NCBI GenBank assembly: GCA_002366835.1
Contig: DFBZ01000147.1
Coordinates: forward strand, 13,649-77,648
Source of the DNA: Gammaproteobacteria bacterium UBA3067
GTDB taxonomy: Bacteria; Pseudomonadota; Gammaproteobacteria; Pseudomonadales; UBA3067
DNA: 64,000 nt
Direction of reading: 5' to 3'
The notes under the pieces are model-generated. The model was given only the letters and a program-made list of their open reading frames with translations. It was not told where the DNA came from and searched no databases. Positions 1 through 64,000 of the stretch are shown here, one piece after another (positions within the stretch are counted from its first letter, which is position 1; the number at the start of each line of letters is the position of its first letter). The position numbers and the translations under genes were made by a program.

Positions 1-4
1 GGTG

Positions 5-40
5 GGTGCTTAAAACATAAGCACCTTAGGGTTTTTATTT
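5..40 (+). terminator. Stem-loop followed by a T-rich tract. Possible terminator of a gene ending upstream of the window, or bidirectional with the 44..463 gene.
   Basis: Perfect 8-bp inverted repeat GGTGCTTA (5-12) / TAAGCACC (18-25), followed by TTAGGGTTTTTATTTT. Confidence 0.4.
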
Positions 41-43
41 TCT

Positions 44-463
44 TTAAGGAATTGTTAACAGCACCTTCAACTTACTGCTAATTGAATCGGCACTCAAGTA
101 ACCAATACCATCCTTATTTTCTGCTAACCAGACAACCATATTCTCTTCACTGCTGACCTGGTCAAGGGGTTTACCTTTACCAGTGAAAATACGGTTAGCC
201 CAGTAGGCTTTCATTTTGCTGGGGTCTTTTCCCACCACCTTCGTATCAAACTCGATTTTTAAGGCATTGCTATCGGGCAAGTTTACGGCACGTACTTTGC
301 TGCCATTGATCTTTGCCGTTTTACCCAAAAAGAGTTTTTTTAAGGTAGCCTGATCCACCGCAGAGATATTACTTTTTGCGTGGGCCACCACCATCACCTC
401 TGCCATGGATATTCCTGACAAGAGACAACATAGCATCCCTGTAGCGAGTGCTTTATATTTCAT
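44..463 (-). CDS. Small secreted PstS-like (type-2 periplasmic binding fold) single-domain protein
   Basis: 139-aa ORF with an N-terminal signal peptide (MKYKALATGMLCCLLSGISMA). AGGAG lies upstream of the ATG. The body (LKKLFLGK...W...GKP...GIGY) resembles the short PBP-like domain proteins related to phosphate-binding proteins. Confidence 0.55.
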   Translation of the reverse strand: MKYKALATGMLCCLLSGISMAEVMVVAHAKSNISAVDQATLKKLFLGKTAKINGSKVRAVNLPDSNALKIEFDTKVVGKDPSKMKAYWANRIFTGKGKPLDQVSSEENMVVWLAENKDGIGYLSADSISSKLKVLLTIP

Positions 464-478
464 ACAACTATCTCCTAT

Positions 479-1861
479 TTAGAATACCATGGTGTAGGCA
501 ACTTGCAGCTTGATCACTTCATCAGGCACATCACCGGTGAAGGTATCCAGAGCTGGCAGTTCGTTAAACAAACCGGTACTTGGCAGAGCGGCCTGGTCCG
601 TGCCCGCCAATGGGCCAGAAGTACGGATATTGTCGTCACCCAGCTCAATATATTGCGCTTCAAACTTCAAAGCTGCCCAAGGTTGAATATCATAACGCAA
701 ACCTAAGATTGCAGACGTCTGGGTCTGGTTTACCAGAATCGAATCTTCTGATTCATGCACAGAATAGGTGAAGTGGGGCATCATTTTATTTAAGCGATAA
801 CCCAAGGTTACAAAACCGGTGTTGGAGTCAGGAAATGGTAAACCACGAACACTACGCCGCGCCACTTCCGTCATAAAGAAAATACTATCACCATCATATC
901 TCATACCCGCAGAATAAAACTCAGCCTCACCATTGCCGTTAGGAACGGCAGCAAATAACGACTGGTTGAACTGTCCCTCTATATAAGACTTTTTCAGATC
1001 TTCAATAGTCTCTGTTTGTTTTGTTCCATAGTCACCCGGCACAATTCCCAGTGCAGCCAGAGTCTCCTGAGCGTCTGCGTTACCATTACTAGTACCATCA
1101 CCAGCAGCATTAAGCAGAGCAAGCAAGCCGGTGGCCGTCATCATAGCCGCACCAGCCTCTGCCTGTAGATTTTGCGCAATAGGCAAGCTACTTACCGCAT
1201 CAGAAATCTGCATTGAAAATTCTACGGTCGATACACTCGCCCTTAACTCCAAACTCTCAGTCCCGAAGGAAAATGAAGCACCATACATTCGTGTAATTTC
1301 ACCGGGGATATCGGTTCCCATTGTTGGAATCGACATATTATCTCGACCCATATAGAACTTGGCATTGATCCAGGTTTCGTCGAAAAAATGGTTGTAGTCA
1401 AGATTAAAACCCGTCATTGCAGTAAATGGGATGTTGGCAAAACCATAAATCTCTTCCGGTGGTGCTATCCAAGGGTAGGTTACCCCCACATCATACGCTT
1501 CAGAGATTAAGAAAATCGGCAATTTTACTCGCCCAACGTTAACGGTAAAATCCTCTGTCGCCTGCCAGCTAACATATGCCCAGTCAGCCTCCAGGTTCCA
1601 GTCATCACGCCCCCTGGCTATCAACTGCGTTACAAAAGATATGGGCACGTCGACGTTGGGTGCAAAACGCATTTGCAAACCCATAAAGCTGGACTCATTA
1701 AAAGAACCATCTTTATCTGAAAATAAATAGGTTTCGGAAGAATCCACCCAGGCGAAACCGGCGTTCGCAAAACCATTAATTTTGAAATCCGTTGCCGCCA
1801 TGGCTGACATTGGCAATGCCAGTGCCAAGGCGCCGGCAGCGAGTGACTTTTTAATTGACAT
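479..1861 (-). CDS. Outer-membrane porin-like beta-barrel protein
   Basis: The internal start MSIKKSLAAGALALALPMSAMA gives a classic signal peptide (ATG at 1861). The sequence has alternating beta-strand character and a C-terminal aromatic residue (..VAYTMVF), typical of OM barrels. The family was not recognised. Confidence 0.55.
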   Translation of the reverse strand: MSIKKSLAAGALALALPMSAMAATDFKINGFANAGFAWVDSSETYLFSDKDGSFNESSFMGLQMRFAPNVDVPISFVTQLIARGRDDWNLEADWAYVSWQATEDFTVNVGRVKLPIFLISEAYDVGVTYPWIAPPEEIYGFANIPFTAMTGFNLDYNHFFDETWINAKFYMGRDNMSIPTMGTDIPGEITRMYGASFSFGTESLELRASVSTVEFSMQISDAVSSLPIAQNLQAEAGAAMMTATGLLALLNAAGDGTSNGNADAQETLAALGIVPGDYGTKQTETIEDLKKSYIEGQFNQSLFAAVPNGNGEAEFYSAGMRYDGDSIFFMTEVARRSVRGLPFPDSNTGFVTLGYRLNKMMPHFTYSVHESEDSILVNQTQTSAILGLRYDIQPWAALKFEAQYIELGDDNIRTSGPLAGTDQAALPSTGLFNELPALDTFTGDVPDEVIKLQVAYTMVF

Positions 1862-2067
1862 ATGTTCCTCTCCACTAGAGAAAATGAATAAAAAACTGCG
1901 CCAGGATACAAACACCCTAACTACAAACGTCACCTGCTGGCGACTGCAGCCGGATAATCCCAGCCCTTGTTTTTTAACTCTAGTAGAGATCTTGAGGTGT
2001 GCCTAAAAAACTATTGATTTTTGACGGCTTTCCTCTATTTGTTAGAGAAAAGTACAGATCACCTGCT

Positions 2068-2727
2068 TTATTGAAGTTTTTCGATAAAGACTTCAGCCTC
2101 ATTGATGGATTTTTCCATCGCAATGACCAGCCTGCCCACATCGCGCTCGATACCGCCCAGCTCTGCTCTTACGGCAGTGATGGCTTGCGCATTGAGATTA
2201 TGTTTAAGAAAAAGGGTTTGATCGCGCAAGGTGTTTAACACGGGGGCCATTTTTGCTTCGGCCTGCCGCATTAGCAGCATTAGTTTTTTATATTGGCGCT
2301 TTGTTTTAATCAGTTTAGCGTTGCTAATACTGCGTAATTTCCCATTGCTGTAAAGTGCTAGTTCTTTTTCCCATTCGTTGAAAAGCGCTTCTGAAACGCT
2401 TTCGACTGCTGCAATTTTGTCGCTCACTTCCTGTGCGGCAGCTTCACTTGTTTCGTATTCAGACTGGAGAGCTTTATAGCGTTTCTCCAGCGTTGTTTCT
2501 TCGAGACGAAGTACCGCTTTGAACTCATCCAGGGCTGAGACAAATTGCTCCTTTGTTTCTTCCTGTGCGTGCTGTGCATCTTCGATACGGTCTTTAAGAA
2601 TATCTCTTTTATGAATACCCACTTTTTCCATGGCAGAAAAATACATGCTGTCGCAGCTTGTCAGGCTGAGTGCAACCAATAAGAAAAGTGCTGTCCGGAG
2701 CATATTCGTTCCACTGTTTAACTTCAT
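2068..2727 (-). CDS. DUF2959 family lipoprotein
   Basis: Lipobox LTSC, followed by DSMYFSAMEKVGIHKRDILKDRIEDAQ and a C-terminal LKHNLNAQAI region. This matches my recollection of the DUF2959 family. Start chosen at MKLNSG; the longest ORF reaches 2757. Confidence 0.7.
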   Translation of the reverse strand: MKLNSGTNMLRTALFLLVALSLTSCDSMYFSAMEKVGIHKRDILKDRIEDAQHAQEETKEQFVSALDEFKAVLRLEETTLEKRYKALQSEYETSEAAAQEVSDKIAAVESVSEALFNEWEKELALYSNGKLRSISNAKLIKTKRQYKKLMLLMRQAEAKMAPVLNTLRDQTLFLKHNLNAQAITAVRAELGGIERDVGRLVIAMEKSINEAEVFIEKLQ

Positions 2728-3023
2728 ATCGACTCTCACTTGCTTTACTCGGTTCATTACGGCGCTCTAATAGTTTTATAACGCCAATCAAAGAAGTTTA
2801 TCATGCCCGTGGATTTGTGCCATTTGGGGCTAGTCGGCTGGCAGTCGTAGGCTCGACAATGCCGTGAGCACTCGTTAGTATGCGAAACCTTCGCCGCTCA
2901 AGGGAATTTACTGGTGAATACCAGCGGGGCACAGACTCCGTTTTAAATATCTTGCTCGACACCATTGTCGCCAAGCGCAATGATACAATAATAACCTATA
3001 TTATCAGCTAGATAAGGCTCGCT

Positions 3024-5336
3024 ATGAATAACTTCCCCCTCGGCCCGTTTGTATTACGTCACCGCTGGCTTATTGTCATCATGACGCTACTGATGGTCGG
3101 CTTGTTTGGTTTTCAGATTCGCAACATCACCATGACAGATGATCTGAATGTATTTTTTGCCGAAGATAATCCGCAACTGCTGGCCTTTAACCGCTTTAAA
3201 GATTCCTATGGCGAAACGAAGAATGCCTATATCGCTATGGCACCTGATAACAAGAATATTTACACCCGCCAGAACCTTGCTCTGATTGAGGAGTTCACCG
3301 AAAGAGCCTGGCAGACCCCCTACTCCCACCGCGTGGACTCATTACAAAACTTTCAGCGCACCCGCGTTACTGAAGATGAGCTACAGGTCGACAATGCCTA
3401 CGAAAATGCCCATACGCTCAGCCCTGAAGCGATAGCGGATCTACGAGACTATGCAAGTAATCATGATGTATTGGCCGATAAGTTGGTGGCAAGAGACGGC
3501 TCGATCGCTGCGGTTGCGATCACCTTTAATTTAACAGATGGTGAAGGTGCGCCTGCAAAACGCCAAGAGGTGATAGATCACCTCGAAAAGTTAATGGCAG
3601 ACCTCAAGGCGACTTACCCTGGAGTGACTTTCTATGAAACTGGCGGGGTCTATGTCAACAAGGCCTTTGCTGAAGCCATGCTCAAAGACGGGCTTGCCTT
3701 AATGCCCTTGATGGTGGGCCTGATGGTTGTTTTGATGATCGCTTTCCTACGCTCTGTGGCAGGTATGTTTGCCACCATGCTGGTGGTGATCTTTTCAGCA
3801 GTCGTCGCCGTAGGGGGTGTGGTCACACTGGGCATTACAATGACAAATGTGACCGCCATGGCACCCATCGTTGTGCTCACAGTCGGGGTGGCAGATAGTG
3901 TACATATTCTTATTTCCATGTTTCAGGCCATGGGGCATGGTAAGAGCAAGGATGAAGCTATCCTGGAAACCCTGCGTATTAACCACCAACCTATATTTCT
4001 CACCAGTTTAACCACAATCATTGGCTTTTTGAGCCTGAATTTTAACGAATCCCCACCTTTCAGGGATATGGGTAATGAAGTCGCCATTGGTGTTTTAGCC
4101 GCGTACCTTCTTTCTATTCTGTTCTTACCTGCGCTTCTCAGCCTGATTCCCATCAAGGCAAGAAAGGTTAAGGATGACGACACTCCCGCCATGGAACACT
4201 TGGGTGCGCTCGTTAGCAAGCGCTACCCCTTGGTGCTTGGGGCAATGCTTGTTTTTATTGCCGGCCTCGCCTCACAAATTCCAAAACTGGAATTTAACGA
4301 TATGTTTTTGGAGTATTTCGATAAAACCATCGAGTTTCGACGTACCAGCGATTTCCTGATGGAGAATATGGTGGGAATGGTGGGAATTTCTTACGATGTT
4401 GATTCGGGGGAAGAAGGAGGGATTAATAACCCTGCCTACCTGAGTGATTTGAACAAACTCAGGCAGTGGATGCTCACGCAACACAAAGTACAGTATGTCA
4501 GCTCTTATGACGGCATTATCTTTGAGCTAAACCAAACCATGAATAATGACGATGAAAGCTTCTACCGTGCTCCAGAATCCCGTGAACTGGCCTCACAGTA
4601 CCTGCTCATGTATGAAATGTCTCTGCCTATGGGCCGGGATATTAGTAATAGCATCAGTGATGATCGCAGCCGTTCGAGCTTAAACCTGAATATCGAAAAC
4701 GCAAAGACAAGCGAAATTATCGACCTGGCGGAAAAAGTAGATGCTTGGGCAAAAGCAAATACGCCCAACCTTATCCTGTCCCCTGCTATTGGGGAGACCA
4801 TTATGTTTGCCCATATTGCCAAGCGAAATATTATCAGTATGGTGAACGGTGCTTTTCTCGCCTTATTTCTTATTTCTGTCATCCTGCTAATTTCTTTACG
4901 CAATATCAAACTGGGCGTTTTAAGTTTGGCGCCCAATGTATTGCCTCTGGTGATGGCCTTTGGCGCTTGGTCCATGCTAGTGGGAGAGCTGGGAATGTCA
5001 GGCGGCGCGGTGTTGGTCATCGCTTTAGGCATTATCGTGGATGATACCGTGCATTTTTTAAGTAAGTACCTGCGGGCTAAAAGGGAGCTGCACTTAAGTA
5101 CCCATGATGCAATTCTTTATTCTTTTCGTACTGTCGGTGTCGCCCTGTTAGTAACGTCTATCGTGCTGGTAATCGGCTTTACGGTGCTTTACGGCTCTGC
5201 ATTTAAACCCACCAAGGACATGGGCTTACTCATCTCTCTAACGGTTGCCTTCGCCTTAACGGCAACGTTTTTTATTATTCCACCGCTGCTTTTAATTATT
5301 GATAAAGCAAAATTTCGCGCTAAAAATAATAACTAA
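3024..5336 (+). CDS. RND-superfamily (MMPL/HAE3-like) exporter, paralog 1
   Basis: 770 aa with two blocks of about 6 TM helices separated by large soluble loops. Shares conserved blocks with the two other copies in this window: FFAEDNPQLLAF, WQTPYSHRVDSLQNFQ, GIIVDDTVHFLSKYLRAK. Confidence 0.8.
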   Translation: MNNFPLGPFVLRHRWLIVIMTLLMVGLFGFQIRNITMTDDLNVFFAEDNPQLLAFNRFKDSYGETKNAYIAMAPDNKNIYTRQNLALIEEFTERAWQTPYSHRVDSLQNFQRTRVTEDELQVDNAYENAHTLSPEAIADLRDYASNHDVLADKLVARDGSIAAVAITFNLTDGEGAPAKRQEVIDHLEKLMADLKATYPGVTFYETGGVYVNKAFAEAMLKDGLALMPLMVGLMVVLMIAFLRSVAGMFATMLVVIFSAVVAVGGVVTLGITMTNVTAMAPIVVLTVGVADSVHILISMFQAMGHGKSKDEAILETLRINHQPIFLTSLTTIIGFLSLNFNESPPFRDMGNEVAIGVLAAYLLSILFLPALLSLIPIKARKVKDDDTPAMEHLGALVSKRYPLVLGAMLVFIAGLASQIPKLEFNDMFLEYFDKTIEFRRTSDFLMENMVGMVGISYDVDSGEEGGINNPAYLSDLNKLRQWMLTQHKVQYVSSYDGIIFELNQTMNNDDESFYRAPESRELASQYLLMYEMSLPMGRDISNSISDDRSRSSLNLNIENAKTSEIIDLAEKVDAWAKANTPNLILSPAIGETIMFAHIAKRNIISMVNGAFLALFLISVILLISLRNIKLGVLSLAPNVLPLVMAFGAWSMLVGELGMSGGAVLVIALGIIVDDTVHFLSKYLRAKRELHLSTHDAILYSFRTVGVALLVTSIVLVIGFTVLYGSAFKPTKDMGLLISLTVAFALTATFFIIPPLLLIIDKAKFRAKNNN

Positions 5337-6564
5337 GCGTTACCTGTAAGGAATCATCGTCACGCAAATCGTAAAGCAGACGATCACTTTCAAGAGGCGT
5401 TAATACCGAGGGCTGAGGCTGGTGAGAAATAATGGTGGATTCCAGGCTAAGTGCCAGGGATTCACCCATTTCTATACTGCCTTCAATAACAAACACGCGC
5501 GCGAAGCGATCTACATCCTGTATCCACAGCACCACCAGTTCGGCACTATTGAGATTATTGAGTGCCCAGCGTGCGCCAACGGCAATATCTTCTTCATAAG
5601 GGTTTAATGCAGCTTGGTCCCGGCTATCGTAAAGAAACTCTGCAATGATACCAAGATCCTGAACACCGCCTCCCAAAGCGTAAAAGGTATATTCAAACCC
5701 ACTTGTCAGCGCGGAATAATCCTCTTTTTCAAAAAATAAATTTGGCTGGCCCTCTCGATAAATACTTTCTAGCTTAAACAGCCATTGATCTTTAATGTAT
5801 TGCGCCTCAAGCCCCAGCTGTTTGATTTGAGGGTAGTAAGGCAGAATTGTGGGGCTATCTGCTGAAAAGACATAACTCGGGTCGCGGCCTGTGCCTTGAA
5901 AATATGAAAGGGCTAAGTCAGCACTATTGAAACTTTTGGTGATTCTAGCGGCAAAGTCGATATGCTTTTCTTCATCGTCATCTTCGTAGAGCGGATTATC
6001 CTGATCAATAGGCAAGGAAAAGCGCAAGCGCCCTTCTTCACCAGGAAAGGTTTGTTCACGAAAGTGAGGCAATAGATAGAAATCTACCAGGCCATTTTCA
6101 ATAGGCATTGTAAGGGCAACCATCGCTTGCCCTAGTTTTGTTTCTCTATCGGGCGACTCAACAAGATCGGTTTGCCCAATAATATCCACCAAATGATTCG
6201 TTTCTGTAACCCCCCAGAAAACACGATTTACTCCGGCCAAGACTTCAAAGCGCGGGCTTATCCAGCGTAAATAAGCCTTTCTAACATCCCCCTTGGTGCG
6301 CTCCCAGTCAGCATCGTCATAGCGATTAAAAACATCTATTTCAGCATCGATATTTTCACCAAAATCCCCAGAAACATTAAATGCCATCGCAAAAGAGCGG
6401 CTTTGATCCTCTTGACCCGCATAGGATGCTGATTGGTTAAACAGGCGGGTTTGCAGGGAAAGCTCCCCCTCCCCTTGGAGTTGCGCGTTAGCATTCAAAG
6501 CCAGTAACACCAAGGGTAAGGCGAGCAGCCGAGCTGCAACACGGTTTAGGGCTATTCCATTCAT
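5320..6564 (-). CDS. Hypothetical outer-membrane beta-barrel protein
   Basis: 414 aa with a signal peptide (..LALNANAQ), beta-rich sequence and a C-terminal ..TLSYYF. Converges on and overlaps RND paralog 1 by 17 bp, and is divergent from paralog 2. Confidence 0.5.
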   Translation of the reverse strand: MNGIALNRVAARLLALPLVLLALNANAQLQGEGELSLQTRLFNQSASYAGQEDQSRSFAMAFNVSGDFGENIDAEIDVFNRYDDADWERTKGDVRKAYLRWISPRFEVLAGVNRVFWGVTETNHLVDIIGQTDLVESPDRETKLGQAMVALTMPIENGLVDFYLLPHFREQTFPGEEGRLRFSLPIDQDNPLYEDDDEEKHIDFAARITKSFNSADLALSYFQGTGRDPSYVFSADSPTILPYYPQIKQLGLEAQYIKDQWLFKLESIYREGQPNLFFEKEDYSALTSGFEYTFYALGGGVQDLGIIAEFLYDSRDQAALNPYEEDIAVGARWALNNLNSAELVVLWIQDVDRFARVFVIEGSIEMGESLALSLESTIISHQPQPSVLTPLESDRLLYDLRDDDSLQVTLSYYF

Positions 6565-6868
6565 ATAGTTAACACTCTCGTTTCGGGGTTGAATAGAGCC
6601 GAATCAAAGCTACAGATTATTGTAGGCTATTATGAGCGTCAAAACTTGCGTGCTTACCCTTACAACATACCCCGGTTACAAAATATCTTTTTTGCAAGTT
6701 ACCGTAAGGCTACGACATTGTTACATAATCTATACCTGCGACTACATGACACACCCAGGTCGCCATCGACTAATCACTTATACTCTTACTAACGTCGCCA
6801 TTAAGTACATCATTCTCATGGCTTAAACTCTCCAACTTCTTCATATAACGTCGGAAATACAGATCACT

Positions 6869-9190
6869 ATGAATCACTACGCAACAGCTCTGCTTCAAAA
6901 AAAACGTTATGGAATAATATTTTCTCTCATTTTTGTGGTTCTAGTATCCGCTGGCCTGCCCTCTTTAAAGTTTTCAAGCGACTACCGTATATTTTTTAGC
7001 GAGCAAAACCCTCAGCTCAAAGCCTTTAACGAGTTCCAGGAGCGCTTCGGATCGCAAGACAATATTATGATTGCCATAGAATCGACGGATGGCAATATAT
7101 TTCAAAAAGACATTCTCGAACTCATCCATCGATACAGCAAGCTTGCCTGGAAGACACCCTATTCCAAGCGTGTTGATTCACTGAGCAATTACCAGCACAC
7201 CGAAACAGAAAATGATGACATGATCGTAAGTGCGCTGGTAAAGGACGACTCTACTCTAACGCCACAAGACATTGAAAATATTCGATCGGTTGCACTCAAT
7301 GAACGTGAACTGGTGGGTAGGCTGGTTTCCCACCGAGGGCATGTCACTGCCATCAACATCACCATGGACCTGCCCCCCGATGCCGGTAAGGAAGAAGCCG
7401 AAGCAATGGCCTTCGCCAGAGACCTTGCTAGCCGAATTGAACAAGAAAACCCAAAGCTTAAGACCTATCTTTCTGGTCAAACCCCTTTGAACGCTGCATT
7501 TATCGAGTCTGTTATTCATGATGGTTTAACATTAATGCCACTGATGCTTTTGGTTATCATCGCAACCACCTATGCTTTCCTACGTTCTTGGGCGGGAACA
7601 GCCGGAAGTATGATAGTGGTTTCACTTTCTGTGATTACCGCATTTGGCCTGGGTGGACACCTCGGCATATTGCAAAGTAGCACGACAGGTGCCGCACCGG
7701 TGGTCATTCTGACGCTTGCGATAGCTGATTCTATTCACCTGCTATCAACATTTTTTCATGAGCTACGCCACAACAAAAGCAGACAGGAGGCAATGCGGGA
7801 ATCATTACGCATCAATATTCAGCCTATTTTTCTGACTAGCTTCACCACTGCAATTGGTTTTTTTAGCCTTAACTTTAGTGAAATACCGCCCATCAGAGAC
7901 CTTGGAAATACCGTTGCTTTAGGTGTGATTGCTGCGTTTATATTCTCTACTGTTACGCTGCCTATCTTTATGATGTTTATTCCGCTAAAAACAGAAAACC
8001 TCTCGCAAGATCTACCACACAAGCTAATGGATACGTTACATCAATGGGTAGTAAAACATTATCGGGGAATTATTATTTTTTTCGCGGTGGTGGTGCCAAT
8101 ATTTACCGCTTATATCCCGCGAATAGAATTTAATGATCTATTTGCGGAATATTTTAGCGACTCCATTGAGTTCCGCAGAGATAACGATTTTATTCTCGAA
8201 AACTTAACCGGGGTAATGGCCCTGCATTATTCAGTTGATGCAGAGTCTGCTGATGAAATATACAACCCCGCTTATCTGGAACAACTACAGCACTTTGGTG
8301 ACTGGTTTGAACAGCAACCCGAAACGCTGCATGTTGATTCATTAGCAACACTGGTAAAGCGACTAAACAAAGTTCTACATAATGATGACCCAGCTCGTTA
8401 TGCAATTCCAGATGATGCTGACGAAATTGCACAGTATATATTTTTTTATGAGCTTTCTTTGCCCTACGGATTAGACCTTAAAAACAAAATGGACGCACAT
8501 CGCAGCAGTTCGCGCTTGACTGTTACCATTAAAAATACAAAATCCAAGGATCTCATCGATCTGGATGAGCGAGCCATGGCTTGGCTGGCTACAAATGCAC
8601 CTGATCTAAAAATAAAAAGCTCGGTGGGCCCCTCGATTATGTTTTCACATATCTCTGAAAAAAACTTGGGCAGCATGATTCAGGGGCTCGTAACGGCAAT
8701 TTTTTTAATCACCATCGCGTTAATGATCTCATTAAAAAGCATCCCTCTTGGTTTACTTAGTTTAATCCCGAATATTGCACCCACCCTTATGGCCTATGGG
8801 GTATGGAGTTTATGGGTGGGTGAGATTGGCATGACCGGTGCGATAATGAGTGTTGTCGGCTTGGGTATTATCGTAGATAACACGGTACACTTTTTAAGTA
8901 AGTATCTGCGCGCACGCAAAGAACAGAATAAGTCGGCGGAAGAAGCCATTCACTATGCATTTAATACGGTGGGCATTGCACTGGGTGTAACATCTACTGT
9001 ACTTATTGTGGGATTCCTCGTATTGGTGCTATCTGCATTCGAGCTCAATGTCGTACTGGGGAAGTTGGTTGCCTTGGACTTATTTTTTTCTCTTATTATC
9101 ACTTACCTACTATTGCCTTCCCTATTACTACTTGGTGCGAAAAGACATACGAAGGACAACAAAGCACCTTCCGATTCTTCCATTTCATAA
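6869..9190 (+). CDS. RND-superfamily (MMPL/HAE3-like) exporter, paralog 2
   Basis: 773 aa with the same architecture as paralog 1. Conserved blocks: FFSEQNPQLKAF, WKTPYSKRVDSLSNYQ, GIIVDNTVHFLSKYLRAR. Confidence 0.8.
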   Translation: MNHYATALLQKKRYGIIFSLIFVVLVSAGLPSLKFSSDYRIFFSEQNPQLKAFNEFQERFGSQDNIMIAIESTDGNIFQKDILELIHRYSKLAWKTPYSKRVDSLSNYQHTETENDDMIVSALVKDDSTLTPQDIENIRSVALNERELVGRLVSHRGHVTAINITMDLPPDAGKEEAEAMAFARDLASRIEQENPKLKTYLSGQTPLNAAFIESVIHDGLTLMPLMLLVIIATTYAFLRSWAGTAGSMIVVSLSVITAFGLGGHLGILQSSTTGAAPVVILTLAIADSIHLLSTFFHELRHNKSRQEAMRESLRINIQPIFLTSFTTAIGFFSLNFSEIPPIRDLGNTVALGVIAAFIFSTVTLPIFMMFIPLKTENLSQDLPHKLMDTLHQWVVKHYRGIIIFFAVVVPIFTAYIPRIEFNDLFAEYFSDSIEFRRDNDFILENLTGVMALHYSVDAESADEIYNPAYLEQLQHFGDWFEQQPETLHVDSLATLVKRLNKVLHNDDPARYAIPDDADEIAQYIFFYELSLPYGLDLKNKMDAHRSSSRLTVTIKNTKSKDLIDLDERAMAWLATNAPDLKIKSSVGPSIMFSHISEKNLGSMIQGLVTAIFLITIALMISLKSIPLGLLSLIPNIAPTLMAYGVWSLWVGEIGMTGAIMSVVGLGIIVDNTVHFLSKYLRARKEQNKSAEEAIHYAFNTVGIALGVTSTVLIVGFLVLVLSAFELNVVLGKLVALDLFFSLIITYLLLPSLLLLGAKRHTKDNKAPSDSSIS

Positions 9191-9273
9191 GCGGGTATAG
9201 AAAGTGGTATTAAATATATAAATACGGCAGTATGAGGGGCTTCGATAGTCGCCCCCCTCATAAGGCTCTTACA

Positions 9274-10281
9274 ATGCTTCGCCGGTACTTTTTGTTTTTC
9301 ATTGCAGCAAATTCACTGCTATTTCAAGCCATCAATGCTTATGCCGGCGCAGAGCAACCTACCCGACTGATACTTCTCGACACCCTTGTTCTAAACCACA
9401 ACAACTCGCTTCAGCCCTCTGGATTAAGTGTTTGCCAAAACCGGCTTATTATGATTTCAGATAATCGGGACTTTTCTATTTATGTCCTGCACCCTTCAAA
9501 CAGAAAGAGTCCACTGAGTTTAATCCGCAAGATCACCATCAGCCCTCCCTCCCTCCCTTCATCACTTCCCTGGAAGAATACCCTGCAAACAAAGCTAGGA
9601 ATGATGTTTTCTCCTAAAACATACGATTGGGAGGCCATTACTTGTGACCGTGAAGGAAATATCTATCTCGCCAGTGAAACATTCTTCAATATCGCAAAAA
9701 TAGATGAATCTGGAAACGCGCAATGGTTAATGCACAACCTTTACGAACGCGGTGCCAAAGAGGGTTTTTTTAGTGTGTACAACGGTGGTATAGAGGGGCT
9801 AGCATGGTTTGGTCTTGATACACTTTATATTGCCGCAGAAAGGAATAAACGTGGCATTATTAAAGCTCAAATCAGGGCGGGAAAATGGGAAGTAACACAA
9901 ACGGATTTAATTCCAGATTCCCGCTTTGCTGGCTATCCAGAACGCGCCCAAGACCTAGCGGGTTTATGGCAAGAAGGGGATTACATTTTTACTCTGGAGC
10001 GAAATAACTTTCTGGTCTGTCGGAGACGGTTAATCGATATGATTGTAGAAACATGCTGGAGTTATAGTCATATCGAAAATGCACCAAAGTTTCGTTACAA
10101 AGATAGCCAGTTTGGTATTGCAGAAGGTATAGCTCGCCAAGGAGATAAACTGTATATCGTGGTGGATAATAATGAAAAAGCACACGTTAGCAGCAATACA
10201 GATACACAAGCTATGCTGTTGATTTATAAACTACCGGAAGACTGGCTTCCTAGCATCCCAAGGGCTGGGGATAACCAATAA
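9274..10281 (+). CDS. Secreted SdiA-regulated/YjiK-family beta-propeller protein
   Basis: Signal peptide MLRRYFLFFIAANSLLFQAINAYA. Blocks ISDNRDFSIYVL, GIEGLAW and AEGIARQGDKLYIVVDNNE parallel E. coli YjiK (ISDERDYAIYVI, GFEGLAY, AEGVAMD..IYIVSEPN), recalled from memory. The longest ORF starts at 9232. Confidence 0.6.
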   Translation: MLRRYFLFFIAANSLLFQAINAYAGAEQPTRLILLDTLVLNHNNSLQPSGLSVCQNRLIMISDNRDFSIYVLHPSNRKSPLSLIRKITISPPSLPSSLPWKNTLQTKLGMMFSPKTYDWEAITCDREGNIYLASETFFNIAKIDESGNAQWLMHNLYERGAKEGFFSVYNGGIEGLAWFGLDTLYIAAERNKRGIIKAQIRAGKWEVTQTDLIPDSRFAGYPERAQDLAGLWQEGDYIFTLERNNFLVCRRRLIDMIVETCWSYSHIENAPKFRYKDSQFGIAEGIARQGDKLYIVVDNNEKAHVSSNTDTQAMLLIYKLPEDWLPSIPRAGDNQ

Positions 10282-10984
10282 AATACCCCTGAACCAAGTC
10301 TACCCCTAGATCAGAGACAAAACCAAACTCCTCTTTGGTTTCAACCCCTTCTACGATCAATGTACAACCGAGCTTGTCTGTTAATGATTTAACGCTTTCA
10401 ATAAACAGGCGCTTTTTATTATCTTTATTAACATCATGAACAAAGTATCCATCAAGCTTGACATAGTCCGGCTCGATATCAAACCACTTCCTCATGCCGG
10501 AATATCCCGCTCCAAAGTCATCTATTGCTACCTCAACACCCATTGTACGATACGTATCAAGGGCTGAAATTAAGCGGGAGAAGTCTTTGCTCGGAAAGTG
10601 TTCAGTAACTTCAATGACGATTTTTTCTGGGGAAACACCCTGTGCCTCACCCAGTATTAGCAAAGTATCCATTTCATCGGAAAATGAAGTAATTGAATCG
10701 GGAGAAAGGTTAATGAATATTTTTTCAGACCCTCTTGCTCGTTGAAAACGATGCAGGGCTAGCGAACTGCTTATTTTATCCAAGGCCTGTAAACGGCCTT
10801 TTTTGAAAGCGTATGCAAAGAGTGCGACAGGTTCGTGTAATTCGCTTTTACGCGGACCTCTCGCCAAAGCCTCATAACCAAAAACCTTACTTTCTCTCAG
10901 TGAGAATATTACTTGGAATAGCGTTGAAAGCTGTTTTTTATCCAGAATGGTTTCTAGTTGCCCTGCCCACTTAGCATTATTCAT
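10250..10984 (-). CDS. Stand-alone EAL-domain protein (putative c-di-GMP phosphodiesterase)
   Basis: 244 aa with the complete EAL motif set: YEALARGP, NLSP, EVTE, DDFGAGYSG, KLDGYF, EGVET, QGYF. No sensor domain is present. Confidence 0.85.
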   Translation of the reverse strand: MNNAKWAGQLETILDKKQLSTLFQVIFSLRESKVFGYEALARGPRKSELHEPVALFAYAFKKGRLQALDKISSSLALHRFQRARGSEKIFINLSPDSITSFSDEMDTLLILGEAQGVSPEKIVIEVTEHFPSKDFSRLISALDTYRTMGVEVAIDDFGAGYSGMRKWFDIEPDYVKLDGYFVHDVNKDNKKRLFIESVKSLTDKLGCTLIVEGVETKEEFGFVSDLGVDLVQGYFIGYPQPLGC

Positions 10985-11132
10985 TATTATTTTCCCTGTT
11001 AACAGAAACCTTATCTTGCGCCGCTAAAAATAGATTGAAAACTGTGTTGCGGTACAACATTAACAGGGAGCGTTCCTAAAAAAGCAGAAGCAGGCCAACT
11101 TTTATCCAACAAGTAGCTATTTCATAATACGC

Positions 11133-12773
11133 TTATAAAACCAGACTACGTATATCTGCCAGGTACTCTGATAGGGTTCGTGTAAAACGTGCGCCCTCTG
11201 CACCGTCAATAACGCGATGATCGTAAGACAAACTTAGCGGCAACCACAGCCTTGGCTGTAATTCCTTATTTATATAGGTGGGGCGCAATTCGCTTCTGGA
11301 TACGCCCAAAATAGCCACTTCTGGCCAATTCACAATGGGGGTAAATTTTGTTCCACCTAGACCACCGAGTGAAGAAATTGAAAAAGTGGCTCCTTGCATA
11401 TCTGCGGGTTTTAATTTTTTATTGCGCGCTTTTTCTGCCAGAGAAATAATTTCAATAGCAATTTCTTTTACGCCTTTTTTATCGGCATCTTTCACCACCG
11501 GCACCACCAGCCCATCGGGCGTTTCTACGGCAATGCCAATATGGAAATAATTTTTCCGTATCAGATTTTCACCAGAATTATCGAGAGAGCTATTAAAATC
11601 GGGGTATTTTTTCAACGCTGCAACACTTGCTTTGACTAAAAATGCCAGTAGTGTCAGTTTGTAGCCTTCTGCTTTTGCCGCATTGCCTTGGGCGCGACGA
11701 AAGCCTTCAAGGTCAGTAATGTCTGCATCGTCAAATTGCGTTACCTGGGGAATCGTATTCCAGCTTCGCAATAAGTTCTTAGCACTTACTTTTTGAATTC
11801 GGCTGCGGGGAATCAGTTCTGTTTCGCCAAAGCGCGTAAAATCAATTTCCGGCAAGGGTTCAGACAAACTGGGCGCCCCAGCGGCAGTGGATGCTTGCGA
11901 GAGGCGTTCTTTGGTGAAGGCCATCAAGTCTTCTTTTAGGATGCGTTCCTTTGGCCCAGAGCCTTGCACTTTTGACAGTTCAATGCCAAATTCTCTGGCT
12001 ATTCGACGTACCGCTGGGCCAGCATGAACGCTTTGCGTCTCTACACTTAGTTCCGCACTGCCCGGTTTGTTGCTGCTTGTTTTTTTACTGGCTGCTGCAG
12101 ACACTTGAGGTATAACTGGCTGAACCACTTCCTCTTTAGCCGGTTTATTATTTCCCACCGAAACTGTGGAGTCTGAAGCAAGCTCGACTTCTATTTCTGC
12201 AAGTTTGTCACCCTGTTTTAGTTTGTCGCCAATTTTTACCCACAGCTTTTGAATTTTCCCTGACTGCGGGGCGGGTACTTCCATGCTTGCTTTATCGGAC
12301 TCTAAAACAGCAATGCTGCCGTCAACATCTATTTGCTGCCCTACCTCGGCTAGCTCGATCACTTCGGCGCTATCAGTGCCAATGTCCGGCACCGTCACTG
12401 AAATAACTAAAAAGCCGGAATTATTTTTTTCAGTGCTTACCGCTTCACCCTTTGAAGCCTCTATATTTGGCAAGCTCTCACTGACGTCTTCTGGTTTTTC
12501 AGAAGCGTCTTTTGCATCTATATCTACGCTACTTTCTCCCTCGATCAAGTTCAGCAGCACATCTCCCTGGCTAACCTTATCGCCCAGTTTAATATGCAGT
12601 GATTCAATTTTTCCGGCATGGGAGGCAGGAACCTCGATGGTGGCCTTATCTGACTCCATCACAGCGATGATGTCATCTATATTCACTTCATCACCTACCG
12701 CAACATTAATTTCGATGACCTCGACGGGGGCATCAACACCCATATCAGGCACTAACACTGGCTGCACTGACAC
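11133..12773 (-). CDS. aceF: Pyruvate dehydrogenase E2, dihydrolipoyllysine-residue acetyltransferase
   Basis: Two lipoyl domains (VMESDKATIEVPA, VLESDKASMEVPA), an E3-binding segment (PAVRRIAREFGIEL), and the catalytic motif SYDHRVIDGA. GTG start preceded by AAGGAG. Confidence 0.95.
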   Translation of the reverse strand: MSVQPVLVPDMGVDAPVEVIEINVAVGDEVNIDDIIAVMESDKATIEVPASHAGKIESLHIKLGDKVSQGDVLLNLIEGESSVDIDAKDASEKPEDVSESLPNIEASKGEAVSTEKNNSGFLVISVTVPDIGTDSAEVIELAEVGQQIDVDGSIAVLESDKASMEVPAPQSGKIQKLWVKIGDKLKQGDKLAEIEVELASDSTVSVGNNKPAKEEVVQPVIPQVSAAASKKTSSNKPGSAELSVETQSVHAGPAVRRIAREFGIELSKVQGSGPKERILKEDLMAFTKERLSQASTAAGAPSLSEPLPEIDFTRFGETELIPRSRIQKVSAKNLLRSWNTIPQVTQFDDADITDLEGFRRAQGNAAKAEGYKLTLLAFLVKASVAALKKYPDFNSSLDNSGENLIRKNYFHIGIAVETPDGLVVPVVKDADKKGVKEIAIEIISLAEKARNKKLKPADMQGATFSISSLGGLGGTKFTPIVNWPEVAILGVSRSELRPTYINKELQPRLWLPLSLSYDHRVIDGAEGARFTRTLSEYLADIRSLVL

Positions 12774-12839
12774 GATATTTCTCCTTATATTAATTGTACG
12801 GTTTGCTGCTAGGCATATTTCAGGTGATCATTAACTCAA

Positions 12840-13030
12840 GTTTCGAGGGTTAAAAAAGCTCGAAACCACCCTGCATATACCACCTTTCAAACCCAACATC
12901 ACATTCTTAATCATAGCGCCTACATGAAGGGTTAGAGGCTTATTTAATTCCGTCGCGCCAAAATTGAAACGACAAAGTGTATTTCAAAATTGTTGGGTTT
13001 CACTTTGTTCAACCGAAGCTACACGTCGTA
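12840..13030. repeat. REP-like structured insert in the aceE-aceF spacer
   Basis: Hairpin GTTTCGAG (12840-12847) / CTCGAAAC (12859-12866). Long-range inverted repeat AAACCCAACA (12889-12898) / TGTTGGGTTT (12991-13000). The spacer is 314 bp. Confidence 0.4.
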
Positions 13031-13087
13031 CCTTCCGTGGTTTGCAGATGATTTTTTTCAAAAATATGAACTCCGTAATTTGAGCCA

Positions 13088-15751
13088 TTAACTATGCAAA
13101 GGGTCTGGTTTTTCCGGATTAATACCATATTTTTTTATAGCTTCTGTCACTATGGAATTTTCTAGCTTGCCTTGTTCTGCCAGTTCTTTTAGTGCTGCGA
13201 TAACAACAAAATACCGATCCACTTCAAAAAACTCGCGCAGTTTATTGCGGCTATCGCTACGCCCGAATCCATCTGTGCCTAATACGCAGTAATCTTTGTT
13301 TATGAATGGTCTGATTTGCTCTGCATAATTTTTTATATGATCTGTCGCGGCCACCACGGGCATATCTGTACCGTTAAGGTTTTCACTCACCAAACAGCTA
13401 CGCGGTGTTTCTTCTGGGTGCAGTAAATTCCAGCGTTCAGCAGAAGCCCCCTGTTTGCGTAATTCATTAAAACTGGTGACACTCCAGATCTCAGCACTGA
13501 TGCCGTAATCCGCCTTCAGCAAGTCAGCCGCAGCCATGACTTCAAGTAATATAGCGCCGCTACCCAGTAGCTGCACGGACATTTCTCCGGCAGACGCATC
13601 GAGCTCCTTGAGGCGATACATGCCGTCAATAATTCCCTGCTCTGCACCTTCCGGCATTTCAGGGTGGGCGTAGTTTTCATTCATCAAGGTGATGTAATAA
13701 AACACATTTTCCTGGTCAGCATACATGCGCTGCAAGCCGTGACGAATAATAACCGCGAGTTCAAAGGCAAAACTCGGATCGTAACTCACGCAGTTGGGAA
13801 TCGTGGAGGCGAGTATATGGCTGTGGCCATCCTGGTGCTGTAAGCCCTCGCCATTAAGGGTGGTGCGTCCAGAAGTTGCGCCCAGCAAGAAACCCCGCGC
13901 TTGCGAATCTCCTGCTGCCCAAGCCAAGTCACCGATGCGCTGAAACCCAAACATGGAGTAGAAAATATAAAACGGAATCATGGTGCAGCCATGGTTGGCA
14001 TAGGAAGTGGCGGCGGCTGTCCACGCCGCAAAGGCTCCGGCTTCGTTAATTCCCTCTTCCAGTATGCGGCCTTTCTGGTCTTCTTTATAAAACATCATCT
14101 GGCCGGCATCTTCCGGCTCGTATAATTGGCCTTCGGTAGAATATATTCCAAGCTGTCGAAACATGCCTTCCATACCAAAGGTACGCGCTTCATCTGGCAC
14201 GATGGGGACTATTTTTTCGCCGAGGTTTTTATCTTTTGTGAGTGTGGACAGTATTCTCACAAATGCCATGGTGGTGGATAAGGTGCGCTCACCCGAGCCT
14301 AGCAAGTGCGATTGAAAATCCGAAAGTGGTGGAATTTCCAGTTTGTCACATTGTGAGCGGCGTGCTGGCAAATATCCACCTAGTGCCTCGCGGCGTGCTT
14401 TTAGATAGCGAATTTCAGGGCTTTCATCACCGGGGTGGTAGTAGGGCAAACCTTCCAGCTCGGCATCAGAAAAAGGCATGCTGTAGCGATCACGAAAGTT
14501 CTTGAGAGTTTCCAAATCCATCTTTTTCATGGAGTGGGTTTTGTTGCTGGCTTCCCCTGGCCCCAGACCATAACCCTTTACGGTTTTTGCCAGAATAACC
14601 GTTGGTTTGCCATTTGCTTTTACGGCTTTGGCGTAGGCTGCATATACCTTGTAAGGATCATGGCCGCCTCGGTTCAGGTGGAATATCTGCTCATCAGTCA
14701 TATCACTGACACGGGCTTTTAACTCGGGGTATTTGCCAAAAAAGTGCTCTCTTGTATAGGCCCCGCCACGGTTTTTGTAGGTTTGGTATTCACCATCCAC
14801 CACTTCCATCATGCGTTTTTTGAGTAAGCCATCGTGATCTTCTTCGAGTAAACGGTCCCATAAACGCCCCCAAACCACTTTGATAACATTCCAGCCTGCG
14901 CCACGAAAAGCACCTTCTAGCTCCTGAATAATTTTACCGTTTCCCCTCACCGGCCCATCCAGCCGCTGCAAGTTACAGTTAACAACAAAAATCAGGTTGT
15001 CGAGTTTTTCTCGCCCCGCCAGAGATATTGCGCCGAGAGATTCTGGCTCATCGGTTTCACCGTCACCAAGAAAAGCCCAGACCTTTCGATCATCCGCTTT
15101 AATTAGCTCGCGGTTATCCAGATACTTCATAACGTGGGCTTGATAAATCGCCTGCAAAGGCCCCAAACCCATAGAAACGGTAGGAAATTGCCAAAAGTCA
15201 GGCATCAGCCAAGGATGGGGATAAGAGGAAAGCCCTCCTCCATCTACCTCACGGCGAAATCTTTCCAACTGGGCTTCACTCATTCGCCCTTCAAGAAAAG
15301 CACGGGAGTACATTCCCGGTGCTGAATGGCCTTGTATATACAGCAAGTCCCCTGATGAGTGCTCATTGGGGCCCTTGAAGAAGTAGTTAAAACCGACATC
15401 ATAGAGGGTGGCTGAAGAAGCAAAGGTTGAAATATGCCCACCCACATCGGGATCTTTTTCATTGGCGCGCATCACCATGACCAGCGCATTCCAGCGAATC
15501 AATGAACGAATTCGGCGCTCCATGTGCATGTCGCCGGGCATCCGCTCTTCGTCTTTACGCTGGATGGTATTGGTGTAAGGTGTGGTGACACGTTTAAAGG
15601 GAACCCCTTCCAACCTGGCAGTGTCCACCAGACGCTTCAAAATATAGGTGGCGCGCTCTGTCCCCTCGTGCTTAATCAGGGACTTTATTGCATCCAGCCA
15701 TTCTGCGGTTTCCTGCGGATCGAGGTCTTCAATAGAGGGGGTTTCGCTCAT
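13088..15751 (-). CDS. aceE: Pyruvate dehydrogenase E1 component (homodimeric type)
   Basis: 887 aa with N-terminal DPQETAEWLDA and the ThDP-binding region FLGDGETDEPES. Length and position directly upstream of aceF support the call. Confidence 0.96.
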   Translation of the reverse strand: MSETPSIEDLDPQETAEWLDAIKSLIKHEGTERATYILKRLVDTARLEGVPFKRVTTPYTNTIQRKDEERMPGDMHMERRIRSLIRWNALVMVMRANEKDPDVGGHISTFASSATLYDVGFNYFFKGPNEHSSGDLLYIQGHSAPGMYSRAFLEGRMSEAQLERFRREVDGGGLSSYPHPWLMPDFWQFPTVSMGLGPLQAIYQAHVMKYLDNRELIKADDRKVWAFLGDGETDEPESLGAISLAGREKLDNLIFVVNCNLQRLDGPVRGNGKIIQELEGAFRGAGWNVIKVVWGRLWDRLLEEDHDGLLKKRMMEVVDGEYQTYKNRGGAYTREHFFGKYPELKARVSDMTDEQIFHLNRGGHDPYKVYAAYAKAVKANGKPTVILAKTVKGYGLGPGEASNKTHSMKKMDLETLKNFRDRYSMPFSDAELEGLPYYHPGDESPEIRYLKARREALGGYLPARRSQCDKLEIPPLSDFQSHLLGSGERTLSTTMAFVRILSTLTKDKNLGEKIVPIVPDEARTFGMEGMFRQLGIYSTEGQLYEPEDAGQMMFYKEDQKGRILEEGINEAGAFAAWTAAATSYANHGCTMIPFYIFYSMFGFQRIGDLAWAAGDSQARGFLLGATSGRTTLNGEGLQHQDGHSHILASTIPNCVSYDPSFAFELAVIIRHGLQRMYADQENVFYYITLMNENYAHPEMPEGAEQGIIDGMYRLKELDASAGEMSVQLLGSGAILLEVMAAADLLKADYGISAEIWSVTSFNELRKQGASAERWNLLHPEETPRSCLVSENLNGTDMPVVAATDHIKNYAEQIRPFINKDYCVLGTDGFGRSDSRNKLREFFEVDRYFVVIAALKELAEQGKLENSIVTEAIKKYGINPEKPDPLHS

Positions 15752-15952
15752 GGAGAAATATCCTTTTTTACTTCTTAGGCGCTTTCCTAAATAATATTTT
15801 ATTCCTTAACCAAATAGCTATTCAGCAATTTCCGCAGCTGTTTAAATAGTAGGCGCAAATTGAATTATGACCATTCTTATTTGAAAGTATAGGTGCATAA
15901 GTTTGATAAATCTTTCAAAAACAAGGATCTTGAAACAAAGGGGTAATTCAGG

Positions 15953-16579
15953 CTAATTCTTCAGGTTTTCTTTTAGCGCATTGAAATATTTAGACCAATC
16001 AAATTCAGGGCCCGGATCAGTTTTTCTCTGGTAGGCAATGTGCTGGTGCCCACAAATTTTATCCGCTGTAATGCGCGGATAATGACGCATTAATGAAATA
16101 GTGATGGAGGTGAGCTGTTCATACTGTTCAGGCGTAAACGCCTGGTCGTCGCTTCCTTCCAACTCTATGCCAATGGAAAAGTCATTGCAACGCTCTTTCC
16201 CCCTGAAGTGCGATTGCCCAGCGTGCCAGGCGCGTTGATAAAAGGGGACAAACTGAATGATGTCGCCATTGCGACGAATAAATAAATGGGCGGAAACCTC
16301 TAGCTGATAGATTTCCTGAAAATATGGATGGTCTTCAGGGTTAAGGCAATTGGTAAAAAGTTGCTGCACGTAATCCCCGCCGAATTTACCCGGCGGTAAA
16401 CTAATATTGTGAATCACCAGCAGGCTTATATCTGCCTCGTTAGCACGCGCATCGCAATTCGGTGAGCAAATAAATGTCGCTGAGCCCAAGATGCCCTTTT
16501 CTATGAAAGCAGTTTTTATTTTATTAATTCCACTGAAGTTATTATTAACTCTTTGTTTCCTTTGCATTACGCAAGTCAC
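15953..16579 (-). CDS. ampD: 1,6-anhydro-N-acetylmuramyl-L-alanine amidase AmpD
   Basis: Matches E. coli AmpD blocks LLVIHNISLPPGKFGG, RAWHAG, CNDFSIGIELEG and RKTDPGP. The true start may be the second Met (16567). Confidence 0.9.
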   Translation of the reverse strand: MTCVMQRKQRVNNNFSGINKIKTAFIEKGILGSATFICSPNCDARANEADISLLVIHNISLPPGKFGGDYVQQLFTNCLNPEDHPYFQEIYQLEVSAHLFIRRNGDIIQFVPFYQRAWHAGQSHFRGKERCNDFSIGIELEGSDDQAFTPEQYEQLTSITISLMRHYPRITADKICGHQHIAYQRKTDPGPEFDWSKYFNALKENLKN

Positions 16580-18887
16580 TCACAACGGATTGCAAGGCCC
16601 TGTCAAAAAGCTGGGTCTCTTTTAGCACTCTCATCTCAGCAGAGACCAGCGCGTCCACCAGGCTGCTTCGGTTACGCTCCATCACCTTTTCACCCCGGCG
16701 ATTTACAAAAATATATTTATTGTATCCTGTTAAATGCGCCGCTAGTTTACAGCGGTATTTCCCGTCCGCCTCCTTATTATGCACTTCGAACCATACCCCG
16801 AGATTAAGCTGATCCACCAAAATCTCGGCCTCATGCCGTTCAAGCCCAACTTGCTCAGCGTTAGCGGCCTTGTTTGCAGATACTGGCGTTTCCAAATCTG
16901 CGGAAGCGTTTACGGGCTGATCTTTATGAGCCACCCCGTCTTCGTCAGGCACACCGAGCTTACTATTTGATTTATTCATGATTTGACGGGTGATGGATGC
17001 GATATCCCCGCTTATTGCTTCGGAGGAAGCCTCGGCACCCGCCTCCTGAGGCTCGTCATTGTCCGCAACAGAAATCGGCTTACTTACACGGGTAGATTCT
17101 TGTTCCTTTATTGGCTCTCTTTGCATACCAAAAATTGCCAGATGCTCCTGCTCAAGCTCCGTGAGTATTTCGCTCAGCGCAAATGACTCAAAGTTTATAG
17201 TTGCAAGCCCTTCCTTAAGTTTTTCAATCAAGTGGGGAACAAGTTGAAGCAAACGCTGGCGCGCTGCCCTGTCTTTATCTGGTTGAACACTCCAAATTAA
17301 CTCTTCCGCAGTGAGTAGGTAATCCCCCCAGTTTTGTCCGGGCACACCTTCTTTTAGCAGGGTAACAAGCATAAGATTGTTCCATCCCTCTTGGAGTAAT
17401 CGCTCTACGACGGGAGGGATCACTTTTTTTTCTTTTAGTAACCCTACGTTCTGGGAAATAACTGAACGAGCCAGCTCGACCTTCTCCTGCCCCTCTGATG
17501 CAATTCGGGAACGCTGCTCCATCTCGTCCGCCCGTGCTTGAGTGCGTTTATAAAAAAGCATTAAATCATTATATGCATTTTCAAATACGGATACATCCTC
17601 CTTAAATGCTCGGATAATACGCTGAGTGATTTCCTCTACCTTTGTATAGAGCACGTTGCGCGCCATTTCTGACTTATTAGTATCGCTGCTCCCTAGCTTG
17701 GCAAGCTCATTGACAAGAGCGCGGCCAACGTGTTCCCGCTCTACAAAAAGAGAGCTATCAACAAGCCCTAATTTAACCAAAGGAATCTGTAATCGACTCA
17801 ATGGTGCTTTAACCAGGTCAGCCAAAGCGGGGTCGTCTAATATAGCATTGAACAACTTTTCAACCAAAGCAATCACTTCTTCATCGTCTTTGGATAAAAC
17901 GCCGCCTTCATAATAATCTTGACGCTCAGCAAGAACCTGACGAACCTGCTCACGAATATCAACTCGGGAAATTCGCGCATCTAAGTCCGTTGGCACAGGA
18001 ATATTCCTTTGCATTGATGAAAGAATTTCCAGTAGTTCCTGCTGGGGTAGCACGTTTCCCTGGCCTGCATTCGGCTTTTCTTCTACACCTTCATTCGTAT
18101 CGGAATCGTGCTTCAGTAATTGTTGCAAATGAGAAAAAACCTCGGCATCTTCTTCAGGAGAAGAGCCTAGCTTTCGGTCGGACTTTCCTCCTACACCAGG
18201 GTAAGACTCTTCATTCACACTCGAAGACATTTGCGCATTAAAGTCTGGCAAAACCCCCGCCTCAGCAAGACTGGCATTCACCTGCTGAAGAAGGCTCGGC
18301 AAAACACGAATCACATTTCTGTCAAATAGTTTAAACAGAACGTTTCTAGATTTGTCATCAAGATTGAGGAGGTGAGATGCTCGATTAAAATACTCACAAA
18401 GGTTCTTAGGTGATAAGGCATTATTGGCGTCTACCACTTGAAAATCATCGCTCAGGGCATCAAAGCGTACTGCCACCTTATAAAGCTCTGCACCATGTGC
18501 CGCTTTGAATTTTCGATCAATTCGATTGACCGCATCTTCCAGACCGCCCACGGATTTATCCAAAAGCACTGGCGGGGCATCCACTGCCTGCTCTCCAGAC
18601 TCAATAGAAAAACACATCGTACGGAAGCCATTTTCAATATTTTGCCGAAACGATTGCTCTACACCCCGGCGACCAACACGCACATCTCTCATGGCTTCAA
18701 AATATACGTTTTGCTCAGAGTTACTTTTAGCCTCTTCAGCCAGATCAAAAAAGTGATCATCCACGGCATCAAGCAACCTGAGAACAGCCGCATCGAGCTG
18801 ATCCACGGACAGCTCGACAATGCTTTGTAGCAGCGGAGGCAAGATAACCTTTATTTTGTTTAACGAAGGGCCGGAGAAATCCGTCAT
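16545..18887 (-). CDS. DUF1631 family protein
   Basis: 780 aa. The N-terminal region (LDAVDDHFFDLAEEAKSNSEQNVYFEAMRDVR) is typical of DUF1631. Adjacency to ampD is as in Pseudomonas, recalled from memory. Confidence 0.75.
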   Translation of the reverse strand: MTDFSGPSLNKIKVILPPLLQSIVELSVDQLDAAVLRLLDAVDDHFFDLAEEAKSNSEQNVYFEAMRDVRVGRRGVEQSFRQNIENGFRTMCFSIESGEQAVDAPPVLLDKSVGGLEDAVNRIDRKFKAAHGAELYKVAVRFDALSDDFQVVDANNALSPKNLCEYFNRASHLLNLDDKSRNVLFKLFDRNVIRVLPSLLQQVNASLAEAGVLPDFNAQMSSSVNEESYPGVGGKSDRKLGSSPEEDAEVFSHLQQLLKHDSDTNEGVEEKPNAGQGNVLPQQELLEILSSMQRNIPVPTDLDARISRVDIREQVRQVLAERQDYYEGGVLSKDDEEVIALVEKLFNAILDDPALADLVKAPLSRLQIPLVKLGLVDSSLFVEREHVGRALVNELAKLGSSDTNKSEMARNVLYTKVEEITQRIIRAFKEDVSVFENAYNDLMLFYKRTQARADEMEQRSRIASEGQEKVELARSVISQNVGLLKEKKVIPPVVERLLQEGWNNLMLVTLLKEGVPGQNWGDYLLTAEELIWSVQPDKDRAARQRLLQLVPHLIEKLKEGLATINFESFALSEILTELEQEHLAIFGMQREPIKEQESTRVSKPISVADNDEPQEAGAEASSEAISGDIASITRQIMNKSNSKLGVPDEDGVAHKDQPVNASADLETPVSANKAANAEQVGLERHEAEILVDQLNLGVWFEVHNKEADGKYRCKLAAHLTGYNKYIFVNRRGEKVMERNRSSLVDALVSAEMRVLKETQLFDRALQSVVSDLRNAKETKS

Positions 18888-19246
18888 ACTAAAATAACTA
18901 CCTGTTTATATTGAAGTAACTCTAACAACCTCACCCCAGACAAAGGCGTTAACCCTAGCATAATGGCTCAACACGAAAGCTCTGCTAAGATTAAGAGGAA
19001 CCTAAGCACAAGGTGACAGGCCGTTGACCGACCCATGTTTAAGAGTAGCGTTATTCCGAAAACACTGCAGGGAATCTCGTCACTTTGCCACCCTAAGGCA
19101 ATACTCCCTTGCCTCAACCTGGGTGAAGGGCAAAGACAAACAAAACCCTACTTTTATACTGGCTTAAAGATGCCTATACCTGGGAACTTATATAATGCTA
19201 GGCTGCCTAATTACCTTCAAAACATACCAAAAGCCGACATAAGCAT

Positions 19247-20440
19247 ATGACAGACAACTCCAATTCTTATTTAGCTAGTTTTTTCAAACTCGAATCTGCC
19301 GGTGGCATCCTCCTGATGTTCTCGGCGCTGCTTGCCATCATCCTTGCCAACTCTCCCCTGCAATCCTATTACGCTCTCTTCCTCGATACGCCGGTTGAGG
19401 TACGCGTTGGGCAATTGGAAATCGCAAAACCACTCCTGCTATGGATTAACGATGGCCTAATGGCTGTTTTCTTTTTCCTGGTGGGGCTTGAGTTGAAACG
19501 AGAACTGATAGAAGGCGAGTTATCCGATAAGAAAAATATTATCTTGCCCGGTGTTGGCGCCATCGGAGGCATGGCAGTACCCGCGCTTTTTTATATCTAT
19601 TTTAACAAGGATAACGACATCGCAATGCAGGGCTGGGCCATACCCGCCGCCACTGACATAGCATTTGCGCTGGGGGTTTTATCCTTACTAGGCTCAAGAG
19701 TGCCGGTGAGCTTAAAGATTTTCCTCTCATCACTGGCCATATTTGATGATATAGGGGCCATTGTAATTATCGCCGCGTTTTACACCGCTAAAATTTCTAC
19801 AGCGGCTCTGATAATTGCGGGCTTATGCATACCCATTCTTTTTCTTTTCAACAAGCGCAAGTATGCCAGCCCCACCCCGTATATTTTAGTCGGCCTGATT
19901 ATGTGGACCGCAATGTTAAAATCAGGCGTTCATGCCACCTTAGCGGGTGTAGTTTTAGCCATGTTTATCCCTATCCGCTCTACATCTAAATCCCACCCCT
20001 CGCCGCTGAAAGAACTGGAACACGACCTTCACCCTGTGGTGGCGTTTTTTGTTTTACCTGTCTTTGCATTTGCCAATGCAGGCATCAATATTTCAGGCGT
20101 TGGTACAGAGCAGCTATTACACAGCGTCCCTTTGGGCATCACCGTTGGCCTTTTTATCGGCAAGCAAGTCGGCGTTTTTAGCCTGTGCTGGCTGGCCATA
20201 AAATTAAACTGGTGCAGTCTGCCCAAAGGAATGAGCTGGGCTTCGCTATACGGCATGGCTGCTTTGTGTGGTATCGGTTTTACAATGAGTTTATTTATTG
20301 GCTCATTAGCATTTGAAGACATTGGCGTAAACCGGATGTTTGACGAACGGCTGGGCATTATCCTTGGCTCAGTCTTATCGGGTGTGGTTGGTTATTTGGT
20401 ATTGAGCAAAAGTCTTCCGCCAAAAACCGATCAAGCTTAA
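19247..20440 (+). CDS. nhaA: Na+/H+ antiporter NhaA
   Basis: 397 aa, polytopic. Signature [14 protein letters not shown] and [11 protein letters not shown]. Confidence 0.93.
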
Positions 20441-20449
20441 GGGGCAACT

Positions 20450-21337
20450 TTGAAACAGCCCTCCATACAGTGTATTCAAATTGGTGACTTACCTGCCCTG
20501 CAAATCAATAACCAACTGGCAAGTGCCGTGGTGCTTCTCCAAGGCGGGCAGCTTATTCAATTCCAAGCCCATGGCGAAGCACCTCTTTTATGGGAAAACC
20601 CTGATGCACAATTCCAACGAGGTAAGGCTGTGCGAACTGGCATTCCCATTTGCTGGCCCTGGTTTGGTGACCTGAACTGTAACCCGCAGACGGTGCAAAA
20701 TGAATTTCAAAAATTGCCCACTCAGCCCGCCCACGGATTTGCCCGCACTGGCACTTGGGGACTTTACGATTATAATATGCATGAGGCAGGCACCACCCTT
20801 CGCCTCAGATTGCTCGACACCCCCTGCCCTCTTCATTTAAGCCTGGAGGTAGAGATTGGTGAAAAGCTGTCTCTCCGGCTAATCACCCATAACCCGTCTC
20901 AGAACAGCGTTCATTTTAGTCAGGCCTTACACAGCTACTTCCCCACGCAAAATATTTCAGAAACAAGCATTCACGGTTTGGATAATTGCGAATACCTGGA
21001 TGCTATGGATGGGTGGCAGAAAAAATACCAAACCGGCCCTATCTCCTTTTCTGAAGAAACCGATCGTGTGTATTTTGGCAGCGAGGGAGACTTAAAAATT
21101 ATGCGGGGTAATAGGCAAAAAGGGGAATCGCAAAATACCCTGATAGAAAGCTCCGGCAGCGCATCCTGTGTTGTCTGGAACCCCTGGAAAGAAAAAGCCG
21201 CACGCCTTTCACAATTCAGCCCAGAGGCATATCAATCCATGCTTTGCGTGGAAACTGCAAATGCTGCTTCCGACTCAATAAAACTGGCAAAGGGTGCAAC
21301 GCACACACTAAGCCTATCCCTCAGCAGGCTTTCTTAA
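20450..21337 (+). CDS. D-hexose-6-phosphate mutarotase (aldose 1-epimerase family, YeaD-like)
   Basis: VRTGIPICWPWFGD and HGFAR motifs. 295 aa with a TTG start. Confidence 0.75.
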   Translation: MKQPSIQCIQIGDLPALQINNQLASAVVLLQGGQLIQFQAHGEAPLLWENPDAQFQRGKAVRTGIPICWPWFGDLNCNPQTVQNEFQKLPTQPAHGFARTGTWGLYDYNMHEAGTTLRLRLLDTPCPLHLSLEVEIGEKLSLRLITHNPSQNSVHFSQALHSYFPTQNISETSIHGLDNCEYLDAMDGWQKKYQTGPISFSEETDRVYFGSEGDLKIMRGNRQKGESQNTLIESSGSASCVVWNPWKEKAARLSQFSPEAYQSMLCVETANAASDSIKLAKGATHTLSLSLSRLS

Positions 21338-21418
21338 GGCCTGACTGACAAACAATAAATGAAAGGCTGACCCATCAATACAACAGAACGAATAAAAGAA
21401 GACACCCTGTTTTTTAAA

Positions 21419-21510
21419 GCCGGATAAAAAGACCAACCCTAACTCTACAACCTCTTCTTCATACCCTTCCTCAGGTCGCTGCCGTTTTATCCTTTTCTTG
21501 TTGCTTTTTA
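21419..21510. repeat. Imperfect direct repeat, copy A (pairs with 23529..23640)
   Basis: GGATAAAAAGACCAACCCTAACTCTACAACC..TTCTTC..CCTTCCT..CCTTTTCTTGTTGC aligns with copy B in three blocks. Identity was judged by eye. Confidence 0.4.
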
Positions 21511-21618
21511 TTGGCTGTATGTTAATTATCTGACAAGAAATTTTTCTAATTCCCTCGCTTAAACGGTATTATTTTCCTCTAGGTAACATGTATATTAACG
21601 GAGTATTTTGCTAGCACA

Positions 21619-21665
21619 TCCGGTTAATTTTTGAACTGGTTTATTTTTGTTCGAAATTAACCGGA
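21619..21665. promoter_or_regulatory. Perfect 12-bp inverted repeat about 100 bp upstream of the SOR-like gene; candidate operator or structured element
   Basis: TCCGGTTAATTT (21619-21630) and AAATTAACCGGA (21654-21665), separated by a 23-nt spacer. Confidence 0.35.
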
Positions 21666-21765
21666 AACCAGAGGCTGCTTATCCCTGCCATTAGGCTCAT
21701 ATTTATACGGCACTGCACCTATGCCGGAACTAAAGAAATTTACAACAAAACTATGGAGAATAATT

Positions 21766-22173
21766 ATGAATAGAAGAAATTTTATACGTGTATCGACATT
21801 AGGTGCTGCCACCGGAATGATGGCACCAACGGTTGCCTTAGCTTCCACTGTAAGTATGGCCGGTGGAGTTTATTACACTAAGGAAGCTCCAGGCCGCTGG
21901 AGTAAAAAAATTGAAAGTCATTTACCAATAATTGAAGTTTCAGGGAAAAAAATACAAGTAACAACTCCCCATGGCATGACTGGATATGATCACTATATTG
22001 TCAAGCACATGATACTAAATGATAAGTTTGAATTCATTGATGAGAAGATGTTTGACCCGACTCAGGATAAAGCCCCAATATCTCAGTTTGACCTTGGTAA
22101 TTACTCAGGTCGAATACATGTTTTGAGTGCCTGCAACAAACATGACACCTGGTTAAATATGGCTGACATATAA
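21766..22173 (+). CDS. Tat-exported superoxide-reductase-like (desulfoferrodoxin ferrous-iron-binding domain) protein
   Basis: Twin-arginine signal MNRRNFIRVSTLGAATGMMAPTVALA, with GGAG 7 nt upstream of the ATG. SOR centre-II ligand motifs are present: ESHLPIIE (compare EKHVPVIE), PHGMTGYDHYIVKH (compare HPNTTEHHIRYI) and SACNKHDTW (compare YCNIHGLW). Confidence 0.75.
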   Translation: MNRRNFIRVSTLGAATGMMAPTVALASTVSMAGGVYYTKEAPGRWSKKIESHLPIIEVSGKKIQVTTPHGMTGYDHYIVKHMILNDKFEFIDEKMFDPTQDKAPISQFDLGNYSGRIHVLSACNKHDTWLNMADI

Positions 22174-22180
22174 AACATAA

Positions 22181-22226
22181 CTAATAAGGGGGGGGGTCGC
22201 GCATTGCTGAAGCTCCCCCTTATTAG
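22181..22226. terminator. Strong bidirectional stem-loop between the convergent SOR-like and ankyrin genes
   Basis: CTAATAAGGGGG (22181-22192) pairs with CCCCCTTATTAG (22215-22226). The left arm runs into a G9 homopolymer. Confidence 0.65.
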
Positions 22227-22311
22227 TTGAATTCAAGAGTTGTTTTCTCTTAAGTAGGTCCATTCTTTTTAAGTAGTTCTAATTTACTTTATTAGGCAAC
22301 AACTGCACCCA

Positions 22312-23097
22312 TCAACGGGTGGCTTTCAGTAATTCAATAATTTTAGTATTTCCCTGGTTTTCCGCCCACATCAAGGCGGTTTTACCATTCTTGTCTTGAA
22401 TCTTTGTATCGGCACCATATAACATTAACAAATTCACTATATCGTCGTGTCCTTCATATGCGCCTGCAATTATAGCGGTCCAGCCATCTTTGTCATTTGG
22501 TATGGCATCAATATTTGCGTTGTTTTCTAATAACATTTTGGCGATCGAATAAAAACCATATTTTGATGCAAACATGAGCGATGTCCTTCCAAGTTTGTTT
22601 TTTGCATTTACATTCGCACCGCTTTTAATCAATACAGAAGCAACCTCTTCATTTCCTTCGGCAACAGAGATCATGAGCGGCGTCCATCCAATGCCGATTT
22701 GAGTATTACGAGTACTACTTGTTGAATATTCAACGTTTACCCCTGCATTGATCATCGCCTCAACCAAACGATGATCTCCAAATTTAGCCGCCGCAAACAG
22801 CAGAGATGCACTCCGTTTATTTATCTCTAATTCATAATCCATTAGAAGGCTTTGACATGCATCTTCTTCCGGTGTCTTGGCACATATCCCCGCTACTACT
22901 TGACAGTAATAATGAGCAACAAGCTGCGGGGTTTCCTTACCATCTGTCTTTGCCCTTTTTTCTGCCGATGGCATACATGCTTCATAAATCAACTGTTTAG
23001 TCGTGGGCTTACGAGGTGACTGACTAGGAGGCGCTGTTGTACAACCGCTTATTAATAGAAAAATGGATAGTGTAAAAATTAACGTGTAGTTGTTCAC
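22312..23097 (-). CDS. Ankyrin-repeat lipoprotein
   Basis: GTG start preceded by AAAGGAGAG gives MNNYTLIFTLSIFLLISGC (lipobox). At least 4 ankyrin repeats, e.g. GWTPLMISVAEGNEEVASVLIKSGANVNAKN and GKTALMWAENQGNTKIIELL. The longest ORF reaches 23142. Confidence 0.85.
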   Translation of the reverse strand: MNNYTLIFTLSIFLLISGCTTAPPSQSPRKPTTKQLIYEACMPSAEKRAKTDGKETPQLVAHYYCQVVAGICAKTPEEDACQSLLMDYELEINKRSASLLFAAAKFGDHRLVEAMINAGVNVEYSTSSTRNTQIGIGWTPLMISVAEGNEEVASVLIKSGANVNAKNKLGRTSLMFASKYGFYSIAKMLLENNANIDAIPNDKDGWTAIIAGAYEGHDDIVNLLMLYGADTKIQDKNGKTALMWAENQGNTKIIELLKATR

Positions 23098-23528
23098 AAT
23101 TACTCTCCTTTTGTGTTCTCTTTCACCGTCATGGTAGAACACCGCGTTGCCGAGGTGCCCCCATATAGATCCGGACGTACGGAATTACCGCATCCGTCTC
23201 TTCAATAGTATCGTTGCCCGTGTAAAGCACAGAACCTCAATACCAATCCAAAGCAATGAGTCGTTTGCTCACGCGCATGGGTTGAATTCCGAAATATCTT
23301 AACATCTCTTTCACCCCTGACTAGGTGCAACTACGCCGCTGACTTCTTCGGTTTAACCATTTGTACAGGCTATGAAATATATGGCTAAGACAAAAAATAT
23401 AAAGACAGCCACTATATTATGAATAAAACAATTGGGCGTAATAGATAAAAGAGCAGTAACTACCGGGTAGTCATCAACAAAAAAACAAAGAAAGCATCAC
23501 ACCACAAGCAGGTGATCTACCTTTTAGC

Positions 23529-23640
23529 ACGGGATAAAACGACCCAGCCTAACCGTACAGCTTCTTCGAGCCCCCCTCCTTTAATCCAAGCAACAGATTC
23601 TTCGGCATTCCCCTTTTCAGATTGTTGCCTATTTTTCTTT
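23529..23640. repeat. Imperfect direct repeat, copy B (pairs with 21419..21510)
   Basis: GGGATAAAACGACCCAGCCTAACCGTACAGC..TTCTTC..CCCCTCCT..CCTTTTCAGATTGTTGC. Lies inside a dubious 81-aa reverse ORF. Confidence 0.4.
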
Positions 23641-23967
23641 TCCCTGAATTGCTCTAGAGAAGAAAGCGTACCCGCTGCATAAAAAAAGTACTTCTGGAAG
23701 TGAGAAGCGGAATCAATCCAGTTTTCAGGCTGATTACCTAAACGGCGCAAAATTGGCGGCAAATGGCTGTAGATAGCCCCGCGCTTATCTTCTCGAAGAG
23801 TGCCCCCGCCCTATCCACCAACTCAAAATAATCCTGCCGCGTAAATGGGATCCCTAATCAAGTTCGCTCTCAAGTGGCGAAATAAAGCCCCTACAATTTT
23901 ATCCAGACCTGTATTGCTCCTTCCGCTATAATGCCGTCCCCAAGATTATTCGCTCGTAGCCAGAACC

Positions 23968-25170
23968 ATGAACAACGACCTTCAACGCCTACAACCCTAC
24001 CCTTTTGAAAAGCTCAACGCGCTGAAAGCTACGGTGTCACCACCGAGTGGGCTTTCTCCCATTTTGCTATCCATTGGTGAACCCAAGCACGCTGCACCTG
24101 CCCATGTATTGCAGGCACTCAGTGATGCCTTGCCCAAAGTCGCTCACTACCCCGCCACAAAGGGTTCGCCAGAATTGCGAGAGAGTATCGCAAGTTGGCT
24201 CATACAACGTTTTAACCTTGCTGCTGATTCGATAGATTCTGAACGGCATGTTTTGCCCGTTAGTGGCACTCGCGAGGCCCTGTTCGCCTTTGCGCAAGCG
24301 GTGGTCAACCGTGAGGCTGTGGCAAGTGGGGCGAAGCCCTATATCATGATGCCCAACCCGTTTTACCAGATCTACGAAGGGGCGACCTTTTTGGCAGGCG
24401 CAACGCCCTTTTACTTGCCAAACAAAGGCATACAGCCGGATTTCGACAGTATTGACGAGGAAAGCTGGTCGAAGTGCCAGCTACTGTTTATCTGCTCGCC
24501 CTACAACCCCACTGGCGCGGTGATGCAGTTTGAAACCTTGAAGAAACTAATTGCTCTGGCCGATAAGCATGACTTTATCATTGCCAGTGACGAATGTTAT
24601 TCCGAGATTTATTTAGATGAATCCCAGCCGCCCATGGGCTTGCTAGAAGCCTGCGCAAAACTTGGTCGCCATCAATATGAACGCTGCGTGGTGTTTCACA
24701 GCCTGTCGAAACGCTCAAACCTACCGGGCTTGCGCTCGGGATTTGTGGCCGGTGATGCCAGCGTTCTGAAGGACTTTTTGCTCTATCGCACTTACCACGG
24801 TTGCGCGATGCCTTTGCATCATCAAATCGCCAGCATTCACGCCTGGAATGATGAAAGTCACGTTATCGAAAACCGCACTCTTTACCGAGAGAAATTTGCG
24901 CAATTTCAAGCGATAGCGGGGCAGCAGTTGTCGTTGGAGATACCGGAAGGCGGTTTTTATTTTTGGGCACAAACGCCCATTGATGATATCGAGTTTGCAC
25001 AAAAACTTTACGTGAGAGAAAACATTACCGTTTTGCCGGGCCAATACCTTTCTCGGGAAATAGACGGCGAGAACCCTGGCAAAAATCGCATTCGCATGGC
25101 CTTGGTTGCCAGCACCGAAGAGTGCGCTGAAGCGGCACAACGCATTCAACGTTTTATGAGTACGATATAA
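23968..25170 (+). CDS. dapC: Class I/II aminotransferase, probable succinyldiaminopimelate transaminase
   Basis: 400 aa with the PLP-lysine region SLSKRSNLPGLRSG. Clustered with dapD and dapE. A TATAAT hexamer at 23927-23932 could be its -10 element. Confidence 0.75.
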   Translation: MNNDLQRLQPYPFEKLNALKATVSPPSGLSPILLSIGEPKHAAPAHVLQALSDALPKVAHYPATKGSPELRESIASWLIQRFNLAADSIDSERHVLPVSGTREALFAFAQAVVNREAVASGAKPYIMMPNPFYQIYEGATFLAGATPFYLPNKGIQPDFDSIDEESWSKCQLLFICSPYNPTGAVMQFETLKKLIALADKHDFIIASDECYSEIYLDESQPPMGLLEACAKLGRHQYERCVVFHSLSKRSNLPGLRSGFVAGDASVLKDFLLYRTYHGCAMPLHHQIASIHAWNDESHVIENRTLYREKFAQFQAIAGQQLSLEIPEGGFYFWAQTPIDDIEFAQKLYVRENITVLPGQYLSREIDGENPGKNRIRMALVASTEECAEAAQRIQRFMSTI

Positions 25171-25172
25171 GC

Positions 25173-25517
25173 ATGGTGACACTTTACGGCATTAAAAATT
25201 GCGATACCGTCAAAAAAGCCCGGCGCTGGCTTGAACAGGCAGGCATCGATTACCAGTTTCATGATTTTCGCAGCGATGGCTTGGAAGCACATCAGGTGCA
25301 GAGCTGGGTGGATGTTTTAGGCTGGGAAAGCATACTGAATAAACGCAGCACAACTTGGCGTAAGCTGCCCGAAGACACTAAAAACTCCCTCGGTGAAAAT
25401 AACCTTGTGAGCCTGCTTTTGGAGCAGCCCACCCTTATTAAACGCCCAGTGCTCGACAAGCAAGGCCAGATTCACCTTGGCTTTAAAGAAACCGATTACC
25501 AGCAAATTTTCAGCTAA
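25173..25517 (+). CDS. ArsC/Spx-family protein (YffB-like)
   Basis: 114 aa. MVTLYGIKNCDTVKKARRWLEQAGIDYQFHDFR is typical of the YffB subgroup. Confidence 0.85.
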   Translation: MVTLYGIKNCDTVKKARRWLEQAGIDYQFHDFRSDGLEAHQVQSWVDVLGWESILNKRSTTWRKLPEDTKNSLGENNLVSLLLEQPTLIKRPVLDKQGQIHLGFKETDYQQIFS

Positions 25518-25531
25518 TTTAGGAGCAAAAC

Positions 25532-26566
25532 ATGACCGACTCATCCTTTTTCTGTGTGGCCTTTGGTGTTGGAACACAAAACGCTAAAAACGAATGGCTA
25601 GAAGTGTATTACCCCCAGCCACTTTTCCAGCCAGCAAAATCCCTGGTGGAAAAACTCGGCGCCATCGTGGGGTACGAAGGCGGCAACGCGGCCATTAGCA
25701 TCGAAACAGAACAAGTTAGCGCCCTTTGCAAGGAGCTTGAGGCAGCCAAGATCGACACAGCATTGGTGGCACCTTTAGCGCAAAGTCAGCAGCCTTTAGT
25801 GTTAACCTTTATTGAAAAAGACAGCGCTCTTAGCAGCACCCCTGAAGCGTATTTAAAGCTACATTTAATCTCCCTACGCCATGTTAAACCCCACGGCACT
25901 AACTTAAGCGGCATTTTCCCTTTGCTGCCCAACGTGGCTTGGACTAATCAAGGCGCAGTCGATCTGACAGAACTTCCACAGCGACAACTAGATTCCCGTT
26001 TGAAAGGTGAGCTACTGGAAGTCAGCTCGGTGGACAAATTCCCCAAAATGACGAACTACGTGGTGCCAACTGGGGTGCGCATTGCCCATACTGCCCGCGT
26101 GCGCTTAGGGGCTTATGTTGGCGAAGGCACCACGGTTATGCACGAAGGCTTTATAAACTTTAATGCCGGTACCGAAGGCACCAGTATGATAGAAGGCCGT
26201 ATTTCGGCTGGTGTAGTGGTTGGCGAAGGCAGCGACCTTGGTGGCGGTTGCAGCACTATGGGCACCTTATCAGGCGGCAACAACGTGATTATTTCCGTAG
26301 GCAAAAATTGCTTATTGGGGGCTAACGCGGGCTTGGGCATTCCCCTTGGCGACCGTTGCACCATCGAAGCCGGTTTATACATCACTGCAGGCTCTAAAGT
26401 GAATTTGCTCGATGATAAAAACCAGTTAGTGAGCACCCTAAAAGCCAGCGAGTTGGCTGGAAAGTCTGACTTACTTTTCCGTCGTAACTCCCAAACTGGC
26501 ACCATCGAGTGTAAAGCTAACCGCAGCGCTATCGCACTCAATGAAGAACTACACGCGCATAACTAA
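25532..26566 (+). CDS. dapD: 2,3,4,5-tetrahydropyridine-2,6-dicarboxylate N-succinyltransferase (long form)
   Basis: 344 aa with C-terminal left-handed beta-helix hexapeptide repeats ([14 protein letters not shown].., [16 protein letters not shown]..). Sits between dapC and dapE. Confidence 0.88.
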
Positions 26567-26579
26567 CGGCCGCTACAGC

Positions 26580-27401
26580 ATGAAAAGTAAATCGCAGTAC
26601 GAATTTAACAAACTGCAAAAGAAAATACGCCGGGAAACCGGCAACGCCATCGTTGACTACAACATGATTGAAGACAACGATGTGGTTATGGTGTGCTTGT
26701 CTGGCGGTAAAGATTCTTACACCCTGCTTGATATGCTGATGAGCCTGCAGCGTTCTGCGCCCATCAGCTTTGAACTGATCGCGGTCAATCTTGATCAAAA
26801 GCAACCGGGTTTTCCAGAAGAGGTACTGCCGGAATACCTCAGCAAGCTCGGTGTCAACTACCATATTTTGGAGAAAGACACCTATAGCATCGTGCAGGAA
26901 AAGCTACCAGAAGGGAAAACCCAGTGCTCGCTGTGTTCGCGTCTGCGGCGTGGCTCACTTTATGGTTTCGCTGAAAAAATCGGTGCCACCAAGATTGCTC
27001 TGGGCCACCACCGTGACGATATTCTCGAAACCCTGTTTCTGAATTTGTTCTACGGTGGAAAGATGAAGGGAATGCCGCCCAAATTGCTTAGCGATGATAG
27101 GAAAAACATCGTGATCCGCCCCCTCGCCTACTGCCGCGAAAAGGATATTAGCCGTTATTCCGAAGAAAAAGGCTTCCCCATTATTCCCTGCACTTTGTGT
27201 GGTAGCCAGGCAAACTTGCAGCGCCAGGTCATAAAAGAAATGATGCAAGACTGGGATCAACAGCACCCAGGTCGATTAGAAACCATGTTCACGGCAATGC
27301 AAAACGTTACGCCTTCGCACATGGCTGACCGTAAACTCTTCGATTTTGAAACACTCACCATCAGCGGGCGCGATCGCTTGCCTGTTCTGGAAGTAAAATA
27401 A
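26580..27401 (+). CDS. ttcA: tRNA 2-thiocytidine(32) synthetase TtcA
   Basis: [13 protein letters not shown]-terminus as in E. coli TtcA, PP-loop SGGKDS, and Cys pairs [10 protein letters not shown] and CTLCGSQ. An alternative start at 26541 overlaps dapD. Confidence 0.9.
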
Positions 27402-28559
<1,158 letters not shown>

Positions 28560-28573
28560 GTGATACAAACGTC

Positions 28574-29467
28574 ATGAGCCAAACTGTTAATAGCCCCTTG
28601 GTTTGCCCTGTTTGCAGAGAGGCTCTACAAAATAATGATCGCAGCTATTATTGCCCTCAGGGCCACAGTTTTGATATTGCCCGCCAAGGCTATGTAAACT
28701 TATTACTCAGCCACCAGCGGCGCAGCAAACACCCTGGCGATAGCAAGGAGATGATCAAGGCCCGCCAGGCATTCTTGGCTGAAGGACATTATTTACCTAT
28801 TTATACGGCGCTTGAACAACTCGCGCTCAAACACCTAAAGAACGTTGAAACTAACTCCCCCTTGCAAGTGGCTGATCTCGGCTGCGGTGAAGGCTACTAT
28901 ACCCACCAGCTGGATAAAGCATTACGCAAAGTACTGACTGAGCATAAAAATCCGCTTCAAACATGGGGAATTGATATTTCAAAAGACGCCATTATCAATG
29001 CCTGCAAGCATAACTCTAAGGTTAACTGGCTCATTGCGAACCTGAGTCAAACGCCTTTTGCTGACCACAGCATGGATATGATAACCGTCTTATTTTGCCC
29101 CATAAATGCCCAGGAACTCGTAAGATTATTAAAACCCGGCGGCATTTTTATTTTTGTAAAACCAGATGCTAAGCATTTAATACAACTGCGCGAACATATC
29201 TACTCAGATATTAAAGGCCAAGATGAAAACACGGCAATAGAAAAAACCACTGACAACCCAGTTCATCACCCCCAACTAAAGCTGATTGATACCCAAGCAC
29301 TTTTCCATTCCATAAGTCTGGATACACCAGAGTCCATTCAAGCGCTTTTCAAAATGACCCCTCACTATTGGCGAAGTAAACCTGAAAAGCACAAGAAAAT
29401 AGAACAACTGAGTCAATTAGACACCGATATATCGCTAAGCTTCTTTTGCTACCAAAGAGAGCATTAA
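28574..29467 (+). CDS. rlmA: 23S rRNA (guanine745-N1)-methyltransferase
   Basis: Zn-ribbon LVCPVCREAL..YYCPQGHSFDIARQGYVNLL, the SAM motif DLGCGEGYYT, and MTPHYWRSKPE. Collinear with E. coli RlmA. Confidence 0.85.
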   Translation: MSQTVNSPLVCPVCREALQNNDRSYYCPQGHSFDIARQGYVNLLLSHQRRSKHPGDSKEMIKARQAFLAEGHYLPIYTALEQLALKHLKNVETNSPLQVADLGCGEGYYTHQLDKALRKVLTEHKNPLQTWGIDISKDAIINACKHNSKVNWLIANLSQTPFADHSMDMITVLFCPINAQELVRLLKPGGIFIFVKPDAKHLIQLREHIYSDIKGQDENTAIEKTTDNPVHHPQLKLIDTQALFHSISLDTPESIQALFKMTPHYWRSKPEKHKKIEQLSQLDTDISLSFFCYQREH

Positions 29468-29766
29468 GCCTCAGACGGTGCCTTAAGCTCCAAAGCCAGC
29501 GCATGCAGCCCTGCTTCAAACTCTTCAGATAACACCCCGTAAACCATCTGATGGCGCTTTACAGCCGACACGCCTTCAAACTTCTCGGCAACCGCCTTCA
29601 CTCGAAAGTGCGTTTCTTTGCTGTCTGTATCCAAATGCCCGGCGTGAAGGTGGCTTTCGTTAATCACCTCTAAGGCCGATGGATCTATGCCATTAGCAAT
29701 TTTTTGCGCAATAATCTCTTCCATACCCATATTAAAAATCCGCCTAAATAATATTGTATTGATCAT
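29464..29766 (-). CDS. bolA: BolA-family protein
   Basis: EVINESHLHAGH....THFRVKAVAEKFEGVSAVKRHQMVYGVL parallels E. coli BolA. Start chosen at the Met preceded by GAGG; the longest ORF reaches 29835. Confidence 0.75.
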   Translation of the reverse strand: MINTILFRRIFNMGMEEIIAQKIANGIDPSALEVINESHLHAGHLDTDSKETHFRVKAVAEKFEGVSAVKRHQMVYGVLSEEFEAGLHALALELKAPSEA

Positions 29767-30256
29767 CCTAGAAACCTCAGTTGCACCCCGAGGGCATAAA
29801 GGTGCGAAAAAGATGTGCAAGATATTGGCGTGCATAGGAAATTTTCAAAGTTCGTACTCACCTTATTGGGCGTAAGCGCCGTATACGGCTGGAGATGAGA
29901 ACTTTTTAAAATTTTCTAGGTGCGGCAAGAGCTCGCCTAAAAGCGCCTACTGTCGGTGTGCAGAATTTCGTACTCCAGCTGCGGTTTCTAGGACCAATGT
30001 GCAGCCAAGGTTACGCAGAAGTCAGCAAAGACTCAAGCGCCGTTTAAGCAAGGAGAATACCTTGGTTAAAAAACAACTTTTTCAAGCCAACCCTTCAGTA
30101 AATATTGATACTAGACATCTTCAGCACAAGCCGGTTACAAACTAAACCCGATTCACCCTCCAGATTTCGAATTATGGGTCTATCTTTAAAGAGTTAGTCA
30201 TATAACCTGGCATGACAGCTTTATAACAATCAGTAAACTTTAATGATTAGTCATCT

Positions 30257-30574
30257 ATGAACCAACTAAGAGTAAACGACATTACAGTCGGCATGGTCTG
30301 CGCCGCTGATATATTAAATAAGAATGGCCAGCTTCTTATCCCTGCAAACACATCAATTGAAGAGAAACACCTGCGATTATTAAAAGCATGGGGCTTCACT
30401 GAACTCCCTATTATTAGTAGCAGTGAACCTGCCGCAAACCAAAGTACTACAGCCACCCCTCCAAGCACTGAGAGCTTAGAGTGTCGCTTTAGACATAACA
30501 CACCTTCCCTGCTCGCTGTCATTGAGATGAAAAAAATACTTGGCTCTGGCAAGTTTCTGAGGGGCGAAATGTGA
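30257..30574 (+). CDS. Small hypothetical protein with a DUF3391-like N-terminal region (the domain usually found at the N-terminus of HD-GYP proteins)
   Basis: 105 aa. LRVNDITVGMVCAADILNKNGQLLIPANTSIEEKHLRLLKAWG resembles that domain. Its stop overlaps the GTG start of the next gene (GTGA). Confidence 0.45.
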   Translation: MNQLRVNDITVGMVCAADILNKNGQLLIPANTSIEEKHLRLLKAWGFTELPIISSSEPAANQSTTATPPSTESLECRFRHNTPSLLAVIEMKKILGSGKFLRGEM

Positions 30575-31419
30575 GTAACTCTTTGGCGGTTCAAACACTT
30601 TTGGATGAGACTCAGTACCTCGTATCGCCACCCAAAGTTTACATGAAACTAAAAGCAGCCCTCGAAGACCCAAGCACAGACTTCGGTGACTTAGCGCAGC
30701 TTATTAGCACGGATGTTTCCATTGCAGCTCGCCTACTCAAGGTTGCAAATAGCGCCATGTTCAACTTTCCCGGACAAGTTAGCAGCATCGATCGAGCGCT
30801 TTCCCTAATAGGTACCCAGCAAACGGTAGATCTGATATTAGCTACTGAAGTACTAAAATCAATTTCCGGAATTAAAAGCGATATATTTTCCGTTGAAGAA
30901 TTTTCAAAACACAGCCTAGGATGCGCCATTTCTGCCCGAGTACTTGCCCAGTATAAAGGCGAGCATGATATTGAAGCCCACTTTGTCAATGGGCTGCTAC
31001 ACGATACCGGACGTTTACTGTTATTTGTAAAGTATCCAGACGCTCAAAAAGCGCTTCTTGAAACGAACAAAAACGAATCAGCCCCACTTCGAGCACTCGA
31101 AACACAGCAGTATGGAATCAGCCATGAGGAAATTGGCGCCGCTTTATTTAGATCTTGGGGCTTGCCCGAGGCACTAGTGGAATGCACTGCGTACCATCAC
31201 ACCCCCATGTCCTCAGAACACCACAGTTTTTCAGCTGCGATAGTACACGTTGCAGACTGGATCACACACGCCATCCCCATGGGGGGCAATGGAGAGAACT
31301 TCGTACCCGCACTAGATGAAAGTGCATGGCTATCACTAGGTATTCCTGAAAGTTCTCTGGAAATGATAATGACGGAAATAAATAAACAATATAATTCAGC
31401 TCTTAGCCTGTTACTTTAG
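30571..31419 (+). CDS. HDOD domain-containing protein
   Basis: 282 aa. LPSPPKVYMKL-type N-terminus (VSPPKVYMKLKAAL), IDRALSLIG, GLLHDTGRLLL, HEEIGAALFRSWGLP. Confidence 0.85.
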   Translation: MSNSLAVQTLLDETQYLVSPPKVYMKLKAALEDPSTDFGDLAQLISTDVSIAARLLKVANSAMFNFPGQVSSIDRALSLIGTQQTVDLILATEVLKSISGIKSDIFSVEEFSKHSLGCAISARVLAQYKGEHDIEAHFVNGLLHDTGRLLLFVKYPDAQKALLETNKNESAPLRALETQQYGISHEEIGAALFRSWGLPEALVECTAYHHTPMSSEHHSFSAAIVHVADWITHAIPMGGNGENFVPALDESAWLSLGIPESSLEMIMTEINKQYNSALSLLL

Positions 31420-31504
31420 CCGAGGTATTTTTTAAAGCAACAAGGTAAATATTCGTCTAAAGCAAACATCAATCCAATCATTCAGAACTTATTGTGTAGT
31501 AGTT

Positions 31505-33454
31505 ATGGAAGACAGAAAAGAAAACAGGCAGCTTCTAAATACAGGTTTAGAAGCACGCTTAAGCCACCTGGAAGAAACCAATCGCTGGCACCTGCACACC
31601 CTTAACGTTATAAGTGCCCTGTGCAGCCTTTACCAAAAGCCAAATATAGGCAAAGACCCAGCCCATCTTATAAGAGAAACTGTCCCCTTTATATTACAAG
31701 TCACCCCCTTTTCAACGGTGGGTTTCTGCTCCCTCTCTGCTTCCAAAAGTGATATTGAGTTGGACTACGTTAATAAGCAAGAAGAAGAGAGTAATCTACG
31801 CAATATTCTTGAGCATTTAATCGCATCGGGGGAGTTTGCATGGTCTTTACACAGCCATATTCCACAAGTGCATCACGTCAATAAACAAACCCTTGTTCTC
31901 GCATCTATCGCAACACCAACTCGCATTCGTGGCATTTTTATTGGACAGATTTCTCCTAATGCGGCTTTTAAGGAGCACCATAAAAAGGGTTTGCATGCCA
32001 TTATACAACACTGCGCCTACGCCCTAGAAAGCAATGAACTACAACACGTGATAAAGGGCCAAAATGAACATCTGATAAAGTCATTTGTTTCTCAAAATGC
32101 CAAACTTAAGGCTCAAAATAATGTAGACCAGCTCACCCACCTTCCTAATCGACAACATTTTCAAAGCGTAGCTGAGCAACACCTAGAGCACGCGACATCC
32201 ACCGGCGAAAAGTTGGCCATTGTCTTACTTAATTTAGATTTATTTAAAAGGGTGAATGAAAGTCTCGGGCATAATACTGGAGACCAGCTACTTCAGACCA
32301 TCAGTCAGCGTTTGCTACAAAGCCTGAAAAAGGCAGAAATAAATAGCACCACACAGGATTGCCATAGCGCCTACACCCTGAGTCATTTTGGTGCCGATGA
32401 ATTCTGTATTTTACTGACCGATATATGCTCCCTGGAACAAATTGAAAAAGTAATACTTCGGCTCAGCGCTGACTTTTCCAAACCCCTTACATTCGATACT
32501 GGAGAAATAATACAAACCTTTAGCGCCGGCATCAGCCTGTTTCCAGACAATGCAAAAACCGCAGAGGAGCTACTTCAATTTGCAGATATTGCATTAGACC
32601 GAGCGAAAGAAAAGGGGCGAAACCAACATATTTTTTATACTAACGATGAGAAATTCCATGTAGTGAATCAGCTGGGCTTATCAAGAAACTTACACAGGGC
32701 GCTGGAAAAAAATGAGTTTGTTCTTTATTTTCAACCGCAAATAAACACCCTAACAGATAAAGTTACCGGTATCGAAGCCCTTATCCGCTGGACAGATCAC
32801 ACGGGCCACTCAACCCCCCCCGACAAATTCATCCCGTTAGCAGAAGACACCGGTTTAATCATCCCTATTGGCCGTTGGGTTATCGAAGAAGCATGTAAAA
32901 GTCTGAAACACCTACAAGACCTGGGTTTCGTGGATATTCCAATATCTATCAATATCGCAGCTCAGCATTTTTCTGAGCATAATTTTGTCGAGGTACTTTC
33001 CAGTACGGTTGAAAAATACCAACTCAATACAGAAATGATTGAACTGGAGTTAACCGAGAGAACGGTCATGGGTGACATCAAAGCCACCGTTTCGACTTTG
33101 ATGGAGTTACGCAACGCGGGCTATAAAATCGCCATTGATGACTTTGGCACCGGTTATTCCTCCTTGAGTTACATCAAACATCTGCCGATAGATCGATTAA
33201 AAATAGACAAATCATTTATTGCAGACATCCCTGCCGACAAGGGAAGCATCGCAATTGTAAAAGCGATTACTCAACTTGCCCATGGTATCAATATGGATGT
33301 GATTGCAGAGGGGGTCGAAAACCTTACGCAGGTGAATTTGATTAACTCACTGGGATGCAGTGAAGCCCAGGGTTACTTATACAGCAAACCCCTTGGCATT
33401 GAAGAACTCATTGGTTTTTTGAAAAAACCTAACAAGCGCGTAGAAAAAGCGTAA
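31505..33454 (+). CDS. Sensor-GGDEF-EAL protein (variant GADEF site, intact EAL)
   Basis: 649 aa. DQLTHLPNR..HFGADEFCILL marks the GGDEF domain with GADEF. The EAL set is complete: EALIRW, ELTE, DDFGTGYSSL, KIDKSF, EGVE, QGY. Confidence 0.9.
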   Translation: MEDRKENRQLLNTGLEARLSHLEETNRWHLHTLNVISALCSLYQKPNIGKDPAHLIRETVPFILQVTPFSTVGFCSLSASKSDIELDYVNKQEEESNLRNILEHLIASGEFAWSLHSHIPQVHHVNKQTLVLASIATPTRIRGIFIGQISPNAAFKEHHKKGLHAIIQHCAYALESNELQHVIKGQNEHLIKSFVSQNAKLKAQNNVDQLTHLPNRQHFQSVAEQHLEHATSTGEKLAIVLLNLDLFKRVNESLGHNTGDQLLQTISQRLLQSLKKAEINSTTQDCHSAYTLSHFGADEFCILLTDICSLEQIEKVILRLSADFSKPLTFDTGEIIQTFSAGISLFPDNAKTAEELLQFADIALDRAKEKGRNQHIFYTNDEKFHVVNQLGLSRNLHRALEKNEFVLYFQPQINTLTDKVTGIEALIRWTDHTGHSTPPDKFIPLAEDTGLIIPIGRWVIEEACKSLKHLQDLGFVDIPISINIAAQHFSEHNFVEVLSSTVEKYQLNTEMIELELTERTVMGDIKATVSTLMELRNAGYKIAIDDFGTGYSSLSYIKHLPIDRLKIDKSFIADIPADKGSIAIVKAITQLAHGINMDVIAEGVENLTQVNLINSLGCSEAQGYLYSKPLGIEELIGFLKKPNKRVEKA

Positions 33455-33525
33455 AACATTTACTGCTCGAGTGGCGGTTTTTCAACACTGTGGGTAGCTA
33501 TTCAACAAACCCCGTACCCATTCGT

Positions 33526-34074
33526 CTAATAAGTCAGCCGTAACCCAAAGTGCAAGCCGTTATCAATACGCCCTTTACCACCGTTATCCATTTTGATTCT
33601 GATGTGTCGATATCCGACATAGATATTTGCCTGACTCAGTATCTGATACTCTAGCCGCATCGCGGTTTCAATGTATCGCTTTACATCATCGAACGATACG
33701 ACATCTGGCCCATAATAAAGCTGCCCGCCTAAACCCAAACCTGGAAACGCTGGCAGCGCATAGTGAAAAAAACCACCCAGTGCCATTCCCAGGCCATCAA
33801 CATTCTTAGCATCAAAAGCGTAAAGGTGACCACCTATACCGACGTAACTTCCATCCGCAAGGCTTTCGATTACCGACACACCCGCAGTAATTAGGTCGCG
33901 ATCATCCTCATGGTGCAAGCCGGAAAGAGAAAGGTTCAGCCCGGATTCATTAATAGGCCCCCTCACGGCTAGACGAATAGCCTCATCACGTAAATTTATA
34001 TCTAAAGAGGATGCCTGAACGCTAAAACACGCACATATAGCCAGAATGGAACATGCTACTGATAAAAATCTCAT
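33526..34074 (-). CDS. Small outer-membrane beta-barrel protein, YfaZ-like
   Basis: 182 aa with a signal peptide (..CFSVQA), Gly/aromatic-rich strands and a C-terminal ..GLRLTY. The family assignment is tentative. Confidence 0.5.
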   Translation of the reverse strand: MRFLSVACSILAICACFSVQASSLDINLRDEAIRLAVRGPINESGLNLSLSGLHHEDDRDLITAGVSVIESLADGSYVGIGGHLYAFDAKNVDGLGMALGGFFHYALPAFPGLGLGGQLYYGPDVVSFDDVKRYIETAMRLEYQILSQANIYVGYRHIRIKMDNGGKGRIDNGLHFGLRLTY

Positions 34075-34153
34075 TAAAAATTCAACCCTTAATCTATGGA
34101 TACTAACGATGCCGAAGCATAATTAATTTACCGAAAAGTTTCCAGTAGCAGAT

Positions 34154-34510
34154 CTATTTACCGAGAAAGGATTCTTTAAGGGATTCCATCCAGATTATGG
34201 CGTCATGTGCCGACAGTTGCAGATATTCCCAAACGCGCGGGCCATTACCGGTACTATACAAAAGTACGGAGGTTCCAAGGGCGAGTAAAACGACGCCACC
34301 GAGAACAAAAGGAAAGCCAGCTTTGCTCTGGCCATCGCCCATTGTCGCAACGTCCTGCTTTGATGATTGAACAGGCTTCCGTCCTATCTTAATGGCCTTT
34401 AAATCTGCCAACACCTCAAAAAAGCCGCTATAACGCGCTTCCGGATTCAACTGCATTATTTTGAATAATGACATTCTGAAGCGGCTTTGGGAACGCATCA
34501 AACTGCGCAT
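34154..34510 (-). CDS. C-terminal continuation of the kinase gene in a shifted frame (end of kinase lobe, TM anchor, short tail)
   Basis: From ..KIMQLNPEARYSGFFEVLADL (kinase subdomain XI) through a TM helix (FPFVLGGVVLLALGTSVLLY). Only the part downstream of about 34468 looks genuinely coding. Confidence 0.55.
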   Translation of the reverse strand: MRSLMRSQSRFRMSLFKIMQLNPEARYSGFFEVLADLKAIKIGRKPVQSSKQDVATMGDGQSKAGFPFVLGGVVLLALGTSVLLYSTGNGPRVWEYLQLSAHDAIIWMESLKESFLGK

Positions 34511-35957
34511 TTGTACAGAGCTTTCCCGACTGCCACTCTGGGGGCTGCTGACTGGCCGTTAGCATTTGGTAAAACAATACGCCAGCGGCATAGACATCGG
34601 TCTTGACTGATTTCTCTTCCCCCAGGTGGTTGTACCAGTTCCCCCCCTCTTGGCCACCACCGTAATGCTCATCGAAACCAAAGTCTGATATTTTTGCCTG
34701 GCCTTTTGAAGTAAATAATATATTCCTAGGTCGCAGATTTCCGTGAATAATTTGATTCCGGTGAGCGTAATCCATTGCCTCACAGATTTGGGTGGCAATG
34801 GAAATAAAACTTTTCCAGCCAAAAGGCTTAATCAGGCGATCCTGTAAACAGCCGCCCTTTAGGTATTCCATAACGGAAATAAAGACCCGATCATTTTTAG
34901 AAACACCTTTTACCGTAACGATATTTGGGTGGTGCAGCTTATGCAGTAGCTTGCTCTCACGAAAACCAGCACTACTGTTGGTACGCTTTTTTATGACCAA
35001 TAAATCATGCTGCACTTTATCTTCAAATAGATAAACGGCACCAAATTCGTCCTCCTTGATGACGTCTAGCAGCGAAAACTTATCCTCCGCCTTGGAAACC
35101 GTCTTTTTTGCGCGTTCTTTTTGTGCTGGTGCTAAATGGGCTCCGTGCATCACCTTGAGCAACAGGTTTTTTATTTCACTGGCGGAGCGGGGCCGCTGCG
35201 ATTCATCGGGGCATAAACAACGCTCAATGACTTTATCAATAGCCTTGGGAATATTTGGGTTCTGGGTGGAGGGAAGTTCAAAACGCCCCAGCGGCAATAT
35301 ACCGGTTACCAATTCATAAAATAGTACGCCAAAGGCATAGAGATCACTTTGAACTGAAGTGTTGTCGGCCGACGCGTGTATTTCAGGTGCCATATAGGCA
35401 GCGGTCCCCATAACATCACCCACCTGGGTGTGGTGATCTTCATTTTTATTAGATGCTTGTGTTTTTTCGCAAAAGTGCGCAATACCGAAATCCAGTACAT
35501 AGGCGTGATTTTGCCGATCCATCAAAATATTTGCAGGTTTAATATCCCGATGAATCACGCCGTTATCATGAGCGTAGGCCAGAGCCTTACAAATCTGAAC
35601 GGCGATATGGATACGCTGGGATAACTTAAGATCGCCCTTTTCAATTAAGTCCTTAAGGTCGGCTCCCTTAACGTATTCCATCACAAAATAGGGTTGCCCC
35701 TTAGAGGTAATACCTCTATCAATAACATCGATAATATTAGGATGATTTAGCCGAGCGATGATAAGAGATTCCCGCTCGAAGCGCGACTTAACATCCTTTC
35801 GATCCAAAAGTGTCTTCTTGAGAACTTTTAATGCAACGGGGCGTTCTAAAGAGGTTTGCACCCCTTTATACACAGTGGCCATTCCACCGTGACCAATTCT
35901 TTTTTTGAACCTGATAACCGCCGAGATGCATAAACCTTCACTATCCATAAAGGGCAT
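34428..35957 (-). CDS. Hanks-type Ser/Thr protein kinase with tandem kinase and pseudokinase domains (frame interrupted near its 3' end)
   Basis: Domain 1 motifs: IGHGGMATVY, ALKVL, HRDIKPANIL, LDFG, YMAPE. Domain 2 motifs: LVIKK, HGNLRPRNIL (Asp replaced by Asn), SDFG. Confidence 0.85.
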   Translation of the reverse strand: MPFMDSEGLCISAVIRFKKRIGHGGMATVYKGVQTSLERPVALKVLKKTLLDRKDVKSRFERESLIIARLNHPNIIDVIDRGITSKGQPYFVMEYVKGADLKDLIEKGDLKLSQRIHIAVQICKALAYAHDNGVIHRDIKPANILMDRQNHAYVLDFGIAHFCEKTQASNKNEDHHTQVGDVMGTAAYMAPEIHASADNTSVQSDLYAFGVLFYELVTGILPLGRFELPSTQNPNIPKAIDKVIERCLCPDESQRPRSASEIKNLLLKVMHGAHLAPAQKERAKKTVSKAEDKFSLLDVIKEDEFGAVYLFEDKVQHDLLVIKKRTNSSAGFRESKLLHKLHHPNIVTVKGVSKNDRVFISVMEYLKGGCLQDRLIKPFGWKSFISIATQICEAMDYAHRNQIIHGNLRPRNILFTSKGQAKISDFGFDEHYGGGQEGGNWYNHLGEEKSVKTDVYAAGVLFYQMLTASQQPPEWQSGKLCTNAQFDAFPKPLQNVIIQNNAVESGSAL

Positions 35958-36100
35958 AAAACGCCCACAAAAATACCCCTACTTTTGAGTATAGGCGAAG
36001 GACATGTGAAGGAAGGATTAAAAAATTTTCTAAACGGGAGGGGAACGAAAGGCCAACAAGAACGACAGAAGCTCTTGTCGGCTTATCACTTAGGAGCTTA

Positions 36101-37561
36101 TTAGCCTAAGAATTTAGTAAAATAGTTCATCACTTTGAGGGCCTTATCGGGATATGGTGCCTTCACATACTTGGAAGGTGCCATACGCTTGTTCTGAAAC
36201 AAAACACCCTTTTTATGTGAGAACTCCTCAAAGCCATCAAAGCCGTGATAGCGCCCTAAACCACTTGGCCCACTTCCACCAAAAGGCAGGTTTTCATGCG
36301 CAATATGCAGCATCGTATCGTTCACACAGGCACCGCCAGAAACAGTCTGACTTAAGACTTCCTGCGCTGTATCCATATTTTCATCGAAATAATACAAGGC
36401 AAGCGGACGCGGCCCATCATTGACATATTGAATTGCTTCACTGATGTGCTTGTAGGTTTTCACGGGTAAAACTGGCCCAAAAATCTCCTGCTGCATCACC
36501 GCCATTTCGCTATTCACACCGGTAATAATAGTGGGGGGAACCACACGACTGCCCTCTGGCAGCTGTTCGTTTTGGGGGTTCACTTGAATAACGTTCGCGC
36601 CCTTGTTCCTCGCATCTTCAATCAAGCCCAACACACGCTGGTGATGGCGATCGTTGATGATCCAGGTAATATCCTGGTTGTTGACCAAAGAAGGGTAACG
36701 CTCTGCATAACGAGCCGTAATATAGTTAACGAACTCCTGCTCTTTTTCTTCGGGTAGCAATATATAGTCTGGCGCGATACACGTTTGCCCTGAATTTACG
36801 CATTTACCCATTAATAAGCGATCTACCGCTTTTTCTATCGGGTAGTTACGGCTGATAATGACGGGCGACTTACCACCCATTTCAAGGGTAACAGGAGTCA
36901 GGTTTTTGGCTGCAGCTTGCATGACTTTTTGGCCAATGGAGGTGCCGCCTGTGAACATAAGGTGGTTAAATGGCAGCTCTGCGAATTGAGCCGCTACAGT
37001 CACGTCGCCAGTGATGACTGTTACATGGTCTTCGTCGAAATTATTGGCGATTAGTTCCTTAGCGACTTCGCCCACTGCGGGCGTCAAATCGGGTGGCTTA
37101 ATCATGCAGTGATTACCCGCACCTAACACACCTACCAGGGGTGAAAAAATCATCGCAACGGGATAGTTCCAAGCACCCAGGATGCCCACAACCCCTTTGG
37201 GTTGGTACATGATTTGCCCTTTGGCACCGGCTGCCTGAAAACTGAACGGTGCTTTTTGAGGTTTCATCCACTTCTTCAGCTTGCCTTTATGGGCCGCTGC
37301 TTCTCCCGCCACTGCCAACACTTCACTGGCCAGGGTTTCGTGGGGAGAGCGGTGGCCAAAGTCACTTTGTGCCGCTTCAACCAACTGATCCTTATACTGG
37401 ATCACAGCTTTCTGTAAACGAGTGAGATGCTCCTTACGCTGATCACAAGTCGGTGCGCCACGCCGCTTAAACGAGGCCTTTTGGCGATTCAACGTTTCTA
37501 AATAGGGGTTATCTTGCAGCTGGCCTGATACACTGGCCAACACGGGTTGTGGACTAGACAT
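36101..37561 (-). CDS. NAD(P)-dependent aldehyde dehydrogenase (coniferyl-aldehyde dehydrogenase-like)
   Basis: 486 aa with LEMGGKSP and the catalytic Cys in SGQTCIAPDY. The N-terminal region is typical of the CalB-like subgroup. Confidence 0.88.
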   Translation of the reverse strand: MSSPQPVLASVSGQLQDNPYLETLNRQKASFKRRGAPTCDQRKEHLTRLQKAVIQYKDQLVEAAQSDFGHRSPHETLASEVLAVAGEAAAHKGKLKKWMKPQKAPFSFQAAGAKGQIMYQPKGVVGILGAWNYPVAMIFSPLVGVLGAGNHCMIKPPDLTPAVGEVAKELIANNFDEDHVTVITGDVTVAAQFAELPFNHLMFTGGTSIGQKVMQAAAKNLTPVTLEMGGKSPVIISRNYPIEKAVDRLLMGKCVNSGQTCIAPDYILLPEEKEQEFVNYITARYAERYPSLVNNQDITWIINDRHHQRVLGLIEDARNKGANVIQVNPQNEQLPEGSRVVPPTIITGVNSEMAVMQQEIFGPVLPVKTYKHISEAIQYVNDGPRPLALYYFDENMDTAQEVLSQTVSGGACVNDTMLHIAHENLPFGGSGPSGLGRYHGFDGFEEFSHKKGVLFQNKRMAPSKYVKAPYPDKALKVMNYFTKFLG

Positions 37562-37849
37562 GATGAGTTCCTTGTACGCTTATGGTTTATTTTTATTTAA
37601 GTGCAATAAAATATCGTTGATGGTCATCCCTGAACGACGACACTTTTCACTTGAACAGATCGAGAGTTTCATATTATTAAAAATAAGTCTGAAACATCCC
37701 AAGTCGATCCAATTCTGCAAGTTACGCCCTTGAAAAACAGCTGTCAAACCACATTCACAAAAAACCAGCCCCCAAGCAATGAACGTTTTTATTATTCGGC
37801 ACAAACCGCTTAAACGCGCCAAAATGTGTTTTTATTTCTGGATCAACTT

Positions 37850-38272
37850 ATGGATCAAACAGTAACTTTATGGGGGCTATTTATCAGCGCCCTTATCTCA
37901 TCCACCCTAGCCCCTGGAGGCTCTGAGGTGCTGCTGGCTTATTTAGTCAGTGAGAAAACATATTCCAACGCGTTACTATTATTGGTAGCGAGCACCGGTA
38001 ACACACTGGGCGCCTTAATTACCTGGCTCATGGGATATATAGCTGCCAAGCGTTTCCCCCTCGACACCCGTATTCTTAAAAAAAATGCCCATGCAATGGA
38101 ACTGCTAAAACGCTGGGGTGTGTTTGCCCTCCTATTTTCATGGTTACCCGTTATTGGCGATGGTTTGTGTTTAGCGGCAGGCTGGTTACGTTTTTCGTTT
38201 TTTGCATCTTTACTGCTCATTGCGATCGGCAAGGTCGCTCGTTACTCGGTGGTGATTTATCTGTTTCATTAG
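37850..38272 (+). CDS. yqaA: YqaA-family (DedA/SNARE-associated-like) inner-membrane protein
   Basis: LFISALISSTLAPGGSEVLLAYLV, LKRWGVFALLFSWLPVIGDGLCLAAGWLR. Collinear with E. coli YqaA. Confidence 0.75.
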   Translation: MDQTVTLWGLFISALISSTLAPGGSEVLLAYLVSEKTYSNALLLLVASTGNTLGALITWLMGYIAAKRFPLDTRILKKNAHAMELLKRWGVFALLFSWLPVIGDGLCLAAGWLRFSFFASLLLIAIGKVARYSVVIYLFH

Positions 38273-38845
38273 CAAAATCGAACCAATCAACACGCCCGCA
38301 AGCGCTCCGTACAAGTGGGAGTCAACCAACACATGGCCGCCAATTAACTCAGACATAGAGTTGCTGTAATAGTTGGTGTGCTCCCAGATAATCTTCCCAA
38401 AAACCCCCACCAGTAATATCACGTTGTTAAAAAAGAGATTGCGTAAATCGAGAATACCCCCAGCCACTACCAGACCATGCAGAGCGCCAGACAAACCCAC
38501 ATATCCAATGACTTCCGGCGAAAAAAACCACAAACCAATACTGGTTCCCAGCAAGGAAAAAACAAACACCAGAAGCCAGGTATGACTGCGCAAAACCTGG
38601 TGCAATAACAGTGTTACCAACCACATTCCAAGCAAGTTAAATAAAAGATGCATATCGCCCAAATGACACAGATGCCCCGTAACCAAGCGCCAGTACTCCC
38701 CCTGTTCTATGGAAGTACGCTGATAACGCAGCCACTGAGTCGCAACAGGATCTAAGACAAAAATACTCAATGATATGATGCTCACAATAATTGGGGCATA
38801 GGCAGCGGTAGCCATTATTGTTACTTTCTTTTTATTCAAGAACAC
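38210..38845 (-). CDS. Rhomboid-family intramembrane serine protease, rhombosortase-like
   Basis: YWRLVTGHLCHLGDMHLLFNLLGMWL and the catalytic GLSGALHGL. Small size (about 200 aa). Converges on and overlaps yqaA by 63 bp. Confidence 0.6.
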   Translation of the reverse strand: MFLNKKKVTIMATAAYAPIIVSIISLSIFVLDPVATQWLRYQRTSIEQGEYWRLVTGHLCHLGDMHLLFNLLGMWLVTLLLHQVLRSHTWLLVFVFSLLGTSIGLWFFSPEVIGYVGLSGALHGLVVAGGILDLRNLFFNNVILLVGVFGKIIWEHTNYYSNSMSELIGGHVLVDSHLYGALAGVLIGSILLMKQINHHRVTSDLADRNEQ

Positions 38846-38996
38846 TCCTCACAGGAAGAATAGTAGGCCTATAATGTGCTTGTTCAGCCATAAATATAAA
38901 CAATAATGAACAACTCACAAGCATAGAGACCTTTATATGAAGGATTATTTTAAAGCCGTGCAACGATTTCGTATCCGCATGCACAAGGCGAATCAA

Positions 38997-39995
38997 ATGC
39001 ATTGCAAAAAGCTTCTGCTATCGTCACTTTTTCTTTTGATTGGCAGCCAAGTCTTACACGCGAAGTCTTGCCCTGAAAACGATACGCTGGACCCAACAAG
39101 CAAAATTCACTCGAACCTTTGGGGCAGCACACTTAACAACAACCGCTTTCAGCCTGGTGAAAATGCAGGCATTCGTGCTGCCGATGTACCCCGTTTGAAA
39201 CTGAAGTGGGCCTACTATTTACCACCACGTTTTCCCGGCACAAGTGAGTTGCGCTCCCAGCCAGCGGTTACCGAAGATACCTTATACCTCGGGACACAAG
39301 ATGGCACCGTTTACGCCCTCGACACAGAGTCCGGCTGCACTCGATGGACTTACAAAAATGATATCCAAGTTCGAAGCGGTATCATACTAAGCGACATCGA
39401 CAGCAATGGCCCCCGTATGCTGTTTTTTGGTGATGACGATGGCTTCGTTACCGCGCTTAATGCCACTAGCGGAAAAAGGCTGTGGAAAACAGAAATGGAC
39501 CCTCATCCCAATGCCTTGATTACTGCGGCCCCCACCTTATATAAAGACCAACTCTACGTCTCTGTTTCTTCTCTCGAAGTCATTACAGCCATGAACCCTC
39601 TCTATAACTGCTGCACATTCCGTGGCTCAGTGGCGCGCGTGGATGCTCGCACAGGGAAGATAGCCTGGCAAACCTACACCACCCCCAAGTCGGAGGAGAC
39701 CGGGAAAAATAAGCTGGGAGTGCAAATGTGGGGGCCATCTGGGGCACCAGTCTGGAATACGCCTTCCATCGATATTAAACGCAACGCCCTTTACGTGGGC
39801 ACCGGGGAAAACTATTCAACACCCGCCTCAAAGAAAATGGATTTGATCTCGACGTTGGTGCCAACACCCTATTATTTAATATGGCCGATGGCAGTGATGA
39901 GCGCTATATCTACGCCCCCAACTCCGACTACGAACTCAGCTTCCTCAATATTATCGAGGCACGACGCCCTCCCGGGGAGAAAAGCCCCAGCTTAA
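38997..39995 (+). pseudogene. PQQ-type beta-propeller dehydrogenase-like protein, N-terminal reading frame (frameshifted)
   Basis: Signal peptide MHCKKLLLSSLFLLIGSQVLHA. Repeats GTVYALDTESGCTRW and GFVTALNATSGKRLW, plus a vicinal CC in YNCCTFRGSVARVDARTGKIAWQ. Sensible sequence ends at ..GENYSTPASKK, after which the frame reads as nonsense. Confidence 0.6.
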
Positions 39996-40354
39996 ATGCA
40001 CTTGATCCAAAAACGGGAAAAATTGTCTGGAAATATACGGAAAAATTCAGCTGCTCAGAGCCAGAAGACTGCGACGATGGCTTTTCTGCACCACCAAGCA
40101 TTATCCCCGGCGTGGTTTTTGCCGGCACCATGCTTGGAAAGCTCTATGCCTTTAACCGTGACTCAGGAGGAGTTATCTGGGAATATGACACCACTCAAAA
40201 TGTAAACACAGTGAGCGGTGACGAAGGCCACGGGGGCTCTATTGATGTAGATGGTGCGGTTATTGCGAACGGTCAGCTTTATGTTCATTCCGGATATGGG
40301 AGAATGGGCAAAGGTGGTAATGTACTTCTAGTTTTTTCAATCGACGGGAAATAA
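39836..40354 (+). pseudogene. Same PQQ-type beta-propeller gene, C-terminal reading frame
   Basis: NGFDLDVGANTLLF.., LNALDPKTGKIVWKY, GKLYAFNRDSGGVIWEY, and ends ..LLVFSIDGK. This frame is offset from the upstream part. The switch occurs at the A-rich run 39831-39838. Confidence 0.6.
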
Positions 40355-40358
40355 TTCA

Positions 40359-40910
40359 ATGAAAAAGATATGCTTAACTGTAACAACCGTACTGCTCTCA
40401 ACAATAATGTGCGCTCCCACGTGGGCCGCTAATGCCTATAGCCCCAACACAGCGACAGCCCAAATGGAGAAAGCACCGCTGGTAGAAATTCGCAATGCAC
40501 AGCGCGCCTTCCCTGGTATTCTCAGCGGTGGCCAACCTACTGATGCGCAATTAAAAGAAGCAAAGAATAAAGGCTTCAAAACCATCATCAACCTGCGTCC
40601 GGTTAAGGAACATCAAGGGGAAAAGGAGGCCAATAAAGTACGAGAACTGGGTATGAACTATGTCAATATCCCGGTATCCGGTGCCCGTGGCATTACCAGC
40701 CAAAATAGCCAAGCGCTGATTCAAGCTCTTTCTGACACCAGCAAATACCCAGTAATGATACATTGCGCCAGCGGAAATCGCGTCGGTGCACTGTTCGCAT
40801 TAGATGCCGCGCAACGGGTAAAGCTATCGACTGAGGAGTCTATAGAAGTAGGGAAACAATCAGGCTTGACACGTTTGGCAGGTCTTGTGAAAAACATCAT
40901 CGAAAAATAA
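40359..40910 (+). CDS. Secreted DUF442/TIGR01244-type phosphatase-fold (BLH-phosphatase-like) protein
   Basis: Signal peptide (..CAPTWA). GFKTIINLRP and the active-site-like motif IHCASGNRVGALF. Confidence 0.65.
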   Translation: MKKICLTVTTVLLSTIMCAPTWAANAYSPNTATAQMEKAPLVEIRNAQRAFPGILSGGQPTDAQLKEAKNKGFKTIINLRPVKEHQGEKEANKVRELGMNYVNIPVSGARGITSQNSQALIQALSDTSKYPVMIHCASGNRVGALFALDAAQRVKLSTEESIEVGKQSGLTRLAGLVKNIIEK

Positions 40911-41111
40911 TCACCTCGACTTAATGCCCGCTTACTGAGCAAATCATGCGCATCACTCTAAAACCAGAAGCGGGCAAAAGTCCTTATCTACACGAATTAA
41001 ACAACGGAGCCATTTGAAACAGGCGGCCCTGGTTTTCAGTAAGACCATGCATACTCTTCTTGGACTCCAATCTGCCAATATACCCACCCTAAGGTAATCG
41101 CAGCCCTTCCA

Positions 41112-41948
41112 ATGAGCCAAACACTCCTCCTTTATTCTGCCGACACTCGGTGGAAATCACTCCGTTGCCGCCTTGCCGGGGTGGTACTCATCTACCTGAT
41201 CCACAGCAGCGCCTTCGCCGACACAAGTCAGCATCATTTAGACCTGCTTCTCAGCGGAAGTTATTTTGACTATCGGGAATATTCCAACAGCAAGCGAGAG
41301 TTAAACAGGGAAAGTGGGCCATTGCCCGGACTGGGTGCGGAATGGGAAAGCAACACCTCACGCTGGCAATTCAATGCAACACTGGAGTATCAGAAAAACC
41401 GAGTAAAATATGACGGTGAATTACAAAACGGCTTGAGCTACCAAACCAATACGGAAGAAAGCCTCCGCCATGCCTCGCTCAGTATACGCCCTATTACCAC
41501 ATCCTTTATCGTGCCAAAAGTGGGACTGGGGCATTGGTACTGGGAGCGTCAGATCCTTCCTGGCAGCATCAGGACAATTAACGGCACAGAGCCTGTGATT
41601 GGACTACTGGAAAAATATCAATGGCCCTATTTGGAAATTGGCCTAGACCTTCATCTCAGCGGCATCTTCGACACCCTGCCAAACAAACGTAGACACCTCA
41701 TTGCGCTTTCTTGGACGAACCCCAGAAAGGCCGAAATGGAAGTCTTTTTGCCTAACAGACGCATCACTGTTAACCCTGTATCGGAGCCTGGCTATTACCT
41801 TGCATACAGCATTCAAATGGAAGCCATTAAACTCGTATTCTATAAGCGACAGTGGCACCTAGACAGAAGCCCGACGATAAATGGCGTATTGGAGCCAGAG
41901 AACCGAACCTCTATTACTGGGCTAAAATTACAACTCAGACTTTTTTAA
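41112..41948 (+). CDS. Hypothetical outer-membrane beta-barrel protein
   Basis: 278 aa with a signal-like N-terminus (..IHSSAFA), alternating strands and a C-terminal ..LQLRLF. Confidence 0.45.
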   Translation: MSQTLLLYSADTRWKSLRCRLAGVVLIYLIHSSAFADTSQHHLDLLLSGSYFDYREYSNSKRELNRESGPLPGLGAEWESNTSRWQFNATLEYQKNRVKYDGELQNGLSYQTNTEESLRHASLSIRPITTSFIVPKVGLGHWYWERQILPGSIRTINGTEPVIGLLEKYQWPYLEIGLDLHLSGIFDTLPNKRRHLIALSWTNPRKAEMEVFLPNRRITVNPVSEPGYYLAYSIQMEAIKLVFYKRQWHLDRSPTINGVLEPENRTSITGLKLQLRLF

Positions 41949-42029
41949 AGCTAACGGGTTCACCTTTAGCTGGGAAGTGCTTACCTCCAAATGCCATAAA
42001 AAATAAAACGAAGCAGTTTTATTAGGGCC

Positions 42030-42272
42030 TAACAGGCTGTTGAAATTCGCTGAATTGAGTCAGGTGCAAGGCAAAATTAAGCGAAAAGGCGGACGACTCC
42101 ATGGATGGGGGAGGTAGAGCGACGCAGGATGCCAAAGCCGAGTTTACAGGTGTAAATGAGCAGAGCCTGCCCCGTGAAACGTTTTGGGTACTTTGAGTGC
42201 GATTTTACCGAAAGTAGGCGCCTTAAGCGACGCCGCAGATGGCCAAGTCAGTAGAATTTCAACAGCCTGCTA
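42030..42272. mobile_element. MITE-like element, family 1, full-length copy
   Basis: Terminal inverted repeats ACAGGCTGTTGAAATT / AATTTCAACAGCCTGC flanked by TA on both sides. About 243 bp with no ORF. Confidence 0.7.
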
Positions 42273-42277
42273 AAGAA

Positions 42278-42826
42278 CTATTCACCCTTCGAGAATATAT
42301 CGGTAGGCAAGCCATCCAAACTATTTCGGTTATTTTTATCCCAATAATCACGAATGCCCTCTTCACCTTTTTTTTCTGCCCAGTTATGTAAGGTTTTTCT
42401 ATCCTCTTTAAAATCATAATAAGGCACGGCATAACCACAGGAGGTTATTATCAATTCAAGCTTGAGATTAAAAAACTGGCGCGCACCAAGAGGCGCACCG
42501 TAGTTTTCACAATACGCATCCCAGCGATGATCGTAAGGGTGAATAGCCTCTGCTTGGCCATATAAACGAAGGATTAAGGGCTGCTTATCAAAACTGCAGA
42601 ACATGATCGTCATGCGATTAATATCTTTTAAATGGGCGGCGGTTTCGTTCCCGCTACCAGTAAGGTTTAACCACACCACTTCCTTTTCATTTTTAACCCA
42701 CAGAGAATCCATACCCTTAGGGGACAAATTTACATGGCCCTCTTTTGCAGCGGTGCCCACAAAAAAGAGATGCTGGCGCTGAATAAATTCAATATGTTTT
42801 TCTTCAAGCTTGGTAAACTTTTCCAT
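42278..42826 (-). CDS. Pyridoxamine 5'-phosphate oxidase-family (FMN-binding split-barrel) protein
   Basis: 182 aa. FIQRQHLFFVGTAAKEGHVNLSPKG is typical of this family. Confidence 0.75.
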   Translation of the reverse strand: MEKFTKLEEKHIEFIQRQHLFFVGTAAKEGHVNLSPKGMDSLWVKNEKEVVWLNLTGSGNETAAHLKDINRMTIMFCSFDKQPLILRLYGQAEAIHPYDHRWDAYCENYGAPLGARQFFNLKLELIITSCGYAVPYYDFKEDRKTLHNWAEKKGEEGIRDYWDKNNRNSLDGLPTDIFSKGE

Positions 42827-42828
42827 AG

Positions 42829-43473
42829 TCAGTCACACGGCCCCATAAGGTGCTCTTCGTGTTGAGAAAGAGAGCGTTGCTTTTCGCTACTATATAGCAA
42901 TTCATCAAGAGTGAGCTGGTAACTGGGGGCAAACACCTTGATAAAATAATCCACTTCGGGAAGATTATAACGCTGAATTCGCACGACCAAATCTTCCGCC
43001 GCTTTGGTAAATTCAGTATTGCCACAAGCCATTTCTGCCTTACACTTGAGGTAGGCTGATAAGGTGTCCGCTGCTTTTACTAATTGGAGGGTTTCACGGG
43101 GGATATTCTCCTCGACCATCACTGCAGCAAAATCACCTTGTAGTGCCTCGGGCAACAAAGCGACTAGTTCAAGCTCGGCTTTGGTTTCGATGGACTTATA
43201 GGCTTCCTGTATGGCTTTAGAGTGGTACTTAATCGGCGATGGCATATCACCCGTAATTACTTCGCTGCAATCGTGATACAGTGCCGCTGCAGTGACGGCG
43301 TTAGCATCAACATTGCCTTCGAATACGCGATTACGAATAATAGCCAAAGCATGTGCAATGGCGCTGACTTCCCAGCTGTGTTCCATCACATTTTCAGGGA
43401 TTGCATTACGTTTTAGGCCCCAGCGGGTAATCCATCTAATTTTACTGATATAGGCGAAAAAGTGACTTTTCAC
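42829..43473 (-). CDS. yfbR: 5'-deoxynucleotidase, HD-domain (YfbR)
   Basis: MKSHFFAYISKIRWITRWGLKRNAIPENVMEHSWEVSAIAHALA parallels E. coli YfbR. HD motif in LYHDCSEVITGD. Confidence 0.85.
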   Translation of the reverse strand: MKSHFFAYISKIRWITRWGLKRNAIPENVMEHSWEVSAIAHALAIIRNRVFEGNVDANAVTAAALYHDCSEVITGDMPSPIKYHSKAIQEAYKSIETKAELELVALLPEALQGDFAAVMVEENIPRETLQLVKAADTLSAYLKCKAEMACGNTEFTKAAEDLVVRIQRYNLPEVDYFIKVFAPSYQLTLDELLYSSEKQRSLSQHEEHLMGPCD

Positions 43474-43546
43474 TATGATGCATCTCCTGTGTGTTATGTA
43501 TTAGCTAAACTAATCATATCGTAGTGACAGAATTTGTGGATGAATT

Positions 43547-44410
43547 ATGCGTATAAAAACATTAGCCGTGGCCTCGGCTGCCGGTGGTCGCCATCGGGGG
43601 GGCCGCGAAGCAGCGCAGTATTACTTTGAGCACTACTTAAAACAAAAGCCCTATTTTAGCTGCGGCATTAAACAGTTTAGCTCCCACCGACATTACAAAC
43701 TCGGTCTCCTTTTTCGCCAACTACACCACGCAACGCAACGCTGCATTCAAAACAAGCAGCCTTTTTTGGTGATCGAGGGAGATCACTCCAGCGCCATCGG
43801 CACATGGTCTGGCGTCATGGATGGCCTTGAGCCAGACCAAAGCCTCGGACTTATCTGGCTCGATGCCCATATGGACGCCAACACCTTTCACAGCAGCCCC
43901 ACTGGCAACCTGCACGGCATGCCGGTTTCAGCATTGCTCGGCACGCAAGATAAACGTTTACAACGGCTCTACCCTGGCAAGAGGCACCTTCGCCCTGAAA
44001 ACCTTATCCTGATTGGTTTGCGTAGCTACGAAGATGGCGAAAAAGCGCTGCTTGACTCCTTGGGCGTGGAGTATTACACCATCGACTCTCTGAAAACCAA
44101 GGGCTCTCTGGAAACCATACTCTCGCAGTCCGTTAAAAAGTTATCCGCGCGTTGTAGCAAGCTCGGCCTCAGCATTGATATGGATGCCATTGATCCCCGC
44201 GATGCCCCAGCAGTCGCCACTCCCGTGGCAAATGGAATAAGGGGGGAGGCGCTGGTTCAAGCCTTGACCAAGGCCCTGCAGAACACCCAGCTCTGCGGCC
44301 TGGAGATTAGCGAATATGTGCCCATAAAAGACCCTGACAAACGCACACTGAAGCTGATGTCCCGGCTTGTAAACGCGGTTTACCCTAGCAGGCTGTTGAA
44401 ATCCTACTGA
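43547..44410 (+). CDS. Arginase/agmatinase/formimidoylglutamase-family ureohydrolase
   Basis: Mn-ligand motifs EGDHSSAIG, WLDAHMDANT and SIDMDAIDP. The last about 8 codons and the stop lie inside MITE copy 2. Confidence 0.8.
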   Translation: MRIKTLAVASAAGGRHRGGREAAQYYFEHYLKQKPYFSCGIKQFSSHRHYKLGLLFRQLHHATQRCIQNKQPFLVIEGDHSSAIGTWSGVMDGLEPDQSLGLIWLDAHMDANTFHSSPTGNLHGMPVSALLGTQDKRLQRLYPGKRHLRPENLILIGLRSYEDGEKALLDSLGVEYYTIDSLKTKGSLETILSQSVKKLSARCSKLGLSIDMDAIDPRDAPAVATPVANGIRGEALVQALTKALQNTQLCGLEISEYVPIKDPDKRTLKLMSRLVNAVYPSRLLKSY

Positions 44411-44530
44411 CTTGGCCACCTACGGCGTTAAAATCGCACTCAAAGTGCTCATTTACACGTGTAAACTCCGCTTTTTCGCTTGATTTTGCCTTGTATGTGG
44501 CTCAATTCAGCGAATTTCAACCGCCTGCTA
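44386..44530. mobile_element. MITE-like element, family 1, internally deleted copy in inverted orientation
   Basis: TIRs GCAGGCTGTTGAAAT / ATTTCAACCGCCTGC flanked by TA. Its interior matches both ends of the 42030..42272 copy in reverse complement. Confidence 0.7.
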
Positions 44531-45530
44531 GCAGTGAAAACAAATTTTTGGGGTCTTCCAATTCAGGGATCAAATCCATTTCCTGGCCAAGCTGATGCTG
44601 CTCAGTTAAATCATGCACTAAGCGCAGAATGGAGTAATCTTCCAGCGCAAAACCTACAGAATCAAACAGCGTGATCTCGTGGTCACCTTCACGCCCTTGT
44701 TTCGTTCCGTTTACCAGCTCCCACAACTCAGCGTGAACCAGCGAGGCATCACCCTGCTGGATTTCCCCCTCTATTAAACTTTGAGGAAGATATTCCACCA
44801 CAACGCGAGCGCGATGCAGCATATCCAAATCAATCTCCGTCTTACCGGGGCAGTCACCACCCATGGCGTGGATATGGCTACCCGCCTGAAATTGCTCAAA
44901 GGTGGCAATGCGCTGGGTTGTTTTGGCGGCCGTTGCAGTAATCACCATATACGTATTGGCAATCGCCTCCGCCACACTGTCACAGCGCACCAAGTCGAAA
45001 CCCAGTGGCTTAAGGTTTGAAGAGAATTTATCCATCGCCTTATTATCCACATCATAGCAATATACGGTCTTAATGGGCCGCACACAGCTCATAGCAATCA
45101 CCTGAAACTCTGCCTGAGCACCCGTTCCGATGATCGCTAGGGAGTCACAGTCCTCCCGCGCCATATAACGCGCACCCAGAGCGGCGACAGCGGCGGTTCT
45201 GATGGCTGTCAAGAGAGTCATCTCACTCAGTAAAATAGGGTAACCATTGCTCACTTCAATCAGCTGCCCCAGTGCCACCACAGATAAATCCCCTTTTAAG
45301 GGGTTGCCAGGGTGTCCATTCACAAGTTTATAGCTAAACAGCTGTTCGTCGGAGCATGGCATCAACTCAATAACACCGTGGGGGTAATGTGCCGCATAGC
45401 GGGGAGAAAACTGAAACTGATCCCAGCGGGAAAAATCTTGCTGGAGGTAATCAATCACCGAGTTAAAAAAGGGCTTAAGGCCCACCGTCTGAACCAGCTG
45501 CTGTATATCGGAGATGGTAATAACTTTCAT
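44517..45530 (-). CDS. Ornithine cyclodeaminase/mu-crystallin family protein
   Basis: 337 aa with the Rossmann motif IIGTGAQAEFQ and family-typical ends. The stop and last codons (..LLAGG) lie inside MITE copy 2. Confidence 0.82.
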   Translation of the reverse strand: MKVITISDIQQLVQTVGLKPFFNSVIDYLQQDFSRWDQFQFSPRYAAHYPHGVIELMPCSDEQLFSYKLVNGHPGNPLKGDLSVVALGQLIEVSNGYPILLSEMTLLTAIRTAAVAALGARYMAREDCDSLAIIGTGAQAEFQVIAMSCVRPIKTVYCYDVDNKAMDKFSSNLKPLGFDLVRCDSVAEAIANTYMVITATAAKTTQRIATFEQFQAGSHIHAMGGDCPGKTEIDLDMLHRARVVVEYLPQSLIEGEIQQGDASLVHAELWELVNGTKQGREGDHEITLFDSVGFALEDYSILRLVHDLTEQHQLGQEMDLIPELEDPKNLFSLLAGG

Positions 45531-45552
45531 ACTTGCTGCTCCCTGTTATAAC

Positions 45553-45589
45553 CTGATTGCTAAGCTAGAGTAATAAGCTTAGCAGTCAG
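45553..45589. other. 14-bp stem hairpin between the CPA2 antiporter gene and the ornithine cyclodeaminase gene
   Basis: CTGATTGCTAAGCT (45553-45566) / AGCTTAGCAGTCAG (45576-45589), with 13 of 14 positions complementary. There is no adjacent T-run, so terminator function is uncertain. Confidence 0.4.
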
Positions 45590-45641
45590 TGAGATGAAGT
45601 AGTTTAGTTATTGTAGCAGTACAAACCCAAGAGGAGGAGAC

Positions 45642-47327
45642 CTAAGAAACGGACTCCACTCCCCCCATATTTCCGTAATAAGCTAAACGAAAATCCCGCA
45701 ATATTTTTTCCCGTGATTCGGCATCCTCGCCACAGTTTTCCAGCACCATGCGCGCCAATTCAAGGCTGGCTTCGAGGTTTTCAGACACAACGCCAAATGC
45801 GCCCAGCTGCTGTAATTCACTACACTGTTGCAGATTATGTCCTCGTGCGTATAACTGTGCATCTGGGTAAAGGACTCGTAGTGTGCGCACCAATTCTTCC
45901 GTAGCGCTGACGTCATTGAGCGTAATGATGATCATTTTTGCCGTTGCGGCGCCCACGGCTCTGAGCAGCTCTGGCTGGCGCACATCACCATAAAATACAG
46001 GGTGGCCCGCACTGCGATCTCGCTCAACAACAAGCGCATCAGAATCCAGGGCAACGTAAGGCCTTCCTGCTTGCTGAAGCACCTGGCCAATACGGCGGCC
46101 AACACGACCAAAACCGGCAATCACAATGGGAGAGTCAGGCACAACCTGAATATCACCCACCGCTGCTTTGTCTTGCCTTTTAAAAACGCGATAGGCGACT
46201 TCTGCCAAAATAGGCGTGACAAGCATACTCAATAACACCACTAAAAGTAGCTGCTGAAAAAGCGCTTCAGCCAAAATTCCCGATTGAAAGGCGAGTGCGA
46301 ATAACACCAACGCAAACTCCCCCCCCTGGGCCAATATCAAGGTAACTGCCAAACCATTTCTTTTTTGCACGCCAAAAAAACGCGCCAAGGGGTATAGAAC
46401 AATAATCTTAATAACAACCAACAGAACCACCAGAAATACGGCACGAACAGGGTGAGCAATGAATAAATTCAGGTTCAGCGACATGCCCATCGACATAAAG
46501 AAAAGGCCGAGCAATAGACCGCGAAAGGGCTGAATTTCTGCAGTCACCTGGTGGCGATAGGAGGAGTCCGAAATCAGCAAGCCGGCCAGAAAAGCACCCA
46601 TCGCCATAGATAATCCAATATGCTCGGTGATGGTGGCAGTGCCCAATACAATAAGTAGTGCGGAAGCCGTAAACACCTCGGGGTTGCCAGAACGGGCAAT
46701 ACGATGCAAAAGGGGATGGAGAAAATAACGGCCCACCACAATCACCAGCGACAAAATAAATAACGACTCAAGTAGCGCCAAACCGACATTTTGACCAACG
46801 CCATCCTCCGTGGAGGCCAAAAGAGGAATAAGAGCCAGCAGGGGCACTACTGCTAAATCCTGAAAAAGAAGCACGGCAATGGATGTACGCCCATAACTGT
46901 TCTTAAGAGAGTTTTGCTCCCGCAATAATTGCAAAACAAACGCAGTGGAAGAAAGAGCCAAAGCCGGCCCAACCAATACCGCTGCTTTTAGCGGTAAATC
47001 AAACAGAAAGTACACCCCGCAGCTTATTAAGCTGCCTGTCAGTATCACCTGTAACAGGCCCAAACCAAAAACTAAACGCTTAATACTCCACAAAACAGAG
47101 GGTTTTAGCTCAATACCGATAACAAATAAAAGCAGCACCACGCCAATTTCAGAAAAATGACTGATCCCAGTAACATTGCCAATCAAACCCAAACCGTATG
47201 GACCAACCACAACTCCAGCCAGCAAAAACCCAGGCACAGCGCCCAAGCGCATTGACTGGGAAAGAGGCACCACCACCACCGCAGCCACCAGCAATAAAAT
47301 AAGGTCAATCAACATATATGAGTTCAT
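45642..47327 (-). CDS. CPA2-family monovalent cation:proton antiporter with C-terminal RCK/TrkA-N domain (KefB/KefC-like)
   Basis: 561 aa with about 12 TM helices, then the Rossmann motif IAGFGRVGRRIGQVL. Confidence 0.88.
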   Translation of the reverse strand: MNSYMLIDLILLLVAAVVVVPLSQSMRLGAVPGFLLAGVVVGPYGLGLIGNVTGISHFSEIGVVLLLFVIGIELKPSVLWSIKRLVFGLGLLQVILTGSLISCGVYFLFDLPLKAAVLVGPALALSSTAFVLQLLREQNSLKNSYGRTSIAVLLFQDLAVVPLLALIPLLASTEDGVGQNVGLALLESLFILSLVIVVGRYFLHPLLHRIARSGNPEVFTASALLIVLGTATITEHIGLSMAMGAFLAGLLISDSSYRHQVTAEIQPFRGLLLGLFFMSMGMSLNLNLFIAHPVRAVFLVVLLVVIKIIVLYPLARFFGVQKRNGLAVTLILAQGGEFALVLFALAFQSGILAEALFQQLLLVVLLSMLVTPILAEVAYRVFKRQDKAAVGDIQVVPDSPIVIAGFGRVGRRIGQVLQQAGRPYVALDSDALVVERDRSAGHPVFYGDVRQPELLRAVGAATAKMIIITLNDVSATEELVRTLRVLYPDAQLYARGHNLQQCSELQQLGAFGVVSENLEASLELARMVLENCGEDAESREKILRDFRLAYYGNMGGVESVS

Positions 47328-48052
47328 AAACAGCTAAGCTCACCGTCCTCTTGGTAAATACAGATGTGGCCAGAAACATCACAACCGCTTGGTTATACTA
47401 ACTTTCTCATGCTTACAAGGCGCAGGTTCCTAGTTTATTCAAAGCCCCCCGCCTGTAAGCCAGAATAATTTTAAAACTCACGAAAACCATCTTAGCAGCC
47501 AGGCTGGAAAAGTCATTGAAGAAGCCTGCGTCAATCAATAAAAATAACACAAGCCAGCTTATGGCGTAGGCCAAACACCAGCAAGCCCACTCCCTGCTCT
47601 TTGATATAAGCAGCAACCCAAGCCCGGCTAGCGTGGCGAGTAAGTATTGTCTCCGTATTTCTAGCCTGTTAGTCTAACGACCCAATAGAGCGCGCCCGCC
47701 CCAATAAAGCGCACCCGCCCGAAAGGCTATTACTAGCTGGACCAATAACACAAAATACACAGCCGAGCGCGCTCAAATAGTCGAGGAAAAAGTCCGACAA
47801 TTCCCCAAACATGACACCAGGTCACATATTTCTGTCTTGCTACAAGGCTAGTCTGGTTATTTAATAGACTGAGATAATTCGAACACCTGTGAATATTTTA
47901 AATACAAGCCACTTCCTTCAACGTTAAATCAGAAACTTAAGCAACGGGTTTCCGAGAAATATGACGGCTCAGAGCTTATCTACCTATCTAGGAACTAGAG
48001 AGGTTTGATCTTTCGTCGTTGAAACAGATTTTTTTAATGGAGCCCAAGCAGT

Positions 48053-50050
48053 ATGTCGGTCCAGCATACCTATTCTGAAAAAATGAATAACGATAACAGC
48101 AATACCCCAGATACCCCCCTCCCAATTATCAGCATTATCATTCCTGCGCTAAACGAAGCTGGAACCATAGACCGCCTGCTTAATGACCTGCTAGAGGGGG
48201 CCGACAACAAGGTAGAAATCATCGTATGCGATAGCCACAGTGACGATGATACGGCCTTGATTGTGAAGCGTTATACCCAGAGTCATCCCAATGTCCTAAA
48301 GTTAGTGCAGGCCCCTCAGCGCGGCGTTTCACTGGCGAGAAACCTTGGTGCCCAAGAAGCAAAAGGGGAATACCTGGTTTTTTTGGATGCAGACGCACGC
48401 ATCACGCTTACGTCTCTTTTAGACGGTGTAAAAGAAATGCAGGAGCGCGACCTGGTGGCCGCCGCCCTAAAGCTCAGATCCGCATCGGATTACTTACCTG
48501 ACCACCTCTTAATTTTCCTATTTAATTTATCTATCCAGTGCATGCAGTATTTTCAGCCCACAGCACCAGGCGCGGCCGGCTATATAATAAAACACAAGGC
48601 CCATAATACTTACGGTGGATTTAACCAAGGGATGCATTTTGGTGAAGATGTAGAATATCTACGCCGGGTGAGCCAAGGTGGAAAGTTTCGCATACTCAAA
48701 CAGGGGCGCATTCAATGGGACATGCGCCGCTTCCAGCAAGAAGGCAGATTAAACGTATTATGGAAGATGACATGGGGAACAATCGCCCAACTGAAAGATG
48801 TGACTGTCACAGATATCCCTTTTAACTATGATGTCGGAAGTTTTCATGAGAACGTCAATCTAGCAAAAAATAAAAAAAAGGGCGAACGGCGCATTCTTGC
48901 CCAGCCTTACCAAGTTATTGGTACGGTTCCACGTATTATTCCAGCCGAAATGGCAAGCCCCTTCCATTTTCTAAAACGCCCGTTAGAGCAAGTGGATTTC
49001 CTGCACGTTATGAAGGAAAACGGCAAAAACATCTCCCCCTACTGCTTGGACGATAAACGACGCTGCCTTCTATTCATCGAAACACCTGACAAGCTTGATT
49101 TACTCAATGCAGACCCTTTCTTTTATGAAGCGCAGCGAGATCACGCCACCAAGATCTATGCCGTTCCCTATGCCAGCTTGAGCATCCTGGTTGAAGAGCT
49201 GGTAGATGAACAAGAAGCCCTATCGGTATTTTTACACAGCACGGGGCGTTGCGGGTCCACGCTGTTGAGTCAGTTACTTGGTAGTGTTAAAGACACACTA
49301 TCCGTTTCGGAGCCGGATTTTTATAGCCAGGCCATGATGCTCTCAAAAGAATCATCAGGAAAAAGAGATGCCGAATTAAGCAAGTTGATGCAAAACTGTA
49401 CGCGCTTGCTTTCCTATCACCTGCATCGCAGCAAACCCAATGCCAGCCTCCACCTGATTAAACTCCGCAGCTGGGCCATTTTTGGAGCCCACCTACTTCA
49501 ATGGGATGAAAAACCCGCCAAGCACTTATTCCTTTATCGTCAGGCCGAACCCACCGTAAATTCATTTTTAAATGCTTACTTTAGCCTTGGCCAATATAAA
49601 TTCTGGCGGCGTTGGAAATTGGACACCCTGCTGCTTCGCGTGCTGGGAAGTATTCCTATCTTCCGAGAAGCCCTTGGCGCAACTGTTCCTCTCTTTAATC
49701 ACCCAATGTTTCGCGCTGATGGACGCCAAGGCGCCGATAAGTATTTTACCCTTCAGTGGTTATCCCATATGGATGCAGCGCACGAACTACAGCAGGCGTT
49801 CCCGGGATTTTTTTCGATAGTGCTTTGTTACGAAGAGCTAAAAGCGCAGCCTGAAAAATACCTGCACATGATTATGGAATCTTTATCTGGAGGTGAGACA
49901 GACTTTCAAGTGGCGACTGATTTAAGTAACATCCTGTCTCGCGATAGCCAAGCCGGCTCACGTTTTCAGAGTAAAGGCGAGCAACTCCTCACAGAGACAG
50001 ATAAAGCGCATGTTGCATCGCTTCTAGCGCGATACCCCATTGAGCTTTAA
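48053..50050 (+). CDS. Family-2 glycosyltransferase fused to a C-terminal sulfotransferase-like domain
   Basis: The N-terminus is GT2 (ISIIIPALNEAGTI.., VFLDADARI). The C-terminal half has a PAPS 5'-phosphosulfate-binding-like loop (STGRCGSTLLSQLLG) and a later LYRQAEPTVNSF segment. Confidence 0.65.
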   Translation: MSVQHTYSEKMNNDNSNTPDTPLPIISIIIPALNEAGTIDRLLNDLLEGADNKVEIIVCDSHSDDDTALIVKRYTQSHPNVLKLVQAPQRGVSLARNLGAQEAKGEYLVFLDADARITLTSLLDGVKEMQERDLVAAALKLRSASDYLPDHLLIFLFNLSIQCMQYFQPTAPGAAGYIIKHKAHNTYGGFNQGMHFGEDVEYLRRVSQGGKFRILKQGRIQWDMRRFQQEGRLNVLWKMTWGTIAQLKDVTVTDIPFNYDVGSFHENVNLAKNKKKGERRILAQPYQVIGTVPRIIPAEMASPFHFLKRPLEQVDFLHVMKENGKNISPYCLDDKRRCLLFIETPDKLDLLNADPFFYEAQRDHATKIYAVPYASLSILVEELVDEQEALSVFLHSTGRCGSTLLSQLLGSVKDTLSVSEPDFYSQAMMLSKESSGKRDAELSKLMQNCTRLLSYHLHRSKPNASLHLIKLRSWAIFGAHLLQWDEKPAKHLFLYRQAEPTVNSFLNAYFSLGQYKFWRRWKLDTLLLRVLGSIPIFREALGATVPLFNHPMFRADGRQGADKYFTLQWLSHMDAAHELQQAFPGFFSIVLCYEELKAQPEKYLHMIMESLSGGETDFQVATDLSNILSRDSQAGSRFQSKGEQLLTETDKAHVASLLARYPIEL

Positions 50051-50194
50051 GGGCATCTCTAAAAATTGCCTTTTTATCTGATAGCGGCGTCAGCTCCGTA
50101 CTCAACTCCTCATGTAGCCCTTCTACACTGCGGGTTTCCGTGCGGTGCTTCCTTGCTCTCGAATAAAAATTCTAATTTTTAGAGACGCCCTTAA
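50047..50194. mobile_element. MITE-like element, family 2
   Basis: TIRs TTAAGGGCATCTCTAAAAATT (left) / AATTTTTAGAGACGCCCTTAA (right) with one mismatch. About 148 bp with no ORF. The left end contains the TAA stop of the GT2-fusion gene. Confidence 0.6.
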
Positions 50195-50205
50195 TATCGA
50201 ACACA

Positions 50206-52563
50206 TTAGGGCGCCACTGAAACACCATCAGCGTGTTCCTTGGCGACCTTAACAACAAGGCTGTTCAATACGCTCGTGCCTGATAGCGGGTCGAAATCAT
50301 GACTCGATGTTAAGTCATTAAAACTTGTTCCTGAACACCTTTCAACCACCCCCGCTTCCTCGACAAAACCCTGACCGCTCCAACCGTGAGGTAGGGAAAT
50401 AACGCCCTTCATCATCGACGAGCACAACGCAACATGGGCAATAATGTGGTGTTGGTCCGACGCCACGCGCACCTTATTGCCTTCACTTACGCTTAAAGAA
50501 TGGGCATCTTCCGGATTCATCAATAAGGTATTGGAGGGTTTCCCCTTCGTTAATCTATCGACACGATTTAACCATGAGTTCATTGAGCGCGGTGTCCGCC
50601 TGCCAATAAGATAAAATTCACCCTCTGCTAAAGGAGCTATTCCCTCTGACACCTTGCTCACTTTCTCAAGCTCCGAAAGGTATATATCGGGTGCAAGGTG
50701 TACAGCTTTATCAGCGGTCAATAACCTGTCAGGCAGGCTTGAGATCATCGCACCCAGGTCCAAACCATTTGGATTACGTTTTAGATTCTTCAATGTTAAA
50801 GGAAGGCGTTTATTTTTTAAATCTTTCTCGCCAGTCCCGATCATTCGTTTTGAAAACGGCGAAACCTTAAAGAGCATCAGCAATTTGTACTGGTACCGAC
50901 CAAGAAAATTAGCGCTCGGAGAAGACAAAGGATTGTTTGGATTTTCGTGTGTGTTGAATATATTACTCAGGCGGTTTTTCCTGAATGTAATGCCATAAGG
51001 GCCAAGCTTTAACATAAAATCCAGCACACCATCTGGCCCGAATATTTTGAATATAAAGCAAAGCAAGCGAAGAGAGAAAGAGCGCAGAGAATATTCCCGA
51101 TTCAAAACATCACTCAACTGCAGAAGTATTTGCCAATCATGTTTCGCCCCATGCGCAGGAGAGAATAAGGGCTTTGAATAACGGGCATTATTACGCACGG
51201 CGGTGAGATTGCAGGTCATATTATATTGCGACCTTTCAAGGGCACTCGTGGGGGGCAAAACAATATTGGCAAAGCGGCTCGTTTCATTGATAAAGGAATC
51301 CACCGCCACCATAAAATCCAGCTGTCCAAGAGCCGCCTCAAGTTTTTTCCCGTCGGGAGTAGATAATACAGGGTTACCCGAAACATTAATAAAAGCCTTG
51401 ATGGCGTCAGGCTGATTCGACAGCATTGCATCTGCCATTTCTACAACGGGTATCTCCGCATCAAAAGAAGGTAACTGTCTTTGTTGGCTTTGAAACGCGT
51501 CAAACTCCCCGTTTTCATTGATGATCGCCGATAATAAGGCCAGGTCTACCGCAGGCGTGGGGAACATTAAACCACCCTCTTGGTCGAGATTACCTGTGAT
51601 AATATTCAGTACGTATAACAACCAAGCGTTAATCGCGCCATGTTTTTGTGTACAAATACCAAAACGCCCATAAGCCACCGCACGTTTAGCCGTAGCAAAC
51701 TCAAACGCAAGGGTTTCAATCATACCTCGCGCTACACCCGTTTGTTTGGCCACTTTCTCGATATCGAAGGTTTGGATTATTTTTTTAAAGCTCTCCACAC
51801 CGGTGGTGTAAGCCTGCCATTCACCCTGAGCCAGCCATTCATTTTCAAAAATAAAATGAATCAACGCTACTAATAGAAAAACATCCTGACCGGGATAAAT
51901 AAAAACATGCCTGTTTGCCAACTCAGCTGTTTCTGTCTTCCGAGGATCTATAGTGATGATTTTCCCACCACGACTCTGTAGGGCTTTGAGGCGTTTTTTA
52001 ATATAGGGCGCACTCATAAGACTTCCGTTAGATACAACGGGGTTAGCGCCAAAACAAAGAAGGTAGTCCGTACGATCAATATCGGGCACAGGCAGTAGTG
52101 CCATATGACCAAATAATTGATATGCGGCCAGCATATGAGGCAAGTGATCAGAAGAGGCAACACTAAAGCAGTTTTTACTGTTTAATGATTTTCGAAGCAG
52201 AATACTGGTGAGCAAACTACCATGATGATGGATACGGGGGTTGCCTAAGTATAAGGCGACACTGTTATCACCGTATTTCTTTTTAGCGGTCTCCAGTTCT
52301 TTTGCTATATCCTCGAATGCAGTTTCCCAAGATATCGTCTCCCACCCTTGAGGGGTTCGTCGAACCGGCTGCCGCAGGCGATCTTTGTGCTCGTGAATAT
52401 CCTTTAAGGCCAATGCTTTTGCACACATATGGCCCTTGCTAAACGGGTCATCGGGGTTACCTTTTATGCTGGTAACCTTGCCATGATGGGTTTGGATTTT
52501 CAGGCCACACATGGCCTCGCAAAGATTGCAAATTTGAATATGGGTATGAGTGTTGTTTGTCAC
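50206..52563 (-). CDS. Molybdopterin-dependent oxidoreductase (MopB superfamily, cytoplasmic single-subunit type)
   Basis: 785 aa. The N-terminal 4Fe-4S motif is C-x2-C-x3-C...C (CNLCEAMCGL...HMCAK). There is no signal peptide and no in-frame UGA. Confidence 0.82.
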   Translation of the reverse strand: MTNNTHTHIQICNLCEAMCGLKIQTHHGKVTSIKGNPDDPFSKGHMCAKALALKDIHEHKDRLRQPVRRTPQGWETISWETAFEDIAKELETAKKKYGDNSVALYLGNPRIHHHGSLLTSILLRKSLNSKNCFSVASSDHLPHMLAAYQLFGHMALLPVPDIDRTDYLLCFGANPVVSNGSLMSAPYIKKRLKALQSRGGKIITIDPRKTETAELANRHVFIYPGQDVFLLVALIHFIFENEWLAQGEWQAYTTGVESFKKIIQTFDIEKVAKQTGVARGMIETLAFEFATAKRAVAYGRFGICTQKHGAINAWLLYVLNIITGNLDQEGGLMFPTPAVDLALLSAIINENGEFDAFQSQQRQLPSFDAEIPVVEMADAMLSNQPDAIKAFINVSGNPVLSTPDGKKLEAALGQLDFMVAVDSFINETSRFANIVLPPTSALERSQYNMTCNLTAVRNNARYSKPLFSPAHGAKHDWQILLQLSDVLNREYSLRSFSLRLLCFIFKIFGPDGVLDFMLKLGPYGITFRKNRLSNIFNTHENPNNPLSSPSANFLGRYQYKLLMLFKVSPFSKRMIGTGEKDLKNKRLPLTLKNLKRNPNGLDLGAMISSLPDRLLTADKAVHLAPDIYLSELEKVSKVSEGIAPLAEGEFYLIGRRTPRSMNSWLNRVDRLTKGKPSNTLLMNPEDAHSLSVSEGNKVRVASDQHHIIAHVALCSSMMKGVISLPHGWSGQGFVEEAGVVERCSGTSFNDLTSSHDFDPLSGTSVLNSLVVKVAKEHADGVSVAP

Positions 52564-52631
52564 AAGTGCTATTTCACCGTCAAAAATAGACGCTACCCAT
52601 TAGAATTCACCCAAAAAACTATAAGGCTTTT

Positions 52632-52674
52632 TTAAAAAAAAGCGTGACCATTTATTTAAGCGCGATCACGCTTT
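52632..52674 (-). terminator. Rho-independent terminator downstream of the LolA-like gene
   Basis: On the reverse strand, AAGCGTGA...TCACGCTT (8-bp stem) is followed by T8. Confidence 0.55.
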
Positions 52675-52688
52675 ACTTAACCCGACAC

Positions 52689-53483
52689 TTATCGCGCTCG
52701 GCGTAAACTTGCCTGAGAAAAGTCATCCGCCGTTTTATTTTCCTGAAACAAATACTCACTCATAATCAAATCTGTACTTCTACCATCCGTCTGATTAACC
52801 ATATTCAAATGATGTGCCCGCCAGTATTTGTCGAGATAGAGTTTATAATTGGAAATCGTTAGGCGTTTGGCATGGCTGTCTTTGCGGTCATAAAAGTCAG
52901 CCTGGAAAATACGATACTCTTTTTTATCAACCCACATTATTTGACGGGTATAGCCAGAATCAGTGCTTTTTGGAATTCTTTCAACTACAAACATTTCTGC
53001 ACCCGCCAAGTTTTCATCGCGCAGGTATTTGTAGCGATAATCATCCACCTCCTGCGGTGCCAGATCTTCATAAGCAAACTCACTACCCAAGAAGGACCCT
53101 GCTTTTGATGAACCGCTAATGCGCTTTACACGGCCCAATTTTGGCAAATATAACCATTGATCATCCTCTCGCTCGCCATGAGCGTGGGTCAGCAAGGCCG
53201 TACCACGTACCTTTTTTGGTTCTCGAAAAATAATCAGTGTTTTATCACCCTCAGTATTATCCTCCAAAACACTCTGATCCATAATACGGCGGCTTTCCTG
53301 ACCCGATGCATTGCGTAGAATCATTTCTTGACGCGCACTAAAGTCTTTGAAGCCCATATCTCGGCTATCCATTTCAACAAAAATGTTACGGCCTATCTCT
53401 TCTGGCGTTTCGGCTATCACTTGCGATGCGAAAAATAAACTCGGTAGAAAAAATAAGCTTAGACTTAATTTACGTAACATCAT
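52689..53483 (-). CDS. Outer-membrane lipoprotein-sorting (LolA-like) protein
   Basis: 264 aa with a signal peptide (..FFASQVIA). The sequence pattern matches the LolA_like partners commonly encoded after MMPL/RND exporters. The start overlaps the upstream RND gene by 14 nt. Confidence 0.7.
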   Translation of the reverse strand: MMLRKLSLSLFFLPSLFFASQVIAETPEEIGRNIFVEMDSRDMGFKDFSARQEMILRNASGQESRRIMDQSVLEDNTEGDKTLIIFREPKKVRGTALLTHAHGEREDDQWLYLPKLGRVKRISGSSKAGSFLGSEFAYEDLAPQEVDDYRYKYLRDENLAGAEMFVVERIPKSTDSGYTRQIMWVDKKEYRIFQADFYDRKDSHAKRLTISNYKLYLDKYWRAHHLNMVNQTDGRSTDLIMSEYLFQENKTADDFSQASLRRAR

Positions 53484-55794
53484 TTTCTTTATCCTTCTGA
53501 ATTATGAGTAACAAGCTTGGCAGAATAAAATAGGTAATGCCAAGAGAAATAGCCAAGGCGATGGCAGTCATCTCTCCTAAAAATTGATTCGGTTTTAAGG
53601 CTGAAAATGCCAGCACAATAAAACCCAAGGTCAAAATGCTTGAGGTCACCCCAAGTGCGGTACCAACACGTTGGAATGAGTAGTAGATAGCCTCCCTCGC
53701 ACTAAGATTCTTTTCATTTTTAGCACGGAGATATTTGCTGAGAAAATGGATGGTGTTGTCGACCACAATACCAAAAGCCACCACCACGGCCGGCGCGGCG
53801 GCAATACCTAAATACCCATTAAACATCCCCCAAAGACCAAAACCAATAACACCTGGCGCGAGATTCGGTATCAAGCTTAGCAAACCCAGTTTTATATTGC
53901 GTAATGCTAGCGCGATAATAATGGAAATAAGTCCTATAGCCAGCAAACCGCCAATGATCATAGATTGCCCATTACGTTTCCCTGCATGGCCCATCATAAC
54001 GGATGGCCCGACACCCTCTACCACACGCAGTGCAGGCAAGTTTTTCTTGGCAAACACCAAAGCGCGGGTATCCAAATCAGCAATGGCCTGAGATTCCACA
54101 TTGCCCATTGTCACCGTAACACGTGTCATGCTTTGGTTGATGTTCACCAAGTTAGTCACATCAAGGCCATAGGGAAGCGACATTTCGTACAACAGGTGAT
54201 ACTGGGCCGCTAATTCAGAATCCCGTGGCGGCTGGTAGTACAGCTCATCCCCACCGTGCATGGTGCGATTCAAACGCCGCATAATGTCACTATAGGATTC
54301 CACATGAACGACCCCAGGCTGGGCTTTATACCACTGAGTCAGTTGATCTAACTGGCGCAAGTAGTCCGGCTCAAAAATACCTTCTTCACTACCCGAGTCC
54401 ACCGCATGGTGCACCAGCATCACACCGGTAAGGTGGTCGCGAATAAAGTCCGTATCCTGGCGAAATTGCATCTTCGGGCCAAACATCTCCTGAAACAGAT
54501 CATTAAACTGATTCAAGGTTAAGCCATGGGCGGTAAACACCAGAACAAGAACAAAGACCACACTGAACTCGTTTCGACGCCGAATAGCCAAGTCGGCAAC
54601 TTTATCCATAAAACCCTGACTCTTCACCGCTGGGCTATTGGCTTTTAAAGGGAAAAAACTCAACAAGGCTGGCAGGCTGACCACCGAAAAAAAGAAAGCA
54701 AACACAATGCCCATAGAAACGATGTTACCCAGAGCATGAAAAGGAGGTGACTCACTCGTGTTCAATGATAAAAAGCCAATACCCGTAGTGAGGCTGGTAA
54801 GAAAGATTGGCTTCATATTCACTTCGAGAGATTCAATAATCGCCTCATGGCGACTTTTTCCTGCCCGAATTTCCTGAAACATTGTCACTAATATATGCAC
54901 GCTATCAGCCACCGCCAAGGTCAAAATAACCACCGGCGCGGTACCCGTCATCAAGCTTTGCTCTATCTGCAAATACCCAGACATCCCTAGGGCAGACAAC
55001 ACGGATAATATAATAACCACAGTAACGCCGATGACCGCCCAAAATGAGCGCAGAAAAAAATAGGTGACCAATAAGATTAACGCAAACATAATTGGGAACA
55101 GGGTTTTCGCGTCCACCGCCCCCCCTTCCATAAAGGACTGCCCCATCATGATTTCACCCGTAAGGTAGGTTTTCAGATGCGGGTACTTCGCTTGGGTTTG
55201 CTTCATCAAATCGCGAACGTAAGCCACTGCACTGCCCTGCTCATGGGAACCGGCCTGAGGCAAGTGCATGGTGATATTCACTGCTGCAACAGAGGCATCA
55301 CTCGCAACAATACGGTCGACAATTAAAGGCTCACTAAGGGCGATATGACGCGCTTGTTTTATCTCGCTATCAGTGAGACTGGCAGCATTCTCTACCAGGG
55401 GTTTTACCAGCAGGTCATCCCCCGTGGCATAGGTATCCTGGAAATTGGTTAGTGAATCTACCCGCTTCGAATAGGGAGTTTTCCAGGCAAGTGCCGTTAA
55501 CCACTCAATGGCCTCCAGGGTTTCACGGCTAAACACACTTTCGTTTTCTGGCGCCAGCACAATCATTATATTATCGCGCTGACCAAATATATTCTGCATC
55601 GCATCAAAAGCGATTAGCTGAGGATAGTCTTCACTGAACATGACTCGATAATCAGCCGTCACCTTGATTTTCGGTAAACCCATCGCGCAGGCAACAGCAA
55701 TCAGAACAGAGGCGAGTAACACCAAATAGCGAAAACGAAGAATAAACTCTGCGAAATAACGAACGGAGAAAAACGATGTTTCATTTGCTCTCAT
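53470..55794 (-). CDS. RND-superfamily (MMPL/HAE3-like) exporter, paralog 3
   Basis: 774 aa. Conserved blocks: MFSEDYPQLIAF, WKTPYSKRVDSLTNFQ, GIVVDNTIHFLSKYLRAK. Confidence 0.8.
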   Translation of the reverse strand: MRANETSFFSVRYFAEFILRFRYLVLLASVLIAVACAMGLPKIKVTADYRVMFSEDYPQLIAFDAMQNIFGQRDNIMIVLAPENESVFSRETLEAIEWLTALAWKTPYSKRVDSLTNFQDTYATGDDLLVKPLVENAASLTDSEIKQARHIALSEPLIVDRIVASDASVAAVNITMHLPQAGSHEQGSAVAYVRDLMKQTQAKYPHLKTYLTGEIMMGQSFMEGGAVDAKTLFPIMFALILLVTYFFLRSFWAVIGVTVVIILSVLSALGMSGYLQIEQSLMTGTAPVVILTLAVADSVHILVTMFQEIRAGKSRHEAIIESLEVNMKPIFLTSLTTGIGFLSLNTSESPPFHALGNIVSMGIVFAFFFSVVSLPALLSFFPLKANSPAVKSQGFMDKVADLAIRRRNEFSVVFVLVLVFTAHGLTLNQFNDLFQEMFGPKMQFRQDTDFIRDHLTGVMLVHHAVDSGSEEGIFEPDYLRQLDQLTQWYKAQPGVVHVESYSDIMRRLNRTMHGGDELYYQPPRDSELAAQYHLLYEMSLPYGLDVTNLVNINQSMTRVTVTMGNVESQAIADLDTRALVFAKKNLPALRVVEGVGPSVMMGHAGKRNGQSMIIGGLLAIGLISIIIALALRNIKLGLLSLIPNLAPGVIGFGLWGMFNGYLGIAAAPAVVVAFGIVVDNTIHFLSKYLRAKNEKNLSAREAIYYSFQRVGTALGVTSSILTLGFIVLAFSALKPNQFLGEMTAIALAISLGITYFILPSLLLIIQKDKENDVT

Positions 55795-56029
55795 GGGCTT
55801 CCTGCCTTCCGGTGCAGTCTATATAAATTATTATTATGATTTAATAGAACCCTGAGGTTATTTAAATCCAAGATATTTTTTTCTTCTTTATAAGGCACAC
55901 CTGCTATTGCTGCTGAGCTAGCAATGCCGCACCCTGTTATTTTTTCTTAACCTACGGCTTTCATGTCTCATGTCAGTTTAACGCCCAAGCTCAATCGATT
56001 AAACACAGTCTATAAAACGACGACGTGCC

Positions 56030-56794
56030 TTAAAATTCTATTCCCCTATCAAAACAAAACCCATCCTCAACAAGGATTGCCCCAGCTACTCCGGCAAAAC
56101 AACTGTTCGAATATCTCTGAATATCAACACCAACAATGCCACAAACAGGCTCGTAAATTTCAATACAGGCAAGGACTTCACTTGGTTTTACCGGAACAGA
56201 AACACCGTCAAGAACACCACACTGCCCCTCAAAAACCAATGCAGCATTATTACCTGCCAACATACACGGGTTGCTAAATGTTTCATAAATAGGCTGGCAG
56301 GGCGTCGTAATACAAGCGATGGGCTTTAAACCGCATTGAGGATCATATTCCATGGTGCATATAAGGGGTTCGTTTTCTATCACCAGCTCAGCGGAATAAT
56401 CGGCAAGCTTATAGGGGGTATCTATATTGGAAGGCTCAGGGGAGATACTAAGCAAGGTCAATATATACTCGCCTTCATTCCCGAAACGGAATTGCGTAGC
56501 CCCTGCACCCCCTTGATTCAAAACAATGCTATAGCTCTTTTCACCATAGCCCAATGAAAACGGCATATTCACGTCACCTTCCCAGGCACAAACGGCATCC
56601 GCAGGACAACGGCTATCTTCTACATCACTGATACTGACAGAGATAGTTTCTTCCGTATCGACCTTTGCTACCTCACCGTATTCAAGTGTAAATACTTCAT
56701 CAATTGTCACTTTAAGTGCTTCTTCCTGCTTACATGCCGAAATGGCGAAAACACACAATATAAGTAAAAAATGATGGAGGTGTTTCACTTTCAT
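56030..56794 (-). CDS. Lipoprotein with two C-terminal Kazal-like domains
   Basis: Lipobox MKVKHLHHFLLILCVFAISAC. Kazal-like Cys/Tyr/Pro patterns: CTMEYDPQCG...FSNPCMLAGNNAALVFEGQC and CIEIYEPVCG...YSNSCFAGVAGAILVEDGFC. Confidence 0.65.
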   Translation of the reverse strand: MKVKHLHHFLLILCVFAISACKQEEALKVTIDEVFTLEYGEVAKVDTEETISVSISDVEDSRCPADAVCAWEGDVNMPFSLGYGEKSYSIVLNQGGAGATQFRFGNEGEYILTLLSISPEPSNIDTPYKLADYSAELVIENEPLICTMEYDPQCGLKPIACITTPCQPIYETFSNPCMLAGNNAALVFEGQCGVLDGVSVPVKPSEVLACIEIYEPVCGIVGVDIQRYSNSCFAGVAGAILVEDGFCFDRGIEF

Positions 56795-56834
56795 CCCTCT
56801 ACAATGATTAAGATATGTCGATGTCAAAAGGGTT

Positions 56835-57719
56835 TTAGCTTAATAACTGAGCCAGCGCCTCTCGTGTTGCGACAAGGGTTTCATCTGGGAACTCTTGCAT
56901 AAAATTATGACTGCCATCCACCGGGATACTCTGTATATACGGATTTTTTTCGCTTGCATCCACACAGCTCTGACCAATGGGTGAAGCTGCTTCATTGCTA
57001 TACAGAATAACGGTGGGGGTTTTTAGTTGATCTACCGAGTCCCAAATACTTAATAGAGGTTTAGAAAGAAGTTGCGCCTCAACCTCTACTGGGCAACGTA
57101 ATGACACACGTCCATTTTCGTGGGTCTCCATGGCATGGTCGATAAAACTTTCCAAGGCATCCTGACGCCAGGTTTTAAATGCCTGCTTGCTTTTAAGGTA
57201 GGCCATGGCCTCATCCCGGCTCGACCATTCAGTCACCTTTTTCAATACTCTGCTTACCATGGGGTTTTCTGGGTTTGCAAACAACTCAAATAACGACAAG
57301 GGAAAAATCATGGGGTCAAGAAGAACCAGACCCGAAAAGCGGGTGGGGTCCGCAGCAGCCATGATTAAACTCAGTGAGGCTCCATAGCTGTGCCCCATAC
57401 CAATAAATGGCCCCTTTTCAGCGTGTAAATCAAAGGCATCCATCACGGAGGTGGCGTTTTTAACCGCACTTTGCCAGCCGGTAAATTCACTACCAGGGTC
57501 ACTCTCACCATGGCCTTGCATATCTTGAATAAACAAACCGTAGTCACTGCTCAACTCTTTAAGCAAGGGCCAATAGGCACTGCCGCAAAATGCGGCGCCA
57601 TGCATAAATTGGATAGTTGTTGTATCTGCACGACGCAGATCTTTACCGCGTAAATATAAATCTTCCTGCACGGGATGCGCCCAGGGAGTGGCCTTACTTA
57701 AAATTGAACAATCTTTCAT
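56835..57719 (-). CDS. Alpha/beta-fold hydrolase
   Basis: 294 aa with the nucleophile elbow GMGHSYGA, an HGAAF oxyanion region, and a C-terminal His (DGSHNF). Confidence 0.8.
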   Translation of the reverse strand: MKDCSILSKATPWAHPVQEDLYLRGKDLRRADTTTIQFMHGAAFCGSAYWPLLKELSSDYGLFIQDMQGHGESDPGSEFTGWQSAVKNATSVMDAFDLHAEKGPFIGMGHSYGASLSLIMAAADPTRFSGLVLLDPMIFPLSLFELFANPENPMVSRVLKKVTEWSSRDEAMAYLKSKQAFKTWRQDALESFIDHAMETHENGRVSLRCPVEVEAQLLSKPLLSIWDSVDQLKTPTVILYSNEAASPIGQSCVDASEKNPYIQSIPVDGSHNFMQEFPDETLVATREALAQLLS

Positions 57720-57798
57720 GCGGGTTCTCTTATTATTTATTTCAAAGTGGCCGCATCATAGCACATGTCAATTTCGATCAAAAAACACCCTTGCAGCA

Positions 57799-58182
57799 TC
57801 AAATAGCAGACAAAGGCTTCAGGTCTGTCCATACCGCCAATTCATTGCCCGAAGGCTCAGTAAAGTGAAAACGACGGCCACCTGGAAAGCTAAAAATGGG
57901 CTTCACAATGATGCCACCGGCAGACCTTATATGCTCTTGGGTTTCTTCAAGATTTTCACTGTACAGCACAACAAGCGATGCGCCTTGAGCTGCGCTTGAA
58001 CACTGGTCTGACTGAAAAAACCCGCCATTAATTCCTGCTCCAGAAAACGCCGTATATTCTGGGCCGTAATCTTGAAAAGACCAGCCAAAAGCGCCTAAAA
58101 AAAAGCGCTTGGTTATCTCCAGATCCCGAGCGGGAAATTCAACGTAATTAATCTTTTCATGATTATTTCCATACTTTGACAT
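57799..58182 (-). CDS. VOC (glyoxalase/bleomycin-resistance/dioxygenase) family protein
   Basis: 127 aa with the typical paired beta-alpha-beta-beta-beta pattern (INYVEFPARDLEITKRFF.., GRRFHFTEPSGNELAVW). Confidence 0.78.
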   Translation of the reverse strand: MSKYGNNHEKINYVEFPARDLEITKRFFLGAFGWSFQDYGPEYTAFSGAGINGGFFQSDQCSSAAQGASLVVLYSENLEETQEHIRSAGGIIVKPIFSFPGGRRFHFTEPSGNELAVWTDLKPLSAI

Positions 58183-58218
58183 GCCTGCTCCCTATATTAA
58201 CAACCGCGTTTGGATTAA

Positions 58219-59031
58219 CTATTGCACCATCAGAACAGGGTATACCGCCGCCTTTTGGCCGTTCACATTGAGTGCTCTCATTTCAGGAACCAGCGCGCTC
58301 AGTGTTTCTGCCCTATTCCCTGATGAGGGATGGGTACTCAAAAATTCCGGCATCAATTTGCTACCCGCTTTTTGCATTTTAAGCCACAAGCTCACTGCAG
58401 CTTCAGGCCGATAGCCCGCCCGCGTCGCTATTTCGGTTCCAATGCGGTCTGACTCCGACTCAGAGGCCCGGCTGTTTGGTAACTCAAGCGCCAGCTTTGC
58501 TGCAAGCGCAGCTCCACTGAGTGCCAACTGGTTTTCTTCTGCCATCGCTGCCGCCGCAGTCAGGCCCATATTAATCGCCATGGCACGAGACATTCGCTCA
58601 GCAGTGTGGTTAGCAAGGGCGTGCGCAATCTCATGACCCATAATTTGCGCGACCTCATCATCGGTGAGTTTCAGCCCATCGATAATCCCAGTATAAATCG
58701 CCATGCGGCCACCAGCCATACACCAGGCGTTAACGGTTTTGGGGTCATCAATAATGGCCACACTCCATTTCCAGTTTTTGGAATGCGGGTACATCAAGGT
58801 TGCCGAAGTAATCAGTCGCCCGGTGATGGTTTGCACCCTTTTTACCACACGCTGATCTTTTACCAACTGGTTTTTCTGATCAAGGTCGTTCACCGTATTC
58901 AAATAGGCTTTTTCCGATTCCACAATGGCAGATTGCGGCGATATCAGCATCAGCTGTGACCGCCCTGTGGGGCTAGTGGTACACGCTGAAACGGTGATTG
59001 CCATAATAATTAAAAAGAAACGTTTGTTCAT
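58219..59031 (-). CDS. M48-family zinc metalloprotease lipoprotein
   Basis: Lipobox MNKRFFLIIMAITVSAC. Zinc motif MGHEIAHALANH, with ESESD further downstream. Confidence 0.85.
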   Translation of the reverse strand: MNKRFFLIIMAITVSACTTSPTGRSQLMLISPQSAIVESEKAYLNTVNDLDQKNQLVKDQRVVKRVQTITGRLITSATLMYPHSKNWKWSVAIIDDPKTVNAWCMAGGRMAIYTGIIDGLKLTDDEVAQIMGHEIAHALANHTAERMSRAMAINMGLTAAAAMAEENQLALSGAALAAKLALELPNSRASESESDRIGTEIATRAGYRPEAAVSLWLKMQKAGSKLMPEFLSTHPSSGNRAETLSALVPEMRALNVNGQKAAVYPVLMVQ

Positions 59032-59086
59032 TTTTATACTTTTCTCACAGAAAATAATTGGCATAAATAGTCGATATAAATAGGCG

Positions 59087-60367
59087 TTAATTCGAATAAA
59101 AAGATTTTAATATCTGATACAGATAATACCCATCTTTTGATCCCGCCAGCTCTCGAATCGAATGCATTCCAAAAGTGGGCACGCCCACATCGATAGTTTT
59201 CACCCCCAGTTCAGAAGCGGTAATGGGGCCAATAGTACTCCCGCAACCCAAATCAGTTCTCACCACAAAGGTCTGCAAGGGCACTGCTTCTTGTTCTGCA
59301 ATATGACGAAATATGGCCACCGTCTCACTGTTGGAGGCATATCGCTGGTTAGCATTTATTTTCACCACCGGCCCTTGATTTAAAACGGGGCCATGGTTGC
59401 CATCATGCTTATCAGCGAAATTGGGATGAACACCGTGGGCATTATCCGCCGATACGAACATGGAAGCCTGAATGCAACGCAGACGATCTTCAGGGTGAGG
59501 ACAAAGACGTTCTAATACCGACATCAAAAAGGGCCCTTGCGCACCACAGGCCGAGGCACTGCCCACCTCTTCATGGTCATTACACACCAGCAGTGCTGAT
59601 TCGTCACCGTTCAGGTCAAGCATTGCTTGCAGGCCAACATAACAGCTCAGCAAATTATCAAGCCTTGCTGCAGCGATAAAGTCATCCTTCAAGCCAATTT
59701 GACGTGGTGCCTGTGTGTCATAAAAAAATAGCTCATGTGCTAAAACCACATCTACATCACTAACACCCTGTTTCGCCATTTGCTCTTTTAATAAGGTGTT
59801 AAGATCGAACTGGTCTTCTTCTAACAGTGCAAGAACCGGTGGAATGTCTTTTTGCGGATTAACAGTGCGCTCTTTATTAGCGCTGCGATCAAGATGGATG
59901 GCTAAGCTCGGTATAACGGCAATGGGCTTCTCAAAGTTAAGCAGCGCGCTTTTCAGAACACCGGATGCATCACGGTACGATACGCGACCAGCCAGAGAGA
60001 GGTCTCGGTCAAACCAAGGGTTTAACAAAGCGCCGCCATATACCTCTACACCCAGCTGCAAATAGCCTTTGGATTGAACCGTCGGCTCAGGCTTTACTTT
60101 TAAACAAGGGCTATCCGTATGCGCGCCCACCATATTGAAACCTGTCTCCGACAGCGCACCCTTGCCAAGCTTAAAAGCAATAATGGAACTATCATTCCTG
60201 CATACAAAATAGCGCCCCCCGCTTTTCAGAGACCACGAGGCCCCTTCATCCAGGCCCTCAAACCCTGCATTAGTAAGCGCTGCAGCCATACTTTGTGTCG
60301 CATGAAATGGCGTTGGCGACTGTTGGATAAAATCAATAGCGCCTTGATTAAAGCTGGATAAACTCAT
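59087..60367 (-). CDS. apeB: M18-family aminopeptidase
   Basis: 426 aa with N-terminal [31 protein letters not shown], and MHS near the C-terminus. Confidence 0.88.
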
Positions 60368-60522
60368 CTCTTCTACCTCTTATTCAGACCTTTTCAGGGG
60401 AGTAATTTTCTCTCAGGCTGTATTAAAAAAGCCCTTACAAAAAACGTATTTATGCGACAGAACTTCTGACATATAATGTGGGGGATACCGTATAAAAACC
60501 AGCCTCTAAGCCGTAAACCACG

Positions 60523-61095
60523 ATGAAACCGATCCCCTCCACTGCAAACCAACTTATTCTAGTCGATTCCAACAATGCTTGTATCGGCTATAGCGAAAAA
60601 CTCACCTGCCATCAAAACGAAGGAATGCTACACCGCGCCTTTTCGGTATTGCTATTCAATAGCCAAGGAGAACTACTGCTTCAAAAACGCAGCCAACACA
60701 AAATGCTATGGCCCGGCTATTGGTCAAATAGCTGCTGCAGCCATCCCTACCGAGATGAACATATTCTGGCGGCAGCGCAACGTAGAACAACTGAAGAATT
60801 GGGTCTGAAATGCCCCCTTTATCCCATTTATGAGTTTGAATATTTCGCCAGGTATAAAGATGTGGGCGCAGAGCATGAGTTTTGCTCTGTGTTTGTAGGG
60901 GTCACTGACGAAGAAGCAACAGCCTGCCCCTTAGAAATATCTGAGCTTTGCACTTTGGGGGCAGAAGAAATAGACCACAAAATAAAAGATGAGCCTGAGC
61001 TGTTCACACCCTGGTTTAAAATGGAATGGCAGACCCTGCGCGAGCAACACTGGGGTCAGATTGAGACACTCATATCCACACGTATCGCCTGCTAG
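60523..61095 (+). CDS. idi: Isopentenyl-diphosphate delta-isomerase, type 1 (Nudix)
   Basis: LHRAFSVLLFNSQGELLLQKRS..K..WPGYWSNSCCSHP and the Nudix box ..RRTTEELG.. are collinear with E. coli Idi. Confidence 0.87.
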   Translation: MKPIPSTANQLILVDSNNACIGYSEKLTCHQNEGMLHRAFSVLLFNSQGELLLQKRSQHKMLWPGYWSNSCCSHPYRDEHILAAAQRRTTEELGLKCPLYPIYEFEYFARYKDVGAEHEFCSVFVGVTDEEATACPLEISELCTLGAEEIDHKIKDEPELFTPWFKMEWQTLREQHWGQIETLISTRIAC

Positions 61096-61113
61096 TCTAC
61101 TGTAGCTCATTCA

Positions 61114-61794
61114 CTAAAAAACCAAGGGAGCTTGCTCACACGTCCACCTAGGGTATTTTTTCATTACCTCATTAAACAAAGGCAAATCCAGCAACTGCTG
61201 CAACCAGTCCTGTAATTTTTTATATTCTGATTGATCAAACCAAGGCTTATCAACATGGGCAAACTGGCGAATAAAGGGGAAAATCGCCATATCTGCCAGA
61301 GAAATTTTATCCCCCACTAGATAAGTGCTTTTATCCAGCTTTTCTTCTAATTGAAGCAGAAAGCCCTCCCCCTGCTGGCGATAAAATTCTATAGAACACT
61401 CGGGAAAACGATCGGCATATTTATATTTATCTAACCACGCTTTAAATTCCGTATCGTTAAAATTGATTAGACGAAACGTCTCTTCTTCATCGTGTTCATT
61501 AGAGGGCAACCAGCTTTGTGGATCATGCTGTTTAAGCGCCCACAGCATAATATCTAGACTTTCATCCACTACAGAACCATCGGGCAACTGCAAAACAGGC
61601 ACCGTGCCTTTCGGTGAGCACAACAGCATTTCACTTGGCTTATCGGCAAGCACTACTTCCCTCAGCGCTACTTGAATGGTGCTGGCTTTCACCGCAAGCC
61701 GTGCACGCATGGCATAAGGGCAACGGCGAAAAGAAAATAAAATGGGTAATTGGCACATATTCATTAAAAAATTTCTGATTAAAATAGGTAGCAT
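61114..61794 (-). CDS. Glutathione S-transferase-family protein
   Basis: Thioredoxin-like N-terminus (ILFSFRRCPYAMRARL, GTVPVLQL) followed by a helical C-terminal domain. The true start is probably an internal Met (61764 or 61758). Confidence 0.72.
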   Translation of the reverse strand: MLPILIRNFLMNMCQLPILFSFRRCPYAMRARLAVKASTIQVALREVVLADKPSEMLLCSPKGTVPVLQLPDGSVVDESLDIMLWALKQHDPQSWLPSNEHDEEETFRLINFNDTEFKAWLDKYKYADRFPECSIEFYRQQGEGFLLQLEEKLDKSTYLVGDKISLADMAIFPFIRQFAHVDKPWFDQSEYKKLQDWLQQLLDLPLFNEVMKKYPRWTCEQAPLVF

Positions 61795-61809
61795 AACGAA
61801 TATTATCGT

Positions 61810-62406
61810 TTATAGCTTGCTCAAGTAATTCCGCTCAAACACCTCTGCGCCCATGAAACTAATCTGTTTATCTATCATAAAATCCATAGTGTGCAGCAAG
61901 GGCAAATACTTTTTTTCATCTTGCTCTAAAAACGTCAAACAATGCACAATGGCTTCGACAGTAGATAACGACGCCTCAAACTTAGACTTCCGAATACGAT
62001 AATGCGAAGCCTGATCAAGTTGCAACCCCACCCTGGGCAAAGCGTGTAACTCTGACGACTCCATCAACATACGGTGGCTCTTCCGCCAACTCGCATCCAT
62101 AAAAACCAGTGTCTGAGGAACCCCTCTATCCAAGGCATCCAGCGTATCGGCGCCTTCCCCGGGGTAAACCAACACTGCCTGTGAAGCATCCATTGCCATC
62201 GACTGCAAGGTAAAGGACTCACCAACCTGTAGCTGGCAATGGCTTAAACTCAACGCCGCGATGGCTGCCGTTCCAATAGGGTGCTTCGTCTCTCGCGGGT
62301 GCTGCAGAATATGTACCGGCCAATGATTATCAACCAATTGAAGTGTGTGGCAGTAACACACGGATGAAGGGCGCTTACAGCGTAAACAAGTGGATCGTTT
62401 TTTCAC
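61810..62406 (-). CDS. tapT: DTW-domain tRNA-uridine aminocarboxypropyltransferase
   Basis: N-terminal Cys cluster CLRCKRPSSVCYC and a DASW (DTW-type) motif in VFMDASWRK. 198 aa. Confidence 0.78.
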   Translation of the reverse strand: MKKRSTCLRCKRPSSVCYCHTLQLVDNHWPVHILQHPRETKHPIGTAAIAALSLSHCQLQVGESFTLQSMAMDASQAVLVYPGEGADTLDALDRGVPQTLVFMDASWRKSHRMLMESSELHALPRVGLQLDQASHYRIRKSKFEASLSTVEAIVHCLTFLEQDEKKYLPLLHTMDFMIDKQISFMGAEVFERNYLSKL

Positions 62407-62453
62407 AGAAACCGTAGCCTCAGATTAGACTATACAAGGCCGCACCCTAACAC

Positions 62454-62624
62454 CTATTCATCTTTTTTATTAATCGTCACTTCAAGATGCTTGGCCCCAT
62501 CGGCAAACCACTTCTGCACATAGAGCGTCCCGACGACTGGCGCTTTCCCCGGCTCTGGCACCTCTTGATAACGCACGCTGTTTTTGGTTTCTTTTTCATA
62601 CTCAAATATTAACGTCGTAGACAT
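62454..62624 (-). CDS. Small hypothetical protein (56 aa)
   Basis: ATG preceded by GAGGGAAGT. The composition is non-repetitive and beta-rich. No family was recognised. Confidence 0.4.
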   Translation of the reverse strand: MSTTLIFEYEKETKNSVRYQEVPEPGKAPVVGTLYVQKWFADGAKHLEVTINKKDE

Positions 62625-62752
62625 ACTTCCCTCAAACAAAGCCACTAAATCATATTAACGAAAGGACCACACTCTGGCGAACGAAGTCATTTAGCATATC
62701 CTTACATTTACCCCGAAGCTGACAGAAAAAAGAACCGCTGACGCACTGAATT

Positions 62753-62998
62753 CTATTTATACTCACCCCAAGGGGAGTTCTTATCAAAGTTGGATATATA
62801 CAAACTCTCAACTTTCGTTCTCGCCCACTGGGTCTTACGTAAGAACTTAAGTGATGACTTAATAGAAGGGTCATTCTTAAAGCAATTTATATCGATTTTT
62901 TGTGCCAGGTAATCCCAGCCATAGCGTTCGACTAGCCTGGTTACAACCATCTCAAGCGTAATACCATGCAATGGATCATTCGGTTGCTCATTACTCAT
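62753..62998 (-). CDS. VF530/DUF2132-family small DNA-binding-fold protein
   Basis: [61 protein letters not shown] matches the family as I remember it. Confidence 0.72.
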
Positions 62999-63064
62999 AT
63001 TTCAAATACACCATCATTACTCTCAGTACGTAAGGGAGATAAGGCTTTTCTAAACGGGACAAAA

Positions 63065-63400
63065 TTCGAATTTAACTGAATTGAACAGGTTCAGCGGTCT
63101 TATTAAAAGCCATAAACCCTGATAAGTCACCACCATATTGTACGGTTTCCATCATCACTTTCAGCGCACGCTTGACCTCTGCGAAATCCGGAGCAACACC
63201 ATTTATACCGGAAAGACCCGCGACTAATACAATTTACCAATCTTGCTCCGTCTTCTCTGATTCCTCTACCAAGCCAGAGAAGTTATCCAGCTCTTCCAAG
63301 GCTTTATCTTACACACATAACAGCTTGTAAAGCACCACTTTCACCGGCCTCAAAATCACTTTTTCCCCTTCTTCATAATCTTTAGGTCAAGAAGCTTTTA
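63065..63400 (-). pseudogene. Gene remnant with in-frame stop codons (unknown family)
   Basis: One reverse-strand frame reads ..KDYEEGEKVILRPVKVVLYKLLCV*DKALEELDNFSGLVEESEKTEQDW*IVLVAGLSGINGVAPDFAEVKRALKVMMETVQYGGDLSGFMAFNKT... This looks protein-like but is broken by two TAA codons. Confidence 0.3.
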
Positions 63401-63571
63401 AAAAAACAAATAACTTGCAGATCAACTTGTTGCTGAGCTACTTTTAGAAGAGATTTATAGTCAGTGATACTAATATTTTATTCCTTCTGTATTTATTGGC
63501 GCTTTGATAAGGAGCTAACGTGGAATATGGAATAGCCTCAGAGACTATCGGGATCGAATTTGAGCAACTTT

Positions 63572-63838
63572 TTAGCTTAGCCTGCCTGAGGAGCTATTGT
63601 AACCGTCTTCCATAATCAATTTTTTGGCCTTTTCAATATCAAGCTCTTCTATCGGCAAGCTTAAATAATAGGGCAAAGACACAGCGCTCTCACTCAGCTG
63701 GACAAGCTTACCCTCTTCTAATCGCTCAATACCTGAGTGCAACATCTTCTCCAAATTAACCGGAGCTTGGTGATATTGCTTGCTCATAAAGTCGATCATT
63801 TGCTGAATTGTATGCTGGCCATCAGCGAGCGCGACCAC
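63572..63838 (-). CDS. PqqD-like small protein (possibly 5'-truncated)
   Basis: LADGQHTIQQMIDFMSKQYHQAPVNLEKMLHSGIERLEEGKLVQL follows the PqqD-family pattern (dG.ht..ei......y......v..dv..fl..L...glv). The upstream frame is broken by stop codons. Confidence 0.4.
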   Translation of the reverse strand: MVALADGQHTIQQMIDFMSKQYHQAPVNLEKMLHSGIERLEEGKLVQLSESAVSLPYYLSLPIEELDIEKAKKLIMEDGYNSSSGRLS

Positions 63839-64000
63839 AATACCTTGTTCTGGTCAGAGAGATGTACTTTTGTTTTAGAGGTTTTCTACAGACTCGTTAT
63901 CGAAGGGTTTACAGCCCGCATTATTTTTTCGTTCCGTTTTACGGATTTTGTTCAATGTGTTTCGAAAAACCTCCCAGTCAACCAGCTTATTTAAATTTTA

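Follow-up and report, generated by a model that had tools for sequence, protein, structure and literature searches.

A probable chromosomal integron remnant with transposase and group II intron fossils between yeaD and dapC

The A/T-rich patch between yeaD and dapC is probably the decayed remnant of a chromosomal integron that carries fossils of a transposase and of a group II intron and that was shuffled by recombination between relics. We propose that this interval was the site of a sedentary chromosomal integron, with intI directly upstream of dapC and the array extending towards yeaD. Cargo genes would have arrived through integron-type cassette capture, and an IS-like element and a group II intron may then have invaded the array, with one IS copy landing inside intI, the situation seen in the relative L099. 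In the window (the whole 64-kb stretch of DNA analyzed here), the platform would now be dead following the deletion of intI and attI. The cargo that presumably remains is a unit composed of a transposase relic, a Tat-SOR-like gene and an attC-like site, together with a reversed ankyrin lipoprotein gene. The dispersed relic copies would have provided the substrates of ordinary homologous recombination, leading to the deletion, the insertion and probably the inversion of blocks. The segment holds nothing mobile today.

The genes encoding the YeaD-like aldose-1-epimerase and DapC are separated by 2630 bp (Table 1), in agreement with the original prediction of about 2.6 kb between two housekeeping genes. 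Only two intact genes are found in this gap, the Tat/desulfoferrodoxin-like ORF and the ankyrin lipoprotein gene, and we confirmed that they converge on a strong hairpin (22179-22228). The A/T-richness that had been suspected by eye was also recovered, with a G+C content of 41.3% for the segment versus 45.9% for the whole window. The SOR-like gene (G+C 0.382, GC3 0.331; z = -2.7 and -2.3) and the ankyrin gene (0.408 and 0.357; z = -1.8 and -1.9) present the lowest and second lowest values of 50 ORFs, and cargo of low G+C content relative to its flanks is observed in the window and in the related contigs L101 and L187. About 870 bp had been described as lacking a credible gene. This stretch indeed contains no intact gene, but it is 825 bp long (23143-23967) and consists of recognizable relics: the 3' relic of the group II intron, the transposase relic and the old intI-dapC spacer. 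No tRNA or tandem repeat was found, and the search of a phage collection yielded no match.

Table 1. Features of the yeaD-dapC interval and its flanks (window coordinates).
Feature	Position	Strand	Evidence and remarks
YeaD-like aldose-1-epimerase	20450-21337	+	Left flank of the interval
Left repeat R1	21341-21504	-	nhmmer 46.9 bits, E = 2e-14, profile positions 208-419
Leader/upstream region of the SOR-like gene, part of the relic-SOR-attC unit	21505-21765	+	~80% identical to L186 378-658, continuous with the ORF
Tat-signal, desulfoferrodoxin-domain (SOR-like) gene, 135 aa	21766-22173	+	Pfam Desulfoferrodox 24.0 bits (cut-off 22.2)
attC-like palindrome ACATAAC...GTTGAAT, 58 nt	22175-22232	+	Starts 2 nt past the SOR-like stop codon
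Ankyrin-repeat lipoprotein gene, 261 aa	22312-23097	-	Pfam Ank_2, 171 bits; gene call
Group II intron 3' relic	23128-23391	-	blastn 70-79% to two Catenovulum replicons
3' untranslated end of the right relic	23392-23549	-	Element terminus ~23392; profile match runs to 23406
Right repeat, coding relic, C-terminal ~1/3 of a Y1/RAYT-like transposase-like gene	23550-23856	-	Profile 476.8 bits; six-frame reading; family alignment
Crossover interval, recombination between relic copies R2 and R3 of strain ERZ27237536	23605-23634		Variant columns
Last base and stop codon (TAA, 23855-23857) of the lost intI, then intI-dapC spacer	23854-23967	+	Homology to L187 and L101 begins at 23854 (CTAATCA...)
DapC	23968-25170	+	Right flank; TIGR03538, 637 bits

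Relatives present an integron at this very locus. The contig L187, which is 90% identical to the window at the DNA level from 23854 onwards, encodes a full-length IntI (TIGR02249, 434.9 bits versus a cut-off of 265) that ends at the equivalent of window position 23854. This intact intI is located directly upstream of dapC. Three small ORFs of low G+C content come next on the other strand, and behind each of them lies an ATAAC...GTTAT hairpin that contains an unpaired spacer and whose 5' arm presents single-base bulges; one cassette of this integron encodes an OXA-like class D beta-lactamase. The contig L101 possesses a frameshifted IntI (323.9 bits against the same model and cut-off) and two attC-like hairpins, and a third attC adjoining its yeaD (1135-1262) was not supported (z = -1.2). 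In L099, the intI fragments are interrupted by the same transposase relic as the one carried by the window. Searching the whole window by tblastn with the IntI of L101 and L187 returned no match.

In total, five different contents fill the yeaD-dapC interval in related contigs, and the variable interval is delimited by the stop codon of yeaD (21337) and that of the former intI (23855-23857), the latter lying past the right repeat. The synteny check suggested in the original prediction thus revealed that the interval is not conserved, and the segment can be considered acquired or variable DNA in view of the disrupted gene ends, the deviant composition and the content that differs among relatives. 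The predicted horizontally acquired insertion is upheld in this sense, but it is not bounded by the repeats. GTDB genomes were uninformative for synteny because they are too distant: the best DapC match among the loci listed is 64% identical, and neither yeaD nor nhaA was found within 10 kb upstream of dapC in any of the 80 GTDB loci among those listed. Finally, the SOR unit has the opposite orientation to the arrays of L187 and L101, and its placement therefore requires either an inversion that was not observed or the acquisition of the unit from a different array.

The hairpin that follows the SOR-like gene had been interpreted as a terminator; it turned out to belong to a family of attC-like sites. 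The attC boxes were defined as R'' = RYYYAAC and R' = GTTRRRY around an imperfect palindrome just 3' of a cassette ORF, and detection was ad hoc, based on a scan for AAC...GTT hairpins and on a profile of the site family rather than on covariance-model scoring. Both approaches identified a single attC-like site in 21250-24050. This site aligns with the second attC of L101, with the site that follows the SOR ORF on L186 and with a site of L091. The family profile scores 50.3 bits on the plus strand versus 8.3 bits on the minus strand, with one copy in 64 kb. As DNA, the hairpin has a folding energy of -15.8 kcal/mol (z = -6.0), and its stem is perfectly paired over 16 bp from AAC/GTT inwards, lacking both an unpaired spacer and extrahelical bases. 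In functional attC sites, in contrast, the central spacer is unpaired and the R''-L'' arm bears 2-3 extrahelical bases (PMC2727003), and such features are present in the sites of L101 (3389-3443) and L187 (3378-3443 and 4234-4319). The palindrome probably also acts as a bidirectional terminator, and it could be merely a terminator descended from an attC. A simple terminator scan did not flag this hairpin because its loop exceeds the length allowed by the scan rule. We also considered that the hairpins might be an abundant REP family and rejected this possibility: besides the single copy in 64 kb, none was detected in ~100 kb of other DNA of the close lineage except for the four founder sites.

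The imperfect direct repeat was supported statistically. Its first block, for which about three quarters of the positions had been estimated to match, presents 35 of 46 identical positions (76%) between 21412-21457 and 23522-23567. The Smith-Waterman score of 24 lies far above chance (maximum of 16.5 in 300 shuffles and of 20 in 377 genomic control pieces), and the core motif of the repeat occurs twice in 64 kb where no occurrence is expected. Using an nhmmer profile built from eight copies of the family found elsewhere in related DNA, we detected the left and right copies and no further match in the window. The repeat is longer than first reported because the profile match to the left copy covers 21504 to 21341 in this direction. 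With internal deletions, the copies measure ~165 nt on the left and ~250 nt on the right.

The two repeats are independent relics of an IS-like (Y1/RAYT-like) transposase gene, which supports the earlier suggestion that they represent duplicated 3' ends of a disrupted gene. R1, which adjoins the yeaD stop codon, corresponds to the last ~100 nt of the transposase-like gene, with an internal deletion of ~38 nt, plus ~115 nt of 3' untranslated end; more complete counterparts are found on L186 and below a near-full gene on L101. The right relic retains its natural stop codon (TAG, 23550-23552) and presents frameshifts near 23800 and near 23575. Homology to the window stops at 23392 in two other contexts (L098 and L099), and the homology of L097 stops at 23406, which is the end of that contig. 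The similar reverse-strand peptide tails noticed earlier do exist, but they are out-of-frame read-through: the true reading frame of the family ends in ...WIKGKGASKKLYG*, at this same TAG. Both these tails and the 81-aa ORF at 23517-23762 are annotation artefacts.

We identified 20 short ORFs related to the right relic (65-92% identity). Its full-length homologues, at 34-40% identity, are 324-356 aa long, are annotated as "transposase" and occur in several copies per replicon. Across the catalytic core, these proteins resemble Pfam Y1_Tnp and NCBIfam REP_Tyr_transpos at scores that remain under the curated cut-offs (19.9 bits versus 23 and 38 versus 80, respectively). The family also presents a C-terminal extension of ~120 aa that has no Pfam model and is the sole part remaining in the window; searching Pfam and NCBIfam with the relic peptide, which holds this extension only, yielded no match. 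All of the more than 20 family copies of this lineage are truncated and the 5' end was never seen, and relics of the family are also present at other, unrelated loci. No target-site duplication was visible at the relics. R1 and the R2 copy of L084 are truncated within ~5 nt of one point, at profile position ~205. We found no site-specific explanation for this common truncation point and treated it as a fragile A-rich spot or a coincidence.

The possibility that the repeats are themselves attC sites was discarded. The minus-strand sequences GTTAGGC, GTTAAGT and GTTAGGG located at the point of divergence between strains correspond to the stop codon of the transposase-like gene (GGT TAG/TAA). These sequences have no complementary R'' box, and neither the right nor the left repeat folds into a significant secondary structure (z = +0.7 and +0.8, respectively).

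Comparison with strain ERZ27237536, in which the link between contigs L084 and L002 is inferred rather than assembled, points to recombination between relics. This strain carries two ~100-nt relics, R2 and R3, that are 91% identical, and its presumed order is Ank, R2, HNH-like pseudogene, 192-aa gene, R3, dapC. In the window, all variant columns as far as 23604 have the R2 allele and all those from 23635 on have the R3 allele, leaving a crossover interval of 30 nt. The right relic of the window is, from these alleles, a clean R2/R3 recombinant relative to this other strain.

The intron relic comprises the C-terminal ~55 codons of a maturase, with an in-frame stop, followed by decayed domains V-VI. 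Its Catenovulum matches fall under a CDS annotated as "group II intron maturase-specific domain", and the maturase C-terminus is recovered by tblastn with 62% identity (E = 3e-19). The homologous stretch of L189 clears the Rfam model RF00029 (41.9 bits versus a cut-off of 40). The Rfam search of the islet gave no match, intron relic included, and the window's intron copy remained without a match even at E <= 10; this copy appears to be a decayed relic. The relic ends 30 nt upstream of the start of the ankyrin gene, a GTG preceded by AAGGAG. An alternative ankyrin ORF of 276 aa, starting at 23142, runs into the intron relic and is too long. The ankyrin gene is putative cassette-type cargo.

The SOR-like gene has 487 homologues and encodes a weak TAT signal. 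Its upstream region contains an 11-bp perfect inverted repeat, CCGGTTAATTT...AAATTAACCGG, read from the sequence at 21620-21664. On L186, the left relic travels with the SOR-like gene in the absence of the right copy, the unit lies beside an intI fragment, and homology to the window stops at the R' end of the site that follows the SOR ORF. This gene is best described as cassette-like cargo. Homologues at 76-79% identity occupy ordinary, non-integron contexts. The dN/dS ratio of 0.14 against L186 suggests that the gene is under purifying selection, and this signature makes it most likely that both intact genes are expressed and serve a useful function.

Several other scenarios could account for this segment. 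The direct orientation of the repeats, the low G+C content between them and the position of the right repeat at the 3' end of a gene relic would be expected from a small genomic island integrated site-specifically into the 3' end of a gene, with the repeats as attL and attR. We consider this scenario highly improbable, and the att-like scars of the original prediction find no support: the repeats are long (~165-250 nt) and 76% identical, with indels and no short exact core; their sequence family is present at unrelated loci; on L186, the association with the SOR-like gene involves the left copy alone; and neither an island-type integrase nor a tRNA gene, at which such islands often integrate, was found. 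Moreover, the borders are the stop codons of yeaD and intI, and the variable interval extends past the right repeat to 23853. It is also quite unlikely that two IS-like copies moved the SOR-like and ankyrin genes jointly, like a composite transposon, and then decayed. Two relics of the same family do flank the two genes, and a relic-gene-relic pattern is also found on L091, but neither relic retains the catalytic N-terminal two thirds, all copies seen in the lineage are incomplete and no target-site duplication is visible. In addition, the left relic points away from the far end of the cargo, and the cargo therefore occupies the place of the relic's own gene body. An intron relic further separates the ankyrin gene from the right relic, and the SOR unit of L186 carries the left relic only.

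Alternatively, the segment could be native DNA, in which ordinary lineage-specific genes of low G+C content surround a bidirectional terminator and IS debris has accumulated in a tolerant intergenic gap. The perfect stem devoid of attC-specific irregularities, the normal chromosomal contexts of SOR-like homologues elsewhere and the purifying selection on this gene are compatible with such a history. We nevertheless regard it as rather unlikely, since relatives harbor an integron integrase and attC-bearing cassettes at exactly the same position, the hairpin is homologous to sites of their arrays, the content of the interval is wholly different in every relative examined and none of the other ORFs, out of 50, has a G+C content as low as these two genes. 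A decayed, acquired and hypervariable integron remnant is the interpretation that we retain. A more speculative extension is that the RAYT-like Y1 family preferentially colonizes integron arrays, recognizes attC-type hairpins and is a specific agent of integron inactivation and array scrambling. Recognition of attC hairpins is conceivable because HUH enzymes act on folded single-stranded DNA, and a role in inactivation because one copy lies inside the intI of L099. In that case, a gene for a Tat-exported, superoxide-reductase-like protein would also be spreading in the form of an integron cassette; we would give this idea only a slim chance of being correct.

Under our favored interpretation of a decayed integron, a puzzling A/T-rich and seemingly gene-poor gap is explained as layered mobile DNA made of integron cassettes, an IS-like element and a group II intron. 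It offers a strain-level view of the death of a chromosomal integron, in which an IS strikes intI before recombination between relics removes and rearranges parts of the array. In genome annotations, the SOR-like and ankyrin genes are best treated as accessory, strain-variable cargo and not as core genes. The OXA-like cassette found in a close relative, whose integron is intact, deserves some attention with regard to reservoirs of resistance in the environment. The locus itself is an ordinary kind of bacterial genome scar, and nothing about it is conceptually new.

These features can be compared to those of known systems. Sedentary chromosomal integrons decay into intI pseudogenes and CALIN, which are attC clusters devoid of an integrase. 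Complete integrons possess intI, whose product carries a specific additional domain, and a CALIN requires two or more attC sites located within 4 kb on the same strand and no neighboring intI (Cury et al. 2016, PMC4889954). The window is not a complete integron because it lacks intI, and it is not a CALIN because one attC-like site was found. The proportion reported to contain IS is 23% for complete integrons and 12% for CALIN (PMC4889954). The relatives share with sedentary chromosomal integrons an intI at a fixed site, small cassettes in divergent orientation, attC hairpins that display R boxes, an unpaired spacer and bulges, cargo that is A/T-rich and for the most part of unknown function, TA modules and disruption by IS; the window differs by the perfect stem of its site and by a surviving cassette that is inverted relative to the arrays of its relatives.

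The transposase-like family resembles RAYT and IS200/IS605-type Y1 HUH transposases, which are recognized by their HUH and Tyr core, in the size of its homologues, their "transposase" annotation, their catalytic core and their copy number, but it differs by its sub-threshold scores, its ~120-aa extension and the lack of REP or hairpin ends in the flanks. Relative to an insertion sequence, the relics have a defined 3' terminus, whereas no intact transposase was seen in the lineage. Group IIC-attC introns are defined by insertion into the attC bottom strand and by the class C lineage of their intron-encoded protein, and those associated with integrons lie on the strand opposite to the cassette (Leon, Quiroga, Centron and Roy 2010, PMC3001079). 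The window keeps only the last 264 nt of its intron, the 5' end and the target attC are gone and 55 residues are too few to assign a class, but a group II intron fragment is found here inside a cassette-array remnant, and its strand, opposite to that of the SOR cassette, is consistent with the published orientation. Although the repeats involved here are relics and not intact IS, the R2/R3 mosaic, with its complete allele switch, resembles the deletion or insertion polymorphism that arises by homologous recombination between dispersed IS copies.

The window sequence is a metagenome contig (ENA ERZ778604 NODE_181) in which NhaA and a YeaD-like epimerase precede the interval, and DapC, an ArsC-family gene and DapD follow it. 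The original prediction described the interval as an A/T-rich islet with two convergent genes around a strong hairpin. These genes, a Tat-signal desulfoferrodoxin-domain ("SOR-like") gene and an ankyrin lipoprotein gene, do converge on a hairpin that folds as DNA at -15.8 kcal/mol (z = -6.0). The computed composition agreed with the prediction: G+C is 41.3% in the islet segment vs 45.9% in the window, and the two genes have the lowest two G+C and GC3 values among 50 ORFs. We found no tRNA genes or tandem repeats near the repeats. At its longest (276 aa), the ankyrin ORF would begin at the GTG at 23142, and its extra segment (23098-23142) runs into the 3' end of a group II intron relic; the true start is likely the GTG at 23097, which is preceded by AAGGAG and yields the lipoprotein signal MNNYTLIFTLSIFLLISGC.

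Coordinates and lengths of features in the window
Feature	Position	Strand	Length or match
NhaA	19247-20440	+	
YeaD-like aldose 1-epimerase	20450-21337	+	
Inverted repeat	21620-21664		11 bp, perfect
SOR-like ORF	21766-22173	+	
Hairpin	22179-22228		
Ankyrin lipoprotein	22312-23097	-	
825-bp stretch: ankyrin leader			30 nt
825-bp stretch: group II intron relic (ends 30 nt before ankyrin start)	23128-23391	-	264 nt
825-bp stretch: transposase relic			465 nt
825-bp stretch: intI stop and intI-dapC spacer			114 nt
DapC	23968-25170	+	TIGR03538, 637 bits
MITE-like element	42029-42275		
MITE-like element	44386-44531		

The imperfect direct repeat is real. Positions 21412-21457 and 23522-23567 are identical at 35 of 46 sites, with a local-alignment score of 24 against control maxima of 16.5 (300 shuffles) and 20 (377 pieces of the same window), and the 64 kb contain exactly two copies of the core motif, where none is expected. 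Secondary structure is not significant in either repeat copy (z = +0.7 and +0.8). The minus strand from 23856 to 23550 encodes a frameshifted ..GIPFTRQDYFELVD / REDKRGAI..PPILRRLG..ENWIDS..., to which a protein-collection search found 20 related short ORFs (81-197 aa, 65-92% identical, all metagenomic), none with a Pfam domain. Their alignment places the real C-terminus of the family at ...WIKGKGASKKLYG followed by a stop, which in the window is the TAG at 23550-23552. The similar peptide tails that had been noticed are thus alike but are not a genuine gene tail; they and the 81-aa ORF are out-of-frame read-through beyond the frameshift. Longer members of the family continue upstream into ..GRFWEGRFKSQALL..MAYVDLNPIRA.., and full-length relatives (324-356 aa, 34-40% identical, annotated "transposase") are found on Pseudoalteromonas, Catenovulum and Shewanella replicons. 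Because these relatives resemble Pfam Y1_Tnp (19.9 bits, under the curated cut-off of 23) and NCBIfam REP_Tyr_transpos (38 bits, under the curated cut-off of 80), the right repeat is placed within the last, C-terminal third of a RAYT/IS200-like gene that is now dead.

A DNA profile built from eight copies of this family has only two matches in the window, 23855->23406 (477 bits) and 21504->21341 (46.9 bits, E = 2e-14), so that the left repeat is a second, more eroded relic. What it retains is ~100 nt from the end of the gene, interrupted by a 38-nt deletion, and ~115 nt of 3' untranslated sequence; it reaches to within 3 nt of the yeaD stop. Homology to the window stops at 23392 in two other contexts (contigs L098 and L099), which defines the 3' terminus of the element; it stops at 23406 in L097 because that contig ends there. 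Of the two explanations first proposed for the repeats, a disrupted gene whose 3' end was duplicated is the right one, both being relics of one gene family; att-like scars bounding an insertion is wrong. GTTAGGC at the breakpoint was considered as an integron core site and rejected, as it is the stop codon. Separately, two independent relics (window 21504 and L084 ~9200, equivalent to window ~23650) are truncated within ~5 nt of each other at profile position about 205, in the A-rich stretch GAGCAATTCAGGGAAAAGAAAAATAGG. Several other copies of the family break or carry deletions at profile positions 175-250; we looked for a mechanism behind the common truncation point and found none.

Searching the islet against plasmids with blastn returned only 23127-23365, which is 70-79% identical to two Catenovulum replicons and falls there under CDSs annotated "group II intron maturase-specific domain". 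On its minus strand the window encodes the C-terminal end of a maturase, 62% identical over 55 aa (E = 3e-19) and interrupted by an in-frame stop, and then a decayed domain V-VI. Rfam RF00029 recognizes the homologous stretch in Catenovulum (41.9 bits, cut-off 40) and does not recognize the window copy. The stretch originally described as ~870 bp without a credible gene contains no intact gene; it measures 825 bp and resolves into the ankyrin leader, intron relic, transposase relic and intI stop with spacer. The counterpart of the intron relic in Catenovulum adriaticum pCadTS8_1 (175755-182006) is a truncated maturase ORF. Its neighbors are toxin-antitoxin pairs (BrnT/CopG, RelE/Phd), IS30 and a further "transposase", and the region has the look of one more cassette array.

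Among the matches listed for GTDB species representatives, the best DapC match was 64% identical (Oceanicoccus, Spongiibacteraceae, Pseudomonadales), so the lineage may lack a close reference genome, and no match listed from distant GTDB genomes had yeaD near dapC. These genomes are uninformative on the locus, and close metagenomic relatives are decisive. Contig L187, 90% identical in DNA to the window from 23854 onwards, carries a full-length integron integrase directly upstream of dapC (TIGR02249, 434.9 bits, cut-off 265), with a conserved palindrome on the attI side. On the opposite strand are three small ORFs (G+C 0.33-0.37 vs 0.50), which encode a 110-aa product, an OXA-like class D beta-lactamase and a GNAT. 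After each comes an ATAAC...GTTAT hairpin that has an unpaired spacer and, on its 5' arm, single-base bulges, the architecture described for attC sites (PMC2727003). Contig L101 (yeaD 90%, dapC 95% DNA identity) covers the entire interval in 5.4 kb. It has a Phd/PIN module and a near-full transposase-like gene (287 aa, short of ~74 residues at the N-terminus). Its Spherulin4 ORF and its DUF6988 ORF both have an AAC...GTT hairpin after them (z = -5.8 and -2.9), and its intI (323.9 bits) carries a frameshift. Contig L099 (96.7% identity to the window) has intI fragments, attI, a 213-aa ORF and a second relic copy, and there the window's transposase relic is inserted in the 3' part of intI. In all relatives the conserved chromosome ends on the left at the yeaD stop and resumes on the right at the last intI base plus TAA (window 23854-23857). 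An integron thus occupies the orthologous site in relatives, and no intI relic was found in the window. The prediction of acquired DNA was right: when synteny was compared, the contents of the interval differed among relatives.

The beta-lactamase cassette of L187 (3449-4207, minus strand; G+C 0.33, own attC) lies in an intact integron and scores 244.4 bits against bla_class_D_main, just below the cut-off of 250, with OXA-198-like as best subfamily match. It is a possible environmental reservoir cassette. A MITE-like element of ~145-245 nt with terminal inverted repeats CAGGCTGTTGAAATTC occurs twice in the window, in inverted orientation ~2.1 kb apart. A third copy (L100 3580-3671) lies directly 3' of the yeaD stop, at the contig end, in a 98%-identical strain from the same sample as L099.

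The window hairpin reads ACATAAC-TAATAAGG...CCTTATTA-GTTGAAT and begins 2 nt past the SOR-like stop. It aligns with the second attC of L101, the site after the SOR-like homologue in L186 and one site of contig L091, all of which lie 3' of an ORF and are oriented alike relative to it. A profile of these four sites scored 50.3 bits on the plus strand of the window vs 8.3 on the minus strand and gave no further copy in 64 kb; we therefore rejected an abundant REP. The low-coverage contig L186, from the same sample, is 80% identical to window 21409-22202 and carries, in this order, an intI fragment, a PIN-gene fragment, a more complete copy of the left relic, the SOR-like gene (84% aa identity) and the attC-like site, with similarity ending at the R' end of that site. 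Relic-SOR-attC is thus an old unit present in at least two arrangements, whose SOR-like gene is under purifying selection (dN/dS 0.14). The window site, inverted relative to the L187 and L101 arrays, has 16 uninterrupted bp with no unpaired spacer or extrahelical bases; it does not fit how a functional attC is defined structurally, and its present role may be only that of a bidirectional terminator.

SOR-like homologues at 76-79% identity also occur in ordinary contexts, with a cNMP-binding regulator, SOR and a methyltransferase. The family is large (487 matches, 135-140 aa, mostly marine gammaproteobacterial MAGs), and several sources name members "superoxide reductase". The protein has a twin-arginine signal (MNRRNFIR) and a desulfoferrodoxin domain just over the Pfam threshold; its predicted periplasmic location is unusual and may merit its own look. 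The inverted repeat CCGGTTAATTT(N23)AAATTAACCGG, ~100 nt upstream of the SOR-like start, is not kept as a palindrome in L186 and may be an operator, a terminator or a chance feature.

The locus is also a strain mosaic. Contigs L084 and L002 of sample ERZ27237536, whose physical link we infer, carry the same genes as the window. Between two copies of the relic, R2 and R3, they also have an HNH-like pseudogene with a frameshift and a gene for a 192-aa secreted protein. When these copies were aligned with the window, its allele was that of R2 at every variant column up to 23604 and that of R3 at every variant column from 23635 on, the signature of one crossover within 30 identical nt. Through it the HNH-like pseudogene and the 192-aa gene were either deleted or inserted. 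That the window lineage lost them is the favored reading, because the relic with the 192-aa gene is also found at the unrelated L091 locus, between two direct relic copies. That region (L091 9478-12520, from a different SCHR21-1 sample) is a nest of mobile-element debris: besides these relics of the right-repeat transposase family, it contains a classical RAYT-like gene (..TLWEGRYKS..NPARAGV..) in two relic copies and an attC-like site immediately 3' of an MMPL gene; no intI lies within 10 kb.

From these observations we infer that the SOR-like unit, and possibly also the reversed ankyrin gene, entered as integron cassettes. An IS-like element and the intron would then have invaded the active array, and recombination between relics would have eliminated intI and either inverted the block that survives or brought it in. 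The window lies outside the definitions of both "complete integron" and "CALIN" (PMC4889954), and its locus is best described as a sedentary chromosomal integron reduced to a degenerate remnant. The intron relic lies on the strand opposite the SOR cassette, as reported for group IIC-attC introns associated with integrons (PMC3001079). Every component of the locus belongs to a known kind of element, and IS-mediated decay of integrons is on record (PMC4889954).

Follow-up and report, generated by a model that had tools for sequence, protein, structure and literature searches.

In the present study, we analysed a window of 64,000 nucleotides (the whole stretch of DNA) that carries, side by side, a small gene for a superoxide reductase (SOR)-like protein and a gene for an ankyrin-repeat lipoprotein. 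The locus is likely a small islet of low GC content that varies between strains and holds two accessory genes independent of each other, with a hairpin in common at which they converge; gene 1 encodes a protein of the TAT-SOR class and gene 2 an exported ankyrin lipoprotein with a four-cysteine domain. An earlier note on this DNA had joined the two products in one functional module; this claim fails, and the outcome for the window is mostly a corrected annotation.

21338-23855, no strand: low-GC strain-variable islet holding both genes, between an aldose-1-epimerase-like gene and a DapC-like aminotransferase gene
21766-22173, plus strand: Tat-SOR-type gene, 135 aa, with a single desulfoferrodoxin Fe-binding (centre II) domain and ligands H52, H69, H76, C123 and H126
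21766-21843, plus strand: predicted twin-arginine signal peptide, aa 1-26 (MNRRNFIR...VALA, cleavage before S), read from the sequence
22312-23097, minus strand: exported ankyrin-repeat lipoprotein gene, 261 aa, with lipobox LISGC, a 4-Cys N-terminal domain and ankyrin repeats

Results

Identity and fold of the SOR-like protein

The SOR-like gene starts with ATG, and GGAG sits 7 nt 5' of this codon. A search with the desulfoferrodoxin Fe-binding HMM had been proposed as a check, and the protein scored 24.0 bits with PF01880 (E = 5.7e-5), narrowly above the cut-off of 22.2; the same model matched 78 of 82 relatives at E <= 0.01. TIGR00332 (neelaredoxin ferrous domain) scored 15.8 against a cut-off of 61.9 and TIGR00320 17.2 against 146.9, both below threshold, and the similarity to the solved SOR sequences in the PDB was marginal (E only about 0.02). 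The protein has the complete set of five ligands for the Fe(His)4Cys centre. Failure of these residues to align would have spoken against the assignment, but the alignment with the T. pallidum SOR (1Y07) gave counterparts for every one of them, and none of them varied among 82 close and 62 diverse relatives. Among the motifs read beforehand, xxHxP and C-N-x-H-x-x-W hold (here ESH52LP and C123-N-K-H126-D-T-W), as does the complete ligand set, but the H-x5-H spacing was wrong: the second motif is H69-x6-H76-Y-I, with x6 in 82 of 82 clade members. The AF2 model had a mean pLDDT of 81.7, with values above 90 in the mature domain and below 50 in the signal-peptide part, as expected of a signal peptide. 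When this model was compared with the PDB by Foldseek, ranks 1-26 were all SORs (best E 2e-6). Judged by its alignments and predicted model, the small protein is a genuine relative of the iron SORs with the SOR beta-sandwich fold.

Among the closest known counterparts are the class II 1Fe-SORs or neelaredoxins (P. furiosus 1DO6, A. fulgidus 4BFF, I. hospitalis 4BK8 and Giardia 4D7P), which have the fold in common with the window protein (Foldseek TM 0.55-0.75, normalised to target) together with the same order of four His and one Cys and the C-N-x-H-x-x-W motif. However, these proteins are cytoplasmic and without signal peptide, whereas the window protein carries a Tat-type signal. Furthermore, their E-K-H-x-P loop becomes K-K-[VIA]-G-G-H-L-P in the window clade, which also has one residue more between the second and third His, an additional invariant His (H81), and Asp at position 127 where canonical SORs have Gly (CNxHG).

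The conserved Glu-Lys pair of this loop (sixth ligand and catalytic Lys) is not preserved in the clade. The canonical Lys directly before H52 was absent in 82 of 82 members (G in 66, S in 10, others in the rest), and the canonical Glu position was E in 4 and without it in 78; the window protein reads E50-S51. An invariant clade Lys, K48, lies at -4 from H52 within a P-G-R-W-x-K-K motif. W45, K48, H81 and D127 were conserved even across representatives below 50% identity, and H81 and D127 are invariant residues specific to the clade. A clade profile run against 1.84 billion representatives reached only about 346 clusters at 50% identity, and the exported subfamily of this size is thus well separated from the canonical SORs. 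Its hosts are mostly aerobic or facultative Gammaproteobacteria (Methylococcales, Cycloclasticus, Marinobacter, Ferrimonas and Photobacterium), which agrees with the aerobic setting that had been proposed for this SOR-type protein. The gene is carried by 236 GTDB species; its cultured carriers include Methylobacter tundripaludum, Marinobacter nauticus and Ferrimonas balearica. More distant exported members have the x5 spacing, in contrast to x6 in the window clade. Exported proteins with 2-8 tandem domains of the same type also exist; one of the tandem proteins (P0121) has four such domains.

Predicted twin-arginine signal

The N-terminus of the SOR-like protein, MNRRNFIRVSTLGAATGMMAPTVALA followed by S, agrees with the Tat consensus and is made up of an N-R-R-N-F-I-R motif, an 18-residue uncharged h-region and an A-L-A cleavage site before the S. 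The RR pair was found in 77 of 82 relatives, with KR or RK in the remainder, and F6 of the RR-x-F-[ILV] motif in 80 of 82; the h-region was also conserved across the 82. Almost all of the diverse representatives listed had RR signals, some of them being Tat-lipoprotein signals, and one family member is labelled a twin-arginine signal protein by NCBI. Both curated Tat models stayed below their cut-offs on the window protein (PF10518, 15.4 against 22.7; TIGR01409, 13.9 against 16.7), and PF10518 matched only 7 of 82 relatives at E <= 0.01. Hence, the Tat signal that the earlier note called clear rests on motif and conservation, which both stand, and not on the curated models. From these sequence features, the SOR-like protein is probably exported to the periplasm.

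The ankyrin lipoprotein gene and the variable islet

The ankyrin open reading frame starts with GTG, with AAGGAG ahead of it. Its product matched Ank_2 (PF12796) with 171 bits (E = 5.4e-51) and Ank (PF00023) with E = 4.5e-31, each in four stretches. The N-terminus is MNNYTLIFTLSIFLLIS-G-C19, in which the lipobox L-I-S-G-C conforms to [LVI][ASTVI][GAS]C; the n-region of this signal is without Lys or Arg, which is atypical. The description of the neighbour as a lipobox-anchored ankyrin-repeat protein was thus confirmed by the lipobox and the Ank_2 match. The lipobox Cys is kept in the four closest orthologs, and four more distant ones have a plain signal peptide; C41, C65, C72 and C81 are invariant among the orthologs. 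Full-length ortholog clusters of this protein are rare (only about 10 in 5.8 billion).

The region around both genes has a GC content of 0.37-0.41, compared with 0.47-0.53 in the flanks and 0.459 in the whole window. Nucleotide homology to four sister-strain contigs (L093-L096) ends at the stop codon of the epimerase gene (21336), beyond which these contigs encode other cargo before they break off, namely a Sel1 protein, a Peptidase_C70 protein or a protein of 362 aa. The gene for the 362-aa protein has left a fragment in the window.

23552-23854, minus strand: relic, a C-terminal fragment of the 362-aa gene, which is intact at the same locus in sister strains

In tblastn with the 362-aa protein of L093, residues 279-355 matched window positions 23801-23571 with 79% identity, with a weaker match over residues 261-362, and a blastn match of 309 nt was 82% identical. 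Three features mark the region as variable, namely its lowered GC content, the relic and the cargo that differs in sister strains. No convincing terminal repeats were found at the borders of the islet, and an Rfam scan of the whole window returned 0 matches.

Relation between the two genes

The SOR-like gene (plus strand) and the ankyrin gene (minus strand) are convergent and 138 nt apart, and are not co-oriented as co-transcription would need. The sequence between them contains a strong hairpin.

22178-22228, no strand: strong stem-loop with 14-nt perfect arms (22179-22192 and 22215-22228), extending to 17 bp

Its folding energy was -31.4 kcal/mol (z = -4.7) on the plus strand and -26.3 kcal/mol (z = -4.4) on the minus strand, and it is probably a bidirectional terminator of the two convergent genes. 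To see the genes in other genomes, tblastn with the ankyrin protein and clustering of all ORFs were used, and an ankyrin gene was present within 6 kb on either side of the Tat-SOR gene at 1 of 80 species-level loci (L005). At this locus, an exported ankyrin gene converges about 1.2 kb downstream of the Tat-SOR gene, but its product has neither the 4-Cys domain nor the lipobox and is not orthologous. The close relatives of the SOR-like protein with readable flanks (76-79% identical) had no ankyrin neighbour and other neighbours instead. From the ankyrin side, neither tblastn nor hmmsearch with the family profile detected a SOR-like ORF at any of the three ortholog loci with context, and orthologs at 44-57% identity stood in unrelated gene contexts. 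A Pfam census found Ank_2 in 1 of 137 neighbour gene clusters; no Pfam partner recurred in more than 4 of the 137 unique neighbour clusters, the only recurrent ones being LPS glycosyltransferases in Methylococcales, and the gene context of these clusters suggested no periplasmic electron donor. In Methylococcales only, an upstream block encodes a cupredoxin-like protein, a VTT/DedA-like protein and two unknown membrane proteins. This block was considered as a Tat-SOR partner and set aside as lineage synteny.

A perfect inverted repeat is located upstream of the SOR-like gene.

21619-21665, no strand: inverted repeat or hairpin with perfect 12-nt arms, 100 nt upstream of the SOR-like start codon

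The arms are TCCGGTTAATTT (21619-21630) and AAATTAACCGGA (21654-21665), and with further pairing the repeat forms a hairpin of about 17 bp (-20.1 kcal/mol, z = -4.05). It was present solely in the same-strain contigs (L081-L083) and absent upstream of all homologs outside the strain.

Discussion

It had been suggested that the two products make up one periplasmic module for oxidative stress or metal handling, the ankyrin lipoprotein supporting the Tat-SOR as AnkB supports KatB. The katB-ankB genes of P. aeruginosa, as summarised in two later articles (Ochsner et al. 2000, via PMC8466533 and PMC12475218), encode a catalase and a periplasmic ankyrin protein under OxyR regulation, and the likeness is one of arrangement: in both cases an exported ankyrin-repeat protein is encoded next to the gene of an antioxidant-type metalloenzyme. 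The adjacency of the genes, the predicted export of both products, the retention of the arrangement in the same-strain contigs and the likewise convergent ankyrin gene at L005 speak for such a module, and because of the last point a loose SOR-ankyrin association may still exist. However, katB-ankB is named in these articles as a single OxyR-regulated unit, whereas the window genes converge on a strong hairpin and their association is not conserved, so that the analogy does not carry over. The earlier note had itself stated that a lack of genomic co-occurrence would refute the pairing, and this lack was observed: one co-occurrence in 80 loci is about chance level for a rare repeat family, the protein at L005 is of another make, the closest relatives have no ankyrin neighbour, the ankyrin orthologs lie elsewhere with no SOR-like ORF, and different cargo occupies the same hot spot in sister strains. 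On these grounds, we consider the module highly improbable. The ankyrin lipoprotein is probably the product of an unrelated accessory gene and not a functional partner of the SOR-like protein. In the simplest reading, its gene would be accessory cargo coding for a eukaryote-like repeat protein, comparable with the Sel1 protein at this hot spot in the sister strains, and the two genes would have become neighbours through insertion history, not function.

The upstream repeat had been offered as a candidate operator, and it could serve a stress-responsive regulator of the SOR-like gene. The perfect repeat itself is real; one of 12 bp in the 428-nt intergenic region is very improbable by chance (estimate about 1e-3), and its distance from the start codon would suit an operator. 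The regulatory reading is nevertheless doubtful, as the repeat is strain-restricted, a dimeric operator would usually have a spacer shorter than its 23 nt, and no convincing sigma-70 promoter adjoins it. In addition, it forms a stable hairpin whose first half was flagged in a terminator scan, and its position at the edge of the inserted islet would also fit a terminator or a scar of the insertion.

With regard to function, the SOR-like protein would fold and take up iron in the cytoplasm, and the folded protein would then be exported by Tat and cleaved after ALA26. Superoxide in the periplasm would be reduced to H2O2 at the solvent-exposed Fe(II)(His)4Cys site, a periplasmic donor (c-type cytochrome or cupredoxin) would re-reduce the centre, and K48 may supply the positive charge or proton relay in place of the canonical Lys. 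A different periplasmic role on the same fold and metal site (electron transfer, Fe(II) binding or sensing, peroxide or NO chemistry), using Fe(His)4Cys with K48, H81 and D127, is rather unlikely, yet it has points in its favour. The canonical Lys is lost throughout the clade and the Glu in most of it, the clade-specific residues W45, K48, H81 and D127 persist at low identity, the clade stands well apart from canonical SORs, and tandem arrays of 2-8 domains resemble multi-centre redox proteins more than a scavenging enzyme. On the other hand, SOR chemistry is determined mainly by the full set of ligands and the open architecture of the site, and natural SORs substituted at the usual Lys/Glu position have been crystallised, such as that of I. 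hospitalis with T24 where Lys is usual; the Foldseek list from the PDB includes its T24K and E23A variants and the N. equitans SOR. SORs with such substitutions stay active, and in I. hospitalis a nearby Lys substitutes. Annotation pipelines also name family members superoxide reductase, by homology only.

Beyond the window, we regard it as rather unlikely that the exported SOR-like proteins with K(-4), H81 and D127 make up an iron-enzyme family of their own, periplasmic or extracytoplasmic and distinct in function, with single-domain forms and Tat-lipoprotein forms of 2-8 domains. It is just as speculative that such a family would shield periplasm-facing oxygenases and respiratory chains from superoxide with electrons from cytochromes or cupredoxins, or would carry out non-superoxide chemistry. 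If Tat-SORs are active as SORs, they would provide an iron-based removal of periplasmic superoxide without regeneration of O2 in aerobic and microaerophilic Gammaproteobacteria, including methanotrophs and hydrocarbon degraders. If true, a Tat-SOR would work alongside or instead of Cu,Zn-SOD, which raises the question of the periplasmic electron carrier. The single-domain form itself is widespread among aerobic bacteria that oxidise methane or hydrocarbons.

The novelty implied earlier for a periplasmic SOR does not hold. The TAT-SOR class, with a Tat signal and a SOR domain, was defined by SORGOdb in 2011 (Lucchetti-Miganeh et al. 2011, PMC3116461). In 2023, a TAT-1Fe-SOR with high transcript levels was described in an aerobic plume Sulfurimonas, the uncultured Sulfurimonas pluma (PMC10066037). 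By its architecture, an N-terminal twin-arginine signal followed by centre II only and no further domain, the SOR-like protein is a member of this catalogued class; the SORGOdb proteins and that of S. pluma likewise have a Tat signal and then a single centre-II domain. The periplasmic location is presumed in all of them, and class and window protein alike are known from sequence alone, with transcript abundance added for S. pluma. In the literature, we found no biochemical or other experimental study (activity, metal content or localisation) of any TAT-SOR member, and since members occur without the textbook catalytic Lys, one characterised example would be useful. The seven TAT-SORs of SORGOdb come from anaerobes (Desulfovibrio salexigens, Desulfuromonas and Geobacter; PMC3116461), whereas the window clade comes from aerobic or facultative Gammaproteobacteria. 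The clade is linked to them by architecture, and otherwise only via a Thermodesulfobacteriota-containing branch reached by the same profile. P0190, a protein found by the clade profile with E = 1e-20, clusters with 'desulfoferrodoxin family' proteins of Thermodesulfobacteriota and Latescibacterota.

Results and Discussion

The boundaries of the two ORFs discussed here matched the gene calls on three identical metagenome contigs, and the features concerned are listed below.

Features at the SOR and ankyrin genes of the window
21619-21630 / 21654-21665: inverted repeat TCCGGTTAATTT / AAATTAACCGGA, extending to a hairpin of ~17 bp
21766-22173 (+): Tat-SOR ORF, 135 aa, GGAG 7 nt ahead of the ATG
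22178-22228, between the two genes: stem-loop, 17 bp, dG -31.4 kcal/mol (+) and -26.3 (-), z -4.7 and -4.4
22312-23097 (-): ankyrin lipoprotein ORF, 261 aa, GTG start, AAGGAG ahead of the start
23552-23854 (-): C-terminal relic of a 362-aa gene, 79% amino-acid identity, intact in sister strains (L093:10514-11602)

The mature part of the 135-aa protein scored 24.0 against Pfam PF01880, narrowly over the gathering score of 22.2, and was far under threshold in the stricter NCBIfam SOR models; PF01880 was matched by 78 of its 82 close relatives (the clade). In phmmer and profile alignments, H52, H69, H76, C123 and H126 align with the five Fe(His)4Cys ligands of the Treponema pallidum SOR 1Y07, and all five are invariant in the 82 relatives and in 62 diverse representatives sharing at most 50% pairwise identity. 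The AlphaFold2 model, built from the 82-sequence alignment, had pLDDT >90 over the mature domain and <50 over the signal peptide. When it was compared with the PDB by Foldseek, ranks 1-26 were all superoxide reductases, including those of Ignicoccus hospitalis, Giardia, T. pallidum, Nanoarchaeum, Archaeoglobus, Desulfoarculus and Pyrococcus. The SOR fold and ligands proposed in the earlier note were thus confirmed, but its H-x5-H spacing has to be corrected to H69-x6-H76, found in 82/82 clade members.

The N-terminus, MNRRNFIRVSTLGAATGMMAPTVALA/S, matches the Tat consensus S/T-R-R-x-F-L-K, which is followed by an h-region that is weakly hydrophobic and then by an AxA site. The curated Tat-signal HMMs remained below cut-off for this protein (PF10518, 15.4 vs 22.7; TIGR01409, 13.9 vs 16.7). 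The twin-arginine pair is RR in 77 of the 82 relatives and KR or RK in the others, F6 is kept in 80/82, and almost all of the diverse representatives displayed carry RR signals. The match to the consensus and its conservation establish a predicted Tat-type signal, as had been proposed; the protein would be exported by Tat as a folded Fe protein. Sequence analysis and structure prediction likewise establish the fold, the ligands and the TAT-SOR architecture.

The clade departs from textbook SORs in the E-K-H-x-P loop, which is not kept: the residue preceding H52 is never Lys in the 82 sequences (G in 66, S in 10, others), the Glu position is Glu in 4/82, and the window protein reads E50-S51-H52. 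G43, W45, K48, T67, M71, H81, S121 and D127 are conserved in the clade and the wider exported family, D127 standing where canonical SORs carry Gly. The clade is a compact, well-separated subfamily, since its profile matched only 346 clusters at E <= 1e-3 in a search of 1.84 billion representatives. Natural SORs substituted at the usual Lys or Glu position are present in the PDB match list, among them that of I. hospitalis, with T24 at the usual Lys site, as indicated by the crystallised T24K and E23A variants. The I. hospitalis enzyme retains activity, a Lys slightly further upstream standing in for the usual one. Because of this precedent it is plausible that K48, four residues ahead of H52, is a functional substitute for the canonical Lys, and the Tat-SOR would then reduce periplasmic superoxide with K48 in its place.

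The combination of Tat signal and SOR domain is exactly what defines the 'TAT-SOR' class of SORGOdb (2011), in which seven were predicted, including those of Desulfovibrio salexigens, Desulfuromonas acetoxidans and Geobacter (PMC3116461). In 2023, a highly transcribed TAT-1Fe-SOR was described in aerobic hydrothermal-plume Sulfurimonas, and periplasmic superoxide scavenging was proposed (PMC10066037). Members are already named 'superoxide reductase' or 'desulfoferrodoxin family protein' by JGI and NCBI, and full-text literature searches found no biochemical characterisation of TAT-SORs. The protein studied here is therefore a further member of a known, biochemically uncharacterised class, and the remaining interest lies in this class as a whole rather than in the window locus. 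A distant member, P0190 (clade-profile E = 1e-20), clusters with proteins of Thermodesulfobacteriota and Latescibacterota. This would fit a single broad exported family to which the original SORGOdb anaerobe examples would also belong.

A scan of one genome per species found relatives in 236 GTDB species. The best 80 of these 236 are almost all Gammaproteobacteria, with many Methylococcales (Methylobacter, Methylovulum, Methylomonas) and also Cycloclasticus, Marinobacter nauticus, Ferrimonas, Photobacterium, Porticoccus and Cellvibrionales. By this distribution, the suggestion of an SOR-like protein in aerobic or facultative organisms is true for the clade. Genes for pyruvate dehydrogenase E1 and E2 (identified by synteny with the Pfam-labelled contig L093) are present in the window, which resembles a marine gammaproteobacterial genome.

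Several exported proteins retrieved by the clade profile (P0121, P0122, P0129, P0131, P0140, P0161, P0166, P0228), together with L097:6001-7530, contain 2 to ~8 tandem SOR-like domains, several with Tat-lipoprotein signals. These would be multi-iron extracytoplasmic proteins, because G-K-x-x-x-H-x-P, H-x-M-x-x-x-H-[YFW]-I and C-N-x-H-x-x-W are retained in most of the repeats. To our knowledge, such arrays have not been described.

In Methylococcales (L026:3054-5950 and ~25 loci), the Tat-SOR gene is preceded by a conserved block of the same orientation. Its products are an exported protein of 204 aa, a cupredoxin-like protein of 310 aa (H-C-x4-H-M motif, weak Cu-oxidase_2 match), a VTT/DedA-like membrane protein and another membrane protein (261 aa) that matched no Pfam family. 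The block may be lineage synteny only, or may hint at a periplasmic copper-protein electron donor.

The earlier note had suggested, by analogy with AnkB and KatB, that the SOR and ankyrin genes may form one module. The two genes converge 138 nt apart with the stem-loop in between, and so are separate transcription units; the stem-loop is probably a bidirectional terminator common to both. When the ankyrin protein was searched by tblastn against 80 SOR loci (flanks up to +-6 kb each), one match was obtained, at L005, with repeat-level likeness only (35% over 109 residues), a plain signal peptide and no 4-Cys domain. Other genes adjoin the SOR gene in its closest relatives with usable flanks: in L085-L088 (SOR 79% identical) it lies between the gene of a 155-aa cNMP-binding protein and that of a methyltransferase, and the context differs again in L084 (76%). 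When 137 unique clusters of neighbouring genes (+-2 genes) were searched for Pfam families, no family occurred in >4 clusters and Ank_2 occurred in 1, matching the published remark that sor genes lie in very diverse contexts (PMC3116461). Full-length ankyrin orthologs amount to ~10 clusters in 5.8 billion, and tblastn and hmmsearch with the family profile detected no SOR-like ORF at the three ortholog loci with context. With 1/80 SOR loci and 0/3 ankyrin-ortholog loci, the module failed the co-occurrence test named in the earlier note; neither the module nor the AnkB analogy is supported.

The adjacency can instead be read from the surrounding DNA. GC is 0.37-0.41 over ~21.3-23.5 kb vs 0.47-0.53 in the flanks (SOR gene 0.392, ankyrin gene 0.408, whole window 0.459). 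In sister strains (NhaA identity of 90% or more), homology with the window stops at the stop codon of an aldose-epimerase-like gene, after which the cargo varies (a 131-aa protein, a Sel1-repeat protein and a 362-aa protein, or a Peptidase_C70-like protein) and the contigs break shortly after. The relic of the 362-aa gene marks the right edge of this hot spot, which varies between strains and lies downstream of the aldose-epimerase-like gene. Contig L082 has identical SOR and ankyrin genes but diverges from the window at ~23649, and the sister lineage carries its Tat-SOR at another locus (L087 and L093 are from one sample). The Cycloclasticus Tat-SOR also adjoins the DapC-like gene, but is oriented the other way and lies behind a DUF2064 gene. 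The region is most simply read as a recombination hot spot in which accessory genes accumulate, some of them for eukaryote-like repeat proteins (ankyrin, Sel1); on this reading the SOR/ankyrin adjacency would be historical, not functional.

The ankyrin orthologs have in common an exported N-terminus and invariant C41, C65, C72 and C81, consistent with two disulfides in the predicted exported protein. Of these orthologs, the four closest keep the lipobox Cys, whereas another four, more distant, have a plain signal peptide in its place; residues 20-95 (the N-terminal 4-Cys domain) had no Pfam match.

A 155-aa ORF lies ~107 nt upstream of the Tat-SOR gene, co-oriented, at L086:4427-4894 (likewise L085, L087, L088) and L001:4142-4606, where the SORs are 76-79% identical. 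It has a cNMP-binding-domain annotation in L085-L088, is a possible regulator or partner in this lineage, and is absent from the window.

The inverted repeat upstream of the SOR gene, proposed earlier as a candidate operator, is real and unlikely to have arisen by chance: by our own estimate, the probability of a perfect 12-mer pair within 40 nt is ~1e-3 in 430 nt. The repeat was absent upstream of every homolog outside the window strain, it lies at the edge of the low-GC islet with no convincing promoter adjoining it, and its first half scores as terminator-like; it may be an operator, but these results lend that role no support. TCCGGTTAATTT recurs as a third exact copy at 63753-63764 (-) without an inverted partner (~0.01 exact copies expected by chance in 64 kb).

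Elsewhere in the window, the 509-aa product of 34428-35957 (-) contains a eukaryote-type protein kinase domain whose match is very strong (Pkinase E = 1e-80, 271 bits), scoring higher than is usual for bacterial Ser/Thr kinases. The 64 kb also hold three MMPL / sterol-sensing-domain RND-type transporter genes, paralogs with products of ~770 aa, at 3024-5336 (+), 6869-9190 (+) and 53470-55794 (-).

What the first reader, a model, noticed from the sequence alone, without database searches (positions are those of the whole stretch)
34154..35957. Membrane-anchored tandem kinase-pseudokinase gene split by a single-nucleotide frameshift
ORF 34428..35957 (-) encodes two consecutive Hanks-type kinase domains. 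Domain 1 has every catalytic motif: IGHGGMATVY, ALKVL, HRDIKPANIL, DFG, YMAPE. Domain 2 keeps the fold, a VIKK lysine and DFG. However, it reads HGNLRPRNIL where HRDxKxxN is expected, so the catalytic Asp is replaced by Asn, and its G-loop is degenerate. I therefore predict it is a pseudokinase. The ORF stops in the middle of kinase subdomain XI. The overlapping ORF 34154..34510 carries the missing end of the domain in another frame (..KIMQLNPEARYSGFFEVLADL..). That is followed by a linker, one TM helix (FPFVLGGVVLLALGTSVLLY) and a tail of about 35 aa. Removing one T from the reverse-strand ATTATT at 34464-34469 produces a seamless ..PLQNVIIKIMQLNPEARY... The locus is therefore either a sequencing error, a very recent pseudogene, or a recoding site. 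A kinase-pseudokinase tandem with a C-terminal anchor is an unusual bacterial architecture, reminiscent of JAK kinases and plant tandem-kinase proteins. I do not recognise it as a described bacterial family.
Basis: partly seen in the sequence, partly recalled or inferred. Interest (0 to 1): 0.7.

Follow-up and report, generated by a model that had tools for sequence, protein, structure and literature searches.

The report
Broken tandem kinase–pseudokinase gene
This is a recently inactivated copy, carrying two separate one-base insertions rather than one, of a widespread but unstudied bacterial membrane protein that joins an active protein kinase to a conserved catalytically dead kinase-like domain; the breakage is ordinary gene decay, and the intact protein family is the modestly interesting part.

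Summary
ORFs 34428..35957(-) and 34154..34510(-) together encode two Hanks-type kinase domains, one TM helix and a short tail. They are split by a one-base insertion at 34464-34469.

An A6 run has become A7 at 35900-35906, ten codons after the true start (ATG 35929-35931, with a conserved GAAGG ribosome-binding site). The ORF's first 19 residues are therefore leader sequence or out of frame.

Eight orthologues at 91-94% identity, and more than 100 distant ones, are intact single ORFs of about 590 aa. Both lesions are base-identical in three other assemblies. None of 11 syntenic neighbour genes has a frame-breaking indel. A nearby PQQ-propeller gene carries two large internal deletions. Branch-specific substitutions still look selected (33 synonymous, 13 non-synonymous).

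Best reading: a very recent true pseudogene (about 0.8). It is unlikely to be a sequencing error or recoding.

Domain 2 reads HGNLRPxN in 110 of 117 relatives and keeps the β3 Lys, catalytic-loop Asn and DFG Asp. It is a conserved pseudokinase. It fits none of the seven named bacterial pseudokinase families and reaches no NCBIfam cut-off. Some relatives lie beside FHA and PP2C genes. The C-terminal anchor is the usual bacterial arrangement.

The parts
36052..36082 (-). Terminator-like hairpin (12-bp stem) between the upstream aldehyde dehydrogenase gene and the kinase gene. It suggests the kinase gene is its own transcription unit.
   Evidence: This is a consensus scan only.
35935..35939 (-). 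Shine-Dalgarno GAAGG, three bases (TTT) upstream of the native start codon.
   Evidence: AGTGAAGG is invariant in the window and in three intact orthologue loci. Coordinates.
35929..35931 (-). Native start codon ATG (MHLGGYQVQK...), homologous to the orthologues' MQLGGYQVQKRIGHGG.
35900..35906 (-). Frameshift 1: an A7 run where intact orthologues have A6 (a +1 insertion). The native frame then terminates at 35866-35868, after 21 codons.
35142..35900 (-). Kinase domain 1 (active type). Contains the G-loop, Lys (ALKVL), αC Glu, HRDIKPANIL, DFG and the activation-loop T..GT..YMAPE.
   Evidence: Pfam Pkinase stretch 17-262. All catalytic residues are invariant in 117 relatives. Best structural matches are PknB, Stk1 and PknA.
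34391..35081 (-). Kinase domain 2 (pseudokinase). Contains a degenerate G-loop, LLVIKKR, HGNLRPRNIL, SDFGFDEHY, NWY and the subdomain XI Arg. Frameshift 2 interrupts it.
   Evidence: Pkinase 101 bits alone. Motif frequencies. The AF2 model of the orthologue has pLDDT above 90 over most of the domain. PDB sequence matches.
34464..34469 (-). Frameshift 2: ATTATT. The extra base is most simply the A at 34466; orthologues read GTCATT-TTTAAAATG. The upstream frame then stops at TAG 34428-34430.
34259..34315 (-). Single transmembrane helix FPFVLGGVVLLALGTSVLL. It now lies in the detached downstream frame.
   Evidence: It is the most hydrophobic 19-residue window in the repaired protein, mean Kyte-Doolittle 2.25. 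AF2 predicts a helix at 539-559 in the orthologue.
34157..34258 (-). C-terminal tail of 34 aa, predicted to be a single helix and presumably periplasmic.
   Evidence: AF2 helix at 563-589 in the orthologue. Topology is inferred from Lys/Arg residues on the N-terminal side of the TM helix (sequence).
34154..35957 (-). The biologically meaningful gene runs from 34154 to 35931.

Best explanation
The locus is a very recently inactivated pseudogene of a conserved bacterial gene.

The intact gene, about 591 aa in orthologues, encodes three parts in order. First is an N-terminal active Hanks-type Ser/Thr kinase. Second is a conserved pseudokinase domain of 'HGN' type, in which the HRD Asp is replaced by Asn and the catalytic-loop Lys by Arg, while the β3 Lys, αC Glu, catalytic-loop Asn and DFG Asp are kept. 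It is therefore probably nucleotide-binding but not catalytic. Third is a linker, one C-terminal TM helix and a short helical tail.

In this genome two independent single-base insertions broke the gene. An A6-to-A7 expansion ten codons after the start uncouples the native ribosome-binding site and ATG from the kinase. An A insertion in subdomain XI of the pseudokinase removes its last helix, the TM anchor and the tail.

Shown here: the lesions themselves, their absence from all orthologues, and their reproducibility across assemblies.

Inferred: loss of function, and the mechanism of the intact protein. I infer that in the intact protein the pseudokinase regulates or scaffolds the neighbouring active kinase within the same molecule, at the inner face of the membrane. 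I also infer that the output goes to FHA-domain proteins and is reversed by a PP2C phosphatase in those genomes where these genes are adjacent.
For: Orthologues are intact:
- Eight relatives at 91-94% identity are 591 aa and single-frame. More than 100 further relatives are about 580-640 aa.
- DNA alignment against three intact loci pinpoints both +1 insertions.

The lesions are reproducible:
- Both lie in 100%-identical DNA from ENA ERZ27237536, JGI 3300001749 and Logan SRR5324170.
- Five contigs carry the exact truncated product. One is 102 kb, and a second falls in the 50-200 kb size class.
- A SPAdes contig labelled 452x coverage matches the window at 99.987% elsewhere.

The damage is specific to this gene:
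- Over 12 kb of synteny with L001, the only uncompensated indels in any of 12 genes are these two.

The genome really does decay:
- The PQQ-propeller gene at 38937-40354 has two internal deletions of about 41 and 44 aa relative to an intact 557-aa orthologue.

The event is recent:
- dN/dS against L001 is 0.092, with neighbours at 0.04-0.20.
- The window's terminal branch has 33 synonymous and 13 non-synonymous changes, similar to intact orthologues.
- The repaired frames contain no stop codon.

The family is conserved:
- Domain 1 catalytic residues are invariant. In domain 2, H396, N403 and D416 are each 117/117, G397 and R400 are 116, N398 is 110, K314 is 111 and E325 is 107.
- The AF2 model of the orthologue has pLDDT 86.5 and pTM 0.80.
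- FHA and/or PP2C genes are adjacent in Deferrisoma camini, L095 and L009.
Against: - No sign of relaxed selection is visible yet, which is also what a sequencing error or a still-functional gene would give.
- Site 1 is a homopolymer, a classic error or slippage site.
- I could not inspect reads, and I could not show that the concordant assemblies come from independent read sets. Only L089, which differs by 3 SNPs, clearly does, and the fetched part of it does not cover the kinase.
- A 506-509-aa soluble kinase-pseudokinase could still be translated from upstream ATGs in the leader.
- The proposed allosteric role of domain 2 rests on analogy only. I had no access to the model coordinates or the PAE.
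- FHA/PP2C linkage is absent from the window's own clade and from L094.
Confidence: 0.8

Rival explanations
1. Sequencing or assembly error: the real genome carries an intact 591-aa gene, and the two extra bases are consensus artefacts.
For: - Site 1 is an A-homopolymer.
- The repaired gene shows purifying selection and has no further lesion.
- The several 100%-identical assemblies might all derive from one read set, which I could not check.
Against: - Identical sequence comes from at least four pipelines: megahit k141, JGI, Logan and the window's source.
- One related contig name states 452x coverage.
- There are no frame-breaking indels in 11 neighbouring genes over 10 kb. Two errors landing in one 1.8-kb gene would therefore be an unlikely coincidence.
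- Site 2 is an A inserted into a T run, not a homopolymer length error.
- A gene 3 kb away has deletions of more than 100 bp, which cannot be base-calling errors.
Confidence: 0.07
2. Recoding or phase variation: full-length protein is still made by +1 ribosomal frameshifting or transcriptional slippage, or the A-run acts as a reversible switch.
For: - Both sites need the same +1 correction.
- Site 1 is CAA AAA AAG, where tRNA-Lys can slip and where RNA polymerase can slip on A7 (established knowledge of slippery A-runs).
- The downstream frames remain open.
Against: - Two separate low-efficiency events would both be required.
- Neither site has a stop or a rare codon in the A-site, nor a prfB-like context. 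Site 2 (AUU AUU CAA) is not a known shift-prone sequence (sequence; established knowledge).
- None of 8 close and more than 100 distant orthologues carries either shift, whereas programmed sites are normally conserved.
- A7 is shorter than the runs of about 9 or more that give efficient transcriptional slippage (my own knowledge).
- Site 2 cannot revert by simple repeat slippage.
Confidence: 0.05
3. A truncated but still useful product: a soluble 506-509-aa kinase-pseudokinase is translated from leader ATGs (35957 or 35948). It has lost its membrane anchor, and a separate small TM peptide may also be made.
For: - The kinase frame is open upstream to ATGs in the leader, giving an uninterrupted ORF that contains all of domain 1 and most of domain 2.
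- The terminal-branch substitutions look selected.
Against: - The leader ATGs are also present in intact orthologues, where they are out of frame, so they are not an adaptation.
- I could see no convincing ribosome-binding site before them, whereas the conserved GAAGG serves the native ATG (sequence).
- The product replaces the β1-strand residues with foreign sequence.
- It lacks the last helix of domain 2, including the subdomain XI Arg that is conserved in 98 of 117 relatives.
Confidence: 0.08

Closest known systems
Bacterial Hanks-type Ser/Thr kinases with a C-terminal TM helix (PknB/Stk1/PknA-like)
   Same: - Domain 1 has all the Hanks motifs.
- The best structural matches are PknB, Stk1, PknA, PknE and PknI.
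- A kinase followed by a C-terminal TM helix is the commonest bacterial architecture.
- Some family members sit beside FHA and PP2C genes, as in classical PknB-type loci (my own knowledge).
   Different: - A second, catalytically dead kinase domain lies between the kinase and the TM helix.
- There is no PASTA or other extracytoplasmic sensor, only a tail of about 34 aa.
- The NCBIfam PknB_PASTA_kin score of 372 is below its cut-off of 450.
JAK-family JH2-JH1 pseudokinase-kinase tandem (TYK2, JAK1)
   Same: - An active kinase and a pseudokinase are on one chain.
- The pseudokinase catalytic loop reads H-G-N. TYK2 JH2 'LVHGNVCGRNILL' aligns with 'IIHGNLRPRNILF'.
- TYK2 (4OLI) and JAK1 (7T6F) are the top PDB sequence hits for domain 2.
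- The β3 Lys and the catalytic-loop Asn are retained.
   Different: - The order is reversed, with the kinase first here.
- There are no FERM or SH2 domains.
- Domain 1 is PknB-like Ser/Thr type, not a tyrosine kinase.
- The resemblance is probably convergent. The scores are only modestly better than those to bacterial StkP.
Plant tandem kinase proteins (e.g. WTK1/Yr15, kinase-pseudokinase)
   Same: The kinase-then-pseudokinase order on one polypeptide (PMC6170490, listed).
   Different: - By my recollection the plant proteins are cytosolic immune receptors without a TM anchor and arose from plant kinase families.
- No homology beyond the generic kinase fold was found or tested here.
Named bacterial pseudokinase families ActPs1-3, GLW, CP1, DYD, DLHK (bSTK atlas and review)
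   Same: Each is a conserved bacterial Pkinase-homologous domain with a degraded catalytic motif.
   Different: - All seven families include loss of the VAIK Lys. This domain keeps Lys (111/117) and the DFG Asp (117/117) and changes only the HRD Asp.
- Neither paper's text mentions a tandem kinase arrangement.

Membership tests
Hanks-type protein kinase (Pfam PF00069), domain 1 | Scores above the Pkinase gathering threshold | tested here: met
   Whole repaired protein scores 271.9 bits against a cut-off of 31.7. Best stretch is residues 17-262.
Hanks-type protein kinase (Pfam PF00069), domain 1 | Complete catalytic motif set: G-loop, β3 Lys, αC Glu, HRD Asp, catalytic-loop Asn, DFG Asp, APE | tested here: met
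   IGHGGMATVY, ALKVL, E54, HRDIKPAN, DFG and YMAPE are present. K35, E54, D129, N134, D147 and E183 are invariant in 117 relatives.
Hanks-type protein kinase (Pfam PF00069), domain 1 | Phosphotransferase activity | not testable with these tools
   Requires biochemistry on an intact orthologue.
Pseudokinase (kinase fold lacking a catalytic-triad residue), domain 2 | Protein-kinase fold | tested here: met
   Pkinase scores 101.3 bits on domain 2 alone. It is 34% identical to domain 1, E 2e-25. AF2 pLDDT is mostly above 90 across residues 285-510 of the orthologue.
Pseudokinase (kinase fold lacking a catalytic-triad residue), domain 2 | Loss of at least one of VAIK-Lys, HRD-Asp or DFG-Asp, conserved in the family | tested here: met
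   The HRD position reads HGN. Asn occurs in 110 of 117 relatives and Asp in 7. Lys and the DFG Asp are retained.
Pseudokinase (kinase fold lacking a catalytic-triad residue), domain 2 | No or negligible catalytic activity | not testable with these tools
   Requires an assay. JAK2 JH2, which also has HGN, is reported to keep weak activity (my own knowledge).
Seven named bacterial pseudokinase families (ActPs1-3, GLW, CP1, DYD, DLHK) | Substitution of the VAIK Lys, which occurs in all seven families | tested here: not met
   Lys is kept in the window (LLVIKKR) and in 111 of 117 relatives. The criterion is taken from the paper read.
JAK-type pseudokinase-kinase tandem | Pseudokinase N-terminal to the active tyrosine kinase, with FERM-SH2 upstream | tested here: not met
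   The order here is kinase then pseudokinase. No FERM or SH2 domain is hit in Pfam.
JAK-type pseudokinase-kinase tandem | HGN in place of HRD in the pseudokinase catalytic loop | tested here: met
   HMMER alignment to TYK2 JH2 and JAK1 JH2.
PASTA kinase PknB/Stk1 (NCBIfam NF033483) | Score at or above the curated cut-off, with extracellular PASTA repeats | tested here: not met
   Score of 372 bits is below the cut-off of 450, and only the kinase part matches. There is no domain after the TM helix.
Programmed +1 ribosomal frameshift (prfB-like) | Shift site conserved among orthologues | tested here: not met
   All orthologues examined are in a single frame at both sites.
Programmed +1 ribosomal frameshift (prfB-like) | Slippery P-site codon followed by a stop or hungry codon, with an upstream SD-like stimulator | tested here: not met
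   Site 1 is CAA AAA AAG AAU and site 2 is AUU AUU CAA. Neither has a stop or rare codon in the A-site (sequence reading).
Pseudogene | Frame-disrupting lesion relative to intact orthologues, reproducible in the DNA | tested here: met
   Two +1 insertions, identical in ENA, JGI and Logan assemblies.
Pseudogene | Relaxed selection after inactivation | tested here: inconclusive
   The terminal-branch N/S count ratio of 0.39 is like that of intact orthologues (0.28 and 0.50). This is compatible only with a very recent event.
Anti-phage defence kinases (PADLOC PD-T4-6, mad6) | Specific model match plus the partner genes of the system | tested here: inconclusive
   Only generic kinase-domain matches were found. 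No defence-type neighbours appear.

The most novel reading that the evidence does not exclude
The intact family is an undescribed class of bacterial signalling proteins: tail-anchored tandem kinase-pseudokinases. An 'HGN' pseudokinase domain that binds nucleotide but is catalytically dead allosterically controls the adjacent PknB-like kinase. This would be a convergent bacterial counterpart of JAK JH2-JH1 and of plant tandem kinase proteins. The family is found across Gammaproteobacteria, Thermodesulfobacteriota, Deferrisoma and Eisenbacteria, and is often wired to FHA and PP2C partners.
Probability: 0.4. Interest if true: 0.55.

Novelty: new variant of a known kind. Interest (0 to 1): 0.35.

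Why it matters
For this genome the result is mundane. Annotators should mark 34154-35931 as a pseudogene with two frameshifts, not as a 509-aa kinase plus a hypothetical protein. Together with the decayed PQQ gene, it points to ongoing gene loss in this lineage.

The wider value lies in the family. Bacterial pseudokinases are little studied, and the current classifications I could read list seven families, none of them a tandem kinase-pseudokinase. A conserved pair in which the dead domain keeps its nucleotide-binding residues and sits directly next to a canonical PknB-like kinase would be a simple, tractable system. It could be used to ask how pseudokinases regulate kinases within one molecule. 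It would also provide an independent evolutionary example of the JAK-like 'HGN' solution.

Tried and rejected
- **Single-frameshift model.** Rejected. DNA alignment to L001, L091 and L087 shows a second +1 insertion at the A-run.
- **General low-quality assembly.** Rejected for the neighbourhood. All other within-gene indels against L001 are compensated pairs within a few bases, which are alignment artefacts.
- **-1 frameshifting on A_AAA_AAG.** The heptamer is in phase, but the -1 frame is the wrong one. A +1 shift is needed (sequence reasoning).
- **Defence-system kinase.** PADLOC gave only generic kinase hits and there is no supporting context.
- **Specific curated family.** No NCBIfam model reaches its cut-off.
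- **Sample identification.** Searching papers for SRR5324170, 3300001749, ERZ778604 and JGI24025J20009 found nothing.
- **GTDB genome scan.** It did not return the window's own genome. The nearest hits are Pseudomonadales and Gammaproteobacteria MAGs at 74% identity or less.
- **AFDB fold search.** The library was unavailable.
- **Inter-domain interface.** Model coordinates and PAE are not exposed, so it could not be analysed.
- **Literature on bacterial tandem kinase-pseudokinases.** Searches returned only plant TKPs and unrelated systems.
- **Other features.** There are no tRNA or Rfam elements in the window, and no promoter-like consensus near the gene.
Full report
**1. What is in the sequence**

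On the minus strand, the ORF listing gives a 509-aa ORF at 34428..35957 and an overlapping 118-aa ORF at 34154..34510.

Pfam Pkinase matches two separate stretches of the repaired protein (E 7e-81). The second half on its own scores 101 bits against a gathering cut-off of 31.7. The 118-aa ORF alone matches no family.

Deleting one base in ATTATT (34464-34469) fuses the two frames.

**2. Relatives are single-frame, and there is a second frameshift**

A search with the repaired protein found hundreds of proteins of about 580-640 aa covering both kinase domains. In 110 of the 120 listed, an HRDxKPxN motif is followed by HGNx[RK]PxN.

All begin MQLGGYQVQKRIGHGG and read NVIFKMMQL at the junction.

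Their N-terminus does not match the window ORF's MPFMDSEGLCISAVIRFKK. A syntenic contig, L001, is 86-88% identical in DNA across window 23942-36091. Against it, the only uncompensated indels in any of 12 genes are two +1 insertions in the kinase gene.

Multiple DNA alignments locate them precisely:
- At site 1 the window reads GTTCAAAAAAAGAATT where L091 reads GTTC-AAAAAAGAATT, so A6 has become A7 at 35900-35906.
- At site 2 the window reads GTCATTATTCAAAATAATG where the orthologues read GTCATT-TTTAAAATGATG, so an extra A sits at 34466.

The native start is ATG 35929-35931, preceded by an invariant AGTGAAGG ribosome-binding site. From that start the frame now ends after 21 codons. The upstream ATGs that open the 509-aa ORF lie in the 5' leader. 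They are equally present, out of frame, in the intact orthologues.

**3. Error, pseudogene or recoding**

Evidence that the lesions are real:
- DNA 100% identical to the window, including both lesions, occurs in an ENA megahit assembly (ERZ27237536), a JGI assembly (3300001749) and a Logan assembly of SRR5324170.
- Five contigs carry the exact truncated product. One is 102 kb, and a second falls in the 50-200 kb size class.
- A SPAdes contig labelled 452x coverage matches another part of the window with 3 mismatches in 22.6 kb.
- The eleven neighbouring genes have no frame-breaking indels.
- Three kilobases away, the PQQ-propeller gene at 38937-40354 is split. Compared with an intact 557-aa orthologue it lacks two internal blocks of about 41 and 44 aa. 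Lesions of that size cannot be base-calling errors, so this genome does carry decaying genes.

Evidence against recoding:
- Both sites would need a +1 shift.
- Neither site has a stop or a rare codon in the A-site.
- Site 2 is not a known slippery sequence.
- No orthologue shares either shift.

Evidence that the inactivation is very recent:
- dN/dS against L001 is 0.092, within the range of the neighbours (0.04-0.20).
- Changes unique to the window's branch are 33 synonymous and 13 non-synonymous, similar to the intact orthologues.
- The repaired frames contain no stop codon.

I therefore rate the readings as follows: recent true pseudogene about 0.8, sequencing error about 0.07, recoding or phase variation about 0.05, and a still-useful truncated product about 0.08. 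I could not inspect reads. I also could not prove that the concordant assemblies use independent read sets.

**4. What the intact protein is**

*Domain 1* is a canonical Hanks kinase. K35, E54, H127, D129, K131, N134, D147-F148-G149, P182 and E183 are invariant in 117 relatives. The activation-loop Thr168 and Thr176 are nearly invariant.

*Domain 2* is 34% identical to domain 1 (E 2e-25) and is tightly conserved in a non-catalytic state:
- H396, N403 and D416 (the DFG Asp) are each present in 117 of 117.
- G397 and R400 are each present in 116.
- N398 is present in 110, with Asp in the other 7.
- K314 is present in 111 and E325 in 107.
- The G-loop is degenerate, and family-specific DEHY and NWY motifs are present.

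Domain 2 thus keeps the residues that hold nucleotide and metal but lacks the catalytic base.

An AlphaFold2 model of the 91%-identical orthologue P0001 is confident, with pLDDT 86.5 and pTM 0.80. The only low-confidence regions are the domain 1 activation loop, a short loop in domain 2, and the linker before the TM helix. A helix at 539-559 (the TM helix) is followed by a helix at 563-589.

The best structural matches are PknB, Stk1, PknA, PknE and PknI. The only strongly hydrophobic segment is FPFVLGGVVLLALGTSVLL.

The best PDB sequence matches for domain 2 are TYK2 (JH2-JH1 construct, 4OLI) and JAK1. Their JH2 'HGN' loops align to HGNLRPRN. Bacterial StkP follows a few orders of magnitude behind.

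**5. Distribution and context**

At 50% clustering, 122 representatives match domain 2 at E ≤ 1e-30. About 60-70 of them are proteins of 540-640 aa with two kinase stretches, the second starting near residue 280.

Named sources include Deferrisoma camini, Thermodesulfobacteriota, Candidatus Eisenbacteria, and Pseudomonadales and Gammaproteobacteria MAGs.

In the window's clade the gene sits between an aldehyde dehydrogenase gene and YfaZ, GGDEF-EAL and HDOD genes. In more distant members:
- D. camini has FHA, PP2C and FHA-zinc-ribbon genes immediately downstream.
- L095 has PP2C and a double-FHA gene immediately upstream.
- L009 has an FHA gene immediately upstream.
- L094 has none of these.

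**6. Comparison with what is known**

The bSTK atlas preprint and the 2025 review describe seven bacterial pseudokinase families. All involve loss of the VAIK Lys, and neither text mentions a tandem kinase arrangement. This domain keeps the Lys, so it is not one of those families.

The atlas also states that a kinase followed by a C-terminal TM helix is the commonest bacterial architecture, seen in 25 of 42 families. The anchor is therefore not unusual.

No NCBIfam model reaches its cut-off. PADLOC gives only generic kinase matches. Literature searches for bacterial tandem kinase-pseudokinases returned only plant tandem kinases and unrelated systems.

The resemblance to JAK covers the HGN motif and the pairing of a kinase with a pseudokinase. 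It does not amount to membership: the domain order is reversed, there is no FERM-SH2, and domain 1 is PknB-like.

**7. Mechanism (inferred)**

In intact members, a cytoplasmic PknB-like kinase is tethered to the inner membrane through a C-terminal anchor, with no sensor domain. The adjacent pseudokinase probably binds nucleotide and acts as an intramolecular regulator or scaffold of domain 1. In many genomes the output probably goes to FHA-domain proteins and is reset by PP2C. None of this was tested.

In the window's organism the gene is broken at both ends and is most likely non-functional.

**8. Verdict**

The finding is real and was mostly read correctly. The frameshift story is ordinary recent gene decay, with two hits rather than one. 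The protein family is widespread, conserved and apparently uncharacterised, which gives it moderate interest. Interest 0.35; novelty: new variant of a known kind.

Noticed in passing
window 38937-40354 (+): A PQQ/BamB-like β-propeller gene is split into 352-aa and 157-aa ORFs. Against an intact 557-aa orthologue (P0149) it has two internal deletions of about 41 aa and 44 aa, so it is a genuine pseudogene. The gene is absent altogether from the 73%-identity relative L087.
   Followed up: yes
window 35940-35990 (-) and the same region of L001 and L091: The 5' leader of the kinase gene, including two out-of-frame ATGs (ATGCCCTTTATGGAT), is conserved in L001 and L091 but not in the more distant L087. 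These may form a small upstream ORF or a regulatory leader. In the window they create the spurious N-terminus of the 509-aa ORF.
   Followed up: partly
window 22312-23142 (-): A protein with several ankyrin repeats (Pfam Ank_2, E 9e-51). A related contig name states 452x coverage. Together with the two pseudogenes, this hints at a host-associated or otherwise sample-dominant lineage. The sample's origin could not be identified.
   Followed up: no
window 47328-48052: A 726-bp stretch with no ORF of 90 aa or more. The 2-kb composition window that includes it has an unusually high AT skew (0.30). It contains a 19-bp unit repeated twice at 47681-47720, and there is no Rfam or tRNA hit. It may be a decayed gene or a regulatory region.
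   Followed up: no
L085 9920-11835; L095 4151-5963; L009 7102-7797: Distant members of the tandem-kinase family lie directly beside FHA-domain and PP2C phosphatase genes. This linkage is missing from the window's clade, where the conserved neighbours are aldehyde dehydrogenase, YfaZ, GGDEF-EAL and HDOD.
   Followed up: partly
family alignment, column of repaired residue N398: Seven of 117 family members have Asp (HGD) instead of Asn at the catalytic-base position of domain 2. Some members may therefore retain or have regained activity.
   Followed up: no
window 36052-36082 (-): A 12-bp-stem terminator-like hairpin lies between the aldehyde dehydrogenase stop and the kinase leader. No sigma-70-like promoter consensus was found anywhere in 33400-36300.
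   Followed up: no
window 30257-33454 and 10250-10984: Several cyclic-di-GMP-related genes surround the locus: an HDOD protein, a GGDEF-EAL protein of 649 aa and a stand-alone EAL protein of 244 aa. The HDOD/GGDEF-EAL/YfaZ/kinase order is conserved in L001, L087 and L091.
   Followed up: no

Follow-up and report, generated by a model that had tools for sequence, protein, structure and literature searches.

One polypeptide joins a family 2 glycosyltransferase (GT2) domain to a PAPS-type sulfotransferase (ST) module, both activities being predicted from sequence profiles and structural models. The fusion is rare yet conserved in marine and soil Proteobacteria. We examined the gene, the 64-kb stretch of DNA in which it lies (the window) and the neighbourhoods of its relatives. 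The features of the locus are as follows.

45642-47327, minus strand: Kef-type antiporter gene, divergent, upstream of the fusion gene
47328-48052, unstranded: divergent intergenic spacer of 725 bp, from the antiporter gene to the fusion gene
48053-50050, plus strand: GT2-sulfotransferase fusion reading frame, 665 aa, complete, ATG start
48113-48826, plus strand: GT2 (GT-A fold) glycosyltransferase domain, aa 21-258, by PF00535 and Foldseek
48386-48394, plus strand: DxD motif of the GT2 domain, D112-A113-D114
48827-48907, plus strand: interdomain linker, aa 259-285, basic (KNKKKGERR), weakly conserved, low pLDDT
48908-49216, plus strand: N-terminal alpha/beta subdomain of the ST module, aa 286-388, conserved, motifs PYCLD and PFFYEAQR.HA
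49217-50047, plus strand: core of the PAPS-type sulfotransferase fold, aa 389-665, by Foldseek and family profile
49238-49264, plus strand: 5'-phosphosulfate-binding (5'-PSB) loop STGRCGSTL, aa 396-404, including R399, invariant or nearly so across the family
49307-49318, plus strand: S-E-P-D, aa 419-422, nearly invariant, with E420 as candidate catalytic base
49457-49471, plus strand: I-K-L-R-S, aa 469-473, from the family alignment, with K470 as candidate transition-state lysine
49532-49570, plus strand: 3'-phosphate-binding (3'-PB) segment LYRQAEPTVNSFL, aa 494-506, with R496 and S504, from the family alignment
50048-50050, plus strand: stop codon TAA of the fusion gene, within the TTAA used by the MITE insertion
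50047-50194, unstranded: MITE-like element, 148 bp including both flanking TTAA, inserted at the TTAA that contains the stop codon
50206-52563, minus strand: molybdopterin oxidoreductase gene, convergent, downstream of the fusion gene

The two halves of the fusion protein

The N-terminal domain belongs to the GT2 family, its model has a GT-A fold with a DxD motif, and sugar transfer is its predicted activity. PF00535 matched aa 27-143 with 83.8 bits, far over its cut-off of 23.3 (E=1.7e-23), and the top 50 Foldseek matches were GT-A glycosyltransferases, almost all of them GT2, with PcManGT first (2e-12). An earlier note, made from the DNA alone, had placed a GT2 domain at residues 20 to 250 or so and proposed a Pfam search as a check; its placement stands, with borders at aa 21-258. 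Among the peptides it quoted, IISIIIPALNEAGTI corresponds to aa 25-39 and FLDADARI to aa 110-117. The DxD motif is invariant in an alignment of 16 orthologues, as are the acidic residues D60 and E198/D199.

PcManGT, which we take to be a membrane GT2 of the DPMS/GtrB kind, is the best GT2 match both by sequence and by structure, and sll0501/GtrB-like proteins, ArnC and DPMS are also found among the matches. The best NCBIfam match is TIGR04283, with E=1.3e-31 over the whole 221-position profile (aa 26-255). Its score of 109.9 bits falls below the curated equivalog cut-off of 182 bits, indicating that the protein is not a member; the separate GT2 protein of one relative (locus L019) is likewise under this cut-off, at 102.9 bits. 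The mycofactocin glycosyltransferase MftF (E=6e-16) and glucosyl-3-phosphoglycerate synthase match as well. The closest curated families, TIGR04283 and MftF, are linked to small-molecule substrates. We rejected membership of an arsenosugar or mycofactocin pathway, which these matches had suggested, because the score is far under the cut-off; radical-SAM, ArsM and mft genes were absent from every fused locus examined. The nearest non-fused GT2 relative (30% identity) sits in a Wzx/Wzy/GLF polysaccharide cluster.

Three independent tests, of fold, of family profile and of conserved residues, identify the C-terminal module as a predicted PAPS-type sulfotransferase. The full-length model was of moderate confidence (pLDDT 70.7) and Foldseek searches with it returned GT2 matches only; the C-terminal module was therefore modelled on its own. 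This AF2 model reached a pLDDT of 92.1 and a pTM of 0.91, and 49 of its 50 best Foldseek matches in the PDB were PAPS sulfotransferases (best E=5.6e-5), with LGS1 and retinol dehydratase also among the fold matches. Likewise, all 39 PDB matches of a profile of the ST family were sulfotransferases, headed by the ST domains of CurM (1.2e-7) and OLS (9e-5). The Foldseek scores do not set CurM and OLS apart from TPST or SULT enzymes. In Pfam, 52 of 56 family members matched PF13469 (Sulfotransfer_3) at E<=0.01 (best 8.5e-14) and 29 matched PF00685. The fusion protein by itself scored 24.2-26.2 bits against the PF13469 cut-off of 27, covering only the P-loop part of the profile. In the Pfam check proposed for this half the single sequence is thus marginal, just short of the cut-off; family profiles and the proposed structure prediction, which gave a confident sulfotransferase fold, make the signal unambiguous. 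Both HMM and structure searches found the sulfotransferase similarity whose absence the earlier note had named as contrary evidence. The identity that the note gave this half is supported and its size is refined: the note had assigned some 280 residues, and the module spans about 380 (aa 286-665), since it includes a subdomain of about 100 residues ahead of the core. This subdomain accompanies the sulfotransferase core throughout the family, also in stand-alone relatives; it is confidently modelled (pLDDT >84), with a dN/dS of 0.09.

[quoted passage not shown] Two further peptides of the earlier note, STGRCGSTLLSQLLG (aa 396-410) and LYRQAEPTVNSF (aa 494-505), had been read as these two motifs, and alignment with known enzymes agrees: CurM-ST and TPST have PRSGSTL/PRSGTTL at the place of the 5'-PSB loop, and LVRHPYSVIESF (CurM-ST) and IRDGRAVVHS (TPST) at that of LYRQAEPTVNSFL. 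In 56 diverse family members R472, R496 and S504 are invariant, the last two lying 8 residues apart, and K470 is nearly so. The PSB loop, the catalytic Glu/Lys and the 3'-PB motif account for the near-invariant positions R399, G401, S402, T403, E420, K470, R472, R496 and S504. E420, 21 residues past the PSB Arg, is aligned to the second Glu of 'GEE' in tick TPST, its role being taken from Glu99 of TPST2 (PMC10951654); K470 pairs with the Lys of 'NKD' in TPST. By alignment, E420 and K470 are thus candidates for the catalytic base and the sulfuryl-contacting lysine.

Purifying selection acts on both halves. The dN/dS ratio is 0.12 in the GT2 domain and 0.10 in the ST half, against 0.39 in the linker, which argues that both halves are functional. 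About 20 protein clusters contain full-length orthologues, 51-89% identical. No transmembrane (TM) segment or signal peptide was predicted in the 665-aa sequence, suggesting that the protein is cytoplasmic.

Genomic setting and relatives

The gene stands alone, as the earlier note had described; it lies between the antiporter and oxidoreductase genes, with a 725-bp spacer upstream where the note had estimated about 720 bp of non-coding DNA. Where it can be aligned, this spacer is about 82% identical, with indels, to that of a close relative (L007). It holds a 67-aa reading frame (47413-47616, minus strand) with no Pfam match, and indels of 32 and 19 nt relative to L007 fall at or beyond the start of this frame. 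We rejected a riboswitch or sRNA in the spacer, as no Rfam model matched at E<=1 and promoter or terminator patterns were not in excess. Membership of a defence system was also rejected, as PADLOC anti-phage models gave no match at E<=0.01.

The element directly after the gene, noted earlier as a MITE, has the features of one: it is short and non-coding, with TTAA ends and terminal inverted repeats of 21 bp with one mismatch (50047-50067 and 50174-50194). The relative L007, whose fusion protein is 89% identical, has the precise empty site. Metagenomes contain five copies at >=95% identity in unrelated surroundings, all with TTAA at their borders, and the terminal repeat is present in at least 119 contigs; the window has a single copy.

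The ST-module family is large and wholly uncharacterised, with 488 representative clusters at E<=1e-30, almost all stand-alone, and includes a choanoflagellate member. Fused forms make up about 20 clusters from Gammaproteobacteria MAGs of independent assemblies and sources. Among the best 150 representatives of the family one carries a GT2 domain, and the fusion is thus as unusual as had been supposed. Literature searches brought up no relevant account of a GT-sulfotransferase fusion or of a link between sulfotransferases and DedA. In one MAG (L019) separate GT2, ST and VTT genes follow each other in the order of the fusion plus VTT, and in two other loci (L030 and L043) a GT2 gene lies just upstream of the ST gene. 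Together with the fused clusters, these split and adjacent arrangements argue that the two halves are functionally coupled.

The isolation of the gene is specific to its sub-lineage; in more distant fused relatives it is part of a small operon with a VTT/DedA gene. This gene lies directly downstream of the ST module in most relatives, about 29 loci with fused or stand-alone forms, and often overlaps it; it is absent next to the module from the syntenic relatives L007-9 and L212. Its product has one NCBIfam match, a weak one to the Und-P transporter UptA (E=0.006). A search of the window by tblastn with three partner VTT proteins found no VTT gene, and we rejected a degraded copy hidden there or in the spacer.

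Other genes recur beside the module in relatives. An exported clan GH-A glycosidase with a signal-like N-terminus and NE and ETG motifs often adjoins it. In 17 loci the neighbour is dn298/dn275, an orphan protein without a signal peptide that has no Pfam, NCBIfam or PDB match by sequence or profile and is alpha/beta-hydrolase-like by motif order alone (Ser-Asp-His); in L019 a thioesterase-like reading frame lies beside the module. The window has no GH or dn298-family gene. Patatin and acyl-AMP ligase genes flank a stand-alone ST paralogue. In about 30 neighbourhoods no Wzx/Wzy, ABC/Kps, synthase-channel, OPX/PCP or initiating phosphoglycosyl-transferase gene lies beside the module, and neither the fusion protein nor any neighbourhood examined holds PKS or ACP domains.

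Two candidate partners were set aside. An HAE3/HpnN-like RND gene lies 3.4 kb from the fusion gene in the window and a similar one adjoins the GT2/ST pair of L030, but an HAE3/MMPL RND protein as dedicated exporter was rejected, because it occurs only in these two settings, the window lineage and L030, and is fragmented in the relatives at 89% where the fusion gene is intact; it remains a weak hint of a link to export. The protein up215, a TM and SPOR-like protein encoded after birA-coaX in a single lineage, is a syntenic bystander.

Proposed function and alternatives

On balance, we lean towards a soluble or peripheral cytoplasmic bifunctional enzyme that makes a sulfated glycoside, probably on a lipid-linked acceptor. 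The GT2 domain would move sugar from a nucleotide-sugar onto the acceptor and the PAPS-dependent ST module, with its extra subdomain of about 100 residues, would then sulfate a hydroxyl on the product; glycosylation followed by sulfation is the likeliest order, and a sulfated glycoside would be the output. Gene neighbourhoods of relatives suggest that the acceptor is a membrane lipid or polyprenyl phosphate. VTT/DedA proteins move lipids and undecaprenyl phosphate across the membrane. In relatives the product may be handed to the VTT/DedA protein and processed next by the exported GH-A glycosidase or the orphan alpha/beta-hydrolase-like protein; in the sub-lineage of the window these partners are non-adjacent and would need to be encoded elsewhere.

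A lipid acceptor and export are favoured by the VTT gene in about 29 loci, the UptA match, the glycosidase partner, the RND gene, the patatin and acyl-AMP ligase genes and the PcManGT match. Because the window lacks VTT, GH and dn298 genes, this part of the reading is borrowed from relatives at 53-61% identity. Several observations weigh against the proposal as a whole or in part. GT2 enzymes of the GtrB/ArnC/DPMS type, which act on polyprenyl phosphate, typically carry C-terminal TM helices, and the fusion protein has none. Its closest curated GT2 families are those of small-molecule substrates, the RND link is weak, with that gene broken in the relatives at 89% and missing from other loci, and the fusion protein on its own stays just under the Pfam sulfotransferase cut-off.

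More tentatively, the ST module with its N-terminal subdomain, the VTT/DedA protein and, often, the Ser-Asp-His hydrolase-like protein could form the core of an undescribed pathway for a sulfated lipid-linked sugar. Synthesis would take place on the cytoplasmic side of the inner membrane and be followed by transfer across it; the product could be a phosphorus-free anionic sulfoglycolipid of marine and soil Proteobacteria, or a polyprenyl-phosphate-linked sulfosugar that serves as donor in periplasmic modification. The protein of the window would be the rare version with the glycosyltransferase step fused on.

The nature of the acceptor bears on the main alternatives. Glycosylation and sulfation might proceed as proposed on a soluble small molecule (a compatible solute, cofactor or secondary metabolite), with the VTT/DedA protein a transporter or unrelated. 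We regard this as unlikely, though it draws on the curated GT2 matches, namely the arsenosugar-named TIGR04283 (110 bits), MftF (E=6e-16) and glucosyl-3-phosphoglycerate synthase, on the solubility of a protein without a TM helix, and on the lack of a membrane partner near the window gene. The TIGR04283 cut-off is missed widely (110 vs 182 bits), however, no fused locus has radical-SAM/ArsM or mycofactocin genes, and a membrane-associated product accords better with the exported glycosidase, the lipid-related neighbours and the VTT gene, which is tightly conserved and often overlaps. Exopolysaccharide operons typically include periplasmic glycoside hydrolases as accessories, and the presence of one in the fused-type operon, together with the Wzx/Wzy/GLF setting of the nearest non-fused GT2 relative (30% identity), could point to tailoring of a polysaccharide (EPS, capsule or LPS) by addition of a sulfated sugar side-branch. 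Bacterial sulfated EPS systems do exist, such as synechan, which has separate GT and ST genes (PMC8205485). Tailoring of this kind is nevertheless improbable, as none of some 30 neighbourhoods has polysaccharide export or assembly genes beside the module and the window gene lies between those for an antiporter and an oxidoreductase.

The chemistry could differ instead. CurM and OLS sulfotransferases, LGS1 and retinol dehydratase use sulfate as a leaving group, and sulfation here might be activating in the same manner, with the alpha/beta-hydrolase partner completing an elimination or substitution. The CurM-ST and OLS-ST profile matches (1.2e-7 and 9e-5) and the presence of LGS1 and retinol dehydratase among the fold matches are consistent with this, and the recurrent alpha/beta-hydrolase-like genes (dn298/dn275 in 17 loci, the thioesterase-like frame in L019) recall the ST-TE pair of CurM. 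It seems a long shot all the same: no locus has a PKS, ACP or acyl-carrier context, Foldseek scores do not part CurM/OLS from TPST/SULT, the window has no dn298-family hydrolase, and a fused glycosyltransferase has no role in such chemistry. Finally, the sub-threshold Pfam score of the ST half and the moderate full-length model (pLDDT 70.7) might indicate that one of the halves is without catalytic function, as a relic or a binding module, or that the fusion is an artefact of assembly or frameshift. This is largely refuted and we give it very little weight, since the architecture recurs in about 20 protein clusters of independent assemblies and sources, every catalytic motif is invariant in both halves, each half has a dN/dS of about 0.1 and the C-terminal model has a pLDDT of 92.

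Significance and comparison with known systems

The sulfated glycoconjugates of animals and algae have been studied in depth. To our knowledge few bacterial pathways for them have been described, the main examples being Nod factors, mycobacterial sulfolipid-1 and cyanobacterial synechan. One polypeptide coupling glycosyl transfer to sulfation, as we propose, would be a compact biocatalyst for sulfated glycosides, and its pairing with DedA/VTT in relatives could give a poorly understood membrane-protein family a concrete substrate. A function for one member of the ST family would annotate many of the genes in its 488 clusters. Should the product prove to be a sulfated membrane lipid, a new kind of anionic lipid without phosphorus would join those known from bacterial membranes.

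For the GT2 half, the GtrA/GtrB- and ArnC-type pathways and the DedA/UptA flippases offer a parallel, in which a GT2 acts together with a small membrane protein and the latter transports a lipid-linked sugar, or its carrier, across the inner membrane. The GT2 enzymes of those pathways differ in having C-terminal TM helices and no sulfotransferase; the similarity of the GT2 domain studied here is generic, and VTT is absent from the window. TIGR04283, an mftF-like family named for arsenosugar biosynthesis, is the best NCBIfam match but scores 109.9 bits where 182 are needed, and no fused locus has a radical-SAM ArsS or ArsM neighbour.

For the ST half, the top structural matches are TPST1, TPST2 and tick TPST (PDB 8w5z, 5wri and 3ap3; E=5.6e-5, TM 0.45-0.55 on the target). 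R399, E420, K470, R496 and S504 align with their PSB Arg, the catalytic Glu 21 residues beyond it, the Lys, and the Arg and Ser of the 3'-PB motif. TPSTs are animal Golgi-lumenal type II membrane proteins acting on peptide tyrosines, whereas the window protein is bacterial, predicted to be cytoplasmic, fused to a glycosyltransferase and only 13-17% identical to them. The ST domains of CurM and OLS (PDB 4gbm and 4gox) are the best PDB profile matches and share the fold, with PSB loop, 3'-PB segment and a 'RYEDL' segment collinear, yet identity is low (15-16% in Foldseek alignments). They sit within PKS modules (ACP-ST-TE), where sulfation of a beta-hydroxyacyl-ACP yields a leaving group, in contrast to the window, which has no PKS or ACP.

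NodC and NodH of rhizobia resemble the two halves together, a GT2 chitooligosaccharide synthase and a Sulfotransfer_3-type enzyme with an R-x-G PSB loop working jointly in the cytoplasm; NodH is a PF13469-type PAPS sulfotransferase (PMC11625862). They differ in being separate proteins, encoded in a nod operon that also specifies an acyltransferase and an ABC exporter, whereas the window encodes one polypeptide and no nod genes, and its ST module has the extra N-terminal subdomain of about 100 residues and belongs to a different, uncharacterised subfamily. The likeness extends to the product: the Nod factor, a lipo-chitooligosaccharide, is a sulfated lipid-bearing glycoside that is exported, as we propose for the product of the bifunctional enzyme.

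Fusion gene and its surroundings

The GT2 glycosyltransferase-sulfotransferase (ST) fusion lies among the following features of the window:

48053-50050, + strand, GT2-ST fusion ORF, 665 codons, ATG start
50047-50194, MITE-like element, 148 bp, 21-bp terminal inverted repeats (TIRs) with one mismatch
52689-53483, - strand, LolA-like/DUF1329 gene beside the RND gene
53470-55794, - strand, HAE3/HpnN-like RND transporter gene, intact

All four peptides quoted in the earlier note are present in the encoded protein (aa 25-39, 110-117, 396-410 and 494-505). The 5' neighbour of the gene, across a 725-bp spacer, is a divergent Kef-type antiporter gene (Na_H_Exchanger and TrkA_N). Downstream lies a convergent molybdopterin oxidoreductase gene and, beyond it, the minus-strand LolA-like and HAE3/MMPL-type RND genes. 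Polysaccharide-assembly genes are absent nearby, placing the fusion gene outside any polysaccharide cluster, as had been claimed.

The upstream spacer has the look of a normal regulatory region between divergent genes. It has no Rfam match and no excess of promoter-like sites, and where alignable it is ~82% identical, with several indels, to the spacer of L007, a relative's locus whose fusion protein is 89% identical. Inside it, a 67-aa hydrophobic ORF with a TTG start (47413-47616, -) has no Pfam match and differs from L007 by 32- and 19-nt indels at or past the ORF start; a real gene is unlikely here. In L007 the annotated start codon (10001) aligns with an out-of-frame ATG at window 48039-48041. 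Since the first ~20 residues of the fusion protein are variable among orthologues and disordered (pLDDT 25-32), its N-terminus (M1 or M11) is uncertain. A PADLOC scan gave no match.

That a MITE directly follows the gene is confirmed by the TIRs, an empty site and dispersed copies. The orthologous site in L007 is without the element, and two convergent stop codons lie there 10 bp apart. In the target TTAA the first T closes the terminal Leu codon of the fusion gene and TAA is the gene's stop codon, which is preserved. Across environmental metagenomes the TIR TTAAGGGCRTCTCTAAAAATT is widespread, with at least 119 contigs carrying it. Copies at least 95% identical (n=5) sit in unrelated flanks bounded by TTAA; size variants are 148 bp and ~190 bp, the longer ones being ~72% identical.

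Two catalytic domains in one protein

The GT2 domain is recognised by PF00535 at aa 27-143 with 83.8 bits (Pfam cut-off 23.3), and all 16 full-length orthologues keep D60, the DxD motif D112-A-D114 and G197-E-D199 unchanged. Among PDB sequences the GT2 half is closest to chondroitin polymerase and to PcManGT, an archaeal mannosyltransferase that is also the top Foldseek match to the full-length model (E=2e-12). The best curated family, TIGR04283 (mftF-like, named arsenosugar-associated), is covered over its whole profile; membership is ruled out, as the score of 110 bits falls short of the cut-off, 182.

The sulfotransferase-like character of the C-terminal half is borne out by Pfam across the family, by the family profile and by fold. 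Against the single window sequence PF13469 scored 24-26 bits (cut-off 27), through the P-loop end of the profile only; across 56 family members it was found in 52, and PF00685 in 29. A profile of 56 diverse members retrieved 39 PDB sequences at E<=1, every one a sulfotransferase. A model of aa 283-665, built from a 29-sequence alignment (pLDDT 92.1, pTM 0.91), had PAPS-dependent sulfotransferases as 49 of its 50 best Foldseek PDB matches. Lack of ST or P-loop fold similarity, for which we looked by HMM and structure, was thus not what we found. The ST part is real; its size is ~380 aa rather than the ~280 proposed, as the ST core is always found together with a conserved alpha/beta subdomain of ~100 aa (aa 286-388).

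Near-invariant columns of the ST family include R399, G401, S402 and T403 of the 5'-PSB loop, S419-E420-P421-D422, K470, R472, L494-Y495-R496, S504, W569 and Y593. By HMM alignment they fall on the PSB Arg of tick TPST, the second Glu of its 'GEE', the Lys of its 'NKD' and the 3'-PB Arg/Ser. According to PMC10951654, every sulfotransferase retains the PSB and PB motifs, and Arg78, Glu99 and Lys158 of TPST2, equivalent to conserved positions here, are catalytic.

These sequences support a bifunctional enzyme that would make a sulfated glycoside, since two intact catalytic domains are conserved together and are sometimes encoded by adjacent separate genes. A pseudo-enzyme or an artefact is a rival explanation, and a very unlikely one. 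Full-length orthologues form ~20 clusters (51-89% identity) from NCBI, JGI, ENA and Logan assemblies, and, measured against the 89% orthologue, the GT2 domain has a dN/dS of 0.12, the ST subdomain 0.09 and the ST core 0.10; the linker, basic and weakly conserved, reaches 0.39. The protein has no TM segment (KD19 maximum 1.29) and no signal peptide, which fits use of cytoplasmic NDP-sugars and PAPS.

The fusion is as unusual as had been supposed. When the ST-module profile was run exhaustively by HMM search against 1.84 billion representatives, 488 proteins passed E<=1e-30 and 1442 passed E<=1e-10. The best 150 are nearly all stand-alone proteins of 340-440 aa, and just one (P0011) carries a GT2; names in the sources read 'hypothetical protein' or 'sulfotransferase'. 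A literature search found no description of a GT2-sulfotransferase fusion, nor of a tie between such enzymes and DedA proteins. A 435-aa stand-alone homologue (P0046) in the EukProt transcriptome of the choanoflagellate Diaphanoeca grandis spans the whole module with its N-terminal subdomain and matches the family profile at E=1.4e-127; it is either a eukaryotic reach of the family or a bacterial contaminant.

Neighbourhoods in relatives

Loci were gathered by exact-protein look-up and by scanning GTDB genomes with a profile, and clustering their neighbour ORFs without prior assumptions yielded three recurring partners. A VTT/DedA-domain membrane protein (PF09335) lies directly 3' of the ST module in ~29 loci, often overlapping, with both fused and stand-alone forms, and its sequences form subtypes matching their ST partner. 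An orphan family of ~290 aa (dn298/dn275), tightly linked to the ST module, occurs in 17 loci, including L005 4195-5088 (-), L001 13478-14302 (+) and L089 9168-10031 (-). Its branches are 33% identical to each other and share the invariant motifs GGFDP, G-M-S-x-S, D-T and H-R, arranged in Ser-Asp-His order, and an equally invariant HCGH; the family has no match in Pfam, NCBIfam or PDB and is probably a novel alpha/beta-hydrolase, judging from these motifs. The third, in fused Macondimonas-type operons, is a clan GH-A TIM-barrel protein with a signal-like N-terminus and NE and ETG motifs, weakly similar to GH1 6-phospho-beta-glycosidases.

The split locus L019 reads GT2, ST, VTT, then a convergent thioesterase-like alpha/beta-hydrolase ORF; its GT2 matches the window's GT2 domain at E=1e-68. 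One stand-alone ST paralogue lies between patatin and acyl-AMP-ligase genes. Ca. Macondimonas / 'Gammapro13' MAGs (L013/L017, L014/L018, L015/L023) carry a fused GT2-ST-VTT-GH operon together with a stand-alone ST-VTT-dn298 cluster, each with a separate VTT subtype, implying two parallel, non-redundant systems. L089, a 245-kb SCHR21-1 metagenome scaffold, has a stand-alone paralogue (34% identity) with dn298-like, patatin and acyl-AMP ligase genes. Its composition (GC 0.462, tetranucleotide r=0.91) is as close to the window as that of a true orthologous locus, so a stand-alone system may also be present in the window's organism or in one closely related to it. In L025, L045-L047, L049, L051, L056 and L090, mostly Betaproteobacteria MAGs with distant family members, a neighbouring ORF falls into one cluster with a large TPR-repeat protein; the representative examined, of 869 aa in L046, shows a weak GT9-like match at its C-terminus.

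Members of the window's sub-lineage (L007-9 and L212, 85-89% protein identity) are syntenic with the window and without the VTT gene, which is kept in relatives at 53-61% identity; the 64-kb window likewise holds no VTT homologue. In L030 the GT2 and ST genes adjoin an HAE3/HpnN-like RND gene whose product, aligned along its full length, shares 34% identity with the window's, encoded 3.4 kb from the fusion gene. The RND gene is broken into short fragments in L007-L009 (15424-16444) and called as two ~400-aa genes in L212 (6042-8406), suggesting ongoing decay in the population. Its link to the fusion is weak, as the 89% relatives have only fragments of it and the other loci lack it.

Candidate acceptors

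We infer that the acceptor is probably lipid-linked. DedA/VTT proteins are known for lipid and undecaprenyl-phosphate translocation (the sole curated match of the VTT partner, a weak one, is UptA), and the fused operon spans three compartments with a cytoplasmic enzyme, a membrane protein and an exported glycosidase. Lipid-related neighbours and the likeness of the GT2 to DPMS/GtrB-like enzymes point the same way. Counting against it, the VTT and glycosidase partners are missing from the window, and small molecules are the substrates linked with the closest curated GT2 families; a soluble small-molecule acceptor is a less likely rival.

Another rival, an unlikely one, is polysaccharide tailoring. 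The closest non-fused GT2 relative (30% identity) sits in a Wzx/Wzy polysaccharide cluster, a setting that says little about the fusion enzyme's acceptor, and Wzx/Wzy, ABC/Kps and synthase-type export genes are absent beside the ST module from every inspected locus. Activating sulfation of the CurM kind is a further, unlikely rival: CurM-ST is the top PDB match of the family profile (1.2e-7, three collinear aligned pieces), and among the Foldseek matches of the ST model it stands beside TPST, SULT1B1, Teg12, OLS-ST, LGS1 and SOT16/18.

Compared with polyprenyl-phosphate GT2 enzymes, the window protein is missing their typical TM helices, which counts against the lipid-linked acceptor. It unites two well-known enzyme classes in a fusion that is rare and conserved, its ST half belongs to a large uncharacterised subfamily, and the fusion may point the way to a bacterial pathway for sulfoglycoconjugates that is as yet undescribed.
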